Source of the DNA: an uncultured Planctomycetota bacterium
GTDB taxonomy: Bacteria; Planctomycetota; Planctomycetia; Gemmatales; Gemmataceae
NCBI GenBank assembly: GCA_963849325.1
Contig: CAWKHF010000004.1
Location: 352,001-416,000, forward strand
Length of the DNA: 64,000 nt
Reading direction: 5' to 3'
The notes under the pieces are model-generated. The model made no database searches and had not been told where the DNA came from. It worked only from the letters and a program-made list of their open reading frames with translations. The position numbers and the translations under genes are program-made. Below, in pieces: positions 1-64,000 of the stretch. Within the stretch, counting starts at the first letter, position 1, and each line of letters opens with the position of its first letter.

Positions 1-2261
1 GGTGCCCCAGAGGAAGGACGAGCGCGGTTCGCCTTTTTGGCGGAAGCCCGCGGCCCGGAGGAGATGGGTTGGCTCGGCCCTTATCGCATCCGCGGCGTCC
101 TGGGCGAGGGCGGCATGGGCGTGGTCTTCGACGCTGAGGACAGTCAGTTGCGCCGTCGGGTGGCGCTGAAGGTCCTCAAGCCGGAGTTGGCCCTGACGCC
201 GGTCCTCCGCGAGCGGTTCTTGCAAGAGGCTCGCGCCGCCGCCGCCCTGCCGTCCGATCACGTCGTCGTCATCTACCATGTCGATGCCGAACGCGACGTA
301 CCCTTCCTGGCCATGGAATATTTGCACGGCGAATCGCTGGAACAGTGCTTGCATCGAGTTGGCCGGCTGCCCGAGGCCGAGCTGGTCCGCATCGGTCGGG
401 ACATTGCTCGGGGATTGGCCGTGGCTCACGAAAAGGGCTTGATCCACCGCGACATCAAGCCGGCCAATATCTGGTTGGAAACGATGCCGGGCGGGATGGC
501 TCCGCGCGTCAAACTGCTCGATTTCGGCCTGGCCCGCGTGACCGGCGAGGTCCGCAACCTGACCGCGACGGGAATGATCGTGGGCACGCCGCATTATCTG
601 GCGCCCGAGCAGGCTCGCGGCCAGGCGCTGGACGTGCGCTGCGATTTGTTCAGCCTCGGCTGCGTTCTCTATCGAGCCTTGACCGGCGTGCTGCCGTTCA
701 ATGGACCCGATCTGATTAGCTTGCTCAGCGCACTGGCCCTGGATGAGCCGCGTCCCCTCCGCGACCTCGCGCCCGAGACCTCATCGGAGTTGACGGACCT
801 GATTCGTCAGTTGTTGTCCAAGTCGCCGTCCCAGCGGCCGGCGACCGCCCGCGAGGTTGCCGAGCGGCTGGCGCCTCGGACGAGGTTGTGTCGGGACCGG
901 CAATCCCATCCGTGCTTCCCGCGAGCAGCGCGGCGCCCCTCTCACCGCCTCCACCGCGCCCCGCCGCGTCCGGCCGTTTCGGCCTGGGTCTACTGCTGGG
1001 CGGCGTGCTGGCGTCGATGCTTCTGATCCTGGGCGCCTGGGGCTGGCTCAAGAGGAGCGCAGCGCCGGCCAACATCGATTGCTCGCTCCAGGGCCATCCG
1101 ATTCCGGTCGGCGTGCTGCAATCGCTCTCCGGTCCCCTGGTCACCGCCAGCACCTCCATCACCGAGGCCACCGAGTTGGCCATTGACGAGATCAATCAGC
1201 AGGGCGGCGTGCTCGGCAGCCGCGTCGAGCCGATTCGCGTGGACGGCTCGTCCGACGAGTCAGCCTTCGCCGGGCAGGCCCAGCGCCTCATTCTGGAGAA
1301 CCACATTTGCGCTCTGTTCGGCTGCTGCTCGTCAGTCGGCCGCAAACACCTCTCGGCGGTGGTCGAGAGGTACGATAACCTCTTGTTTTATCCGCTGCCG
1401 TGTGAGGGACTGGAACAATCGCCGAACATCGTGTATCTCGGCACCATCCCCAACCAGCAGGTCTTGCCGGGCGTGCAATTCGCCATCGGCACTCTCCACA
1501 AACGACGGCTGTTCCTGGTCGGCTCCGACCACGTTTATTCGCGGACGGTCCACGCCATCCTGCGCGACGCCTTCACCGAGCCGCGTGACGTGCACATCGT
1601 GGGCGAAGAACTATTTCCGCTGAGTGGCGGCGACGTTGACGCCGTGGCCGCGAAAATCGCGGCCGGCGAGGCGGACCTGATTGTCAATACGATTCGCGGC
1701 GATACCAATGGGGCGTTCTTCCGCGCCCTCCATGTCGCTGGCGTGTCCCCGGAGAAAACGCCCACCCTCTCGTTCACCCTGAACGCCGACGAACTGTGCA
1801 CTCTGCCCATCGAGCCAGCGGATCGGCGACTACGTTGCCGGGAGCTTTTTTCCCAGCATCAGCCGGCCGGAGAACACGGCTTTCATCCACAAGTTCCGAG
1901 CGCGTTTCGGCGCCCATCGCGTGGTGACGGACCCAATGGAGTCGGCCTATGTCGCCGTCCATCTGTGGGCCCGTGCGGCGACGGCGGCGGGCGATACCCG
2001 GCCAGCGACGGTACGCCAGGCGATCGAGGGCTTGCGCTTCAACTGCGCCGGGCGGTCCCGTGCGGATCGATCCCGCCACACGCTACGCCTGGAAGGTGGC
2101 GCGGGTCGGCCGAATCGACGAAGGAGGGCAGTTGCGGATCGTATGGAGTTCCGAGGAACCGCTCCAGCCCGAGCCGTTCCCGCCGACTCGCAAGCGTGCG
2201 GAGTGGCGGCGATTCCTGGATGGGATTCTATCGAGACCTGGGTGGCCGTTGGGGACGTTGA
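1..2261 (+). CDS. Ser/Thr protein kinase with TM helix and C-terminal UrtA/AmiC-like periplasmic binding domain (5' truncated by window; about 4 frameshifts)
   Basis: Frame open from base 1. Hanks motifs GEGGMG, VALK, HRDIKPAN, DFG, YLAPE. TM FGLGLLLGGVLASMLLILGAWGWL in the 888 frame, then VGVLQSLSG..AIDEINQQGGVLG, EGLEQSPNIVY, PNQQ typical of urea/amide-binding proteins. C-terminus pieced from the 1921, 1949 and 888 frames. Confidence 0.85.
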
Positions 2262-2290
2262 GGCTCCTTCCCTCGCCGGCGCGAACCAAA

Positions 2291-2345
2291 AAGTTCCAAG
2301 TTCTGAGTTCTAAGTGCCTTTCACTCAGAACTCCGAACTTGGAAT
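2291..2345. repeat. Inverted pair of degenerate 7-mer repeats (AGTTCTG / CAGAACT) between convergent genes
   Basis: aagttccaagttctgagttctaagt ... actcagaactccgaacttggaa; overlaps the hemF stop codon. Confidence 0.8.
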
Positions 2346-3239
2346 CTCATTGGCCCAATCGCGCGGCTTGAGGTAAACCTCGTACAGCTCCGCTTCGCGT
2401 GACCCCGTCTCGGGACGATAATCGTAGACCCAGCGCACGTGCGGCGGCAGCGACATCAGGATCGATTCGATCCGCCCGCCCGTCTTCAGGCCGAAGAGCG
2501 TTCCACGATCGTACAGCAGGTTGAACTCGACGTAACGGCCGCGACGGTACTCCTGAAAGGCCCGCTGCGCTTCCGTGTACGGCTCGTCCTTGCGCCGCCG
2601 CGCGATGGGCAGATACGCCTCCAGGAAATTGTCGCCGCAGTCGCGCACGAAGGCAAACAGCGCTTCGCCGTCGCCTTCGAGGTAATCGAAGAAGATACCG
2701 CCGACGCCGCGAGCCTCACCGCGATGCGGCAAGAAAAAATAATCGTCGCACCATTTCTTCAGATGGGCATAATCAATCGGCGGGGCGTGCCGCGTGCAGA
2801 CATGCTGCCAGACCTTGTGGAAGTGAATGACGTCTTCGCGGTAGGGGTAGTACGGCGTCAGGTCAGCGCCGCCGCCGAACCATTGACGCGAGCCCTTGGT
2901 CAGAAAACGGAAGTTGGCGTGTACGGTCGGCACCATCGGGCTGCGCGGGTGCAGCACCAGGGAGATGCCGCAAGCGGTGAAGTCGCGGCCCTCGCCGGGG
3001 ACTTGTTGGGCAAACTCCTCGGACATGCGGCCATGCACGTCGGAGAAATTGACGCCGGCCTTCTCGAAGACGTTGCCCTCAGCCAGGACCCGCGTCCGTC
3101 CTCCTCCGCCGCCTTCGCGCTGCCAGGCATCCTCGCGGAAGCGCCCGCGACCATCAAGTTGCTCCAGGTCGGCGACGATGCAATCTTGCAGATCGCGGAA
3201 GTAATGGCAGACGCGGTCGCGCAACGGCTCGCTGGACAT
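2325..3239 (-). CDS. hemF: Oxygen-dependent coproporphyrinogen III oxidase
   Basis: EKAGVNFS, PTVHANFR, WFGGGADLTP, RGVGGIFFD, RRGRYVEFNLLYDRGTLFGL, ESILMSLP. Confidence 0.97.
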   Translation of the reverse strand: MSSEPLRDRVCHYFRDLQDCIVADLEQLDGRGRFREDAWQREGGGGGRTRVLAEGNVFEKAGVNFSDVHGRMSEEFAQQVPGEGRDFTACGISLVLHPRSPMVPTVHANFRFLTKGSRQWFGGGADLTPYYPYREDVIHFHKVWQHVCTRHAPPIDYAHLKKWCDDYFFLPHRGEARGVGGIFFDYLEGDGEALFAFVRDCGDNFLEAYLPIARRRKDEPYTEAQRAFQEYRRGRYVEFNLLYDRGTLFGLKTGGRIESILMSLPPHVRWVYDYRPETGSREAELYEVYLKPRDWANEIPSSEF

Positions 3240-3257
3240 AAAAGGTTCCCTCTCTTA

Positions 3258-3460
3258 GCTCGACTTGTGCCCTTTTTTCGTAGGGGGTGAAGCCAGAATA
3301 ACTGCGAGGAATGCAAGGGGTTTTCGGTTTTGGAAACCCCGGTCGTTTCAAAACCCCAATGGTTGAGCTTGAGCACCGAACTTTCGGCGCTCGACAATAA
3401 CCGAGTTTCGGCGCTGAAGCTCAACCATTATGCAACTAAGAAAAAGGGCACAAGTCGAGC
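3258..3460. mobile_element. MITE-like element, 203 bp, terminal inverted repeats and TTA target-site duplication
   Basis: Left end GCTCGACTTGTGCCCTTTTT, right end AAAAAGGGCACAAGTCGAGC (20 bp perfect IR, extends imperfectly). TTA at 3255-3257 and 3461-3463. Internal hairpin aatggttgagctt...aagctcaaccatt. AT-richer than flanks; no transposase. Confidence 0.8.
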
Positions 3461-3580
3461 TTAGACGGCGGCGAACATTCGGCGCCTATTGTAGCGACCG
3501 AAAACGACGGCGGGGCTGCCCCGTTTCTCGGGACGGCCCCGCTCGCGTTCGCCTCGTCTTTGTACCGTTGGCTATTCTTC

Positions 3581-4189
3581 TCACCAGGGGGTCACATAGA
3601 GGGGAACGTACCCGAAGCGACGGAGGTTCGGATAATTCGGCCAATTCCGGCGGTCGTAGTAGTAATCTTCTCGCCAGGGAGCCGGCGCGGCGGGGTCGAT
3701 AAGCAAGGACGGCCGCGGCCGCATCCGGGTGCCTTCGACGGACTCCCCCGCCCTCAACTCGGCGGCGTCGAGAAACGGCCCCGTCTGGGCTCGCGTCTGG
3801 GCGCCGGCAACGAAGTCGAGGGCGATCCGGGCGCCGGGCCGGAAGGAAACGCGGCGCTGACGTTCGACGATGCGGCTACCCTCTCTCCAGCGGACCTTCA
3901 CGTCATAGTAGCACCGCTTGTCGGGACGAAGGAGCGGCGTTGTGAAGCGACGCTCGACGCCTGTCGATTCCATGCGGGCGTCGTCGAACCATACGGCAGC
4001 ATCGTTCGGCACGCGCAAAACAAACTCCGTCGCCACACCGTCCGGCACCGGAACAGCGCGCTTCTCCGACGGCGGGGCCGCTGTTGGCTGAGATGGAGGC
4101 GCAGCTTGCGCCGCACCGAGGGCCAGGCTCAGCGGGACCAGTGCGAGTTTCACAAGGAAGCCGGCTCGTATTCGCTGTTGAAACATCAT
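3581..4189 (-). CDS. Planctomycete TIGR03000-domain exported protein
   Basis: RBS AGGAGG before ATG at 4189; signal peptide; VPNDAAVWFDD..TGVERRFTTPLL..YYYDVKVRW..RVSFRPG matches the TIGR03000 pattern. Confidence 0.8.
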   Translation of the reverse strand: MMFQQRIRAGFLVKLALVPLSLALGAAQAAPPSQPTAAPPSEKRAVPVPDGVATEFVLRVPNDAAVWFDDARMESTGVERRFTTPLLRPDKRCYYDVKVRWREGSRIVERQRRVSFRPGARIALDFVAGAQTRAQTGPFLDAAELRAGESVEGTRMRPRPSLLIDPAAPAPWREDYYYDRRNWPNYPNLRRFGYVPLYVTPW

Positions 4190-4466
4190 GGTTGCCTCCT
4201 CTATCAACATCTCCCCGGAAGGAGAGATCCATAACATATCCCTTGACTCCATCGCTCGCAGCGACTTCACCTTGTCTTAACTATGCTGCGAATGGCGTGC
4301 CGAAATCTCGCGGCAGGGAACGGCGCAGACCAGAGAGGCGCGGCCCGAAAGCATCGGTGAGCTTCTGATTTTTCGCCCGTCGTCTCTTGTCGATCCATTA
4401 CAATAGGGCCATCGGAAAGTGCTGGGCCGAAGGGCCGCCGGTGCCTTCCGCAACGAGAACGATGCC

Positions 4467-6411
4467 ATGCGATACGATTGGCGGCGTTGGATGCTTGGCA
4501 GCGTATTCCTCCTCGGCCTGTCGCTCCTCTCCCCGTCCAGAGAACCTCCCGTGCAGAGGAGCCGGCCGCAGGTTTTCGCCGCCGTTCCGAAGGTCGAGGC
4601 AGTCACGGACCCCAGCGGCTGGTCCACAAACCCTATCGATGGCTTCCTTCGAGCGAAACAGCATGAGCACGGCGTGGGACCGTCCGGCCCGGCTGCCCGA
4701 CGCACGCTGATTCGCCGTGTCTGCTACGATCTCGTCGGCCTGCCGCCGACGCCCGCCGAGGTCGAGGCGTTCTTGCGCGAGGAAACCTCGCACGCCTACG
4801 CTCGGCTGGTCGAGCGTCTGCTCGCCTCGCCGCGCTACGGCGAGCGTTGGGGCCGACACTGGCTCGACGTCGTTCGCTACGCCGATACCGGCGGCTTTGA
4901 GTCCGACCCGCGCTACCCCAGCGCCTGGAAGTATCGCGATTACGTCATCCGCTCCCTCAACGACGACAAGCCCTTTGATCGCTTCATCCAGGAACAGGTC
5001 GCCGGCGACGAACTATGGCCGGAGGATGCGGACGCGGTCTGCGCCACCGGCCTGTACTGCGTCGGCCCGGTGCTGCCGGAGTCGGCCATGGTGAGCGATC
5101 AGCTCGAATACGAATGGCTGACCGACGCCGTCGATACCACCGGGTCGGCCTTCCTCGGTCTGACGTTTGGCTGCGCCCGCTGTCACGATCACAAGTACGA
5201 TCCGATCGCACAGAAAGATTATTTCGCGCTGCAGGCGGTATTCGCGGCCAGCGATCGGCCCTATCCCGGCAAGGTCCGCCAGCTCCGCATCAAGGCGCTC
5301 AATGGCCTGCTCTCCGACGCGCCGGTGCCGAAAGCGTTGGAGCGAGACTCGCGCTGCACCGTGCGCACCGAGGACGAGGCCGGCTTTCGCCTCTTCCACC
5401 GCGCGCGTCCGCTGGGAGGTCCACCGGCTCCATCGCGGCGAGTTGAACAAGCCGCGCGAGGTAATGGGCCCGGCCCTTCCTGGGTTCCTGCTCCGCGGCG
5501 GCCGGAAGCCGGACTTCGTCGGCGTACCGGCCGGCCAGAGGCGGGCGGTGCTGGCGCGATGGCTCACGTCGCCGGACAATCCGATGACGGCGCGGGTGCT
5601 GGTCAACCGTGTCTGGGGCTGGCACTTCGGCCGGGCGATCGTACCGACGCCGGGCGACTTCGGAGCACAAGGCGAGCCGCCGACGCACCCGGAACTGCTC
5701 GACTGGATGGCGCGCGATTTCATCGAGAACGGTTGGAGCCTCAAACGGCTGCATCGACTGATCCTGCTCTCCAGCACTTACCGCATGAGCAGCGTGGCCG
5801 AGGGAGCGGGCCTGCAAATCGATCCGGACAATCGTCTCCTCTGGCACTTCCCGCGCCGGCGACTGGAAGGCGAATCCATCCGCGACAGTCTGCTGGCCTG
5901 CGCCGGCACGCTCAATCCGAAGCTATATGGCCCGCCGGTGGTGCCGCCGCTGAGCGGTTCGGAGCTAACGGGCCTGTTCGATGCGCGCGGCAAGTGGCCG
6001 GTGACAAAGGACGCCGCCGAGCACACGCGGCGCAGCGTCTATGTGCTGGTGCGGCGCACCTTCCTGCATCCGCTGCTGGCATCGTTCGATCCGCCCGAGG
6101 TGATGACCAGCTGTCCGCGGCGGATGCAGACGGTAGTGCCGGCGCAGGCGCTGGCTCTGCTCAACAGTTCGCTGGCGCGCGAGCAGTCGGCCGCCTTCGC
6201 CGGACGACTGCTGCGCGAGTGCGGCGAAGAACCTGTTGAGCAGCTGCCCCGCGCCTGGATGCTGGTCTTCGGCCGCCCGCCGACGCCGGCCGAGACGGAA
6301 CGCGCCCTGGCGTTCCTACGAAAACGGGCCGCCTCCGCGTCACGGGAAACGGCGCTGGCCGAGTTGTGCCTGGCCCTGTTCAACACCAACGAGTTTGTCT
6401 TTGTGGACTGA
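4467..6411 (+). CDS. DUF1549/DUF1553 (PSD1-type) planctomycete protein, one frameshift near 5410
   Basis: NPIDGF, LIRRVCYDLVGLPPT, YGERWGRHWLDVVRYADT, GCARCHDHKYD; second frame NPMTARVLVNRVW, HPELLDW, RRSVY, PAQALALLN, FNTNEFVFVD. Confidence 0.92.
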
Positions 6412-6420
6412 AAACGAGCC

Positions 6421-7891
6421 ATGAACCATCGTTTTTATCCCTTATGGATTTCTCGCCGCGAGATGCTCTGTCAGGCCGGGCTTGGTTTCGGCTCCTGGGC
6501 CTTGCTCGATCTGCTGACGCGCGATGGCCGACTGACTGCGGCAACACCAATGGTTGGCAGCAATCCGCTGGCCGCTCGATGTCCGCATTCGCCGGCGCGG
6601 GCCAAGCACGTGATCTTCCTGTTCATGCAAGGCGGACCCAGCCACATCGACACCTTCGATCCAAAACCGCTGCTGAACAAGCTCCACGGTCAACGGCTGC
6701 CCGACAGCGTCATCGAAGGCCATCAGCTCCAGTTCACCAAACGGGACGCGGCCATTCTCGGCTGTCCGCAGACCTTCCGCCGATGTGGCCGGTCGGGCCT
6801 GGAAATCGCCGATACCTACCCGCACTTGCAGACCTGCGCCGACGAGCTGGCCGTGGTACGTTCGTGCTACCATGACTCGTTCAACCATGCTCCGGCGCAG
6901 TACGTGCTGAACACCGGCTCGGCGCGCATGGGTCGTCCCTGCCTCGGCTCGTGGGTGACGTATGGCCTGGGCAGCGTATCGGAGAACTTGCCCGCCTTCG
7001 TTGTCATGGCCACGACCGGCGACGTCAAGGGCGGCCCGCCGGTCTACGACCGCGGCTTCCTGCCCGGCACCTATCAGCCGACCGTCCTGCGCAATGCCGG
7101 TTCGCCGATGCTGTACCTGGACGCGCCCGCCGGCCACGGCAACGCCGGCCAGCGCGACGTGCTCGATCTGGTGCAGTCGCTCAATGACGACCACCGCACG
7201 GCCCGCGGCGGCGACGTGAGCGATCTGTCGGCGCGCATCGCCTCCTACGAGTTGGCCTTCCGCATGCAGAGCGCCGTGCCCGACGCGGTGGACCTAGCTC
7301 GGGAGACCGAGGCGACGAAACGGCTGTACGGCCTGGACGACAAGATGTCGGCGAAATTCGGCACCGACTGTCTGCTGGCGCGGCGGCTGGTGGAGCGCGG
7401 CGTGCGCTTCGTACAGATTTTCACCGGCAGCGCCGGTGCTGACGACTGGGACGCGGCCCACGCCGACAACGACCGCACGCACCGCGACATGGCTCGGCGC
7501 ATCGATAAACCGATCGCGGGCCTGCTGAAGGACCTCCAAGCGCGGGGTCTGCTGGACGAGACGCTGGTGATCTGGGGCGGCGAGTTTGGCCGCACGCCGG
7601 TGGCTGACGGCCGCTATCCCGACAAGCGCAGCCGGCCGCGACCATAACCCCTACGGCTTCACGATCTGGTTGGCCGGGGGCGGCGTCAAGGGCGGTCGGG
7701 CCATCGGCGCCACCGACGAGTTCGGCTTCCGCGCCGTCCACGACCGCGTCCACGTCAACGACTTGCACGCCACCATCCTGCGGCTGCTCGGCCTGGACCA
7801 CGAGCAGCTGACGTTCCTGTTCCAGGGCCGCCATCAGCGCCTGACCGACGTTGGCGGCCACCGCGAGTTCACCGAGCGCTTGCTCGCTTAG
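6421..7891 (+). CDS. DUF1501 family protein, frameshift near 7635
   Basis: [77 protein letters not shown]. Confidence 0.93.
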
Positions 7892-7912
7892 GGGCTTGTC
7901 CAAAGAAACTTC

Positions 7913-7977
7913 GTTTAGCCGCGACGCGCAGCGGAGCGCGGGGCTGTCCCGCGCTCCGCTGCGCGTCGCGGCTAAAC
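7913..7977. repeat. REP-like palindrome, family A copy 1
   Basis: GTTTAGCCGCGACGCGCAGCGGAGCGCGGG ... CCCGCGCTCCGCTGCGCGTCGCGGCTAAAC; near-identical copies at 37569 and 53305. Confidence 0.9.
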
Positions 7978-8019
7978 TTAGAACTTTTTGCTGGGCGGTC
8001 CCTGGGAAATCCGATGCCC

Positions 8020-11000
8020 TCAATCCCAATGTTTGATGTCTTCCAGTAGGTGCAGCACGTCGTTGCGGCGCTTCTCGAAGATGGCGAACAGCGTCAGAAT
8101 GGCCGCCCCCAGGACGATGCCGGACACCCACCACACCCACGTCTGATAGCGGTCCACGGCCGCATACCAGATCATGGTGAACACGTCGAGGAACAGGAAG
8201 CTGATGCCGAGGAACAAAAACGCCCGCACGCGGAAGAGAATGCCGAGAAGAATGCCGGCCAGCGACAGGACGGCCAGCACGATCGGCAGCCCGACCGAGT
8301 TGCCGAGTCCAGCGAGGAACAGGTCGGCCGTCGAGGACACGTAAATCATGCTGATGCCGAGGTAGCGCAGTCCGGTGCTCAGCTCGGGCCGTAGACGGTC
8401 GCGGTTGACGTGTTCGGAGGCCAGCACGATCAGGGCCAGCGGGATGAGCCAGCATTGCGGATGCAGGAGGAAGGCGATGCCGTGGTGCGTCAGCAGCGAC
8501 CACAGGGCGAAGTTGGCGGCCAGCGCCGCCAGCAGGGCGAAGCGGAACGAGCGCCGCGTCAGGGACACGACGGTATACAGACCGCACACGAGCAACCAGA
8601 GAAGGGCGTAAGAGTCGAAGGTTGGGACGGCTTGTGCAGTTCGGCGAGCAGAGGCGGCAAACCCGGTGCGGAGGGCCGCACCCAGAAGGCGAACAACGGC
8701 AACAGCGGCAGGAAGACGCCCGTGCGCTGCAACGGCTCGGCCAGCACCCGCAGCTTGCGCCACTCGAAGAATTCGCTCAGACCCACACCCAGGAAGGCAA
8801 TCAGCATCACGACGAACGGCCAGTATCGGCTGAGCCAGCCGTGGAACAGCTGCGGCACCGTGAGACGGAGGTGAACGAACAGCAGCACCAGGAGAAGCTC
8901 GATAGCGTAGACGTAGACCGTGCGGCCGCGCTCGGATAGTCCAAGGGGATCGCGGCCGGGCACCACGGCGAAGCGGATGCCGCTGACCATGAGCGTGACC
9001 AGCGCGGCCAGCACGACGAGGACGGCGGGCCAGGCCATCGGCGTGCGCCGCGTGGCGGCGTCGTAGAGCCGGAATTCCTGCACCAGCAGGACGAGCAGAG
9101 TCAGCGAGGCCAGTGCGCCGAGTACCGGGCCGAGGCGCCGTCCCCAGCGTACCCACTCGGGATCGCGGGCCAGACCGCGCGGCAGGGCGACGCCGTAGAG
9201 CGCCGTCATGGCGGCCAGGGACACCATGAGGAGAACATTGCGATGCAGCCCCGGCACCGGGCCGGCGGGGTCGGGACACGCCCAGCCAATCTCGGCGGCG
9301 GCCACGGCGCCGAACACCAGCGCCGCGGGACGCAACCAGTCGGCGAAGGGGAACTCCGGGGCAGCACGGATCAGCAGTACCGCGGCGGGAACGAGCAGCA
9401 GCACCGCTGCGGGACCGGCCAAACGATCGGTGAGCGCAGCGAAATCCAGGCACATCCACAGGCTCAGGGCGATCACGACGCCGGCCACGGTTGCCTGCGC
9501 CGGCAGGAACCAGCGGTCGCGGGAACGTTTGAAGGCGTGAGCAATCAAGCTGGCGAGGACGGTGTAGCCGGCAAGGGTCAGCGCGGCACTCCAACCCAGC
9601 CCCGTCGGCGTCCGCTTCAGACCGTGCAGCGCCAGGCCGACAGCCGACAGCCCCAGGAGGTAAAGTCCGGGTGGAGCGAACGGAGGCGCGGCGGTCCCAC
9701 AGACCCAGGATCAGGGCCACCCCCACGGTCGCGGCGGCGGTCCAGGCCAGCGCCGCGGAGACAGCGATCCCAGGTGGATGCAAGTCCGATCCTATCGCCA
9801 GAGTGACGACAAGGACCAGGAGGGCGAGAGCGAGATTGACGGCGAAGTGCGCAAAGGGCAATAAGGTAAGCCGGACTATCGAGCGCATGGTCGCATCCGT
9901 CGTCCCGGTCGAGACGGAGGGCGGCAAGAGCAGATCCACAGCCGTCCAGAACGCGGCGGCCGCTGCGAGACCGATAGCGTTGGTCAAGAGGAAGCCGATC
10001 GCGGTATCGGTCCCCCAGGCCGACCAGAACAACACGCCAATGAGATCCAGAAGCAGCCCCGAGATCCAGACGTAGTACGGGCGCCGCGACCAAATCGCCA
10101 GGGCACCGGCCATGAGGCTGACGATGAGGACGGCCGCGGCCGGGACCGTCGGCCGCAGCGGATCGCGCCAGCCGTTGCTCAGGACCAACAGGAGGATGGC
10201 CAGGCCGATGCCTTCCATCCAGCGACGGAGTTCTCGCGGCCCGAAGACGGCGGCGAAGCGGCGTGAGGGGGTGTCGCCCTGCTCCGCCGAGGTCAGACCG
10301 GCGGCGCGGAAGGAGAACGTCACGCAGCCGACGGCCGTGGCCGCCAGGCCGAGGCCGCACCAGGCGGACAGTAGGACGTGCAACGAAAGCCAGTTGCCGG
10401 TGTCCCACAGGCCGGCCGTGCAGGCGGCGAGGACGCCGGCCGACAGGCCCGCAATTCCCAGGACGTGGATGCGGCCGCGCGGCGTGCTGACAGCGAAGTG
10501 CCAGTAGGCCGCTATCGCCGACAGCAGTAGCGCCGCCCAGCCGGCGAGCGAGCCGAACTCGACGAAGAACGCGCCGGGCGGAGTGCCGGGATTTTCGTAC
10601 ACACGCAGAAGGGGCAAGAGCAGCAAGACGGTTTGGGCCGCGAGGGACGCTGTCGCCTGAATCGCCAGCAGCGGTCCCGACGGACGGTACGCCAACCCGC
10701 GCCGCACCCCCAGCCATACAAGGGCGACGCCGGCGCTGGCGATCACGTTGGCCTGCACAACGGCGAGCCACGAAGGCGGCAACGGGTGGTACAACCGCCA
10801 CACGAGCAGCGACACCGCCACGTTCGCCGCCAACCCGGCGAGGAAAGCCAACTCTTCGCCGCGCCGGTACACGGCGAGAAAGGCCGCGGCGATACCGCAC
10901 AGGGAGACGGCTGACGCGGCCCAGAGATATTCCTGGCGCGTGGCGGCCACGTTCAGCGACCACAAGATACCCCAGACGCAGGGCAGCAGCATCGCCGGCG

Positions 11001-14000
11001 AGGCTTGCTGGAAACCAGCGAAGGAGAGCCAGTCTCGATCCGTCGCCGGCACGGAGGACGGCAACCCTCCTCGGATCACCACAGGCATCATCGACCAGAA
11101 CAGCACATAAACGGGCCAGCCTAGCAGCACGAAGTAAAATCCCGCGCCGACCGCTGTCCGTTCGATCGTGCAGGCCAGCAAACCGACTGCGGCCAGTCCG
11201 CCAACGAAGAGCAGGCTCCACGGCAGCGCGAAACGCCGCTGCCTGTACCAGACGACCAATGCCGCCAGGCTCGCCAGCAAGGCCAGCCAGCCCAGCGGCG
11301 AGCCGGCGGCAGCGGACCACGCCGCCCATCCGTTCGTAAGATCGCCGAGAGCGAAGATGGCGACGCCGAGGAGCACGAGCTGCCCCGCCAGGGCCAGGCC
11401 AATCTGCAACCACATCAACGGTGTGGCCGTGGCCGAAGGAACATACTCGGAAGCGTCCGACATTTCCCGCCAGGCATACACCCAGCGCCGGCTCACTTGC
11501 CAGCCCAGCGCCCACAGGGCCGCCGAGAGACTGGCGAGCTGCAACAGGCAAACGATCTCGCTAGTACCCAGGTGACTACCGCCTGTCACCACCGCCAGGG
11601 CGTAGCCGCCGGTCACGCTGACGTTGGCGACGAGGCCGGCTGTGAAGGCATAGACCGGCGAGCGCTCGCGCACCGCATGGCCCACCAATCCGAGCGTGAG
11701 GAGGAGCAGTGGCGTCACGTTCGACACGACCCAGCCCATGTCCGCGAAGATCGAACCCGGTAGGGGGCCGGTGGGACGCATGGCGGCGAAGCCGAGCACC
11801 GCCACCTGTGCCGTCAACAACAGCACGGCGGCGGCGACGACGCCGAGCAACCCATGCGTCCACGGAACGGCGAGCGAATCCGCAGAGTAAGTGATGCCGA
11901 CCGACGCCGACAGGCGCGTCAGCGTATGCCGCAGCCACAGACACGCCGAGCAGGTCAGGTAGCACAGGGCCAACCCCCAGCGGAGCGCCGAGGCCGTCGC
12001 GCACGGGGATGCAAAGGGTCCGGCGGCGAGCACGGGCACCGTCACCGCCAGCACGAGCAGGCCGAGAAGGATACTGGCTCTTCCCCTCTCGCGCAGCGCC
12101 GCCAGAAGCACGAGCGCCAGCACGCCCAGCAGTGCCCAGGCGCCGGGTCCGTAAGCATGGGGTGCCATGGACGGCCAGGCGATCGAGGAGACATAACCGG
12201 CGGGGATCAGCTCGGCGTTGACGCCGGACGCGATGCCCCACAGCGCCAGCGCGAGCTGTCCGACGACGAGAGCGCCGAGCATCACACGGTCCAACGAGGG
12301 CCAGGGAGCTTGCCACAACCCCCGCACGCGCGGGTTGGCCGACAGGCCGGCGCGGGCGATGGTCCAGCCGAGGCCGAGCAAGCCCAGACCGAGGCCATAC
12401 GCCTGCAAACTTCGCGGATCGAACCAGTCCTGTTGTTCGGGAAGCCAAGCCGTGACCGCGAAGACGACGGCCGTGCTCAGGGCGGCCTGAAACGCCGTGA
12501 ACCAGGCCGGCGAACGCTGCATCCAGGCGACGATCAACCAGAGGACGGCGAGCCAAAGCGTGTACCCGGCGAGCGTCAGCGGCGTGACTCCGGGCAGAAG
12601 CAGCAGCGGCACGGCCAGCAGGGATGTCAGTTGGGCCGATTGCTCCAACGGCGCGCGGAGGGGAGAGTTGTCGTCCTCGCCACGGCTTTGCACGACAATC
12701 GCGCCAAGCAGGACAAGCGTAGCGTGAGTCAGCAGGGCCATCAGCAGCGGGCGCGGCACCGCCAGGGTGGCGAGATCCCAGATCCAGAGATGAGCCAAGG
12801 CGGCGAAGATCAACGTCGATCCGAGCCAGGCCAGCTCGCGGCGGCGGAGGACATGAGCGAGCAGGAACGCCGTTACGGCGAGGACGGCCGAGGTGCCGGT
12901 GTGAAGTTCCTGAGCGGGGAAACCCGGCGTGAGCAGGGCCAGCACGAGAGCGAGTACGGCCACAACAGCAGCGACATCGCGGCAGGCGCCTCGGAGCGAA
13001 TGCGGCCGCAAGGCGACCATCGCCAGGACGGCGGACTCCAGGGCCAGGATAAAGCTCCAGAGCGCGAGATTATCGGGCGCGATTGCCCACAATCCCCACA
13101 GGCTGGCGGCGGCGAGCAGACCCAGGCCGGTATACGGCAAAGCAGGGCGGCGCCAGCGGACGTACATCGCCAGGGCACAGGCCCCGGCCAAACCGTCTGC
13201 CAGCGCGGCGGACCCGGCGAATCGATCCCATGCCATGCCGTTGTCAGCAGAGCGATCATCCCAAGAGCCAGGCAGCCGAGCGCGTAGGCGGAGGCATGAA
13301 GGCGTTGGTTGGCGCGAGCAAGTCCCTCAGAGCCAGCGGCCAGGAGCAGCATGAGCACGGCCATCGTGACACCGCTCGACGGCGACAGCAGTTGACGAGC
13401 GAGCCACCAGCCGGGGGCCGTTTCCGGGGCAGCCACAAGGCCGCCCAGTGTAAACGTGACGGCGATCAGCACGGCCAGCGCCGCGCAGGGCAGGGCGACG
13501 GCATGGGCGAAGTGTTCCTGCCAGCGGAAAGCGACAGCGCTGAGGATGACGGCGTTGACGAGACAGACGAGGAACACCGCCAGAGGCTGCGGCCAGGCCA
13601 GGGCGACGGCCGACAGCATGATCGCCAGGCCGGTGAAGGCAACAGCCGTGCCCGCCGTGCGCGGCGCGGCATTCTCCTCCCTGGGCAGCCCACGGCGGAC
13701 CAGCAGACCCCCGGCCAGAATCGGCACCCCCGCCAGGGTCAACGGCACGGCCAGGCGCGGCAGCGCGGCCGCGAGGTCGGGGCTGCGCGACAGCAGAAAA
13801 CCGAGGGCGACGAACAGGGCGAAGCTCGCCAGGCCAAGAAACACGAACAGGGCGTTGACCTGACGAACCTCCAGGCGCTGGTTCTCGGTTCGCGCCCGCG
13901 CGCGAGCAAGTCCGGCGACGACGGCGCCGCACGCCAGCACCTGACAGGCGACCGGCACACAGCCCAGGACGACGAAGAGGACCGGATGCGGTTCGTCGAG

Positions 14001-15354
14001 CAGACGCGGCACGATCAATTGACTCCCGGCGGCGCCGACGATGGCCAGCATGAACAGCCAACGGCGATCGATCGGACCAGGCAAGACGCCGACGCCGATC
14101 AGATCGCGTCCGGCCAGGCGAATCATGCCCAGCGACAGAAACACGGCGGCCGACTTGAACGCCCATTCGAGCGCGGAATGGGCGTGTCCAAGCGAGGGGT
14201 CAGCGAGGACCAGCAAATTGAGCGGCACCAGCAAGAGGGCGATGACCAGCAGACCGCGGCTGGTGGATTCGAGCTTCCAGTGATGCAGCGTGTATTCACC
14301 GGCGCCGAACAGGGCGGCGGTGATGCAGGCGAAGATGAGGAAGGGGAAATACGGCAGTTCTTCCAGGCTGTGCCAGAGCGTGATGACCAGCGCGATGGAA
14401 CAGCCGACGATGAGCAGACCGCCGGTCAACTCGCCCCACAGGATGTTGCGCTCCTCCATGAACGCCGCCAGCACGTTCGTCAGCGACCGGCGCGGCCGGC
14501 GCGGGGCCGTAATCACCGGCGGCACGACCGGGATCGGGGCAGCGGATACGGAGCGGACAGCGACCGGAGAAGGCCGGACGGGAAGTCGCTTCGAGGACTT
14601 CGGCCGGTTCGACCACGGCGACGGCCGACGGCGCCTGTACGGACTCATCCACCCGGCCGAGCTGCGCCCGCGCCTCTTCGTACTCCGTCACCGACAGGAC
14701 GCCGGCGAGCGCCAGACGAAAGAAACGGTGAGCCAGATCGACTTGATCTTCGTGGAGGGCAAGGCGTCCGGCCTCCAGGGCCACCTGTGCGTGGCCGTCC
14801 AACTCGGGATGTTCGTCGAGCAGGCGGCGGTAGGTGTGGAGGGCGTGCGAAGTCATGCCGGCCAGGGCGAGCAGACGTGCCAGGGCCAGCAGCGTCGGCG
14901 GCTTCAGCGTGGCCCGCTGGCTGTTATTCAGCTGGCGATAACAGGCCAGAGCCTCTTGCCGGCGTTGGAGGGGCAAGTCGCGCGGATGGACCCCCTGTCC
15001 CAGCAACTCTTCGAGCTGGGCCACGGAACCGGCCGGTGCCAGGGGCGCCGGCTTCACAATGGGGGCGGTGTATTGCGGTCGCAGAGACCGGCGCCGGGCT
15101 TCCAGGCATTGCTCCAGGCGGTCAACGGTGGCTTGATCCAGTTCCCCGTTAGCCAACAAAGAGCGGATCGTCCGAGTTGTTATCTCCAGTTCGCGCAAGG
15201 GGAGATCGTCCGGGCGTTCGCGGACAGGCTCGACGTGCTGCCGGCGCGGCCCCGAAAACACGAGCCGGACCAGGGCGGCGACAGCCAGCCACATAAGATG
15301 GCCGACCACCATGACGAAGGCGAGAATCAGGATGAAGATGAGCAGAGCATCCAC
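8020..15354 (-). CDS. Giant polytopic membrane protein (~2400 aa), about 4 frameshifts
   Basis: AGGAGG RBS then GTG at 15354. Hydrophobic coding continues across ORFs 14296-15465, 12873-14648, 8020-13236 and 8559-9548, with dozens of TM-like segments. No catalytic motif recognised. Confidence 0.8.
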
Positions 15355-15371
15355 GTGGAAACTCCTCCTCA

Positions 15372-15534
15372 TCTGAGTTCTGAGTTCTGAGTTCTGAGTG
15401 AAAACAGAACTCAGGACTTTGGGAACGGCCCTGGATTCAAGGCACGGAGGCGGCGTTCCTGTCACGCTCCTTCAAGTTCGGAATTCTGAGTCAAGCATAC
15501 AATACTCAGAACTCAGAACTCAGAACTCAGAACT
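15372..15534. repeat. Inverted 7-mer tandem arrays (CTGAGTT)n ... (ACTCAGA)n spanning a divergent promoter region
   Basis: ctgagttctgagttctgagttctgag at about 15372-15398 and ctcagaactcagaactcagaactcagaact at about 15505-15534, with degenerate copies between. Confidence 0.9.
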
Positions 15535-15539
15535 TTGCA

Positions 15540-15568
15540 GCAATCCGGCACTCCCCAGTCCTCGTCTA
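15540..15568 (+). promoter_or_regulatory. Possible autoregulatory ECF promoter
   Basis: GCAATC-N17-CGTCTA 13 nt before the sigma start; resembles the AAC/CGT ECF consensus; not verified. Confidence 0.3.
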
Positions 15569-15581
15569 GAAGGGTGACGGT

Positions 15582-16136
15582 ATGAGCAGACCTGCCACGC
15601 CTGCGTATAACCTGGCGACAAGCGACGGTCCCGTGCAGCCCAACCCCGGCGAGATCTTGCTGCGCACCTTCACGGACCTGCGCGACGAGCTGGTCAGCAC
15701 GCTCTGTTTCCTCCTGGGCAACGCCGACGACGCCCAGGACGTGGCGCAAGAGGCGTTCCTGCGCTGTTGGCGGACGCAGGAGGGCTTGCCCGAGGTGCAG
15801 AACCTGCGGGCCTGGATCTTTCGCGTGGGCCTGAACGCCGCCAAGGATCTGCAGCGCAGCGCCTGGCGTCGCCGGGTCAAACCGCTGCTGGGGGCCGATG
15901 CCATGCCGACGACGGAGACCGCCTCGCCGCTGAGCAGCCTGGAAGACCAGGAAACCCTGCAGCGCCTGCGGCAAGCCGTCTTGCACCTGCGGCCCGAGGA
16001 GAAGGAAGTTTTCCTCCTGCGCCAGAACGGCGAACTGACCTACGAACAGATCGCCGAGCTGTACGACCGCCCCGTGGGGACGGTCAAGACCCAGATGCGC
16101 ACCGCCCTCCAGAAGCTGCGCAAGATCCTGACCTGA
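15582..16136 (+). CDS. ECF (sigma-70 group 4) sigma factor
   Basis: DAQDVAQEAFLRCW, LRAWIFRVGLN, LTYEQIAE..RPVGTVKTQMRTALQKLR. Confidence 0.95.
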   Translation: MSRPATPAYNLATSDGPVQPNPGEILLRTFTDLRDELVSTLCFLLGNADDAQDVAQEAFLRCWRTQEGLPEVQNLRAWIFRVGLNAAKDLQRSAWRRRVKPLLGADAMPTTETASPLSSLEDQETLQRLRQAVLHLRPEEKEVFLLRQNGELTYEQIAELYDRPVGTVKTQMRTALQKLRKILT

Positions 16137-16222
16137 CCTCCCTCGATGAGATCCCCCGGACCCGACTTTTATTCCCTCGCGTCGGGCCGAAGGACGATGA
16201 TGACCGCCGACCGGAGTAGACC

Positions 16223-19200
16223 ATGCTCAGCTGCGAAACGTGCCGCCCTCAGATGCTCGAATACCTCTACGACCTGCTCGAAAGCGACGAGCGTCAGGCA
16301 TTGGAGACCCATCTAAACGACTGCCCGGCCTGTCAGGCGGAGTTGGTCAAGGCCCGGGGCCAGCAACAACTCTTGGCGGCGGCCGCGAAGATGGACTTCC
16401 CCGAGGTACGTTTCACGCCTCCGGCCATCCAGCAGGGACCGCCCGCCCAGCGTGAAGCGGTCCTTTTGCCGCGCCAGCGTCGTCCTCGTCACGGACGCCG
16501 CTGGGCCGCTGCGGCGGCCGTGTTGCTCCTCCTCGGTGGGGCCGCTCCCGCCGTCTGGTTTGCCCACGATTACCACCGCACCCAGGAGATCGTCACGCAA
16601 GGCCGGCTCCGCATCGAGCAGGCGATGAAAGAGAGCGCCGCCGTCCAGACGCAGCTCGCTCGGCTGCCCGAGGAAAAGGACAGGCGGAAGGAAGCGATCC
16701 TCAACGCCCAGCGCGATTCGCAGCTCCAGGTGAAGGTGCAAGGCCCCGCCACGATGCGCGTCGGTGCGCCGACCGACTACCAGATTGAAACGGCGAACCT
16801 CAACGGCCAGCCGACGGCGGCGAAGGTGTCGGTGGAAGTGAAGGACCACGGCCAGCCGATCGGCAAGCCGATCGCGGTCGCCGCCGCCGCGCCGGGTGTG
16901 TACCGATTGACGTTGCCGGCGGATCTGCCGGTGCGGCCCGGCAGTCAGCCGGCCCTCGTGGTGTCCGCTCGCCGCGACAACGGCTCGCAGGCCGAGCTGC
17001 GCGAGGAGCTGCAGCTGGCCGCCCCCGTTTACGTCACGCACCTGGAGATCGACAAGCCGATGTATCAGCTCGGCGAGACGGTCCACTTCCGCTCGCTGAC
17101 CCTGGACCGATTCAGCCTCACGCCGGCCGAGCAGGACCTGAACGTGCAATACGTCCTGACGCTGCCCAGCGGTGAGCAGCGCGTCGTCGCGGGGGGCCGA
17201 ACGGCCGTGTATGCCGAGGGATCGGCCGCCGGCAAGGAACTGCTGGGACCGGACCAGAAACCACTGCGCGGCATCGGCGCGGGGTCGTTCCCTATCGACG
17301 CGGGCTGGAGCGGCGGCGAGTATGCGCTGACGGTGCGCGAGGTCAACGGCCGTTGTCCCGAGCAGCGCCGCAAGTTCCTCGTCAACAAGTACGAGAGGCC
17401 GCATCTGAACAAGGAGCTGGATTTCAGCCGCAAGTCTTACGGGCCCGGCGACGAGGTCACCGCCCGCTGCAAGGCGAAGTACCTCGACGGTCGGCCCGTC
17501 AAGAACTGCACCGTCCGGGCCAGCGTCAAGATCGACGGCCAATCCTACGGAGCGGACGGCAAGGACGGCGGAGCGTTCGCGTTCCAGACCGATGACGAAG
17601 GCGCCGTCAACGTCCGCTTCCAGCTGCCGGCGCAGATCGAGCGCGGCCTGGGCAGTGTCTCCGTCGAGTTCGCCGACCGGGCCATGCCGGATACGCTCGT
17701 CCGGCCCATCCCGATCGTGCTGAAAAAGCTGGACGTGGAGTTCTGCCCCGAGGGCGGCGACCTGGTGGCCGGCCTGCGCAACCGCGTGTATTTCCAGGTG
17801 CGCAGCACGCTCGGCAAGCCCGCCGACTTGCGCGGGCAGCTGCTCGAAGACGGCAAGCCGCTCGGCGTGACGGTCGAGACGCTGGCGAGCGAGAAGGATC
17901 CCGAACTGAACCAGGGCATGGGCCGCTTCGAGTTCACGCCGCGGACCGGACACAAGTACGAGCTGAAAGTCGAATCGCCGGTCGGTGTCACGCAGCCTTA
18001 TCCAGCTGCCGGCCGTGTCGGCCGGACGGCGTGGTGCTGAGCATGCCGCAAGGCGTGGTCCGCGCCGAGGAGGCGATCCCGGTGATCGGTGCGCAGCGCG
18101 GCGAAACGCTCGCTGCTGGTCGGCGCCTACTGCCGTGGCCGACTGCTCGATTCGACCGAGCTGGGCGCGGTCCACTTCCACGGCAATGAGGCCCGTGCGG
18201 TGCTCCAGCCGGCGAGCGGGGCTGGCGGCGTGTGCCGCGTGACCGTGTTCGAGGTGCTGCCCGGCGACGCGGCGCGGCGGACGCTGCAAGCCGGTGGCGG
18301 AACGGCTCATCTATCGCCGACCGGCCGAGCACGTGCAGCTCGCCCTCAAGCCGGACCAGAAGACCTATGTGCCGCGACAAACCGTGAAGCTGGGCGTCGA
18401 GGCGACGACGGAGAAGGGTGAGCCGGCGCCGGCGGTGGTGCTGCTGCGCGTGGTCGATAAGAGCGTGGTGACGCTGGCCGACGACAAGACGCTGCGGGCC
18501 ATGCCGACGCATTTCCTGCTGACGACGGAAGTGCGCCGCCCCGAGGATCTGGAGTACGCCGACTTCCTGCTGGGGCCGCATCCGCGCGCGGCCGAGGCGC
18601 TGGACCTGCTGCTGGGCACGCAGGGCTGGCGCCGCTTCGCCGAGCAGGATCCGGGCAAGTTCCGCAATGAGCAGAAGGAGGAGGCGGAGCGGCTGCTGGT
18701 GACCATCGGCCAGTCCCAGCCGCGAATGACGGACCTGACCGAGCAGGAACTGGCCCGCGTCGAGGAGGAATACGCTCGCCGCACCGCCGAGTTGAGGGAC
18801 CAGGCGGCCCAGGCCGGCAAGGACGAGGAGGACGCCCGCAAGGACACGGACTATCGTGCCGCCCTGGTCAAGCTGGCTGCCGACGACGACTTCATCGACC
18901 GGGCGCGTCTGGTGGGTGCCCCGGTGCTGGGTGCGCTGCTCGTGGTGGCGGCGGTCGTCTTCCTGCTGCTGGGTCTGTTCCGCAAGCTGGCTCGCGCCCT
19001 GCCGTATTACGCCGCCACGACCGCGCTGTGCGGTTGTTGTCGTGTTGCTGGCGAAGGCGAATCTGAGACTTCGAGCCGCTGGCCCCGCGTCATGCCCATC
19101 ACGAGGTCGCCCGGATGGCCCAGCGCCTGCGCCGGACGTGGAGGAGAGGAAGGAGGCGGAAAAGCTGGCCGAGAAGGCGGAGCGAGGGGACTTTGACAAG

Positions 19201-21815
19201 AACCAACCCATCAAGAAGGCCAAGATAATAAGACAGGAAGCCGCCATGCCCGCGGCGCCAGCGCTGGACGGCGCCAAGCCAGGCGGCATGCCGCTGCCCA
19301 TGATGGTGGGGGGGATGGCCAATGATCAGGCGCATGGCCGGGGTGCTTTCCGTCCACAGATGCAGGACGCGGAAGGCAAGGGGATGGCTTTGCGGAAACA
19401 GTTCGAGTTCCGCGGCCTGGAGAAGCAGAAGGACGCAGCGCCGCCTTCGGAATCCAGAAGGACGTGCCGATGGCCAAGGAGAAGGCCGACGGCTTCGCAC
19501 TCCCGGCGATGAGGAACGCGGAAAACCTGATGCGCGACAAGCGGATGCCGGCCCGCCCGCGGCGAACTGCTCGGCCGAAGGTTCATGGGCGCGGGCGACA
19601 AGAAGCCAATGGCCTGGCCGGCCATGCCGGTGCGCGTGTTCGCCCACGCCCGTGCCAGCGGCCCCGCCGAGGTGCGCTACGACTTCGCCGAGACGCTGTA
19701 CTGGCACCCCGTCCTCGTGCTGCCCGGCGGCAAGGCGGACGTGTCCTTCGACCTGTGCGATTCGCTGGGCGCCTTCGAGGTGACGGCCTTCGCCCACACG
19801 CTGGACGGCCGGCTCGGCTCGGCCACGCAGACGCTCACCGTCGCGTCTGCCGTTCACCGTCGCAGCCGCGCACGCCGCTGGAGGTGACGGCCGGCGACAA
19901 GATCGACATCGCCCTGGCCGTCGCCAACAACACCGGCGAGGGCCGCACCGCCCACGTCTCCGTCACGGAGCACGCCAACCTGTCCCTCCTCAGCGGCACG
20001 CCCGCTACGGACGTGTCGGTGCCCGCCGAGTCGTCGGTCCGCAAGCTGTATCGCTTCCGGCCGACGGTCCAGGAGGGCACGGCCACGCTGACCTTCACCG
20101 GCAAGGCCGATGGGTTCCCCGCCGACAGCGTGCGCACGACCTTCCGCATCGTGCCCGAGGGCTTCCCCATCGTCGCCGCGCACAGCGACGTGCTGGAGAA
20201 GTCGGCCTTGACGGACGTGGTGCTGCCCCAACCTGGATCAAGGGCACTCTCGAAATGCCAGGTCCAGGTCTATCCCTCCACGCTGGCCGATCTGCAAAAG
20301 GGCCTGGAAGGGCTGCTGCGCGAGCCGGGCGGCTGCTTCGAGCAGACCTCGACGAGCAACTATCCGAACCTGCTCATCCTGCGACTATCTCAAGGAGAGC
20401 GATCAGGCCAAGCCGGAAGTCGAACGCCGCGCCCGCGAGCTGCTCGACCGCGGCTATCAGAAGCTGACCTCGTTTGAGTGTACCAACACGGCCAAGCACA
20501 CGAAGGAAGGCTACGAGTGGTTCGGCGGCACCGCTCCGGCCCACGAGGCGCTGACGGCCTACGGCCTGATGGAGTTCCGCGACATGGCCCGCGTCCACGA
20601 GGTCGATCCGGCCATGCTGAAGCGGACGCAGCAGTATCTGCTCGATCAGCGCGACGGCAAGGGCGGCTTCAAGCGCAATGCCCGCGCCCTCGACACGTTC
20701 GGCCGCGCTCCCGAGCACATCACCAACGCCTACATCGTCTGGGCGCTGACCGAGGGCGGCAAGGACGACGACATCACCAAGGAACTGAACGCCCTGCAGC
20801 GAACAGGCGAAGACGTCGAAAGATCCTTATTTCCTCGCTCTTGTCGCCAATAGCCTCATCAACCGGGCGAAGACGGCCGACGCCGCGGTCCTGCTCCACA
20901 AGGCGGCCGAGCTGCAAAAGGCCGACGGCCATCTCGACGCCGAGCAGACGAGCATCACCGGCTCGGGCGGCCGCGACTTGCAGATCGAGACGACGGCCCT
21001 GGCGGTGCTCGGCTGGCTGAAGGCCAACCCCGGCGAGTTCAACGCCGCATCCAGAAGGCGATCCACTGGATCGGCCAGCAGCGCGGCGGCTACGGCGGCT
21101 TCGGCTCGACGCAATCGACCATCCTGGCGCTGAAGGCGCTGATCCTGTACACCAAGGCCAACAAGAAGACGCCGGAAGCGGGCGAGCTGCGGCTGTTCGT
21201 CGGCGAGAAGCAAGTCGCCGCGCTGCCGTTCGCCGCCGGCGCGACGGAGACGCTGACCCTGAAGGTGCCCGACGCCGAGACGACGTTGAAGCCGGGCAAG
21301 AACCCGGTGCGCGTCGAGATCACCGGCAAGAACGTCTTCCCGTACACGCTGACCTGGTCGTATCAGACGCGGCAGCCGGCCAGCGCCGACAACTGCCCGG
21401 TGAAGCTGGCGACGAAGCTCGACCGCACCGAGGCCCGCGAGGGCGAGACGGTGCAGCTGAACGTCCGCGTCGAGAACGCGCAGCGGCAAGGGCCAGGGCA
21501 TGACGGTGGCCATCCTCGGCCTGCCCGGCGGCCTGACCATCCCGGAGGACATGAAGCAACTGAAGGACTACACGCGGCAGCCGACGGACGGCGAAGCGGC
21601 CGCTGGTGAGTTACTTCGAGATCCGCGGCCGCGAGCTGGTGCTGTACTGGCGCGACCTGGCTCCGGACCAGAAGATCGAGGTGCCGATCGACCTGATTTG
21701 CCGCGTGCCGGGCGAGTACAGCGGCCCCGCCAGCCGGGCGTATCTGTACTACAACGCCGACCGCAAGCACTGGGTCGAGCCGCTGAAAATCGGCATCGCG
21801 GCCAAAGCGGAGTGA
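16223..21815 (+). CDS. zf-HC2 anti-sigma domain fused to thioester alpha-2-macroglobulin family protein (~1860 aa, >10 frameshifts)
   Basis: N-terminal HLNDCPAC then TM. MG2 motif DKPMYQLGETVHFR; EFCPEGGDLVAG; VVDKSV; DLLLGTQGWRRF; FAETLYWHP; thioester GCFEQ (20331-20345); GYEWFGG; ALTAYGL; FGSTQSTILALKAL; ASRAYLYY. Confidence 0.88.
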
Positions 21816-21891
21816 GCGCAACAGCGCTGGCAACCAAGAAAGGACAGCCGAATCGGGATACCTATGCTATCCTGGCACAGAGGAGGGAGTC

Positions 21892-22047
21892 ATGATCGAA
21901 CTCACCTACCTTTCCGATGACGCCGAATGGACGGAAGACGAGCTGCGACTCCAGTTGGCCCGATCCGCCAAGGAGAATGGCTGGGACGAAGCGGGTATGG
22001 AGGACTACGACCGTTACGATGAGGAACGGCGCAAGCGATGTCCGTAA
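21892..22047 (+). CDS. Small acidic protein (51 aa), probable antitoxin
   Basis: GAGGAGGG RBS; MIELTYLSDDAEWTEDEL..GWDEAGMEDYDRYDEERRKRCP; overlaps the start of the next ORF like a TA pair. Confidence 0.5.
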   Translation: MIELTYLSDDAEWTEDELRLQLARSAKENGWDEAGMEDYDRYDEERRKRCP

Positions 22048-22109
22048 ACTGCGACGACGTCATCCTGACCTATGTGTCGAACGTCGGTAGTCCCAACGGC
22101 AGGGGCTAG
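22038..22109 (+). pseudogene. Truncated PemK/MazF-like toxin N-terminus
   Basis: MSVNCDDVILTYVSNVGSPNGRG* resembles the MazF start (xxRGDVxLx..P...G) but stops before the KxRP motif, at the 3' end of the opposite-strand gene. Confidence 0.4.
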
Positions 22110-22840
22110 GGCGCCCTCGCCCACTCCAAGACGACCGGCAGCCTGAGTTGTGCTTCTCGAACCCTCTCGATGCGCTTGGGAATATTTCGTATGGCCTCTT
22201 GTTCCCACCGTATATTCTCCGCGACAACCCTCTTACGCCCTTCGAGAGATTCTCGCATGACCGGATCGTCGGGTATCGGCTCCTGGTTCAGGCGTGCCAG
22301 GCGGGCTTCCAGATAACGAACCGATTTCATCGCTCGTTCTTGCATCTTCTTGAGCTGCACCTCCAGAGCCTTGCCTCTCCCCCTGGCGAAAAACGCCTTG
22401 TCCCAGGCCCGGACCACAGCGTTGATGAAGGCAGCCTGCTCCTCAGCACTGCCATCGACCAACGAAACCCGGACGATGCCCTGTTTTCCCGCCAGTACGG
22501 GCCGCAAGACTTCCGGCTCATCCAATAGCTCGACCCGCAGGGTGTTCTTCAGCCATCGCTTGCCGCGCCAGAAGCCCAGGAAATTAGCGACAGCGGGATC
22601 TTCTAGGGCAGGCTGAAGGACGTTTTCCTCGTCGCGAAATTCACTCGCGCGGAATTGGAACACTTCGGCGCGGTCCTTCCCTTCTCTATACGGCGAGAAG
22701 CGAATGGGATCGCCGAGCCACACCAAGGCGTACACGGTCGGTTCCTTTGTCTTGCCAGTTCGCGCCAAGTCGAAGCAGCCGCAAGATCCGGACAGGGAAG
22801 CAGCGAATACCAGAAAGATCGGTAGCTGGAAGCGGACCAT
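22106..22840 (-). CDS. Exported coiled-coil hypothetical protein, resembling a Wzc/Wzz periplasmic segment
   Basis: GGAGG RBS, hydrophobic N-terminus with Cys, IVRVSL..EQAAFINAVVRAW followed by a coiled coil. Confidence 0.55.
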   Translation of the reverse strand: MVRFQLPIFLVFAASLSGSCGCFDLARTGKTKEPTVYALVWLGDPIRFSPYREGKDRAEVFQFRASEFRDEENVLQPALEDPAVANFLGFWRGKRWLKNTLRVELLDEPEVLRPVLAGKQGIVRVSLVDGSAEEQAAFINAVVRAWDKAFFARGRGKALEVQLKKMQERAMKSVRYLEARLARLNQEPIPDDPVMRESLEGRKRVVAENIRWEQEAIRNIPKRIERVREAQLRLPVVLEWARAP

Positions 22841-22910
22841 GACAGACCTCCGCGATGGAAATGCCCGGAACGCAAACCCGGCCGCTACACGCGCCAGATA
22901 ATGAGTCAAG

Positions 22911-25514
22911 CTAGACGCCATAGCGCCGAAACAGCACCTGGACCACCCCATTCTTCAAGGCGTTGTCGTCCACCAACAATGTATAGCCTCCCCATAGCTT
23001 ATTGGGGGGTAGGGGAGAATAAGGACTGGCTTGGGGGATCGGCCTGGCGCCGGCCTCGGTCACGTCCTTAGTGGGTAAAAGCGGAATTACCACCTCCCAG
23101 CTCGAGCCTCCCCGGCCCCAACCGTTGGCGGCGTTGTTGATAGTGGCAAGTTGGATGACGTTACCAGTCCCCCAGTTCACGGTGGTATTGCCGTTGAGGA
23201 GAACGATTTGGTCGCAAAAGTTGTTTTTCGCACCATTGACATGGACATCGAGTTCGCCGTTGAAGTTGATGGTGGCGGCATTTATGGAGATAACGCCGTG
23301 CGGTCTAGTATCTCCACTATAAAGGAAGGCTACCTTGCTACCGGACCCGATCGTTACCGTGCCACTCCCATCACCGGCTTGGAGAGTTGCAGCGCCGGCA
23401 CTATTGCTGCCGTGGGCATCAAGGAGAGTGGAATTCCCCTCCTGATCGTAGCCGGAGGCGGCGACCAGGGTGATGCCTTGTAGCGAAGTATAACCATTAT
23501 TTTCGCCGCTGGAATACCACGACACGTTGGGATTGGGTAACGTCGGGTCCGTGCCTGTCACTGTCAGAATGCCCCCGTCGCCTTTGGCGGTGAAGTCGCC
23601 GGCATTCCAGACCGGAACCTCAATACGGTCCGCTGCCCCACCAGAGCCGCAAAAGTAGACAGAGCCGCTGAAGTTGCCCACGGCGCTATAGCCGATCGAT
23701 AAGCTCTCCCCGCCCTTCCCGTCGCCGGTGATAAAGGTGGTGGCGAAGCCTTTATCATTCAGGTCCAACTCACCTCCCGAGGACACCAGGATGTAGCCGC
23801 CATTCACCAGGTTGATTGGGTTGCTGTTGGCGACGGAATTGTAGACCATGGCGCCGCCGTCCAGCTTGAGTTCATCGCTGATACTCATGTTGTAATTTCC
23901 GCCAACCGTCACGGCGCCGCCGGACAGGTGGACGATACCATCTCCCGTGAAAGCCCAGTTGTACCAAGTCTGGGAGCCTCCGGCCAGCACCAAGGAAGAA
24001 CTGGTGTCGGGCACGCTGATGTTGATGAGCGTTCTGCCGTTGCCGTCTTCCTGAATGTCGTTGTTGACCGTAAGGGTCGCATCCACGAGCGTCTGCGCGG
24101 CGTTGTAGCCGGCGGAGAGGTTCATGGCGGTCAGGCTGGCATCCTCCGTCCAGTTGATCGGGCTATTACTGGTCGTCGAGTAATTGCCCACCAGCAACAC
24201 CGTGACATTATTGGTCGTGTTCGGGGCTATCACCCCCTGCTTTGTCTGCGATACGTCATACCAGTTTCCTGCCAGAGAGCCATCCTGGCTTAGTACACCA
24301 TTGATAACTTGCGGGTTCCAGATCAAAGTATCCCCATCGGTCGGCGTAGGCGTCGGAGTCGGTGTGGGCGTAGGCGTTGGAGTCGGCGTGGGCGTAGGCG
24401 TTGGAGTTGGCGTCGGAGTTGGTGTCGGCGTAGGCGTTGGAGTGGGTGTGGGCGTCGGTGTTGGAGTGGGCGTCGGAGTTGGTGTGGGCGTCGGGGTTGG
24501 TGTAGGTGTGGGCGTCGGAGTAGGCGTGGGTGTCGGCGTCGGAGTTGGCGTCGGTGTGGGTGTAGGTGTCGGAGTTGGTGTAGGTGTGGGCGTCGGAGTA
24601 GGCGTGGGCGTAGGCGTTGGAGTTGGCGTGGGCGTAGGGGTTGGAGTGGGTGTGGGCGTCGGTGTCGGAGTACCGCCGCTGCTGCTCGTCGTGCCACCGC
24701 CGCCGCCACCGCCACTGCTACTCGTCGTGCCGCCACCACCACTGCCGCTGCTGCTCGTGATACCGCCGCCACCCCCGCTACTGCTCGTGATGCCGCCACC
24801 TCCACCGCTGCTACTCGTGATGCCACCGCCTCCACCGCTGCTACTCGCGATGCCGCCACCACCGCCGCTACTACTCGCGAGACCGCCACCGCCGCCGAGG
24901 GCCATCCCCGCAGCCATTACCGAAGCCGATGGCCGAATCTCCGAAAGGACCGATGGCGAAGCCGAACGAAAGATTCGGCCCGCGTTGCTGCCGAACTCGG
25001 CCTGCCAGACCGACACGGCCAGCGGCACTCCGGCCGGAGACAAGAGATGTGCGTCGTCGGGACCGCGGACGGAGCCAACGGCCGAAGGATGCTCCCCCTC
25101 TCGCCATTGGATCTGCACCGCCGTCTTCGAGGAGGAGGGCAACGCCGGCAGCGCCGACTGGGCCGCGTGCGTTTCCTCATGGAGGGCCTCATTCGCCGGC
25201 GAAGGCATCGACGGCTGCGCGTGCTGGGCCGCGAGGGCGGCCGGCGGCGCATCCACCAGCGTCGCCGAGGGCATCGCGCGCTCCTCCAATCCTTCCAGAA
25301 CCAGCCGCTGCGGCGGCTGGGGACGGCGACGTTTCGGGAGCTTCGGCGCGCTTGGGGCTTCACCGCCCAGCCACCATCGGCATACTTGTACCATTCTCCG
25401 CAGCCATCCAGACCACGAGATGCGCCCGAAGAATAAAATGGTTTGGTGGGGGCAAATGTAGCCATTTGCGTCTTTGCGGATGGTGCGAGTACGTGTCTTC
25501 AGCCAGGCGAACAT
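22911..25514 (-). CDS. Planctomycete surface/extracellular protein with Gly-Ser and Pro-Thr linkers and a beta-rich C-terminal domain
   Basis: RRRP..RLVLEGLEERAMPS motif; 7 GGGGGxxSSS units; about 55 PT dipeptides; G/N/T/S-rich passenger-like C-terminus; start uncertain. Confidence 0.8.
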   Translation of the reverse strand: MFAWLKTRTRTIRKDANGYICPHQTILFFGRISWSGWLRRMVQVCRWWLGGEAPSAPKLPKRRRPQPPQRLVLEGLEERAMPSATLVDAPPAALAAQHAQPSMPSPANEALHEETHAAQSALPALPSSSKTAVQIQWREGEHPSAVGSVRGPDDAHLLSPAGVPLAVSVWQAEFGSNAGRIFRSASPSVLSEIRPSASVMAAGMALGGGGGLASSSGGGGGIASSSGGGGGITSSSGGGGGITSSSGGGGGITSSSGSGGGGTTSSSGGGGGGGTTSSSGGTPTPTPTPTPTPTPTPTPTPTPTPTPTPTPTPTPTPTPTPTPTPTPTPTPTPTPTPTPTPTPTPTPTPTPTPTPTPTPTPTPTPTPTPTPTPTPTPTPTPTPTPTPTPTPTDGDTLIWNPQVINGVLSQDGSLAGNWYDVSQTKQGVIAPNTTNNVTVLLVGNYSTTSNSPINWTEDASLTAMNLSAGYNAAQTLVDATLTVNNDIQEDGNGRTLINISVPDTSSSLVLAGGSQTWYNWAFTGDGIVHLSGGAVTVGGNYNMSISDELKLDGGAMVYNSVANSNPINLVNGGYILVSSGGELDLNDKGFATTFITGDGKGGESLSIGYSAVGNFSGSVYFCGSGGAADRIEVPVWNAGDFTAKGDGGILTVTGTDPTLPNPNVSWYSSGENNGYTSLQGITLVAASGYDQEGNSTLLDAHGSNSAGAATLQAGDGSGTVTIGSGSKVAFLYSGDTRPHGVISINAATINFNGELDVHVNGAKNNFCDQIVLLNGNTTVNWGTGNVIQLATINNAANGWGRGGSSWEVVIPLLPTKDVTEAGARPIPQASPYSPLPPNKLWGGYTLLVDDNALKNGVVQVLFRRYGV
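24339..24897 (-). repeat. Coding low-complexity repeats (PT)~55 and (G5xxS3)x7
   Basis: 6-nt periodicity with mixed synonymous codons at 24339-24672; about 30-nt periodicity at 24673-24897. Confidence 0.95.
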
Positions 25515-25823
25515 GGGCCGGCTCCTTGGGGTGACTCCGGAAGCCGGGCAACGTCCCGACGACAGAACCTGCAATCGATCGCGTTAACGGATACGAGAAG
25601 GAGAACCCCTCTCCGGAATGCGTCCGTTTGTAGCAGGCCGAGCACCGAAAGGCAAGCGAATAGTTGGCGGGAAGAAAAATATTCTGACGTGTGAACGGGA
25701 ACCCGAACATCCCCGAGAGGACCGGCGCAACGAAGACTCACAGGCAGTCGAACCTGCCTTGTGGACAGGGAGCACGAATTGGCTTGCCTTTGCGAGGGGA
25801 AGTGCAATTCATAACAAGGAAGT

Positions 25824-26501
25824 ATGAGCATTACGACAATCGTTTTCGACTTCGGCAACGTCCTCGCTTTCTTCAGCCACCGCAAGGCCGCCGAGCAGCT
25901 GGCCGTCTACAGCCCGCTGTCGGCCGACGACATCCTGAATCATTACCTCGATCCTCGGCTGGAGGAGGACTTCGAGTCCGGCCGGGTGAGTCTCGCCGCC
26001 TTCCGCGACATCGTGCGCCAGCGCTGCCGGGTGACGTGCGGCGACGAGCAGTTCGACCGGGCGATCGCCGACATGTTCACGGCCAACGACGAGGTGTGTC
26101 GCCTCGTGCCGGCCCTGAAGCCGCGCTATCGCCTGGTGCTGTTGAGCAACACCAACGAGCTGCACGCCATCCACTTCCGCCGCCAGTTCGCCGACACACT
26201 GGCCCACTTCGAAGCCCTGGTCCTGTCGCACGAGGTCGGCCTGCGCAAGCCGTGTCCGGACATTTATGCCCACTGCTGCAAGCTCGGCCGCGGCTCGCCG
26301 TCGCAGTATCTGTTCATCGACGACCTGCCGGCGAACATCGAGGCGGCGCGGGCCTGCGGCTGGCATGGTATTGTTTATCAGCGTGGGCTTGACCTGCGCC
26401 ATGAACTGCACCAGCTGGGGGTCGAGCTTCCCCCTCACCCCCAGCCCCTCTCCCCCGAGTACAGGGGAGAGGGGAGCGATGGCCTGAACAGACGAGGTTG
26501 A
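25824..26501 (+). CDS. HAD family phosphatase (YihX-like)
   Basis: [34 protein letters not shown]. Confidence 0.92.
26430..26476. repeat. CCCCTCACCCC..CCCCTCTCCCC/GGGGAGAGGGG REP-like hairpin inside the HAD 3' end
   Basis: cccctcacccccagcccctctcccccgagtacaggggagaggggag; translated as [14 protein letters not shown]. Confidence 0.7.
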
Positions 26502-26502
26502 C

Positions 26503-27747
<1,245 letters not shown>

Positions 27748-27783
27748 TACGTCTCCGTTCGTTGCCGATGGCACCCTCCGGCT

Positions 27784-30700
27784 TCAAGCCTTCCGGTTGA
27801 ATTCCGTCGGTTCGACTCCCCACCACTGGAGGACGTAGAAGAACACCGGCGTCAAGAAGATGCCGAACAGCGTCACGCCCAACATGCCGGCGAACACGGC
27901 GACGCCCAGCGAACGGCGCATCTCGGCGCCGGCGCCCTCGGCGACCACCAACGGCACGACGCCGAGGATGAACGCGAACGACGTCATGATGATCGGCCGC
28001 AGACGTAGCTTGCACGCTTCCACGGTCGCCGACCACGCTGGCACGCCGGATTCGTGCTGCTGCTTGGCGAATTCGACAATCAAGATGGCGTTTTTACTGG
28101 CCAGGCCCACCAGCACCACGAAGCCGATCTGCGTGAAGATGGTCACCTCCAGGTGGGCGATCTGTACGCCGAGCAGGGAGCAGAACAGGCACATGGGCAC
28201 GACCAGGATGACGGCCAAGGGCAGCTTCCAGCTCTCGTACTGGGCGGCCAGCACCAGAAAGACGAACACCACCGCCAGGGCGAAGAAATACATCGCGGTG
28301 TCGCCGGCCTGCAGTTGCAGGTAAGCCAGCTCCGTCCACTCGGCGACCATCGAGCGCGGCAATTCCTCGTCGGCGATCCGCTGCATCTGGGCGACCGCCT
28401 GCCCCGAGCTGACGCCGGGGGCGGCGTCGCCGGTGATGGCGATAGACGAGTACATGTTGTAGCGCAAGACCATCACCGGCCCGCTGGTGTCGCGCACGTC
28501 CAGCAGGGTGCCCAGGCGGATCATCTGTCCCTGGTTGTTGCGCACCTGAAGCCGGCGGACATCGGCAACGTCGCTGCGGAAGCCCGGCGCGGCCTGGATG
28601 TTGACCTGCCAGGTCCGGCCGAACTCGTTGAAGTTGTTGACGTAGTACGAGCCGAAGTAGACCTGCAAGGTATTGAAGACGTCGCTGACCTGCACGCCCA
28701 GGGCCATGCACTTGGTGCGGTCAATGTCCAGGTACAACGAGGGCGTGTCCGTGCCGGAGCTGTTGAACAGTCCCTGGACCTCCGGCGTGTCGGCGCCGTG
28801 CGAAACGATCGCCGTGCCGATCCGGCGCAGCTGCTCCGAACCGAGGTTGCCGCGATCCTCGACGATCAGCTTGAAGCCGCCGGTGTTGCCCAGACCGTCG
28901 ATCGGCGGCGCGCCGAACACGGACACGTTGGCGCCGCGCACCGCTCGGCAGCGCTCTTTCAGCGAAGCGGCGATGGCGTCAGCGCTCTGTTCGCGGCCGT
29001 GCCGCTGATCGAACGGCTTGAGCATAATGTACAGCGAGCCGAGGTTGGGCGCGTTGGCGTTGAGGATGAGAGATTGACCGGAGACGCCGACGGTATGCTC
29101 GACGCCGGGCGTCTCGCGGACCAGGGTGTCAATGCGAGCCATCATTCGTTGCGTGCGACCCACGGCGGCGGAGTCCGGCAACTGCACGTTGAGGATCAAA
29201 TAGCCCTTGTCCTGCTGCGGGATGAAGCCGCTGGGCGCGCGGGCGAATTGCCACCAGGTCATCGCCAGCAAACCGCCGTAAACCACCAGCACGATCAGGC
29301 TCAGACGCAGCACTCGGCCGACCGTCCAGCCATACAGGGTGGTCACGCGGTCGAAGAGACGGTTGAAGCCGCGAAACAGCCAGCCCAGCACGGCATTGAT
29401 CGGCCGGATGAACAACCAGCCGAAGAGCAAACCGGCCAGGGCGCCCGGCGTGAAGTAGATCGTCGAGATGGTCCACGTCAGCCAGGGGGGCGCCTCCTCG
29501 ACGTTGGCGACACCGAGCTGGGCATACAGGTCGAAACGGTCGTGGAGCAGGTCCGGCCCCAGCCAGGCGGTGGCGATCCCGCCGGCCACGCCGAAGATCC
29601 ACCACGGCAAGGCTTCCCGATGATGCGTGTGTTCCTTCCCGCTCGGATCGGACTTGAAGATGAGCACCGCCCGCGACGGCGTCATGGTGATGGCATTGAT
29701 GGCCGAGATTACCGTCGAAACCGCGATGGTCACGGCGAACTGGCGGAAGAATTGGCCGCTGACGCCGCCGAGGAAGCAGCACGGCAGGAACACCGAGGTC
29801 AAGACCAGCGTGATGGCCAGGACCGGGCCGGTGATCTCCTCCATGGCCTTGATGGTGGCCTCGCGCGGCTCGAGTCCGGTGGCGATCAAGCGCTCGATGT
29901 TTTCCAGGACCACAATGGCGTCATCGACGACGATGCCGATGGCCAGCACCAGGCCGAACAACGTCAGGTTGTTGAGCGTGAAACCCATCGCCGCCATGAT
30001 GGCGAAGGTGCCGATCAGCGACACGGGCACGTCGATCATCGGCAGGATCATGGCCCGCCAATCCTGCAAAAACAACAGCACGACGATGGCGACGAGGATC
30101 ACCGCGTCGCGCAGGGTGGCGAAGACCTCATGCACCGATTGGCGGATGAACGGCGTGGTGTCGTAAACGATCTGGTAATCCAGCCCCACGGGAAAGCGCG
30201 TTTTCAGCTCCTTCATCTTCGCTTTGACGCCGGCGGCGGTCTCCAGGGCGTTGGAGCCGGGCAGCTGGTAAATGGACAGGGCCACCGACGGTTGGCCGTC
30301 CAGGGTGCAGGACTGATCGTATTGCTGCGAGCCGCGTTCGACGCGGGCCACGTCGCGCAGACGGACGATGCCGGTGGACGCCAGCGTCGAGCTTTCCGGG
30401 ACGGAGGAGCTGCTCTGCGTCCCCAGCGGGTCCGAACTTTCCGAGCTGCTGGTGTCGGAGGAGGACGACGAACTGCTGCCGGTGGACGACTGGGCCAGTG
30501 GTTTGCCCGGCGTGGCCCTGAGAATGATGTCGGCGAACTCTTCCGGTTTGGAGAGCCGGCCACGAGTGTTGATGGTCAGCTGAAACTGCTGGCCGCGCGG
30601 CACCGGCTCCTGACCGATTTGCCCGGCGGCGACCTGGATGTTCTGCTGGGCGATGGCCGTCACCACGTCCATGGCGCTGAGGTTCATTGCTGCCAGTTTT

Positions 30701-31277
30701 TCGGGGTTGAGCCAGGGCGCAGACTGTAATCGCGTTGGCCGAGGTAGCTGATGCTGGCCACGCCGGGCAGACGGCCCAGTTCGTCCTTGACGTTGATGGT
30801 GGCGTAGTTGCTCAGGCCGATGTCGTTGTAGCTTCCGTCCGGCGAGATGAGGTTGACGATCATCAGCGTGTTGGGCGACATCTTCTTGACGTTGATGCCT
30901 TCACTCTGCACCAGGGCGGGAATGACCGGCAGCGCCAGCGACACGCGGTTCTGCACCAACACCTGCGCCATGTCCGAATCGGTGCCGAGCTTGAAGGTCA
31001 CGGTCAGCGCATATTTGCCGTCGTTGGTACACTGCGACGACATGTACACCATGCCCTCGACGCCGCTGACCTGCTCCTCGACCGGCGCCGCCACGGTGTC
31101 GCGCACGGTCTGGGCGCTGGCCCCCGGATAAAAGGCGGTCACCTGCACCGTCGGCGGCGTCACCTCGGGGTACTGCGCCACCGGCAGCGTGAACACGGCC
31201 ACGCCCCCCGCCAACACGAACACGACCGAGATGACCGTGGCGAAAATCGGCCGATCGATGAAGAAACGTGAAATCAC
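27784..31277 (-). CDS. RND efflux transporter permease (HAE1), copy 2, frameshift near 30710
   Basis: FFIDRPIFA, AQYPEVTPP, GIVVDDAIVVLENIER, GLASKNAILIVEF, RLRPIIMTS. Confidence 0.93.
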
Positions 31278-31286
31278 GTTCGAGCC

Positions 31287-34200
31287 TCAAGTTTTCCGCC
31301 GCAGCTGCCTGCCCAGGAGTAGAGTCAGCACCCACGGAATACCCAGGGTCAGAATGCCGACGCCGAACAACAGCACCGTGCCGATCCGGCGCATGCGCGG
31401 CGAGGCGAACAACGGCGCTTCGCTCGACCGCTGGATCACGTAGAAGAACACCGGCGTCAGGAAGATACCGAACAACGTCACGCCCAACATGCCGCTGAAG
31501 ACGGCGACGCCCAGCGAGCGGCGCATCTCGGCGCCGGCGCCGACGGCGACGGCCAGCGGGACCACACCGAGGATGAAGGCGAACGACGTCATCAGGATCG
31601 GCCGCAAACGCAGCCGCGACGCCCGCAGCGTCGCCTCGAAGCACGACAAACCTTCCTCGTGCAGCTGTTGGGCGTACTCCACGACGAGGATGGCGTTCTT
31701 GCACGCCAGACCGACCAGCACCACCAGACCGATCTGTACGAAGATATTGACGTCGCGGTGCGTGAACAGCACGCCGGATACCGAGCACAGCAGGCACAGA
31801 GGCACCACCAGGATGACGGCCAACGGCAACGCCCAGCTCTCGTACAGCGCCGACAGGGCCAGAAACACGCACACCACCGACAGCAGGAAAACGTACATGG
31901 CGCTGTTGCCGGCGAGCTTCTGGAGAAACATCAGTTCGGTCCAGTCCGGTTTCATGGAGATCGGCAGCGTCTCCAGGGCCAGGCGATCGATTTCCTGGAT
32001 GGCTTCGCCGTCGCTGAAGCCGGTGCGCACGACGCCGCGGATGTTCGCGGCGCCGTAGAGATTGTAGCGCGTGACGGCGATGGGGCCGCCGGTCTCGCGC
32101 ACGTGGACCAACGTACCCAGCGGCACCATCTCGCCCGCTTTGTTGCGGACCTTGAAACGGTTGAGGCTGTCGGGCTGACGACGGTAAGGGCCGTCTGCCT
32201 GGATGGTGACCTGCCAGTGACGGCCGAAATTGCTGTAGCTGGTGACGTACAACGAACCCATGTACATGTCGAGCGTCTGGTTGACGTCGTTGAGCGATAC
32301 GCCCAGGGAAGCGGCCTTGGCCCGGTCGATGTCGAGGAAGAGCTGAGGCATGTTGGAGCGGATCTGCGTGCTGACGCCGGTCAGGCCGGGGTGCTGTTGC
32401 AGTTTGCGGACCAGGGCGTCGGTCTGGTGGTGCAGGGCGGCGACGCCGAGGTCGCCGCGATCCTCGATCATGAGCTTGAAGCCGCCGGCGGACCCCAGGC
32501 CCGGTATGGGCGAGCCTCCGTACACCGTCACCTGAGCGTCCGGGACTTTCCGCTTCCACTCCCGCCGAAGCCGAGCCATGATGGCCGTGTCGCGCAGCTC
32601 GGGACTTCGTCGCTCGTCGAACGGTTTGAGGATGACGAACATCGAGCCGAAGTTGGAGCTATTGGCTTGCAGCAGGAACGACATGCCGGCGAAAGCGACC
32701 GTGTTTTGAATGCCCGGCGTCTCGTGGGCAACCTTGGCGACCTCCGCCAGCACCTCCTTGGTGCGTTGCAGGGCGGTGGAATCGGGCAGCTGGACGTTGA
32801 CGATGAGGCGGCCCTGGTCCTGTTGCGGGAAGAAGCCGGCGGGCGCTCGTCGAAATTCCCAGTAGGTCAGGGCGACCAGTCCGCCGTAGACTGCCAGCAC
32901 GACGAGGCTGAGGCGCAACATACGGCCGACCGTCCAGCCGTACACCGCCGTCAGGCCGTCGAAGAGGCGATTGAAGCCGCGGAACAGCCAGCCCAGCACG
33001 GCATTGATCGGCCGGATCGTCACCCAGCCGAACACGCCGCCGACCAGGGCGCCAGGTGTGAAGTAAAGGGCCGTCACCGTCCACGTCAGCCAGCGCGGCA
33101 CTTCGGCGAGCGGGGTTGCGTCCGCGCCGCGAGCGCCGAGCAGGGCATACGGATCGAATCGGCCGTGCAGCAGGTCCGGCCCTAGCCAGGCGGTGGCGAT
33201 ACCGAAAGCCACGGCGAAGATCCACCACGGCAGCGCTTCGCGGCGATGTCCGTGGCCGCCCGCCTCCGCCTTGAAGATCAGCACCGCCCGCGACGGCGTC
33301 ATGGTGATGGCGTTGATGGCCGAGATCACCGTCGAGACCGAGATGGTCAGGGCGAACTGACGGAAGAACTGGCCGGTGATGCCGCTGATGAAGGCGCACG
33401 GCACGAACACGGCGCACAGCACTAGGCCGACCGCGACGATGGGGCCGGTCACCTCTTCCATGGCCTTGATCGTGGCGGTGCGCGGCTCGTAGCCGCGGGC
33501 GATCATGCGCTCGATGTTTTCCAGCACGACGATGGCGTCGTCCACGACGATGCCGATGGCCAACACCAGGCCGAACAACGAGATGTTGTTGAGGCTGAAA
33601 TTCATCAGGGCCATGATGGCGAAGGTGCCGATGATGGACACGGGCACGTCGATCATCGGCAGGACCATGGCCCGCCAATCCTGCAGGAAAACCAGCACCA
33701 CCAGGCCGACCAGGGCGACGGCCTCCAGAAGGGTGTGGAACACCTCCCGGATCGATTCCCGAATGTAGGGCGTGGTGTCGTAGCCGATGGCGTAGTCCAC
33801 GCCGTCGGGAAAGCGCGTCTTCAGCTCGTCCATTTTCTTGCGCACGGACTCGGCGACGTCGAGGGCGTTGGTGCCGGGGAGCTGGTAGAGGCCGAGTCCC
33901 ACGGTCGGCTTGCCGTTGAAGAGGCAAGACATGTTGTAATTTTGAGCGCCCAACTCGATGCGAGCGACGTCGCGGAGGCGGACGATGGCGGCGGAGGGTC
34001 GGCCGGGCCCACGGCCCATCGTCTCGCCGCTGACGGCGCCGTTGGCCGACGCCGTGTTGCTGTTGATGGACAGGCCGGACATGGCGGCGCTCGACGCCAC
34101 GCTGCCGGTCATGCTGCTGCCGGACATGGCGCCGCCGACGGTCGTGCCGCCGCCGCCGCTGCCGGCGCCGGTCGTCGCGTCGCTGGTCGTCGCCGCACCG

Positions 34201-35197
34201 CCGGTCGTGCCGCCGCCGGCCAAGGGTGCCGTGCTCGTCGCGGTGCCGCTGCTGATGGCGACGCTGGTTATCGCATTGGCACTGGTCGGAGGAGGGGTCG
34301 TCGTGGCGGTGGCGCCGCTCGTCCGGCGAAGGGTGCTTTGGGCCACCAAGGAGTTCGTGGCCGTCCCCGCGCTTCCACCACGGCGCGGAGACGCCATCTT
34401 GGGCGCCGACAACGCGGCCGAGCGCGGCTGGCCGACCTTGACGATGATGTCGCCGAACTGTTCGCGGGTGACGAGCCGGCCGAGGGTGAGGATCGGCAGC
34501 TGGAAGAACTGTCCGTCCGGAGCGGGCGATCGGCCGGTCTGCCCGGCGGCGCGTCCAGGCTCTGGCTGCGGATGGCCTGGGCCACGTCGGGTGCGGTCAG
34601 GTTGAGCGCCGCCATTTTATCGGCGTCCAGCCAGGCGCGGATGCTGTAATCGCGCTGGCCCAGGTAGCTGATGTCCGAGACGCCCGGCACGCGCAGCAAC
34701 TCGTCCTTGAGGTGGATGGTGGCGTAATTGCTCAGGTAGATGTCGTCGTAGCGATTGTCGGGCGAGAACAGGTTGACGATCATGAGCAGGTCGGGCGTGC
34801 GCTTGCGGATGGTGATGCCCTGGTTCTGCACCTCGATCGGCAGCTGCGGCATGGCCAGGGTGACGCGGTTTTGCACCATGACCAGGGCCGTTTTCAAGTC
34901 GGTGCCGATGTCGAAGGTGACGGTCAGCGTATAGGTGCCGTCGTTGCCACACTGCGACGACATGTACAACATGCCGGGTACGCCGTTGACCTGCTGCTCG
35001 ATCGGCGCCGCCAAGGTGTCCGCCACCACTTGCGCGTTGGCCCCCGGATAACTAATGGATACCGACACGCCCGGCGGCGTGATGCGCGGATACTGCGCCA
35101 CCGGCAGCGACAACAACGCCAGTCCGCCGATCAAGGTGATGACCAGCGACAGGACCGTGGCGAAAATCGGTCGGTCGATGAAAAAGTTGGAGATCAT
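31287..35197 (-). CDS. RND efflux transporter permease (HAE1), copy 1, frameshifts near 34420-34550
   Basis: MISNFFIDRPIFA, GIVVDDAIVVLEN, GLACKNAILVVEY, RLRPILMTS. Confidence 0.92.
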
Positions 35198-35360
35198 GGT
35201 GACAAGGTGACAAGGTGACAAGGTGACAAGGTGACAAGGTGACGAATCAATCTCTTGGTTCTGCCGAGATGTAGCCTGTTCCGTGTACCCATATCAATCC
35301 TCTCAGTCACCTTGTCACCTTGTCACCTTGTCACCTTGTCACCTTGTCACCTTGTCACCT
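35198..35360. repeat. Inverted 8-mer tandem arrays (GGTGACAA)n ... (GTCACCTT)n
   Basis: About 5 units at 35198-35243 and about 6 units at 35306-35360; abut the RND start codon and contain the inferred MFP stop. Confidence 0.95.
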
Positions 35361-36563
35361 GCCGGCGGCGGCGCCGTGTTTGGGACCGACGTCTGGGTGA
35401 GCAACGTCGGCATGGCGATCCGATCCGGCCGTACCTCCATACGCGCGGATTTGCGGAAGGCCGCCGACGACGACCCAGTCGTCCGCCTTCAACCCTTCCT
35501 TGATGACGCGCAGGCCGTCCGCCTGCAAAGCCCCCGTGCTGACGCGGCGATACTGCACCTTGTTTTCGGCGTCGAGGACGTAGACGTACTTCAACCCCTG
35601 GTCGGAGCCGATGGCCCGGTCGATGACCAGCAGGGCGGAGTAGGGTTGGCCCATGGGCAGACGAATCCGCACGAACATCCCCGGCGAGAACAACTGTTCG
35701 CCGCCCGACGGCTTGGGGTTGGCGAAGACGCCGCGCATCGGAAATGCTGCCGGTGGTGGGATTGACCTGGTTGTTGACGAAATTAATCGTGCCCTGATGC
35801 GGATAGCCTTCCTCTCCTTGCAGTCCCATAATCACCGGCATGGAGCCGTCGCGCAACCGCTTCAGCCTGCCCTCGTTGACGGCCTTGCGGATGCGGATCA
35901 GCGTCGGCTCGTCCAGGTCGAAGTAGACGTAGATGGGGTCCAGCGTCACGATACTGGTCAGCAGCGTCTGGTCCTGGTTGATCAGGTTGCCGGGGCTCAG
36001 GTAGGAGCGGCTGATTTGGCCGTCGATCGGGCGCGGTGATCTTGGTGAAGCCGAGGTTGAGCTTGTAGACTTCGGTGCTGGCCTCGGCGGCCTTGACGCG
36101 GGCGACGGCCTCGTCCACCGCCGCTCGGTCCTCGGCGAGCTGCTGCGTGCTGACGGCGCCCGGCGTCGCCTGGGCGATGGCCTTGTCGCGGTCGATAGGT
36201 CGTCCGTGCCAGCTTGAGAGACGCTTCGTAGAGCTTGACCTGGCTCAGGGCTTGATCGAGCTGGGCCTGGTACGGCCGCGGATCGATCTCGAACAGCAGG
36301 TCTCCCGCTTTGACGTCCGAGCCGTCCTTGAACGGCCTGCGAATCAGGTAGCCGGTGACGCGGGCGCGGACATCCACGGATTGTACCGAGTCGGTTCGGC
36401 CGGTGAAGTCCACGTAATCGGTGACTTCGCGCTGTACCGGATGGCTGACCGGCACCGCCTGCATCTCGGCCGGAGCGGCGCGGCGCGCCGACTCCCACTG
36501 GCATCCGCCCACGGCGGCCAGCAACAGGCAACCCATTGCTCCCCAACAACCTCCGCGCTGCAT
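35339..36563 (-). CDS. RND periplasmic adaptor (membrane fusion protein), several frameshifts
   Basis: Lipobox-like AVGGC; VDVRARVTGYL, GDLLFEIDPRPYQA, PIYVYFD, GTINFVNNQVNPTTG, PGMFVRIRL. Confidence 0.9.
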
Positions 36564-36778
36564 AACACTCTCCCAGGCCAGGCCCAATTACAGATCCATG
36601 AGAGTTATTGGCCGGTAAGGCCGAAAACCTTACACGCCGCGATGTTTTTCCCCAGCGAGCCGCCGCAGCAGCCGGCGAGGAAGCACTCGTGTTCGTCACG
36701 GCGGGGGCCGTTGGACCCTACTGACTTGTTTTCCCCATCAGACAGTTTATTCTGAGTAAGGAACAACGGCCCGGAATC

Positions 36779-36908
36779 CTGAGTTCTGAGTTCTGAGTTC
36801 TGAGTTCTGAGTGGTCCTGGTGGATCATCCTGCTCCCCTCAGAGAATCAGCCTTCTTCCGCCGAATTTGCCTTCCACTCAGAACTCAGAACTCAGAACTC
36901 AGAACTCA
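36779..36908. repeat. Inverted 7-mer tandem arrays upstream of ECF sigma
   Basis: (ctgagtt)n at about 36779-36812 and (actcaga)n at about 36877-36908. Confidence 0.92.
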
Positions 36909-36927
36909 CCAAGGCCAGGTCGCGAGA

Positions 36928-37543
36928 ATGAGTGGCGCTCTGCTTACTCGTGCGAGTTTACTAGCTCGACTGGGCGATCCCTCCGATGGCGCGGCCTGGC
37001 AGCAGTTCGTGGAGTTGTACGGCAGTCTGGTCTACGGCTTCGCCCGTCAGCGCGGCTTGCAGGATGCCGACGCGGCGGATTTAACGCAGGAAGTCTTTCT
37101 GGCGATCGCGCAGACGGCCGGCCGTTGGCACTACGATCGCCGGCAAGGCTCCTTCCGCGGTTGGCTCTACGGTCTCACGCACAACAAGATCGCCAAATTC
37201 TTTCAGCGACGGCGCGGCCAGGCAATCGGCACGGGGCGACAGCAACGCCCAGCAGCGGCTGGCCGAGGAGCCTGGCCCGGAGCCGGACCTGGAAGCGGCC
37301 TGGGAACAGGAGTATCGGCAACAGCTCTTCCGTCTGGCCGCCGCTCAGGTCCAGAAGCACTTCGCTCCGACGACCTGGCTGGCCTTCTGGCGGACCGCCG
37401 TCGAGGGCCAGAGCGGCGCTGCCGTCGCCGAGGAGCTGGGGCTTTCCGTCGGCGCCGTTTACGTGGCCCGCAGTCGCGTCCTGGCACGGCTGAGCGAGCA
37501 GGTTCGGCAAATGCAATCCTCGCTTTCCAGTTCGGAGTTCTGA
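36928..37543 (+). CDS. ECF sigma factor, kinase-associated planctomycete type, frameshift near 37235
   Basis: TRASLLARL..AWQQFVELY, DAADLTQEVF, GSFRGWL; second frame TTWLAFWRTAVEG..VAEELGLSVGAVYVARSRVLARL. Confidence 0.9.
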
Positions 37544-37568
37544 TACGTGTTGCGGGTGATGATGTCTC

Positions 37569-37630
37569 GTTTAGCCGCGATGCGCAGCGGAGCCGGCAGA
37601 CCCGCGCTCCGCTGTGCGTCGCGGCTAAAC
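37569..37630. repeat. REP-like palindrome, family A copy 2
   Basis: GTTTAGCCGCGATGCGCAGCGGAGC ... GCTCCGCTGTGCGTCGCGGCTAAAC. Confidence 0.9.
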
Positions 37631-37658
37631 GGAGAAGAAATAGCGAGAACAATCGACC

Positions 37659-39930
37659 ATGTGTACTCCGAACTCAGAACTCAGAACTCAGAACTTCGGT
37701 TGTCCTTCCGCGAGTCGCTTGCAGCGGCTGCTCGCGGAGACGCCCCCGGCGGAAGACCAGGCTCCACTTGTGATCCATCTGGAAAACTGTCCTTCCTGCC
37801 AGCGACGGCTGGACGAGTTGGCCGGGGCCGACCCCGCCCTCCTCGACGCCGCCCGGGCCTTGCAACAGCAGCACGGATACGGAAGAAACCTCCCTGCGGC
37901 GTGTTCTGGACAAGGTTAGCGGCGATGCGAAGTTGATGACCCTGTACCGCTCGCACCACGGAGGATCGTGGCAATCGTCGCCTCTTCAGCCGGCGGCATC
38001 TCTCGATCTCCTCGGCACGCTGGAGGGCTACGAGATCACCGAGGTGCTCGGCCAGGGCGGCATGGGACAGGTGTTCAAGGCCTACGAGCACGCCCTCAAG
38101 CGCTGGGTGGCGATCAAGGTGATGGCTCCGTACCTGGCCGGCGAGGAGGTGGCGCGGCGGCGGTTCGCGCGGGAGGCTCAGGCCGCCGCGGCCGTGCGTC
38201 ACGAAAACGTCATCACCATCCACGCTGTCCGCGAGGCCAACGGATTGCCTTTCTTCGTCATGGAGTACGTCGCCGGCGGCTCGCTGCAGGATTACCTCGA
38301 CCGTCAGACGCCGCCCGACTGGAGCACGGTCGCCCGCCTGGGCGCCGAGGTCGCCTCGGGCCTGGCGGCGGCCCACGCCAAGGGACTGATCCACCGCGAC
38401 ATCAAACCCTCGAACATCCTGCTGCGAACCGACGAGTCCGCCGCCGAGCCGGGCCTGGCCAAGATCAGCGATTTCGGCCTGGCCCGCATCGCCGACGAGT
38501 CGCGTCTGACGCAGACGGGCCTGATCGCGGGCACGCCGATGTACATGGCCCCCGAGCAAGTCCTGGGCGAGGCGCTCGACCACCGTGCCGATCTGTTTAG
38601 CCTCGGCAGCGTCCTGTATACCCTGTGTACCGGCCGCGAGCCGTTCGTCGGCGACGGTGCGATGGCCGTCATCCGCCAGGTATGCGAGGTGACGCCGCCG
38701 CCGGTCGCGGAAGTCAACCCGGCCATCCCTCCCTGGTTGGCCGCGGTCATCGAACGGCTGCACGCCAAGCGCCCCGAGGATCGCTTCGCCTCGGCCAGCG
38801 AGGTGGCGGACTTGCTGCGTTACAACCTGGAGCATCCCCAACAACCGCGCGCCGTGTCGCGGCCTGTGGGCGAGGAGCGAAGGCGTCGGAAAAGAACTCG
38901 GCGCCGGCTCCTGGCCCTGGCCAGCGCACTCCTGTTGCTGAGTGTCCTGATGCTGGGCACTCCCCTCTGGAAGACGTACTGGCTCAGCCCTTCGGCTCCG
39001 GACAGCAGCGCCGTCCTCACCGCTGGGGGCGCGGGCGATTCTGCGCGGCCACAGTGGGCCGGTCTGGTCGGTGTCGTTTTCGCCGGATGGCCAGTCGTTG
39101 GCCAGCGGCAGCGACGATACCACCTTACGCCTCTGGGATACCGCGAGCGGCCGGGAGAGAAACGTCCTGTCCGGCCACAGCACGGCCGTCCTGGCCGTGG
39201 CTTTCGCTCACTCGGGCCGGTTCCTCCTCAGCAGCAGCGGCGACGGCGCCATCCGTCTCTGGGACGTGGCGACGGGCCAGGAGCAACCACCTCCTCTGAC
39301 GCACCACAACAGCAATGCACGCCGCATCGCCCTTTCTCCCGACGACCAGACGGTGGCAATGGGCAACAACACGCAGGGCGTCGATCTGTGGGATCTCCGG
39401 CGCGCCAGCTCCGCCAGTCGCTGCCAGGAGACCACGGCACCATCCTGGCCCTTGCATTCGCGCCGGACGGCCACACCTTGGCGACCGGAGACGCTCGCGG
39501 CCGCATCCGCTTGTGGGAGCCGGCGACCGGAAAGGAACGAGTCCGTTTCTCCGGCGATCCGCTGGGCGTCCGCGCCCTGGCCTTCGCTCCGGATAGCCGC
39601 ACCCTCGCCTCGGCCGGCACCGGCGACCGCGACGTGAAACTGTGGGACGTGACCGACCACCGCCACGTCCGGACGTTTTCCGGATCGGTGAGCGCTCCTC
39701 TGTGTCTGACCTTTTCGCCCGACGGCACGATTCTCGCCGCCGGTACGCGCGATGGCGCCGCGCTCCTCTGGGACGTGGCTTCCGCGCAAACCCGTGCGAC
39801 CCTCTCCGCTCATCAGGGGGCCGTCTGGGCCTTGACCTTCCATCCCAACGGACGCCTCTTTGCCACGGGCGGGGAAGACCGACTCGTCAAGTTGTGGGAC
39901 ACGGTTGAGCGAACCGCCCCGCAGCCCTGA
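37659..39930 (+). CDS. Ser/Thr kinase with N-terminal HxxxCxxC motif, TM helix and WD40 repeats (frameshifts)
   Basis: HLENCPSC; GQGGMG, VAIK, HRDIKPSN, DFG, YMAPE; TM; repeats such as FSPDGQSLASGSDDTTLRLWD, GEDRLVKLWD. Confidence 0.9.
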
Positions 39931-39944
39931 CCATTCTCCGCATA

Positions 39945-41474
39945 TTACCCCGGCCCGGAAGTTGCGCATGTAGGACGGCATGCGCCTTCGCGGCGCACAA
40001 AGAGGACGGCATCCCCGCGTTGCTCCACCTGACGCCATGCCGGCGAACGCTCCACCAACGGCAACAGGTCGTGGTGATAGCCGCTGGCGTCGAGAAGAAG
40101 ACAATTCACACCGTAATTCGTCAGAATGTCTTCCCAGTCAGCCCGGCCGCGGGTGACGGCGCTGTACTGCAACCAGATCTCGTCGGGGATGATTTCGATG
40201 CGACCGTCCATGAAAACGGTGTAGCGCGGGGCGAGACTCCAGCCGAGGTACTCGCCCCAGGCGAAGCGCGTGAAGATCCGTCCGCCGCCCTCGGCGCTCA
40301 GTCGATCGGCGATCAATTGCAGGTCGGTCTCGGTACGATGGGCCCGGCCCGGTCGTGCCAGGACGGGATTGAATGCTTCCAGCCACGGCAGACTCAGGAC
40401 CATCGCCGCGACGAGGACGCCACAGGCGAGGGCGTTGCCGGGAGAGGGGTGGTCGTCGGTGACATCGAGTTGTTGCAGGCGTGGCCAGAGATCGGTCAAG
40501 CGGGCGGCGAGGATGGGAGCACAAATCAACAGCCACCAGGCGACCATGCGAACGGAGCCGCAGGCCAGCGGCAGGAAACCACAGATCAGACAAATCTCCG
40601 ACCAACTCGGCCGCCGACGCGACCAGGCGAATAGGACCAGCAACAGGAGCAGCGACAGCACCCAGACCTTGCCGGTCAGCAGATGCATTCCCGGCGGAAG
40701 CCACTCGTCGATGGGCCGTCCCGACGCCCTGTCCGAAGTCAGTCCGACATAGTGGTAAACGCGCCAGCCGTAGGGATTGACCAGCGTGGCCGCCACGCTC
40801 GCGGTCAGACACAACAGCCATGCCATCGGGCGAGCGGGGGGCGTAAGCCCCCTGTTCCGAGGCAACAGGGGGCTTACGCCCCCCGCTCGCCCAAAGCCCT
40901 CAATGACGGCAGCCAGGACGTAACAACCGATCAGCACCAGGCCGATGGGAAAGCCGCCGTGGACGTTCACCCATACGGTCAGGATCAGCGGCGGCAGAAA
41001 CAACAAGCCACGGCGGCGCGGCGCGGCCTCCAGGGTAGCGTAAAGGACGACGAACAAGAGCAGCGACAGCGTTTGCGGCCGGATGATGAGCAGCTGCCAC
41101 AGACCGAAGAAGGCGAAGATGCAAACGGCAACGGACACGAGCAGCGAGCCGGAACGTCGCCACGTCAAGCCCACGAGTACCGCCATCATCATCGCCAGAA
41201 TGGCGGAGTTCACCACCTGCACGAGGGGGAGACCGCCGACCGTGTACAGCCGATAGAACACCACCTGCCAGCCCCAGTTGACATCCTGCAAGGGCTGGCC
41301 GTGTACGGTGTAGGTGAAACGATCGACGTCGAGGAGGCGGCCCTCCGTGACGATGGCCCGACCGCGAGCGAGATGGTGCCAGAGATCGGTCTGGTAGTTG
41401 CGATCGATGGCGGTGGCGATGAAGACCAGGGCCGGCGCCAACAAAGCCCGCGTCCAGCGATCCGTGGGAAGCAT
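39945..41474 (-). CDS. Polytopic membrane protein, GT-C glycosyltransferase-like
   Basis: DLWHHLARGR, IRPQTLS, WVNVHGGF, VNPYG, IDEWLP, WGEYL, FMDGR; many TM segments. Confidence 0.7.
   Translation of the reverse strand: MLPTDRWTRALLAPALVFIATAIDRNYQTDLWHHLARGRAIVTEGRLLDVDRFTYTVHGQPLQDVNWGWQVVFYRLYTVGGLPLVQVVNSAILAMMMAVLVGLTWRRSGSLLVSVAVCIFAFFGLWQLLIIRPQTLSLLLFVVLYATLEAAPRRRGLLFLPPLILTVWVNVHGGFPIGLVLIGCYVLAAVIEGFGRAGGVSPLLPRNRGLTPPARPMAWLLCLTASVAATLVNPYGWRVYHYVGLTSDRASGRPIDEWLPPGMHLLTGKVWVLSLLLLLVLFAWSRRRPSWSEICLICGFLPLACGSVRMVAWWLLICAPILAARLTDLWPRLQQLDVTDDHPSPGNALACGVLVAAMVLSLPWLEAFNPVLARPGRAHRTETDLQLIADRLSAEGGGRIFTRFAWGEYLGWSLAPRYTVFMDGRIEIIPDEIWLQYSAVTRGRADWEDILTNYGVNCLLLDASGYHHDLLPLVERSPAWRQVEQRGDAVLFVRREGACRPTCATSGPG
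40828..40892. repeat. Perfect 29 bp inverted repeat (REP-like family B) read through in frame in a CDS
   Basis: GGGCGAGCGGGGGGCGTAAGCCCCCTGTT-7nt-AACAGGGGGCTTACGCCCCCCGCTCGCCC. Confidence 0.92.
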
Positions 41475-41475
41475 A

Positions 41476-41571
41476 TCCGCTCTCCGCTTTCCGCTTTCCG
41501 CTTTCCACTATCCAACTATAGGTCCGAATCTCTCGGATGGCAGACAACGAGAGCGGAGAGCGGAAAGCGGA
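41476..41571. repeat. Inverted 7-mer tandem arrays (TCCGCTT)n ... (AGCGGAR)n
   Basis: tccgctctccgctttccgctttccgctttcc and gagagcggagagcggaaagcgga fill the intergenic gap. Confidence 0.88.
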
Positions 41572-43059
41572 TTATTTGAGGTGCGCCTCGCGGAGATCGC
41601 GGAGCTTTTGCAAGGCGGGTTTGGGATGGTCGTGGGGATCGAGGAGGCCGCTGTGCGGGAATTGATGTGGCTCAGCGTCGCGGAAGTGTACCCACTGCAC
41701 GCCCTGCACGTAGGGTTTGCACAGGGCCAGGGCGGCGACGTCGGCCGCCCAGTCGGCCTGCACCTCCGGAGTGAAGCCGCTGCCCCAGTGGCCGCCCTCG
41801 ACCTGCAAATCGGGGTCGGCGTCGGCGTCGGGTTCGGCCGACGACGGATAGCCGAGCGTGACGCGCAAGTGTACGCCCAGCAGGGCGTATAAATCGAGCA
41901 CGCGCGACACTTCCAGGAGATCGCGGCAATAACTGCCGCGCGGCGTCACGCCCATGACCAGCTCCACGTTCAGGGCGGACAGGTTCAACCCGGAGCGAAT
42001 GAGCGTGTCGGCGAAGATGAACGGCGAATGAGTGCGGTCGGCCAGGGCCATATACTCGCCCCAGGGCTGGGCCACGCCGACGGTCAACTCCAGCGCCGGA
42101 TCGACCTGGCGGGCCGACTCGGCCAGGCGGTAGGTCAGTCCGAGCAAGTCGTCTTCCGACAGCGACAGGACGTTGCCGCAGTTGCTCGCCGCCGTCAGCT
42201 GCCAGCGACGGATGCGGCCGCGATAGCGGCGCACCGTCGTCTCGACGAAACGGCACATGAACGTCGCCAGGCCGGGCAGATCGCGCTCCCACTGCCACAG
42301 CCAGGCCGGCAGCCGGGCCGACGAGAAGTCGAGCAGCGGACCCGCCGAAACGTCCAGCTTTTGCGCCAGCGCCCAGTCCAGAAGCGCATCGCACTCCTGC
42401 CAGCGGAAATTCCCTTCCTCCGTCTCGATGGTGTCCCACGAGAACGGCAGGACCACGGTGTTGAACGCCGGCACGAACTGGTCCGTCACCTCGGGCGGCG
42501 GCACGGTCATGCTCAGGCGGCAAGCCAGGGCCGTGTCGAGTCGGGCTTGCCGTTGGTGGCGGATGTGAAAGACTTGCTGGACGTAGGCGCGAACGAGCCG
42601 CTCGGCGGCCTGGTAGGCCAGATCGAGGGTCGTCTGCGCCTGCTGGCTGGCTTCGTCGGCCGGGACGCCGGTGATGGCGTGGGCGAACGCCAGGCTGGTG
42701 TCGCGGATCTGCTGCTCCAACTCTGGCCCCAGCTGCAGGCCGCCGGCGCGCCAGTCGAACGCCTGACAGCGGAGCTGATTGACCTTGCCGCGAGCCAGCT
42801 CGACGAGCAGGTTGTAGGGACGGGAGCGTTCGATGAGCGTGGCGGAGGTGCCCATCATCCGGCCGCGTCCATCGATGGTCCACGGCACGATCAGATAGCC
42901 GCTCTCGTCCACGACCCGGCTGACGGTGAGCTGATTGGCGGTGAAACGTAGTTCGGTCGGCCAGGGCATGTTGTCCGGCCCGCCGGCCATGCAAGTACGT
43001 TTCAGCTCGCGCAAGGCGTCCGCCGTGGAGGACGGCAGCTGAAACGTCATCGTGCCCAT
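41572..43059 (-). CDS. GH10-like TIM-barrel protein (conserved planctomycete type)
   Basis: LARGKVNQLR, FNTVVLPFSWDTIETEEGNFRW, LPAWL, RYRGRIRRWQL, SGLLDPHDHPKPAL. Confidence 0.75.
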   Translation of the reverse strand: MGTMTFQLPSSTADALRELKRTCMAGGPDNMPWPTELRFTANQLTVSRVVDESGYLIVPWTIDGRGRMMGTSATLIERSRPYNLLVELARGKVNQLRCQAFDWRAGGLQLGPELEQQIRDTSLAFAHAITGVPADEASQQAQTTLDLAYQAAERLVRAYVQQVFHIRHQRQARLDTALACRLSMTVPPPEVTDQFVPAFNTVVLPFSWDTIETEEGNFRWQECDALLDWALAQKLDVSAGPLLDFSSARLPAWLWQWERDLPGLATFMCRFVETTVRRYRGRIRRWQLTAASNCGNVLSLSEDDLLGLTYRLAESARQVDPALELTVGVAQPWGEYMALADRTHSPFIFADTLIRSGLNLSALNVELVMGVTPRGSYCRDLLEVSRVLDLYALLGVHLRVTLGYPSSAEPDADADPDLQVEGGHWGSGFTPEVQADWAADVAALALCKPYVQGVQWVHFRDAEPHQFPHSGLLDPHDHPKPALQKLRDLREAHLK

Positions 43060-43060
43060 A

Positions 43061-43200
43061 AGGGGTCAGGGGTCAGGGGTCAGGGGTCAGCCGTTGTCGA
43101 TCGACCTTTTGTATCCAGCCTACCGGAGAATCCTTCCAGTAAACTATACACGAAGCTTTTCGCGTCAGCTACCATTCTGTTCCCCGACCCCTGACCCCTC
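43061..43200. repeat. Inverted 7-mer tandem arrays (AGGGGTC)n ... (GACCCCT)n
   Basis: 4 units at 43061-43090; about 2.5 units at 43182-43200 inside the lpxI 3' end. Confidence 0.88.
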
Positions 43201-44124
43201 GGATAAAGCGAGGATCGTCAGCCCGAAGTGGTCGGCCAGGGCGATGGTCTCGGCCTGATCGAGCACAATGGTCTTGTCGGCTTCGATGGCGAGGACGCGG
43301 CCGCCGGCGCGATGCAGGCTCTCGACGGTGGTTCGGCCCACGGTCGGCACGTCGAAGCGCATGTCCTGCCGCGGCTTGGCCACCTTGACGACGACGAAAC
43401 CGCCGGCCCGGCATAGTTGGCCGGCGCGAAGGATGGCCTGATCGGTGCCCTCGATGGCCTCGACGGCGAGCACGGCTCGCTCTTTGACGGCGACACTTTG
43501 GCCGACATCCAGACGGCCCATCTCCTTGGCCATTTCCCAACCGAAGGCGATGTCGCGCTCTTCGCGTGCCGTCGGCGGACGGCGGGTCAGGACTCCGGGA
43601 GGCACGAGCAACTCCGGGCAAAGGGTCAGGGCGCTTTCAAATTGCAGACCATCGCGGGCGAATTCGTCGATGACCGACAGCAGCACCGTATCATCGCGGT
43701 TGTCGCGCCGTTGGCGAAAGTACCACCAGCGCACCGTCCGCCAGTCGGGCAGCAGGGTGAACAGCTTCCAGGGCCGGTGCAGGACGTTGGCCTTGTGTAC
43801 CTTGCCGGCCATGACGACTTGCTGGACGCCTTCGCGCTTGAATAGGCGGATCGTGCGGCCGAGCTGGGCCGGCCCGGTCCAGTGGAAGCGCCGTACCAGC
43901 CAGGCCAACTCCGGCGACGCTTCGCCGCGGATGCCCACGCACACGACCGGCAACCCCAGGCTGCGCGCCTTCTCGGCAAAGGCGATGGGGAATCGTCCCC
44001 AGCCGGCCAGCAGCCCGATCGGCCTTTGACAAGGTGACAAGGTGACAAGGTGACAAGGTGACAAGGAGAAGGAATGACCCGATTTATCCGTGAGCGAGTC
44101 CCCGTCATTCATTTCCATGCCCAT
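43165..44124 (-). CDS. lpxI: UDP-2,3-diacylglucosamine diphosphatase LpxI (DUF1009)
   Basis: IGLLAGWGRFP, MAGKVHK, DVGQSVAV, AVEAIEGTD, KPRQDMRFDVPTVG, LAIEA; adjacent to lpxD; start uncertain. Confidence 0.93.
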   Translation of the reverse strand: MGMEMNDGDSLTDKSGHSFSLSPCHLVTLSPCQRPIGLLAGWGRFPIAFAEKARSLGLPVVCVGIRGEASPELAWLVRRFHWTGPAQLGRTIRLFKREGVQQVVMAGKVHKANVLHRPWKLFTLLPDWRTVRWWYFRQRRDNRDDTVLLSVIDEFARDGLQFESALTLCPELLVPPGVLTRRPPTAREERDIAFGWEMAKEMGRLDVGQSVAVKERAVLAVEAIEGTDQAILRAGQLCRAGGFVVVKVAKPRQDMRFDVPTVGRTTVESLHRAGGRVLAIEADKTIVLDQAETIALADHFGLTILALSEGSGVGEQNGS

Positions 44125-44180
44125 ATCGCCAACTCGACCCTTCTTCACCTTGTCACCTTGTCACCTTGTCACCTTGTCAT
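44027..44180. repeat. Inverted 8-mer tandem arrays (TGACAAGG)n ... (CCTTGTCA)n
   Basis: About 5 units at 44027-44065 and about 4.5 units at 44144-44180; same unit as 35198-35360. Confidence 0.93.
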
Positions 44181-45223
44181 CCGGCGAGACCGAGTTGCTG
44201 CTTCACCTGGCGGACGTCGCGGCACAATTCGGGCAGGCGTCCGAGGCTGAGCAGAATACGTTTTTCCTCGCTCTCCGGCCGGGCGGGCGCGCCGAGCATG
44301 CGCTCGCCGGCCGGCACGTCGCGGACGACGCCGGAACGCGCGCCGATGACGGCCTGATCGTCGATGTGGACGTGGTCGGCGACGCCGACCTGCCCGGCCA
44401 GGACGACGTAATCGCCGCTGCTGCACGAGCCGGCGATGCCCACCTGGCTGACGAACAGATTGTGTTTGCCGATCTGGCAGTTGTGGCCGATCTGCACGAG
44501 GTTGTCGATCTTGGTCCCCGCGCCGATGCGCGTGGCCTGGAAGGTGCCGCGGTCGATGGTCGTGCCGGCGCCGATCTCGACATCGTCGCCGACCTCGACG
44601 CTGCCGAACTGCGGCATCTTGACGTGCCGGCCGTTCTGGAAACGATAGCCGAAGCCATCGGCCCCGAGGACGGCGTTGGCATGGATGATGACGCGATCGC
44701 CGAGCACGGTACCATCGTACAGGACCGCGTGCGGATGCAGGACGACGTCGTCGCCGAGCCGGCAGTTTCGTCCGACGACCGCGCCGCTGAGGAGACGACA
44801 GCGGGCGCCGATGACGCTGTCCTCGCCGACCGAGGCGAACGGATGCAGGGTGGCGTCCGGCCCGATCCGGGCCGTGGGGTGGATGGCGGCGCGGGGGTCG
44901 ATGCTCGGCGGCGGCAGCGCCGGCTGACCGTGCAGGTGGTGAACGATGGCGACGAAGGCCGTCAGCGGATCGCTCACTTCGATGAAGGTGAGGGCCATCC
45001 CGTCGGCGCCGGGCAGTTCGTGCCGGCGGACGACCAGCGACGCAGGCACGACCGCAGTGCGGGCCTTGCACGTTTTCAGATGCCGGGCGTTGCGATCGCT
45101 TTCGACGAAGGTGATGTCGTCGGGTCCGGCTTCGTTCATCGGCCGAGCGGCGTGAAGGATACGCTCCTCGCCGTGAACGCGCCCCTGAACCAGGGCCGCC
45201 AGCTGTGAAACGGTGACAGGCAC
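44177..45223 (-). CDS. lpxD: UDP-3-O-acylglucosamine N-acyltransferase
   Basis: Hexapeptide repeats, [39 protein letters not shown]. Confidence 0.97.
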
Positions 45224-45377
45224 TTGTCTGCGCCCCTTTCTGCCGTGAAAGGCGCACTCCGCCCGTCCGTGGGCTGGAGTGAAGCGGCGCGATCATAACT
45301 CGCCGCTCCGTCCGCGTCCATGCGAATTCAGCCCACCAGCTTCTTGGACTTTGATCCGACCTAGCGGGCCGCGGTAA

Positions 45378-46325
45378 TCAGGTGAGTAGCGGCTTGATGA
45401 AGATGTTTCGCCAGCGGCAGACCGCGCCGGGGGCCCAACGGTCTTTACCCAGCTTGTCGTTGGGACCGTTGCTATGCACCTCCAACGACAAGTGTCCGCG
45501 CCGGCCCAGGCGCTCCAGAACGGCTTTCTTGTCGTAGCCAGGCCATTCAATCTTCGCGGTGTCCATCGCGCAGATCTTCGTGCCGTTGATCCAGGTCGTC
45601 AGGCGGGGAAGTTCCCCTTCACTGCGAATCTTGAATGTATTCCACGTGCCAAACTTCCAGGTCTTCAAGAACTCTTCCACCGGGGCCGCATACGTCAAGA
45701 GACGACGCTTGTCCTCCGTTACCGGCCGAAACGCCTTCTTGGGGTCCGACTCTTTCAAGCCAAAGGGTCGCCCTTGGTCATCGCGCACGGCCGTGAAACA
45801 GTACGGAAGAGCGTGAAAGTTTCCCAACCCATTGCCGTAGAAGCCGCCGATGCCACCGTCCTTGCGATGGTCGATCAGGATCTGAAAGCCGACATTTCCG
45901 GCGGGCGTGGTACGAACCAACACCCCCGTGTCTACGGACCAATCGGGGTTGGCATCAATCAGCAACTCAAAGTCGTCGAAGGCTTCGTCGGACACGAGAT
46001 AGCCGCCCAGCCCGGAAGCGGGCGGATCTTGCTCACCGATCAGGATGCCGTCTTGGACGGTCCAATGGCCACGGCTGTGCAGGGTTTTTTCGTAAAGAGC
46101 AACCTTCTCCGCCGGGGCGTTTTTCGGCGGCTTGGGGCTGGGTCGCGGCATAGCCTGCCAACCCGTAAGGGTCTTGCCGTCAAACAGACTGCGAAAGCCT
46201 TCGGGGATCCCTGGGGACGAGTCAGCGCCGACAGAGCTTTTGTCGCGGCACCCCAACACCAACCCCGAGACAACCAGAGCAGAACTGGTTTGCAGAAACC
46301 GACGACGCGACGTTTTCCCGTTCAT
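45378..46325 (-). CDS. DUF1080 (3-keto-disaccharide hydrolase-like) protein with Tat/lipoprotein signal
   Basis: SRRRFL..VLGC; SLFDGKTLTGW, FDDFEL, WNTFKI, WING, GHLSLEVH, WRNIFIK. Confidence 0.88.
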   Translation of the reverse strand: MNGKTSRRRFLQTSSALVVSGLVLGCRDKSSVGADSSPGIPEGFRSLFDGKTLTGWQAMPRPSPKPPKNAPAEKVALYEKTLHSRGHWTVQDGILIGEQDPPASGLGGYLVSDEAFDDFELLIDANPDWSVDTGVLVRTTPAGNVGFQILIDHRKDGGIGGFYGNGLGNFHALPYCFTAVRDDQGRPFGLKESDPKKAFRPVTEDKRRLLTYAAPVEEFLKTWKFGTWNTFKIRSEGELPRLTTWINGTKICAMDTAKIEWPGYDKKAVLERLGRRGHLSLEVHSNGPNDKLGKDRWAPGAVCRWRNIFIKPLLT

Positions 46326-46383
46326 GGTCGTTCTCCCCTCCTGTATTCGAGAGGCTGGGATCCGCCACCCAAACTCCCAGAAA

Positions 46384-47298
46384 CTATTCGCGCACCAGCT
46401 TCTTGAGGGCGTCGATGTGGCGCGGCACCGCCGTGCGGGCGTCCTCGGCGGCTTCGTACTCCAGGGCGACGTAACCGCGATACTCGACCTGGCGCAGGAT
46501 GTCGATCAGGCGTTTCAGGTCCGCGTCTTCCGGCTTCTTCATGCCGGCCCGATGGATCTCGGTCTTGAGCTGCACCGTTACGGCGTAAGGGGCCAGCTTC
46601 GCCAGGTCGGCGTAGGGATCGGCGGTGTGGAAGTTGCCCGTGTCGAGGTTGACGCCGAACCAGTCATGCTTGACCGCCCTGACCAGCGCCAGAACCTGCT
46701 CGGCCGTTCCCGTGATGCCACCGTGATTCTCCAGAGCGAGGAAGACACCATGGCGGGCGGCGTGATCGCACGCTTCCTGGATGGCCGCGATACAGCGCTG
46801 GCGGGCCTTGTCTTCGCTGTCGCCCTTGACCACGTTGCCGGCGAAAATGCGCATGGTCTTGGCGCCGAGGCGGGCGCTGTGCTCGATCCATTGCTTGACG
46901 GAATCGATCTGCTCCTTGAGCTTATCGGCGTCGGCCACGCAGAAATTGTTGCCGACCGCCGTTCCGCTCACGTCCAGACCGAGGCGTGTGCAATGCCCCT
47001 TGAGGTGCGCTAGGTAGTCCGGCGTCGTTTGCGGGAAGTAGTAGGCGGTCAGCTCGACAGCGTCGAGGTCCATACCGGCGGCAAGGTCGATGAAGTCGTC
47101 GAGCGTCATCGCCGGTTTCGGCTTGCGCTTGAGATCGAGCGCCTGCCGGAAGCTATAGGCGGCAAGGCTGAGACGGATGCGAGATGGTCCACTGCGGCGG
47201 ATCGGCTCGATGGCCCCGGCGGAACCGGCGCCGAGGGCCAATCCGGTGCCGGCGAACAGCGACGAATGCAGGAACTGGCGGCGTGTCGTGGTGTTCAT
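46384..47298 (-). CDS. Sugar phosphate isomerase/epimerase (AP2Ec TIM barrel), Tat signal
   Basis: TRRQFL; LALENHGG, NLDTGNF, YRGYVALEYE. Confidence 0.9.
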   Translation of the reverse strand: MNTTTRRQFLHSSLFAGTGLALGAGSAGAIEPIRRSGPSRIRLSLAAYSFRQALDLKRKPKPAMTLDDFIDLAAGMDLDAVELTAYYFPQTTPDYLAHLKGHCTRLGLDVSGTAVGNNFCVADADKLKEQIDSVKQWIEHSARLGAKTMRIFAGNVVKGDSEDKARQRCIAAIQEACDHAARHGVFLALENHGGITGTAEQVLALVRAVKHDWFGVNLDTGNFHTADPYADLAKLAPYAVTVQLKTEIHRAGMKKPEDADLKRLIDILRQVEYRGYVALEYEAAEDARTAVPRHIDALKKLVRE

Positions 47299-47392
47299 GG
47301 GGATGGAGACTCCTGGTGGGGGATCGCAGGCGAGCAGACAGGGAGAGTATATATCGATTCCGGCGAACGGGGACGGCGGCTGGCGGACAAAA

Positions 47393-47448
47393 CGAGCCGC
47401 GACCGTCAGGGAGCGGAGAAAGCCTCGCTCCCTGATGGTCGCGGCTCG
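47393..47448. repeat. REP-like palindrome, family C
   Basis: CGAGCCGCGACCGTCAGGGAGCG ... CGCTCCCTGATGGTCGCGGCTCG. Confidence 0.85.
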
Positions 47449-47472
47449 GACAGCGTCACGCCGTTCCCCCGG

Positions 47473-49059
47473 TCAGTGGCGGACGTCCGCTTCGATAGCC
47501 CAGAGGAGTTCGTACCAGTCGGCGCTCTCGTCGCCGGCATCCAGCCCCGTCAGCTCACGCAGGGCAAACAGGACGGCGTCGCGCTGCGGATAGGACGCGG
47601 GGCCGGATTTGCGGGACTTTTTCTCCTGTGCCGCTTGCTCCTCGGCCGTCAACTCGCGGGTGCGCACCATGTAATCGAAGCGCTGCCATCGGGGCCAGCG
47701 GTCGGGTTTGGATACCTCCTCAATCATGGAAAAATCCTGACGCAGGTAGGTTACATCCGCCCGCACGAAATCGCCCCTTCGGTCTTCATAGTACAAGCGC
47801 GGCAGGGGTTTGCCTGGTACAGGCACCACCCCACGCAGCGGATCGCCCCGCGCCGTCGAGGGGGCGTGACACAGCAGACAGTTCCGCAGATGATTGACGC
47901 GCACCAACTCCCGAACCATCCATTTCCCGCTCCTGTCTCGAAGCGGCGCGCACGGATCGGGTTCGTCGAGCAGGTCCACCAGGGGATAGAGCGTTTCTCG
48001 ATCGTCCAGTGCCACCAACGCCTCGGCGGCGTGAGCGGCGACGGGAGGCCACGGGTAACGGAACCCGCCCAGCAGCACCTCGCGGTACTCCTCACGCGGC
48101 CGCCCTTTTAGGGCGTCGATGGCTTTCTCACGGACTTCCCAGGTGACATCGAATAAAGCTTGACGTGCGAGAAGTTTGCTGGCCTTGACCCCGTTGACCT
48201 TCTCGATAAGCTCGACCAATCCTCGCCGGACGTCCGGTTGTTCCGCCTGAATCATTTGCACCATCGTGGACAGGGCGTCATCCTGGAACCATTCCTTCCG
48301 CTCGGCCAGAGATGGCGCCAGGTGCATGACGTTGTAATAACCATCGTGAGCGAAGCTAAGCGAGCGAGGTTGGATGAATTTCTGCAGCCCGCGTGAGATC
48401 GCCTCCCTTTTCCGGGCCGTCTTCGCCCCGGCCTGGCAATCGGCCTCTCCGATCAAGGGCAGTCCTTTCAAGTCTGCGCACTGGCGGCACAAGGCCAGAA
48501 TCGGGGAAAAGACTGTCTTGTCCTTGCCAGCCTCGGCCAGCAATTTCTCGCGCGTCCCTTTAACGCTCTCCAGGTCCACCTCGTTCGCGTGTTTGGGGAG
48601 GCTTCGCAGGAGGACTTCTTCAGACAAATCGAATCGCTTGACCGACGGAGGCGTCGGCCCTTCCACCCTCGGACCTTGGGGTATCGGCTCTGGCGCGGGC
48701 GTCGGCTTGGCCGCGACAGGGGTGGGAGCGACGATGGCGGCCGGCTTGTTGCGAGGCTGACCCTCCGCATAGACCGGAAGAGGAGTGACGGCCTCTTTGG
48801 GCGGCACGTAGCTTGCGATGCGCCGCATGGGCACAGCCACGGGGGCGACGTTCACCGGCTCCGCGGCCGCTGGGATTGGCCGCGCCGCGACCGTGTCTTT
48901 GGCGGCATCCCCTTTCATCCCGGCGACGCAGGCCAGCACGAGCGGCACGGCCAACAGTAGAAACGACAGTCCCGCCACGGTTACGAGCAGCGGCCAGTTC
49001 ACCACGGTCTCCAGATCGGTCTTCGCCGAAGCGGACGGGGAGCGACAGGACATCGACAT
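47473..49059 (-). CDS. Membrane-anchored HEAT-repeat protein with a CxxCH motif
   Basis: N-terminal TM, Pro/Ala linker, HEAT-like helices (VREKAIDAL, AAHAAEALVAL), NCLLCH. Confidence 0.7.
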   Translation of the reverse strand: MSMSCRSPSASAKTDLETVVNWPLLVTVAGLSFLLLAVPLVLACVAGMKGDAAKDTVAARPIPAAAEPVNVAPVAVPMRRIASYVPPKEAVTPLPVYAEGQPRNKPAAIVAPTPVAAKPTPAPEPIPQGPRVEGPTPPSVKRFDLSEEVLLRSLPKHANEVDLESVKGTREKLLAEAGKDKTVFSPILALCRQCADLKGLPLIGEADCQAGAKTARKREAISRGLQKFIQPRSLSFAHDGYYNVMHLAPSLAERKEWFQDDALSTMVQMIQAEQPDVRRGLVELIEKVNGVKASKLLARQALFDVTWEVREKAIDALKGRPREEYREVLLGGFRYPWPPVAAHAAEALVALDDRETLYPLVDLLDEPDPCAPLRDRSGKWMVRELVRVNHLRNCLLCHAPSTARGDPLRGVVPVPGKPLPRLYYEDRRGDFVRADVTYLRQDFSMIEEVSKPDRWPRWQRFDYMVRTRELTAEEQAAQEKKSRKSGPASYPQRDAVLFALRELTGLDAGDESADWYELLWAIEADVRH

Positions 49060-49278
49060 GGGGCTGCCTCCTTGATCGAAGTGGGGCGAAGGGATCGCCG
49101 CAACAAGAGACTCTTCCCCGAGAAGACGTTACCTTTCGTCCAGCGTACCCGCCGCCGGCGCGGAAGGATAGAAAAATCGGCAGCGATTCCGGCGGCGAGG
49201 GGCTTGCGGTCTTCCGGCGGGTTTCAGTACACTTCTGTCAGTCGTCGTCTGCCGGAGCTGATGCAAGGAAGAACGTCC

Positions 49279-49791
49279 ATGTCCTTTACGCCGTTCCACC
49301 TGTATTTTGATGACGTGGAAGTCGGGCAGGAGTGGGAATCGCTCGGCCGCACCCTCACCGAGGCGGACATCGTCAACTTCGCCGGACTGAGTGGAGATTT
49401 CAACCCCATCCACATCGATCACGAATTCGCCGTCACGACGCCGTTCCGCCGACCGATCGCGCACGGCCTGCTGGTCCTGTCGGTGGCCAGCGGCCTGGGG
49501 CTGTACAGTCCGCCCATGCGGACGCTGGCATTTCTCGCCATCCGCGAATGGCACTTCCGGGGCCCCGTTTTCGTCGGCGACACGCTCCGCGTCCGCGTCA
49601 AGGTGATCGGCAAGGAGGTTCGCTCGCGCGGACGGCGCGGCGAGATCACCTGGCAGCGGCAGGTACACAACCAGCAACGTCAGGTCGTTCAGGAGGGGAT
49701 TACCGTCACCCTCGTCGAAGGCCGGGCCGCCCGCGGCGCGTCCTGCACCGGCGAGGAATCGTCCGAGGCGGCGACCCCGAGTCCGCCATGA
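49279..49791 (+). CDS. MaoC-like hotdog dehydratase
   Basis: RTLTEADIVNFAGLSGDFNPIHID, IAHGLL, PVFVGDTL. Confidence 0.93.
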   Translation: MSFTPFHLYFDDVEVGQEWESLGRTLTEADIVNFAGLSGDFNPIHIDHEFAVTTPFRRPIAHGLLVLSVASGLGLYSPPMRTLAFLAIREWHFRGPVFVGDTLRVRVKVIGKEVRSRGRRGEITWQRQVHNQQRQVVQEGITVTLVEGRAARGASCTGEESSEAATPSPP

Positions 49792-49846
49792 ACGAGTGCT
49801 TGCTCGCCCGCTCCCTGGTTTCTCGCCCCCAAGGAAGGTGACTATC

Positions 49847-50749
49847 GTGTCCTTGCTCGTGGTTGGTTCCATCGCCTTCGATTCCATTGAAACGCCCGGC
49901 GGCACCGTGGACGACATCCTCGGCGGCTCTGCGTCACACTTCGCGGTGGCGGCGAGTTTCTTCACCCCACCGCGCCTGGTGGGCGTCGTCGGCGAGGACT
50001 TTCCCGACGAGCACCGTCGCCTCTTCGCCGCGCGCGGCATCGACACGACCGGCCTGGTGACGGCTAAGGGACAGACCTTCCGCTGGAAGGGCCGTTACCA
50101 CGACGACATGAACACGCGCGACACGCTGGAAGTCCACCTGAACGTCTTTGGTACGTTCGAGCCGGTGCTGCCGCCGAGCTTCCGCGATAGCACACACGTC
50201 TTCCTGGCCAACGGCAGTCCGACCTTGCAGGCGCGCGTTCTCGAACAGGTGCCTCGGCCGCGGGCCGTCTTCGCCGACACGATGGACCTGTGGATCGACA
50301 CGCAGCGCAAGGACCTGCTCGCCCTGCTGCCGCGCCTGGACGGCCTGCTGCTCAACGATAGCGAGGCCCGGCAACTGACAGGCGAAACGAACCTGGTGCG
50401 TGCCGGCCATGCCGTGCGCCGGCTCGGGCCGAAGTTCGTCATCCTCAAGAAAGGCGAGCACGGGGCCATGCTTTTCGGCGAGGACGGCACCTTCGTCGCC
50501 CCGGCCTATCCGTCAGCCAACGTCGTCGATCCGACCGGCGCTGGCGACGCCTTCGCCGGCGGCGTGCTCGGCCACCTGGCCGAGACGCAGGCGGCGCCGA
50601 CGCCGGCCGTCCTGCGCCGCGCCATGGCCTATGGCACCGTGATCGGCAGCCTGATTGTCGAGGGCTTCGGGCTGGATCGCCTCAAGGGTAGCGACCGCCG
50701 CGAGATCGACGGTCGGCTGGACGAATACCGCAAGATGCTCTCATTTTGA
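49847..50749 (+). CDS. PfkB family carbohydrate/nucleoside kinase
   Basis: VVGSIAFDSIETP, GGSA, KKGEHGA, DPTGAGDAFAGG. Confidence 0.93.
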   Translation: MSLLVVGSIAFDSIETPGGTVDDILGGSASHFAVAASFFTPPRLVGVVGEDFPDEHRRLFAARGIDTTGLVTAKGQTFRWKGRYHDDMNTRDTLEVHLNVFGTFEPVLPPSFRDSTHVFLANGSPTLQARVLEQVPRPRAVFADTMDLWIDTQRKDLLALLPRLDGLLLNDSEARQLTGETNLVRAGHAVRRLGPKFVILKKGEHGAMLFGEDGTFVAPAYPSANVVDPTGAGDAFAGGVLGHLAETQAAPTPAVLRRAMAYGTVIGSLIVEGFGLDRLKGSDRREIDGRLDEYRKMLSF

Positions 50750-50761
50750 GCCGGAGAGATC

Positions 50762-51337
50762 ATGGCGCGTCTGCGAACCTTCCTGGCGGTCGATGTGGGC
50801 AAGGCCATCCGCGACCGCTGCGTCGCCCTACAAGAGACGCTGGCCCGTTCCGGCACGGACGTCAAGTGGGTTGAGGAAGAGAACTTGCACGTCACGCTGC
50901 TGTTTCTCGGTGAGGTCGTGGACCGCGACGTACCAGCCCTGTGCCGTGCCGTTGCCGATTGCTGCGCCGAACACGATGAGTTCGCCTTGTGCGTGGAGAC
51001 GGTCGGCTGTTTCCCCAATCCGCGCCGGCCGCGCGTCGTCTGGGCCGGCGTCGGCGCGGGCGGCGCCGAGCTGATCGCGCTGCACGACGCCCTGGAGTCG
51101 CCGCTGCTGGAACTGGGTTGCTATCGCCGCGAAGCCCGCCAGTACACGCCCCACATCACCCTGGGGCGCGTCAAGAGCGATCGGCCGACGGACGCCCTGG
51201 CCGCCGCGCTGGCCCGGCAGGCGAAGTGGCACGGCGGCGAGACGACGGTGCGCGAGCTTCACGTCCTCAGTAGCGAACTGAGGCCGCAAGGCCCGGTGTA
51301 CACCGTGCTTAGTCGGGCCAAGCTGCGGAATCGCTAA
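50762..51337 (+). CDS. thpR: RNA 2',3'-cyclic phosphodiesterase (2H phosphoesterase)
   Basis: RTFLAV, LHVTLLFLG, PRVVWAG, PHITLGR. Confidence 0.92.
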   Translation: MARLRTFLAVDVGKAIRDRCVALQETLARSGTDVKWVEEENLHVTLLFLGEVVDRDVPALCRAVADCCAEHDEFALCVETVGCFPNPRRPRVVWAGVGAGGAELIALHDALESPLLELGCYRREARQYTPHITLGRVKSDRPTDALAAALARQAKWHGGETTVRELHVLSSELRPQGPVYTVLSRAKLRNR

Positions 51338-51357
51338 GGTCCAACGGCGGAGACGGC

Positions 51358-52714
51358 ATGAAGCGCGTGCGCATCGGCAATGGCTGTGGCTTCTGGGGCG
51401 ACAACCTCGACGCCCCGCGCGAGCTGGCCGAACACGGCCGGCTCGACTACCTCACCCTGGAATATCTCGCCGAACTGACCATGTCCATCCTGGCGCTGCA
51501 GAAGCAGCGCCATCCCGAGTCCGGCTACGCCAGCGATTTTCTCGATGTTTTGCAACAGCTCGCGCCCGTCCTTTCGCGCCAGCCCGAATTGAAGATCGTC
51601 ACCAATGCCGGCGGCATGAATCCGCACGGCTGCGCCGTTCGCGCCCGTGCCATCCTCGATCGAGCCGGTTTGTCCGGGCGGCGCATCGCTGTCGTCCACG
51701 GCGACGATCTGCTGCCGCGCATCGACGAGTTGATGGCGCAGGGGCATGTGTTCAGCAACCTCGACACCGGCGAGCCGCTGAGCGCCATCCGCGACCGTCT
51801 CGTCAGTGTCAACGCCTATCTTGGATGTCAACCGATTGTCAGTGCCTTGCGTCAAGGGGCGGACGTGGTCATCACCGGCCGCGTCGCCGATGCCTCGTTG
51901 ACGCTGGGTCCGGCCGTGCATGAGTTCGGCTGGGCGGCGGACGACTGGGACCGTCTATCGGCGGGCACGGTGGCCGGTCATCTCATCGAGTGCGGCGCAC
52001 AAGTCCACCGGCGGCTTGTGGTGTAACTGGCAGGAAACCGACCTCGCCCTGGTCGGCTACCCTATCGCCGATGTCGAGGAGAGCGGCGCGTTCACGATCA
52101 CCAAGCCGCCAGGCAGCGGCGGCGCGGTCAATCCCGAGACGATTGCCGAGCAGCTGCTGTACGAGGTCGGCGATCCGGCCGCGTATCTGACGCCCGACGT
52201 GGTCGCCGACTTCACCAGCGTCCGCCTGACGGAAACCGGACCCGATGAGGTGCGCGTCACCGGGGCGCACGGCAAGCCGGCCACCGATAGTTACAAGGTG
52301 TCGATCGCCTACCGCGATGGCTGGACCGCCAGCGGTACGCTCGTCCTCGCCGGACCCGACGCGGTGACGAAGGCTCGTCGCTGTGGCGACATCCTCTTCG
52401 AGCGCCTGCGCCGCGCCGGCACCCTGCCGCAACATCGCAACATCGAATGCCTGGGCGCCGGCGCTTGTGTACCGGGCGGTCCCCCTGTCACGGACGCTCC
52501 CGAGGTGGTGCTGCGCGTTACGGTGCGCGATGCCGACCGCGCTGTCGTCGAGCGCTTCACCAAGGAGTTCGCCCCACTGGTCACCTCGGGTCCGCCGGGC
52601 GTGACCGGCTACACGACCGGCCGGCCGCCGGTGCGGGAGGTGTTCGCCTACTGGCCGGCGCTGGTGAACAAGAGCGCCGTCGAGCCGAAAATGCAGATGA
52701 TCGGAGGCGACTAA
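51358..52714 (+). CDS. AtuA / DUF1446 acyclic terpene utilisation family protein, frameshift near 52003
   Basis: GFWGD, EYLAELTM, TNAGGMNP, NAYLG, TGRVAD, GHLIECGAQ; GYPIA, EQLLYEVGDP, YLTPDV, FAYWP. Confidence 0.92.
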
Positions 52715-52720
52715 ATCGTC

Positions 52721-53293
52721 ATGTCCTCCGGCGTGGATCAAACTCCGGTCAGTCTGCTCGTTCGCCTGAAGCAACCTGGCGCGGCGGAAGCGTGGACGCG
52801 CTTCGTCTACCTGTTCACGCCGCTGCTCGATCGCTGGGCGCACGCGCTAGGCTTGCAAGACGCCGACGCCGAGGACGTGGTGCAAGACGTTTTCTGCATC
52901 CTGGTCAAACGTCTGCCCGAGTTCGTCTACGATCCCCAGCGCAGCTTCCGCGCCTGGCTGTGGACCATCCTGCGCAATGCCTGGCGCGATCGCCAGCAGC
53001 GACAAAAAATCCCTCTTCTGTCCGCCGCGACGATCGATCGCCGTGCCGCCCCCGATGACATCGACGGGATAACGGAGGAGGAATATCGCCATTTCCTGGC
53101 CGGTCGCGCGCTGCAGATCATGCAGGCCGATTTCGCGCCGACGACATGGCGAGCGTTCTGGGGCGTGGTCGTCGAGGGGCGGCCCGGCGCTGAGGTGGCG
53201 CGGGAACTCGGTGTGTCGGTCAACGCCGTTTACCAGGCCCGTTCGCGCGTTCTCAGTCGGCTGCGTCAAGAACTCGCCGGTCTCGTGTCGTGA
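52721..53293 (+). CDS. ECF sigma factor, kinase-associated planctomycete type
   Basis: TPVSLLVRL..AWTRFVYLF, DAEDVVQDVF, SFRAWLWTI, VARELGVSVNAVYQARSRVL. Confidence 0.94.
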   Translation: MSSGVDQTPVSLLVRLKQPGAAEAWTRFVYLFTPLLDRWAHALGLQDADAEDVVQDVFCILVKRLPEFVYDPQRSFRAWLWTILRNAWRDRQQRQKIPLLSAATIDRRAAPDDIDGITEEEYRHFLAGRALQIMQADFAPTTWRAFWGVVVEGRPGAEVARELGVSVNAVYQARSRVLSRLRQELAGLVS

Positions 53294-53304
53294 CAAGACA
53301 TTTC

Positions 53305-53367
53305 GTTTAGCCGCGACGCGCAGCGGAGCGCGTCTCTCCCGCGCTCCGCTGCGCGTCGCGGCTAAAC
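53305..53367. repeat. REP-like palindrome, family A copy 3
   Basis: GTTTAGCCGCGACGCGCAGCGGAGCGCG ... CGCGCTCCGCTGCGCGTCGCGGCTAAAC. Confidence 0.9.
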
Positions 53368-53454
53368 TTTTTCTCGACAGGTTTCGGCCTCGCGGGGGGT
53401 ATAAGGGGTGAAAGTGCCGTGATGTCGCGGTATATACCTCTTCGGAGACTCGCC

Positions 53455-55985
53455 ATGTCCACGCCTCATCCGCCACCAGACGCCGCCCTGCTGGAGAAAC
53501 TGCTGCTGGGCCAACTGCCGCCCGCCGAGGCGGAGTCGCTGTGCGAACAACTCCACAACAGCGAGCAATTCGCCGCCCTGGCCCAAACACTCATCGCCTC
53601 GGACACGCTTATCGAGGCGCTCCGCGCTCAGGCCGGCCATCCGACGCCGCGCCCCGATGCGCGCCTGGAGGCACTGATGGCCCGCCTGAGCAAATTGCGG
53701 CCGGACCTGTCCGGCGTGGACGCCGATCGCACGGCGGCGATCGGATCTGCGGCCGGCGGCACGCCGATCGCATTTCTCAGTCCCGCTCGGCAGCCCGATG
53801 AGATGGGCCGGCTCGGCGATTATCGCATCTTGAAGGTGCTCGGCCAGGGCGGCATGGGCGTCGTCTTTCTGGCCGAGGACGTGCGCCTGGGCCGGCGCGT
53901 CGCGCTGAAGACGATGCGGCCGGAAGCGGCGCAGCTGGCCAACGCCAAGCAGCGCTTCCTCCGCGAAGGCGCGGCACGGCGGCCATCGAGCACGATCACA
54001 TCATCTCCATCTTCCAGGTCGGCGAGGAGAACGGCGTACCCTTTTTGGCCATGCCGTTCTTGCGCGGCGAACCGCTCGACGAACGGCTCAAGCGTGCCGG
54101 CGGCGCGCCGCTGCCGCTGCGCGAGATCGTCCGCATCGGCCGCGAGGTTGCCGAGGGCCTGGCGGCAGCCCACGAACAAGGGCTGATCCACCGCGACATC
54201 AAGCCGACCAACGTCTGGCTGGAGGGCGAGCGCGGCCGCGTCAAGGTGCTCGATTTCGGCCTGGCCCGCGCCGCTCGCGAGGACACGCAGTTGACGCAGA
54301 CGGGCGCCATCGTCGGCACACCGGCGTACATGGCCCCCGAGCAGGCGCGCGGCGAGGCCGTCGATGCCCGCTGCGACCTGTTCAGTCTCGGCTGTCTGCT
54401 CTATCAGATGAGCACCGGCCAACGGCCGTTCAACGGCCCGGATACCATGTCCATCCTGATGAGCCTCGCCCTCGATCAGCCGACGCCGCCCAACCAGCGT
54501 AACGCGGAATTGCCGGCCGAATTGTCCGACCTCATCACGCGCTTGCTGGCCAAGGCGCCGGAAGATCGGCCGGCGTCGGCCCGCGCCGTCGCCAACGTCC
54601 TGGCCGCCATCGAACGGGGATTGCCGGACGCCACGATGGTTCCGTCGGCGAGCCGGGGTCCGGCCGTCGCCGTGTCCCAATCGGCGCGACCGCGGCGACG
54701 CTTGGCCGTGGCCGTCGCCGCGGCGCTGCTGCTGACCGGGGGACTGATCGCCGCCGTGGTCATCATTCGCGACAGGACGGGCAAGGAGGTGGCCCGCGTC
54801 AACGTGCCCGCTGGCGGCAGCGTCGTGGTTGAGACCGACGACAAGCAAAAACGGCCGGTGTCCGCTCCCTCGAAGCAACCCGACAAGGATACGCTGCTCC
54901 GCGAGAACAAGGCGGAAGGGAAGATCGAGGAGGCCTGGATCAAGCGAGTGGCCGCCTTGGAGCCGAAGAAGCAGGCTGCGGAAGTGGAGGCCGAACTCAA
55001 ACGGCGGAATGGCGGTTTTCTCGACAATTTTAGTTATCGAGCCGAGAAGGGAAATGTGGTCGAGGTCGGTATGTTCACGGACCATGTGACCGATCTGACA
55101 CCGCTACGGGCCTTGCCGCATTTGTCGCAGATAGGCTGTGCTGGCCGCCACCAGGGAAGCCTGAAGGATCTGTCGCCGCTGGCGGGGATGAAACTGAAAA
55201 AACTCTATTGCTACGGCAACCAAATCTCGGATCTATCGCCCCTGAAGGGAATGCCGCTCATCGTGCTTCATTGTGGGAATAACCCCATCACCAGTACGAG
55301 TCTGGCGTCTCTCGAAGGAATGCCGCTGGAGGATTTGGAACTCAGCAGTACTGGCGTCGAGAGTTTGTCTCCCTTGCGAGGCATGAAGTTAACCAAGTTT
55401 TCTTGCCGGGGGTGTGGTCGAGTGTCCGACCTTTCACCGCTGGAGGAGATGCCGTTGGAAGAATTGACTTGTTCATTCACACCGATCCGCAGTCTGGCTC
55501 CCTTAAAGGGGATGAAGCTCAAATGGCTCAACTGCGGTTGCACGAAGGTTCGCGATCTGTCGCCGCTGGCAGGAATGCCGCTGGAATTCTTGGATTGTGG
55601 GGCAACCAACGTGGTCAGTCTGGCACCGCTAAAAGGCATGAAGCTCAAAAATCTTCGTTGCGGTGCTACTCGAATCTCCGACTTGGCGCCGTTGGCCGGA
55701 ATGCCGCTGGAAACCTTGGCCTGCGAAGATACGCTGATTTCCAGTCTCGCCCCCCTGAAGGGAATGCTTCTGGAGTCATTGGTATGCGTCAACACGAACG
55801 TCTCGGACCTGTCGCCGTTGGCGGGCATGCCGCTCCTGGAAATCCGCTGCGACTTTAGGCCGGAGCGCGATGCTGCCGTCCTGCGCTCCCTCAAGACGCT
55901 CCAGAAGATCAACGGCAAGCCGGCGCCGGACTTTTGGAAGGAAGTGGAGGCCAAGGCGGCGAATGAGCCGGCCCGGACCAAGTAA
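53455..55985 (+). CDS. Ser/Thr kinase with TM helix and C-terminal leucine-rich repeats, frameshift near 53970
   Basis: [50 protein letters not shown]; about 12 LRRs of ~21 aa (xDLSPLxGMxLxxLxC). Confidence 0.92.
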
Positions 55986-56000
55986 GGCGTCGCGCCGTCA

Positions 56001-56076
56001 GAGCCCGCAGCGTTAGCGAGGGACAACGGTCAATCTTCGCGGACGCTGCGGACTCATGACTCGCTGACGCGCGGGT
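56001..56076. repeat. REP-like palindrome, family D (degenerate)
   Basis: GAGCCCGCAGCGTTAGCGAGG ... CTTCGCGGACGCTGCGGACTC plus a partial third arm. Confidence 0.65.
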
Positions 56077-56165
56077 GATTCGACTGTCGCCGCGCCGCGC
56101 GGACAGCTACAATCGGGAGATATTGCAGGCGCTTCATTCCCTCTCGCCTGTCCGAAGGAGGCAGC

Positions 56166-56933
56166 GTGGAAAGCGAAACCGTCAATCCCGTGCAGCCGGC
56201 GCCCTTCGTTCCGCCCGCTGAGGAGGTCCATCCGCATTGGATACTGTCGCCGGAAGACATCCCCAACGTCGAGGATTTGGTCATCGAGGATGGCAAGCCT
56301 GTGGACAACCTGTTTGTCGAGAAGGAATATCGTCTGCTCACCGAGCCGTTGTACAGTTCGTGGACCTCGCCGAGCGGTGAGTTCTTGGCGGTGGCCAACG
56401 TCGGTCTGTTTTACGCTTACCGCGAGCCGCCGCTGGTGCCGGACATGATGCTCAGCCTGGGAGTGCCCGCTGGCCGCGATTTGACGCTGAAGGAAAATCG
56501 CTCTTACTTTACCTGGGTCATCGGCAAGCCGCCGGATGTGGTGATTGAGATTGTCTCCGACCTTCGCGGCGGCGAAGAGACGGACAAGATGATGGCCTAC
56601 GCGCGCATCGGCGTTACTTATTATGTCATTCACGATCCGCGAAATCGCTTGCACCATGGTCTCTTGCGAGCATTCAGTTTGCGCGACGGAGCGTATCAGC
56701 CGGTTGAAGCCTCGTGGTTGGAGCACGTTGGCCTCGGGTTGACGTTTTGGGAGGGCGAATTCCAAAGTCAACAACACCCGCGTTGGCTGCGCTGGTGCGA
56801 CCGCGATGGCGTGGTCCTCCCTACCGGCCAGGAACGCGCCGAACAGGCGGACCAACGCGCCGAACAAGAAAAACAACGCGCCGAGCGTTTGGCCGCTCAA
56901 CTCCGCGCCTTGGGAATCGAACCGGGTCCGTGA
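56166..56933 (+). CDS. Uma2 family (PD-(D/E)XK-like) endonuclease domain protein
   Basis: EDGKPVDN, VPDMMLSL, KPPDVVIEIVS, YARIGVTYYVIHDP, WLRW, RAERLAAQLRALGIEP. Confidence 0.9.
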   Translation: MESETVNPVQPAPFVPPAEEVHPHWILSPEDIPNVEDLVIEDGKPVDNLFVEKEYRLLTEPLYSSWTSPSGEFLAVANVGLFYAYREPPLVPDMMLSLGVPAGRDLTLKENRSYFTWVIGKPPDVVIEIVSDLRGGEETDKMMAYARIGVTYYVIHDPRNRLHHGLLRAFSLRDGAYQPVEASWLEHVGLGLTFWEGEFQSQQHPRWLRWCDRDGVVLPTGQERAEQADQRAEQEKQRAERLAAQLRALGIEPGP

Positions 56934-56935
56934 AC

Positions 56936-57298
56936 ATGGAATCGCTTCATCTCTCGGACATCGCCCACGGCCGCAGTGGCGACAAGGGCAATCACGCCAA
57001 CATCGCCGTCATTGCCTACACGTCGCCGGGCTTCGCCTGGCTGCGCCAACACCTCACCGCCGATGTGGTCGGACAGTATTTCCACGCCCTGAATCCGTCG
57101 CGCATCGTTCGCTATGAGGCGGCGAACCTCCTCGCCTTGAACTTCCTGCTGTACGATGTGCTGGCGGGCGGCGCCAGCCGATCGCTGCGCATCGACACGC
57201 AGGGCAAGACGCTGGCCGTGACGCTGCTGCGCATGCCGCTGCCGCCCATCGACGACGTTGGCCCCATGCTTCGCCCCAAGGCGAGTATCCTTCCATGA
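56936..57298 (+). CDS. AtuA-related small protein (C-terminal ferredoxin-like domain)
   Basis: AHGRSGDKGNHANIAVIA, ALNFLL, LAGGASRSLRIDTQGKTLA. Confidence 0.88.
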   Translation: MESLHLSDIAHGRSGDKGNHANIAVIAYTSPGFAWLRQHLTADVVGQYFHALNPSRIVRYEAANLLALNFLLYDVLAGGASRSLRIDTQGKTLAVTLLRMPLPPIDDVGPMLRPKASILP

Positions 57299-58082
57299 GC
57301 GATGAACTGGTCCGCTACGAGACGCGATCTCCCGCCGTGCTCGTCACCCTCAACCGTCCCGATCGCCGCAACGCTCTCAGCCGCGGCCTGATCGCCGCGC
57401 TGACCGAGGCGTTCAGCCGAGCGCGCGAGGACACCGCGGCGCGCTGCGTCATCCTCACCGGGTCCGGCAACGCCTTCTGCGCCGGCATGGATCTGGCCGA
57501 GTTGCAAGAATCGTTGACGGCGGGAGGCGGTGAAGGTCCGGTCTGGGACGATGCCCTGCGGCTGGCGACGCTGTACGACCTGATTTACACGTTGCCCAAG
57601 CCGACCATCGCGGCGATCAACGGGGCGGCGGTGGCCGGCGGTGCGGGGTTGGTGTCCGTGTGCGATTTGGCCGTGGCGGTGCCGGAGGCGCGCTTCGGCT
57701 ACCCCGAGGTGCGCCGCGGTCTCGTGGCGGCGATGGTCATGCCGCACCTGCTACGCCACGTCGGCGAACGCACGGCTCGCCATCTGCTGCTGACCGGCGA
57801 ACTGATCGACGCCGAGGAAGCGTACCGGGTCGGTTTGGTCAACGCGGTGGCGCCGGCGGAGCAACTGCTGCCGCGCGCCTGGCGTGGGCGCATTCCATGG
57901 CCGAGGGTGGGCCGATCGCCCTGGCGCGTACCAAGGATTTACTACATCTATTTACTCGTCAATCACTGTCGCTGCAAGAAGCGGCGAAGGCCAGTGCCGC
58001 GCCGCGCTTGACCGACGAGTGCCGTCAGGGACTGGAAGCGTTCTTCCACAAGCGGCCGGCACCGTGGGCGCCGGGGTACTAA
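57295..58082 (+). CDS. Enoyl-CoA hydratase/isomerase (methylglutaconyl-CoA hydratase-like), frameshift near 57875
   Basis: LNRPDRRNAL, FCAGMDL, NGAAVAGGAGL, PEVRRGL; second frame GLEAFFHKRPAPW. Confidence 0.92.
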
Positions 58083-58110
58083 ACGCCCCGCTTGCCTTTC
58101 CCCAAGCCGT

Positions 58111-59757
58111 TCATGGGCACAGTGTCCGTTCGGTTTGAGCCAGACGGAACACCTTCCCCCAACGATTCACCAGAAATCGTCCGTCCGGAGTGAGGAAAAA
58201 CTCACCCCGCACGGGTCCGTTGGCATCGGACAGGGCCATGCTGACGTGGGGTGGGATGCTCCACTTGTGGCCGCGCAGGAGCAGGACGTCGAGGTGATTG
58301 GAGATCACCGAAGACGTGCCGACGTAAAGACGCGACTGGTCCGGGGCCATGCGCAGGTAAATCCGGCCGTGCAGTTTGGCGCTCCATCTCTGGACCGCCA
58401 TCCGCGGATGGTTCAGTTCCAATCGAGTCAGATAGGTCCACTGTCCCTGTTCGCCCAGGTACACGCGCCCGTGGTTGTCGGCCACGACCGAGGAAAAGTC
58501 CGCCTTCATGTCCACACGCCGGCGCACGCTCAGGGTCGCCGGATCGATGTCGAATAGCTCGGTGCCGCCCGCCGCGTAAAGCGTGCGGCCGTCCGGCGTC
58601 AGACACAGGGCGCGGGTCGGGGCCGGCAACGAGAGCCTGCCGTCCTCGGCCTGCCGTTCGGCGTCGATGCGGCCGAGGTGGACGTGCGAACCCACACGAG
58701 CCAGGTAGAACAGCCAACGGCGATCGGGCGTGGCGAGGAGTTCCTTGACCTCGGCTTGCAAGGGCAGCACACGGCAAGGATGCAGGCGTTCCTCCGCCCG
58801 GTATTGGCCGAGCCGGGCGGGGTCGATGTCGTAGACGTGCAGGTCGCCACGGCCCGAAGGCCGGTCGCCGCCGCGATTGACGCCGAGGGTGTGCGGCTCG
58901 CAGACCGCCAGCCACAACCGGCCGCGCCGGCCATCCGCGACGGCCCGATACGCCGGCCGATCGAGCCGGTAGGTCGCTTGTAGGCGGAAATCGGGATAGG
59001 AGAATGCTTCAAGGAGCCCGATGCCGTAGTGACGAATGCGGCTCGCGTCTCGCCCGCAACGCCCAACGACAGCATGTCGCCCAGGCCCGTGACATATCGC
59101 AACTCGGCGGGGGGCGGATAACCCGATGCAGTCGTCACAGGCCCGGGGCGCGACCATGCCCCCGCGCGAGCCTGCGAATTGGGCGACGATGGAGGATGGG
59201 AGGTCGGCCCCGCCCAGGACGCGGGCTGGCTGGCGACCACCGCTGTGGGCGAGGGAGACTCGCCCGCATTCAACAGAGGAATAGTCAGGGCCAAGCCGTG
59301 GCCGAGGAGGGCCAGGGAAAGGGATGTGGCCACGCGGGCCGACAGCGACCACCGGCCGCGCTGGGCCAGAAGCAGACACACGGCGCCCAGCCCGACACCC
59401 AGGCCGGCCCAGAGGACGCTGTGGCCGATCCACAGCAGCAGACCGAGGGCCAGGACCATCGGCGCCAGCAGCAACCAGGGAAGCAGGAAACGGCCGGACG
59501 ACGACCCCGAGGAAGATGGCGTCTCCAGGGCGCGGCATGGCTTCCGGCTCGATGGGACGGCGGCGCACGCAGCGCCGGACGCGAACCCGTCGGGGGACGC
59601 AAGGGTCGGACAGCACGGGGCTGGCCGGCTCCGCGGTATGCGCCTCGGGGACAACCAGCGCGGCGTCACAGGCCGGACACCGAACCGTCCGGCCCTGGTA
59701 ACATCCCCGCACGCGCAACGAACACTGACAGCGAGCGCAGCTGAAGGTGGAAAGCAT
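58111..59757 (-). CDS. Zinc-ribbon, multi-TM, beta-propeller protein (frameshifts near 59500 and 59020)
   Basis: CARC..RCPAC N-terminus; TM segments in the 58599-59810 frame; propeller blades TPDRRWLF, TPDGRTLY, APDQSRLY, TPDGRFL. Confidence 0.7.
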   Translation of the reverse strand: MLSTFSCARCQCSLRVRGCYQGRTVRCPACDAALVVPEAHTAEPASPVLSDPCVPRRVRVRRCVRRRPIEPEAMPRPGDAIFLGVVVRPFPASLVAAGADGPGPRSAAVDRPQRPLGRPGCRAGRRVSASGPARPVVAVGPRGHIPFPGPPRPRLGPDYSSVECGRVSLAHSGGRQPARVLGGADLPSSIVAQFAGSRGGMVAPRACDDCIGLSAPRRVAICHGPGRHAVVGRCGRDASRIRHYGIGLLEAFSYPDFRLQATYRLDRPAYRAVADGRRGRLWLAVCEPHTLGVNRGGDRPSGRGDLHVYDIDPARLGQYRAEERLHPCRVLPLQAEVKELLATPDRRWLFYLARVGSHVHLGRIDAERQAEDGRLSLPAPTRALCLTPDGRTLYAAGGTELFDIDPATLSVRRRVDMKADFSSVVADNHGRVYLGEQGQWTYLTRLELNHPRMAVQRWSAKLHGRIYLRMAPDQSRLYVGTSSVISNHLDVLLLRGHKWSIPPHVSMALSDANGPVRGEFFLTPDGRFLVNRWGKVFRLAQTERTLCP

Positions 59758-60078
59758 ACCGTTCTTCCTCGAACGGAGTTCGCGGTGGACTTCCCGAGAT
59801 CAAAACACAATCTGACGTCACCGCCAGGGCTGGGACGACCGCAGGCGGAGGGCGCGAGTCTCGCCGGTCAATTGTGAGTTTGATACTACAGCACTCTCTC
59901 CGCTGGGTCCAGCATTATTTTGATCCGGGTTAGTAAATTGGGGTCCGAGGCGAAAGCGTCCGCGAAGGTGGCCATGCCTTCTTCCGGCTCGGAGGAAGGT
60001 GGTCCGCTGAACGACGCCGAGGCCGCTTCATATGAAAACAAGGTGGCCCCGCAAACGGTCGCCCCCAGAGGAAATGTC

Positions 60079-60450
60079 GTGCCCTCGCTTGATGCCCCCT
60101 CGGCCGAGCAACTCGAGACCTTCGCCAATCCCCAGCCCGGCCGGGATTACACCATCGAAATCGTCTGTCCCGAATTCACCAGCCTGTGTCCCAAGACCGG
60201 CCAACCGGACTTCGGCACCATCACCTTCACCTATACGCCCGGCCCGCTGTGCGTCGAGCTGAAATCGCTGAAGCTCTACTTGCAGTGCTACCGCAACCAG
60301 GGCGCTTTCTACGAAACGGTCGTCAATCGTCTGCTCGACGATTTTGTGACGGCGTGCCGGCCGGCGAGCTGCCGCGTGGTCGGCGCCTTCACGCCGCGCG
60401 GCGGCATCACCACCACGGTCACTTGCCAATATGAAGCGAAGAAAGGTTAA
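60079..60450 (+). CDS. queF: NADPH-dependent 7-cyano-7-deazaguanine reductase (unimodular)
   Basis: PEFTSLCPKTGQPDF, VELKSLKLY, FTPRGGI; start codon uncertain. Confidence 0.95.
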   Translation: MPSLDAPSAEQLETFANPQPGRDYTIEIVCPEFTSLCPKTGQPDFGTITFTYTPGPLCVELKSLKLYLQCYRNQGAFYETVVNRLLDDFVTACRPASCRVVGAFTPRGGITTTVTCQYEAKKG

Positions 60451-60456
60451 CCCAAT

Positions 60457-60522
60457 GGCGAACGGCCGGCGTTAGCCGGCTGGTTGGCGGCCCCAACCAG
60501 CCGGCTACGCCGGCCGTTCGCC
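60457..60522. repeat. REP-like palindrome, family B variant, between convergent genes
   Basis: GGCGAACGGCCGGCGTTAGCCGGCTGGTTGG ... CCAACCAGCCGGCTACGCCGGCCGTTCGCC. Confidence 0.85.
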
Positions 60523-60576
60523 CAAAAGGTTAGGGGCTCGAAGCCGCAAGTAGCTGCGGGACAGCCTCGGTGAGCG

Positions 60577-60822
60577 TCATGCTTTTTTCTGGAGTCGGGC
60601 GCCGACCGTCTTGAGCATCGACGACTCGTCGGGAAACTCTTTGGTCTTGAGTTTCGAGTAGATCAGCTCGCCATTGACGGTCAACTCAAAGCATCCGCCG
60701 CTGGAGGGAATCAGCTTCAAGTCCTTGATCTGTTGCTTGAAGGTGGTCAGCAACTTGGTCGTCAGACTGACGGCCTGCGGCTCGTAGTTTCACATGGCGC
60801 AGTAGCGCAACTCCAGGTGCAT
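60577..60822 (-). CDS. Rdx family (SelW/SelT/SelH-like) selenoprotein, 81 aa, in-frame UGA at codon 11
   Basis: MHLELRYCAM-U-NYEPQAVSLTTKLLTTFKQQIKDLKLIPSSGGCFELTVNGELIYSKLKTKEFPDESSMLKTVGARLQKKA; CxxU, GGxFE and FP motifs; GGAAAGGAG upstream; absent from the ORF track. Confidence 0.9.
60757..60775 (-). promoter_or_regulatory. Putative bacterial SECIS hairpin
   Basis: mRNA GGCCGUCAGUCUGACGACC begins 14 nt after the UGA; apical CAGUCUG resembles the E. coli fdhF SECIS tip CAGGUCUG. Confidence 0.65.
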
Positions 60823-60976
60823 GACATTCTCCTTTCCGATCCGTGTGGCGTCCCGGCCCGCTCCGGCGGCGCCGGTTGACGCGGAATCATTCGTTCACTG
60901 GTATTATTATAGTAGATCGCGTTCCGAACATTGTCGAATGCGGCAGGTCCATCAACCGGAGGGTGGAGAACATTCC

Positions 60977-61428
60977 ATGCCGCCGACCGTTTCCGCCGAC
61001 CGTCATCGTCCGCCATACGCACGAGAACCCGCGGAAGTGCTCGGTACTACCGTTGCGCGGCCGGCCCGATGTGGTGTTTTTGACCTACCCGGTCCCGGAG
61101 CGGCCCGCCCTGGATGATTACGTCCGCCTGGCCGCGGAAGGGCCGCCGCTATCGCTAGCCGACGCCGGCCGGGGCTTGCTGCTGCTGGACGGCAGCTGGC
61201 GCTGGGCCGCCGCCATGACGCGCGACTTCCTCGACGTTCCGCCGCGTTCGCTGCACGGCTGGCGCACCGCTTACCCGCGCGTGTCCAAGCTCGGCACCGA
61301 TCCGGACAACGGACTGGCCTCCATCGAGGCTCTCTTCGTCGCCTATCACCTGCTCGGCCGGCCCACGGCGGGATTGCTCGATCACTACTACTGGGCGGAG
61401 GCGTTTCGGGAAGCCAACGGGCTTGTAG
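60977..61428 (+). CDS. Tsr3/DTW-like (aminocarboxypropyltransferase-like) domain protein; both ends probably affected by indels
   Basis: RHTHENPRKCSVLPL, LLLDGSWRWA, TAYPRVSK, GLASIEAL, YYWAEAF. Confidence 0.7.
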
Positions 61429-61476
61429 CAGACGTTCTGAAAAAAAGAAGGACATTTCCCGGGCGAAATAGTGCCG

Positions 61477-61816
61477 TTAACCGTGCTTGCCGTGACCGGA
61501 GCCTCGGCCCCCGCCATGAGCCACACCGTGGCCTCCGCCGCCATTGCCCGAACCCTTCGCTGAGCCTTTACTTTTGCCCTGTCCTCCGCCATTGCCGTTC
61601 TCAGCCAGCCTGAGCCGCTGCCCGAACTGGAACCGTTGCCGCGGGCGACGAAGGCGGAGTCGGCCTGAGTGACGGTGTTGTTGGCGTTGGTGCCGAGGTT
61701 TTGGACCGAGGCGAAAACAACGGCGACGATCAGCGACAGCAGGACGGCATATTCGACTGAGCTGACGCCGTTTCGGTGCGAAGAAATCGGAACAGGGCGG
61801 TGCGGCACGCGGTCAT
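61477..61816 (-). CDS. flp: Flp family type IVb pilin with Gly/Ser/His-rich C-terminal tail (two apparent indels)
   Basis: MTACRTALFRFLRTE/NGVSSVEYAVLLSLIVAVVFASVQNLG gives the Flp G|xxxxEY motif; last frame reads NGNGGGQGKSKGSAKGSGNGGGGHGVAHGGGRGSGHGKHG*. Confidence 0.78.
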
Positions 61817-61868
61817 GATTCTCTCCCTTTTCCGTTGACGGGTTCTGCCTGCGCAGGGGATCACCCGG

Positions 61869-61909
61869 AAAAAGAAAGACCCCTACACGTCGGTTGACGT
61901 ATACGGGTC
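61869..61909 (-). terminator. Intrinsic terminator in the pilin leader (riboswitch expression platform)
   Basis: Minus strand GACCCGTATACGTC-AACC-GACGTGTAGGGGTC-TTTCTTTTT: 14 bp stem with one mismatch, then a U-tract. Confidence 0.8.
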
Positions 61910-61940
61910 CGAGAATGCGTGCAGTGCCGATCTGATCCGT

Positions 61941-62031
61941 TCGGTAACCTGGCGACCCCCGCGAGCCATCGTCGACTCGCCCGGGCCCATGGCTTTGCGT
62001 CCCCGCCTCACGACGGGTTTGCCTTTGTCGA
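61941..62031 (-). ncRNA. Cyclic di-GMP-I (GEMM) riboswitch
   Basis: Minus strand TCGACAAAGGCAAACCCGTCGTGAGGCGGGGACGCAAAGCCATGGGCCC...GGGGGTCGCCAGGTTACCGA contains GGCAAAC, a GNRA loop (GTGA), GACGCAAAGC and GGTTACCGA of the class I consensus. Confidence 0.9.
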
Positions 62032-62272
62032 GGAAAAGAGGTTACTCGCCTCTCTGCCGGCGGGAGCGTTGTCTCGGTCCCGCGAGCGATCCCCGTGAAC
62101 GCTAACGACACAACCCTAGGTCCGGATGCCCAGCGCGTCAAACGCACACCGCGCTTTTTCCGCACGATGGAAACGATGGCTACCTTCCTCGTGGTCCCGA
62201 CCTTTCGCCACAACGGCGAAATCGGCATAGAACATCCAGGCCGTCTGTGTCCTGCGCCGGAGTGTCCCTGTC

Positions 62273-62833
62273 ATGTCACCGCCGCGGTTCGTGCCGGATG
62301 TCCCCTTCCCGCCGTACACGTTCGTGCCGGGCCGTTCGCCGCATCCGATCCGCGACCCGGAGGGCCATCTCTTCGGCAAACCTCCCGACGCGCCGCCGCC
62401 CCTCGACCCGGCACACTGGGGCGAGAGCCAGGCCTATCTGCGCGGCGTGGACCTGTTCAACCACGGCTATTACTGGGAGGCGCATGAGGTGTGGGAGGGA
62501 CTGTGGCACGCGGCGGGGCGGGCCGGAGTCACCGGCGACTTCCTGCGGGGACTGATCAAGTTGGCTGCCGCCGGCGTCAAGGTGCGCCAGGGCCAGCCGC
62601 GCGGCGTCGCCAGCCATGCCGGTGGAGCGGCCGTCCACTTCCGCGACATCGCCCGGCAGCTCGGCGGCGAAGAGACTTGCCACCTCGGACTCCGCCTGAC
62701 CGATCTCGTTGCGTTCGCGGAGCGAATCGAACAGCGCGCGGCATCCGTCCGTACGGACGAGGACGACGGCGTCAAGGTAGTCTTTGACTTCGTCTTGCAC
62801 CCTTCCGCCCCGGCGCAACCGTTGCCGGATTGA
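62273..62833 (+). CDS. DUF309 domain protein
   Basis: LFNHGYYWEAHEVWEGLW, LRGLIKLAAA. Confidence 0.88.
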   Translation: MSPPRFVPDVPFPPYTFVPGRSPHPIRDPEGHLFGKPPDAPPPLDPAHWGESQAYLRGVDLFNHGYYWEAHEVWEGLWHAAGRAGVTGDFLRGLIKLAAAGVKVRQGQPRGVASHAGGAAVHFRDIARQLGGEETCHLGLRLTDLVAFAERIEQRAASVRTDEDDGVKVVFDFVLHPSAPAQPLPD

Positions 62834-62925
62834 TACACTCTAACCAGATGCCCACGCGGCCGGGCGCGGTGGTTGCCCTGGACCGCCGGCCGAAAACAAC
62901 CTACCGCCGCAGGAGTATTCTCGAC

Positions 62926-63802
62926 ATGAAGCAGACCGCCATCGTTCTCCTCACTACCCTCGTCCTGACCCATGCCGGGGCGGCGGCCGAGCCGGCCAAG
63001 CTCGTCAAGCCGACCAACCTGTCCATCAACACCAAGGCCGACGAAGTCGATCCGTTCCTGTCCAGCAGCGGGCTAACGCTGTGGTACGCCTCCAACGCCG
63101 CAGGCAAGTTCGACATCATGCTGGCCCAGCGAAAAAGTGCCGTGAGCGCCTGGAGCAAGGGTCGGCCGCTCGAAGATTACGTTCAGACCAAGGTGGATGA
63201 CCGCGGCGTGTGTCTCACCCGCGACGGTTCCTATCCTCAATACCTCTATTACGCCACCAAGAAGGACGAGCAGACCAAGAACTTCGACCTTTACGTGGCG
63301 GTCAAGCAAAGCCGCACCGGCTCCTTCACGGAGCCGACGCCGGTCAACGCGGCGGACTCGGAAGCCGACGAGATGAACCCCTTCCTGACGCGAGACGGCA
63401 AGCAACTCTACTTCAGCCGCAAGACCGAGGCCGGTTGGCGCGTCTTCGTCACCCAACGGACGCAAGCGACCGGCGCAAGGATTCGGCGAGCCGGCCCGGA
63501 TCGAGGATCTGCCGCCCGATTTTCACCACGTCTCCCTGACGACCGACGGCAAGACCATGTACTTGCAAGGGCCGCTCGACAAGGGCCGCGTCGGCCTGTT
63601 CACGGCGACGAAGACCGTCAAAGGCTGGAGCACGCCGGAACCGCTGACCATGCTCAACCACCCCGAGGCGCCCAAGGGCGATGGCGCGCCGGCGCTGAGC
63701 GCGGATGGCAACCTGCTGTACTTCGCCTCCGACCGTCCCGGCGGCAAAGGCGGCTTCGATATCTGGGCGGTGCCGACGGCACTGCTGAAGAGAAAGAAGT
63801 GA
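62926..63802 (+). CDS. Exported TolB-like/PD40 beta-propeller protein, frameshift near 63480
   Basis: AGGAG RBS; signal peptide MKQTAIVLLTTLVLTHAGAAA; repeats DEVDPFLSSSGLTLWYAS, DEMNPFLTRDGKQLYFS, PALSADGNLLYFASDRPGGKGGFDIW. Confidence 0.85.
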
Positions 63803-63805
63803 ATG

Positions 63806-63882
63806 GGTTTCGCCGCGCAGGGGAGCACGAACGCACTCTCCTGCGCGGCGCGGCGGAACAAAGTTGGTTTAGGACAAGCCCC
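63806..63882 (-). repeat. Diverged relative of REP family A
   Basis: Reverse complement GGGGCTTGTCCTAAACCAACTTTGTTCCGCCGCGCCGCGCAG aligns with GGGGCTTGTCCAAAGAAACTTCGTTTAGCCGCGACGCGCAG at 7891. Confidence 0.6.
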
Positions 63883-64000
63883 CTGCGGAACGCGATGCCT
63901 CCAGATTATTTATTTTCCCTATTGACAACTCTCCATGCGCGCGTGACAAAAGAAGGTGAACTAACTCGCTCTCTCTCCGGTCTTTGTCGTTTCTTTGTCC

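Follow-up and report, generated by a model that had tools for sequence, protein, structure and literature searches.

A planctomycetal ECF sigma factor gene paired with an anti-sigma/alpha-2-macroglobulin fusion: a candidate self-replenishing protease trap

What alpha-2-macroglobulins (A2Ms) do inside bacterial cells is still mostly conjecture. Two classes of bacterial A2M have been described, neither with a regulator in the sections of the reports drawn on here (PMC4498604, PMC3735191). The locus analyzed here raises the question of whether such a protein can be tied directly to transcription. It lies in a 64,000-nucleotide stretch of DNA (the window) from a host described as a soil-type planctomycete, and it consists of an ECF sigma factor gene followed by a gene that joins an anti-sigma domain to an A2M body (Table 1).

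The protein encoded by the first gene is small and contains sigma regions 2 and 4 only, which places it among the ECF (group IV) factors. Pfam matched Sigma70_r2 (E 3.9e-11) and Sigma70_r4_2 (E 4.5e-13) on this ORF, thus bearing out the ECF sigma gene that the original prediction had placed ahead of the fusion. In NCBIfam, the only model to pass was the superfamily model TIGR02937 sigma70-ECF (79.9 bits versus a cut-off of 42.9). The fusion gene starts 86 nt downstream of the sigma gene.

Table 1. Positions of the two genes, their predicted domains, and the frame events in the window
Feature	Position	Strand	Basis or remark
ECF-type promoter-like element	15541..15567	+	Read from sequence; degenerate dyad kept in orthologues
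ECF (group IV) sigma-70 factor gene	15582..16136	+	184 aa; Pfam Sigma70_r2 + Sigma70_r4_2
Anti-sigma/A2M fusion gene	16223..21815	+	~1,860 aa; frameshift-aware alignment to G009; intact orthologues
Cytoplasmic anti-sigma domain, class I, zf-HC2 type, H-x3-C-x2-C	16223..16408	+	Pfam; orthologue model; predicted complex
Transmembrane helix 1 (TM1)	16499..16561	+	Hydropathy scan of 16 orthologues; translation
Periplasmic MG1-MG6 beta-sandwich block	16727..18458	+	Pfam MG2, weak A2M_BRD; orthologue model
Helical segment after BRD	18459..18704	+	Family's most conserved motif, LDLLLGTQGWRRF
Transmembrane hairpin (TM2, short Arg/Lys loop, TM3) at bait-region position	18915..19068	+	Hydropathy, loop alignment, model
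Hypervariable disordered linker (candidate bait)	19075..19563	+	Ala/Gly/Pro/Met/charged; alignment + model
A2M domain (MG7)	19693..19961	+	Pfam A2M E 4.4e-6 in window; orthologues E 1e-11 to 1e-15
Thioester domain (TED), GCFEQ at 20331-20345	20280..21150	+	Pfam TED_complement
Second half of CUB + C-terminal MG8 (receptor-binding-type) domain	21151..21812	+	C-terminal model
Frame events, first eight	near 18002, 18018, 18085, 18287, 19026, 19438, 19560, 19840	+	Alignment to G009
Frame events, last eight	near 19862, 20229, 20252, 20385, 20797, 21047, 21481, 21593	+	Alignment to G009

The fusion gene is interrupted by frame breaks in this copy and was read against its closest intact orthologue, the 1,870-aa G009. 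The frameshift-aware alignment (1,454 identities in 1,886 columns) covered 16223-21812 with no in-frame stop on the repaired path, in agreement with the gene of about 1,860 aa that had been rebuilt in the original prediction. At its 5' end, a 605-aa ORF (16223-18040) carries both zf-HC2 (aa 4-38, 24.1 bits versus a cut-off of 22.2) and MG2 (aa 403-485, 40.4 bits versus 32.8). Thus, the anti-sigma motif and the first MG domains lie in one unbroken frame, as had been claimed, and the zinc ligands H-x3-C-x2-C stand where they were predicted. The last ~13 codons of this ORF are already off the true frame, with the first break near 18002. When an orthologue was modeled, the anti-sigma domain consisted of helices (aa 4-55, pLDDT ~90). 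On the downstream pieces, Pfam matched A2M_BRD (weakly, under its cut-off), A2M, and TED_complement in shifting frames. NCBIfam has no model for the whole fusion and gave a weak anti-sigma match of 26.3 bits versus a cut-off of 100.

The predicted periplasmic part belongs to the A2M/thioester-containing protein superfamily in both of its halves. In the orthologue model, aa 169-744 formed beta strands at high pLDDT, and Foldseek aligned this MG1-MG6 ring with the beta chains of C3, C4, and C5 and with TEP1, CD109, and A2M, the alignments spanning 600-700 columns with E values between 1e-21 and 1e-25. The helical segment that follows has a majority-residue frequency of 0.83, the top of all regions, and contains invariant columns. 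In the C-terminal half, Pfam, the motif, and the model together gave an MG7-CUB-TED-MG8 arrangement with CxEQ, and the intact GCFEQ reported in the original prediction is present. The C-terminal model (pLDDT 89.0, pTM 0.82) resembled native C3, A2ML1, CD109, A2M, and TEP1 with Foldseek TM-scores (query length) of 0.62-0.69, and it scored 0.31-0.36 against C3b, protease-induced A2M, and the intermediate form of egg A2M. As modeled, this half would therefore be in the native, thioester-shielded arrangement, unlike activated TEP structures.

Three membrane helices are predicted in the fusion protein, and those beyond TM1 had been overlooked. TM1 lies at about aa 93-113, with an Arg-rich stretch before it and a conserved Ala-Ala at its start; A98 is invariant in 16 of 16 orthologues and is kept in at least 90% of 43 sequences. 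Hydropathy showed TM1 and the hairpin in all 16 orthologues, the latter as a pair of peaks in the region of aa 890-1,025, and the orthologue model placed the hairpin helices at 874-917 and 921-947. As read from hydropathy and charge only, the fusion is probably a polytopic inner-membrane protein whose C-terminal half is periplasmic. Where the original prediction saw a bait region, there is no canonical one; helices, a transmembrane hairpin, and a long disordered linker take up its position. The candidate bait is the linker that follows the hairpin. It varies from 139 to 313 aa with a majority frequency of 0.30 in the 14 long forms, and its pLDDT is below 50 in the orthologue model (aa 949-1109).

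The two-gene unit is conserved across Planctomycetota and is nearly universal in the Gemmatales genomes sampled. At all 16 fetched loci, the fusion gene is uninterrupted (1,423-2,040 aa) and is preceded by a sigma gene in the same orientation, at a distance of at most 129 nt in 15 and of 889 nt in one. Fourteen of these orthologues have 1,831-2,040 aa and the CxEQ motif. The other two (1,423 and 1,468 aa) are without CxEQ, and the one of them that was scanned with Pfam gave no match to A2M or TED. Both retain the anti-sigma domain, the sigma, and the hairpin; thus, signaling, if any, would be independent of the thioester. Among 80 further public loci, 45 showed the anti-sigma domain together with a sigma, two showed the domain with the upstream flank cut off, 19 had lost the N-terminus at a contig end, and 14 gave no anti-sigma match. 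The expected ECF linkage of the homologues was therefore seen at all 16 fetched loci and at 45 of the 47 further loci bearing the anti-sigma domain, the other two being truncated upstream. In other words, the sigma adjoins in every locus that has the domain plus enough upstream DNA. Three hairpin-bearing relatives (L076, L087, and L095) gave neither an anti-sigma match nor an upstream sigma match, which indicates that insertion into the membrane does not depend on linkage to the sigma.

The original prediction supposed that the N-terminal domain holds the sigma, and structure prediction supports this. The complex of the two scored 0.80 in three runs, and the best control scored 0.01. In calibration, 58 of 80 solved complexes attained the mark set for this score, as did 2 of 110 mismatched pairs; because solved ECF/anti-sigma complexes exist, the score may reflect likeness to them. 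The partners had a pLDDT of at least 85, and the runs shared at least 83% of their contacts, which fell on sigma residues 23-63 and 122-183. The N-terminal domain is thus predicted to bind between sigma regions 2 and 4.

For the control of the operon itself, a promoter-like element was found upstream of the sigma gene. It consists of a -35 CAATCC (15541-15546), a 16-nt spacer, and a -10 CGTC within TCGTCT (15562-15567), and its -10 lies 14 nt upstream of the sigma ATG. Of 57 unique upstream regions from orthologous loci, 42 had this dyad in degenerate form, compared with a mean of 1.1 and a maximum of 5 in shuffles (n = 200) and with 4 on the reverse complement. For 34 of these 42, the distance between the end of the -10 and the ATG was 14-17 nt. 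With a cognate anti-sigma neighbor and an AAC-type -35/CGT-type -10 promoter, the in silico picture is that of an autoregulated ECF factor, and the sigma is predicted to act on the conserved promoter upstream of its own gene.

The search for a regulon used one exact pattern (CAATCC-N15-17-TCGTC) in a genome that is 84.7% complete. Forty matches were obtained, and only the operon's own was both clearly intergenic and correctly placed. Five other candidates were inspected, associated with a HEAT fragment, an aminotransferase frame, ParB, and two sequences without Pfam matches; none was convincing, and no coherent second target emerged from them in this one-pattern search. The sole promoter for this sigma recognized in that search is the operon's own. 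The output looks like trap replacement and not like a broad response to attack. In the original prediction, cleavage of the bait by an invading protease would both trap the protease and release the sigma, linking attack to transcription. The fusion, the ECF linkage, and the predicted sigma binding in that proposal hold up; the release of the sigma by bait cleavage is inferred, and a broad attack response looks less likely.

The in silico results cover the domain layout and how well it is conserved, the linkage of the two genes, the contact predicted between sigma and anti-sigma, and a promoter kept among orthologues. We see about even chances that the two genes form a self-regulated unit making a protease trap that is tethered to the membrane, frees the sigma as it is consumed, and so replenishes itself. 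In this mechanism, the cytoplasmic class I anti-sigma domain would clamp the sigma, and TM1 and a long stalk helix would lead to the periplasmic MG1-MG6 ring. The hairpin would sit where other A2Ms have their bait, the disordered linker would serve as the bait, and MG7-CUB-TED(GCFEQ)-MG8 would lie beyond it, the whole acting as a membrane-tethered thioester protease trap. When a protease cut the linker, the trap would spring, and the spent molecule would be cleared, with regulated intramembrane proteolysis at TM1 as the probable route. The freed sigma would then transcribe its own operon and the trap would be replaced; in this way, consumption of the trap could induce the making of new trap.

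A bolder proposal, which we make tentatively and at somewhat less than even chances, is that the thioester protein is a one-shot receptor. Covalent capture or cleavage in the periplasm would be relayed to the sigma via a three-helix membrane assembly made up of TM1 and the hairpin next to the bait, and the fusion would represent a third class of bacterial A2M, mainly in Planctomycetota. If this is true, a molecule of the innate-immunity type would be a direct input to transcription.

It is also conceivable, though in our view less likely than the trap, that the anti-sigma domain is real and answers to a signal other than bait proteolysis. The A2M body may sense or scaffold another cue, such as envelope damage, a ligand or surface bound by the MG ring, or, as in complement, covalent attachment of the thioester to a target that is not a protease. 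Alternatively, an envelope-stress protease cascade of the RseA/RsiW kind may free the sigma, with the A2M part as the regulated product. That we infer every step from linker cleavage to sigma release favors such a signal, as does the retention of the whole signaling part in the TED-less variants. In addition, profile similarity was E 5.8e-9 to YfhM, in the A2M domain only, and E 3.5e-50 to CD109, so the family is nearer to the surface-tagging CD109, TEP1, and C3 than to the protease trap YfhM. However, the bait-equivalent linker is hypervariable and disordered, like bait regions, and every one of the 60 C-terminal halves aligned has P-x-G-C-F-E-Q. The native-like, spring-loaded arrangement was modeled confidently, and the operon as the sole recognizable promoter target fits the replacement of a consumable.

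The self-replenishing trap can be set beside several known systems. Class 1 bacterial A2Ms, such as E. coli YfhM/ECAM and Salmonella SaA2M, are thought to trap proteases according to the sections of the reports drawn on here (PMC4498604, PMC3735191). They share with the fusion the MG domains, a disordered stretch (in the fusion, the candidate bait), the CUB-TED-C-terminal MG order, and the CxEQ thioester motif, as well as a location, predicted for the fusion, in the periplasm with a hold on the inner membrane. Unlike the YfhM type, the fusion is without a signal peptide or lipobox, begins with the cytoplasmic anti-sigma domain and a transmembrane helix, and has its hairpin at the bait position. 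Moreover, a Pfam scan of 23 ORFs in the window gave no penicillin-binding-protein domain of the pbpC type, and the downstream frames of the 16 loci and the window showed no similarity between loci at E 1e-8, leaving no gene conserved on that side. The fusion is not a lipoprotein of the YfhM type, which the original prediction cited as a protease trap often encoded next to pbpC. Class 2 proteins (P. aeruginosa MagD and E. coli YfaS) are, like the fusion, large MG-domain proteins at the inner membrane. In the parts of its description drawn on here, MagD has no thioester cysteine, belongs to a six-gene mag operon, and is anchored via partner proteins (PMC3735191). In contrast, the fusion has an invariant thioester motif, a two-gene unit, and predicted membrane spans of its own.

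On the regulatory side, the pair resembles RpoE-RseA and SigW-RsiW. In those systems, class I single-pass anti-sigmas release the sigma by regulated proteolysis. As there, the sigma gene precedes the anti-sigma gene, the domain is predicted between sigma regions 2 and 4, TM1 has conserved alanines at its cytoplasmic end, the promoter is of the autoregulatory ECF type, and the genome has site-2 protease (Peptidase_M50) genes. The differences are that the extracytoplasmic part comprises ~1,750 aa and two more membrane passes instead of a small sensor domain, and that no site-1 protease is known or linked for the fusion. The best sequence and fold matches to MG7-CUB-TED-MG8 and the MG1-6 ring remain CD109, A2M, A2ML1, TEP1, and C3. 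These are secreted or lipid-anchored, CD109 being membrane-anchored; they have neither the anti-sigma domain nor the transmembrane hairpin, and their activation is not known to feed directly into transcription.

Planctomycetal ECF factors have reportedly been surveyed by Jogler in 2012 and by Wiegand in 2020. Literature searches found no published description of anti-sigma/A2M wiring. The terms "macroglobulin," "MG2," and "A2M" are absent from the main texts of PMC7826278 and PMC7406223, where supplementary ECF group descriptions might mention such anti-sigmas. An A2M trap that doubles as the inhibitor of the neighboring sigma thus appears to be undescribed. Should the coupling prove real, the ECF repertoire would gain a type of sensor, and the A2M/complement superfamily a membrane topology in which a hairpin occupies the bait region, both of them new.

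The frame breaks in the window copy call for a separate account. Sixteen events lie between 18002 and 21593: at 12 of them the window has one base too many, at 3 it lacks a single base, and at 1 there is a two-base gap. A further pair of alignment events inside the intact ORF cancel each other and are alignment noise. We find it quite improbable that these events are real and the copy is a pseudogene, making a truncated anti-sigma/MG protein of ~600 aa or nothing. Their distribution is compatible with real decay of this copy, since they are much denser in the 3' part: 16 in the 3' 3.6 kb of the fusion gene, none in its 5' 1.8 kb, and one in 1.6 kb of the neighboring gene. The exact sequence was not found in any public sequencing run, none of which contained more than 7% of the sampled words of the stretch, and no RNA run was listed as containing it. 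In four metagenome runs, short contigs from relatives were informative at five indel sites (four extra bases and one missing), and these contigs were without the extra base or with the missing base, as strain-specific mutations would equally give.

Most likely, however, the breaks are assembly errors. The repaired frame has no stop and is as conserved against the orthologues, region by region, as the intact orthologues are mutually (TED 0.89, C-terminus 0.91). Most events (12 of 16) are one-base insertions; bacterial mutation is biased towards deletions. Other window genes are likewise broken: the divergent upstream gene has one frame event in an orthologue-guided alignment, and the PSCyt2 and PSD1 domains fall in different frames. 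The bases seen in the relatives' contigs at the five indel sites also agree with assembly errors. The source assembly has 14 contigs yet a marker completeness of only 84.7%, this combination recurs in two other relatives assembled in few contigs, and the few-contig genomes G000, G002, and G007 have low completeness and fragmented copies. A GC3 frame plot of the window left the two strands unresolved, and its noise hid any frame breaks in other genes. Programmed frameshifting and an alternative genetic code were rejected, as the 16 events are of mixed sign without a shared context and the orthologues are plain open frames.

We consider it very improbable that the N-terminal domain is a relic membrane anchor without sigma control, with the gene order kept for co-expression: the zinc ligands are lost in several orthologues (zf-HC2 was detected in four of eight scanned) and some relatives have no anti-sigma match, but anti-sigma domains without zinc are common, Y16, L18, L19, A54, and the helix pattern are kept across 48 domain sequences, the predicted interface is confident and specific, and the sigma lies next door wherever the domain and sufficient upstream DNA are present.

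If the coupling of trap and sigma is real, the activation of a bacterial A2M could be read by a promoter reporter, and the proteases or attacks met in nature would thereby become testable. The unit is also carried by a cultured strain, Zavarzinella formosa DSM 19928 (locus L058).

An ECF sigma factor gene lies directly 5' of the fusion gene, as the original prediction held, and the ORF carrying the anti-sigma and MG parts starts 86 nt 3' of it. The zf-HC2 motif and the MG2 domain share one unbroken frame, and thus the fusion is independent of any frame repair, which had also been claimed. Past position ~18000, the coding signal shifts among frames; the pieces matched A2M_BRD (weakly), A2M, and TED_complement, which together with the GCFEQ motif confirmed the expected A2M and thioester domains. 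Full-text literature searches turned up no description of an anti-sigma/A2M fusion, and macroglobulin domains are absent from the main texts of two ECF classification papers (PMC7826278 and PMC7406223). The components are of known kinds; the predicted topology and the proposed wiring of the fusion appear to be new.

Features of the sigma/A2M unit (nucleotide positions in the window; aa, residues)
Feature	Position	Strand	Remarks
Promoter-like dyad CAATCC-N16-CGTC	15541-15567	+	
ECF sigma factor gene, 184 aa	15582-16136	+	Sigma70_r2, Sigma70_r4_2
ORF with anti-sigma and MG part	16223-18040	+	zf-HC2, aa 4-38; MG2, aa 403-485
GCFEQ thioester motif	20331-20345	+	
Helical anti-sigma domain	aa 4-55		G009 model; disordered tether after
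Long helix, TM1 plus stalk	aa 92-166		G009 model
Beta-sandwich domains	aa 169-744		G009 model
TM2/TM3 helices	aa 874-917/921-947		G009 model
Low-confidence segment	aa 949-1109		G009 model; pLDDT <50

The frame breaks could be real or could stem from the assembly. When the 1,870-aa orthologue of G009, the genome with the closest intact copy, was aligned to the window by a frameshift-aware script, the alignment spanned 16223-21812 without meeting an in-frame stop, and 1,454 of its 1,886 columns were identical. Relative to G009, 16 frame events were found between 18002 and 21593 (12 one-base insertions, three one-base deletions, and one two-base deletion), dense in the 3' part of the gene. In each region, the similarity of the repaired reading to G009 matched that among intact orthologues (TED, 0.89 versus 0.89 and 0.83; C-terminus, 0.91 versus 0.90 and 0.77). 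Neighboring genes are broken as well. In G009 and G006, one ORF makes up the divergent upstream gene, which in the window has a one-base insertion near 14589, and the PSCyt2 and PSD1 domains at 4419-6411, which normally belong to one protein, lie in separate overlapping frames, probably through another assembly frame error. The window's assembly (14 contigs) has a marker completeness of only 84.7%; completeness is likewise low, and the copies are fragmented, in the few-contig relatives G002 and G007. In many-contig relatives, by contrast, the open frames span 1,808 to 2,041 aa. No source reads for the window were found among public runs. At 5 of the 16 break sites, related strains were represented by contigs from four metagenome runs, and these contigs are free of the extra base (near 19838/9, 19861, 21480, and 21593/6) or have the missing one (near 21046). 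Thus, the breaks in the fusion gene are very probably assembly errors.

By sequence, the nearest solved structures were CD109 (3.5e-50), human A2M (1e-43), A2ML1, TEP1, and C3, whereas the match to E. coli YfhM was far weaker (5.8e-9) and confined to the A2M domain, and that to Salmonella A2M reached 1e-4. Two classes of bacterial A2Ms are described in PMC3735191 and PMC4498604: class (i), lipoproteins with CLEQ that adjoin pbpC, and class (ii), the thioester-less MagD of a six-gene operon. The fusion protein fits neither class as described there.

A hydropathy scan revealed three membrane helices in all 16 orthologues, TM1 at aa ~80-150 and a pair at aa ~890-1,025. When AlphaFold was applied to residues 1-1200 of the G009 orthologue (pLDDT 77.9, pTM 0.62), the beta part of the model matched the MG1-MG6 ring of C3, C4, C5, TEP1, CD109, and A2M. 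For the last 771 residues, the model (pLDDT 89.0, pTM 0.82) was close to native C3, A2ML1, CD109, A2M, and TEP1 (TM-score, 0.62 to 0.69) but far from activated C3b and protease-induced or intermediate A2M forms (only 0.31 to 0.36), and so the predicted structure shows a spring-loaded, thioester-shielded state. The motif P-x-G-C-F-E-Q was invariant in 60 of 60 sequences. The TM2-loop-TM3 hairpin and the linker after it occupy the usual bait position of A2Ms: they follow the conserved helix LDLLLGTQGWRRF, the family's best-conserved stretch (0.83), and precede the A2M domain. The linker (139 to 313 aa) abounds in Ala, Gly, Pro, Met, and charged residues and has the lowest conservation of all regions (0.30). 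The bait region originally proposed is not an ordinary one: its place is taken by the hairpin and a hypervariable, low-confidence linker, the candidate bait. An Arg-rich stretch ahead of TM1 and Arg/Lys in the hairpin loop (4 to 7 residues) fit a predicted topology in which the anti-sigma domain and hairpin loop are cytoplasmic and both A2M halves periplasmic.

Within the same order, 39 of 41 genomes (the window's own counted) matched the 605-aa ORF. The fusion gene was uninterrupted in all 16 fetched loci, with 1,831 to 2,040 aa and a GCFEQ-type motif in 14. A sigma gene lay 5' on the same strand in 16/16, at most 129 nt away in 15 (Pfam) and 889 nt away in one. Among 185,579 species genomes scanned, 525 relatives turned up, of which the best 80 loci were examined (five on the same contigs as fetched loci). 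Among these 80, 45 had both the anti-sigma domain and a sigma gene, 2 had the domain with a cut upstream flank, 19 had an N-terminus cut by a contig end, and 14 gave no anti-sigma match. The predicted ECF linkage of homologues was thus recovered in all fetched loci and in those 45, and the architecture and its sigma linkage are very likely real. The two remaining fetched loci, L021 (G027, 1,468 aa) and L028 (G029, 1,423 aa), still have the anti-sigma domain, sigma neighbor, MG block, and hairpin without CxEQ; L021, the one scanned with Pfam, gave no A2M or TED match.

Nine of the 14 loci lacking an anti-sigma match, from Planctomycetota, Myxococcota, and Sumerlaeota, are stand-alone forms: their open frames measure 1,030 to 1,514 aa, and they have neither hairpin nor sigma. 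Of the other five, two look broken, and three (L076, L087, and L095) carry the hairpin. No sigma match was found upstream of these three, the upstream DNA being short in L087 and L095; L076 begins with a Cys-rich, zinc-ribbon-like segment ahead of TM1. In a tree of 60 C-terminal halves, one branch (SH-aLRT 98) separated the eight stand-alone forms included from all other sequences, which, the tree being unrooted, would fit either a single gain or a single loss of the anti-sigma/hairpin parts. Among the carriers are Gemmataceae (Zavarzinella formosa DSM 19928, Fimbriiglobus, and Limnoglobus), Singulisphaera, Pirellulales, Thermoguttaceae, and Rubripirellula. An even sample of the phylum gave matches at E <=1e-20 in 30 of 150 genomes, roughly a dozen being putative long forms (1,620 to 1,930 aa) and ~15 putative stand-alone forms (1,350 to 1,470 aa). 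A large protein collection held at least 358 clusters of relatives, named "hypothetical," "anti-sigma factor RsiW," or "alpha-2-macroglobulin family protein" at the source. Five loci (L042, L053, L063, L108, and L081) come from MAG records titled "uncultured Alcaligenaceae bacterium"; these labels look wrong, since the four in the tree (all but L081) fell inside Gemmataceae clades.

The N-terminal domain was modeled with the neighboring sigma, a check the original prediction had proposed. Fusion residues 1-75 were placed between sigma regions 2 and 4, scoring 0.80 to 0.81 in three runs (best control, 0.01), with partner pLDDT of >=85 and >=83% of contacts common to the runs; in calibration, 58 of 80 solved complexes and 2 of 110 mismatched pairs attained the mark set for this score. 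Because ECF/anti-sigma complexes have already been solved, the score shows likeness to them and not binding itself. On this model, the fusion N-terminus is likely to bind its sigma.

The dyad lies 14 to 17 nt 5' of the sigma start codon and occurs in degenerate form in 42 of 57 unique loci, versus a mean of 1.1 in shuffles. The window's genome contains 40 exact occurrences (reversed control, 1), of which just one, that of the operon itself, is clearly intergenic and in the correct place; thus, the sigma seems mainly to drive its own operon. Five other candidates inspected in this genome gave nothing coherent. No conserved downstream gene was found in the 16 loci and the window, and so, judged by gene order, the conserved unit is two genes.

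In the mechanism proposed here, the fusion protein would be a membrane-tethered thioester trap and an anti-sigma factor in one. Cleavage of the linker would spring the trap, the spent molecule would be cleared, plausibly via site-2 proteolysis at TM1, and the freed sigma would re-express the operon. The clearance step, which we take to resemble RsiW and RseA, fits the conserved Ala-Ala at the start of TM1 (A98 invariant in 16/16 and in >=90% of 43 sequences) and the presence of Peptidase_M50 genes in the window's genome. Every step beyond linker cleavage is our inference, and protease-coupled sigma release is put forward tentatively.

The divergent upstream gene (12873-15465, minus strand) encodes a membrane protein with no Pfam match and is syntenic with the unit in G009, G006, and G012. 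Just 5' of the sigma promoter, tandem (CAGAACT)n heptamers and their reverse complement form an inverted pair (15380-15399 and 15503-15535); the same repeats occur at ~36783-36886 and 37675. Genome-wide, a 20-base version has 217 copies in 68 clusters, mostly inverted pairs, which suggests a dispersed intergenic element of REP/MITE-like type. Directly 3' of the A2M gene, at ~22000-24000, G+C is 0.57 to 0.61, versus 0.66 to 0.71 within the gene, and synteny with relatives stops in this region; the minus-strand ORFs at 22106-22951 and 22911-25574 gave no Pfam match. Farther out, the plus-strand PSCyt2 (DUF1549) and PSD1 (DUF1553) domains are followed by DUF1501 at 6421-7647, and tandem AcrB-family RND transporter genes lie on the minus strand at 27784-30687 and 31287-34412 (ACR_tran E values, 1.6e-255 and 9.9e-242).
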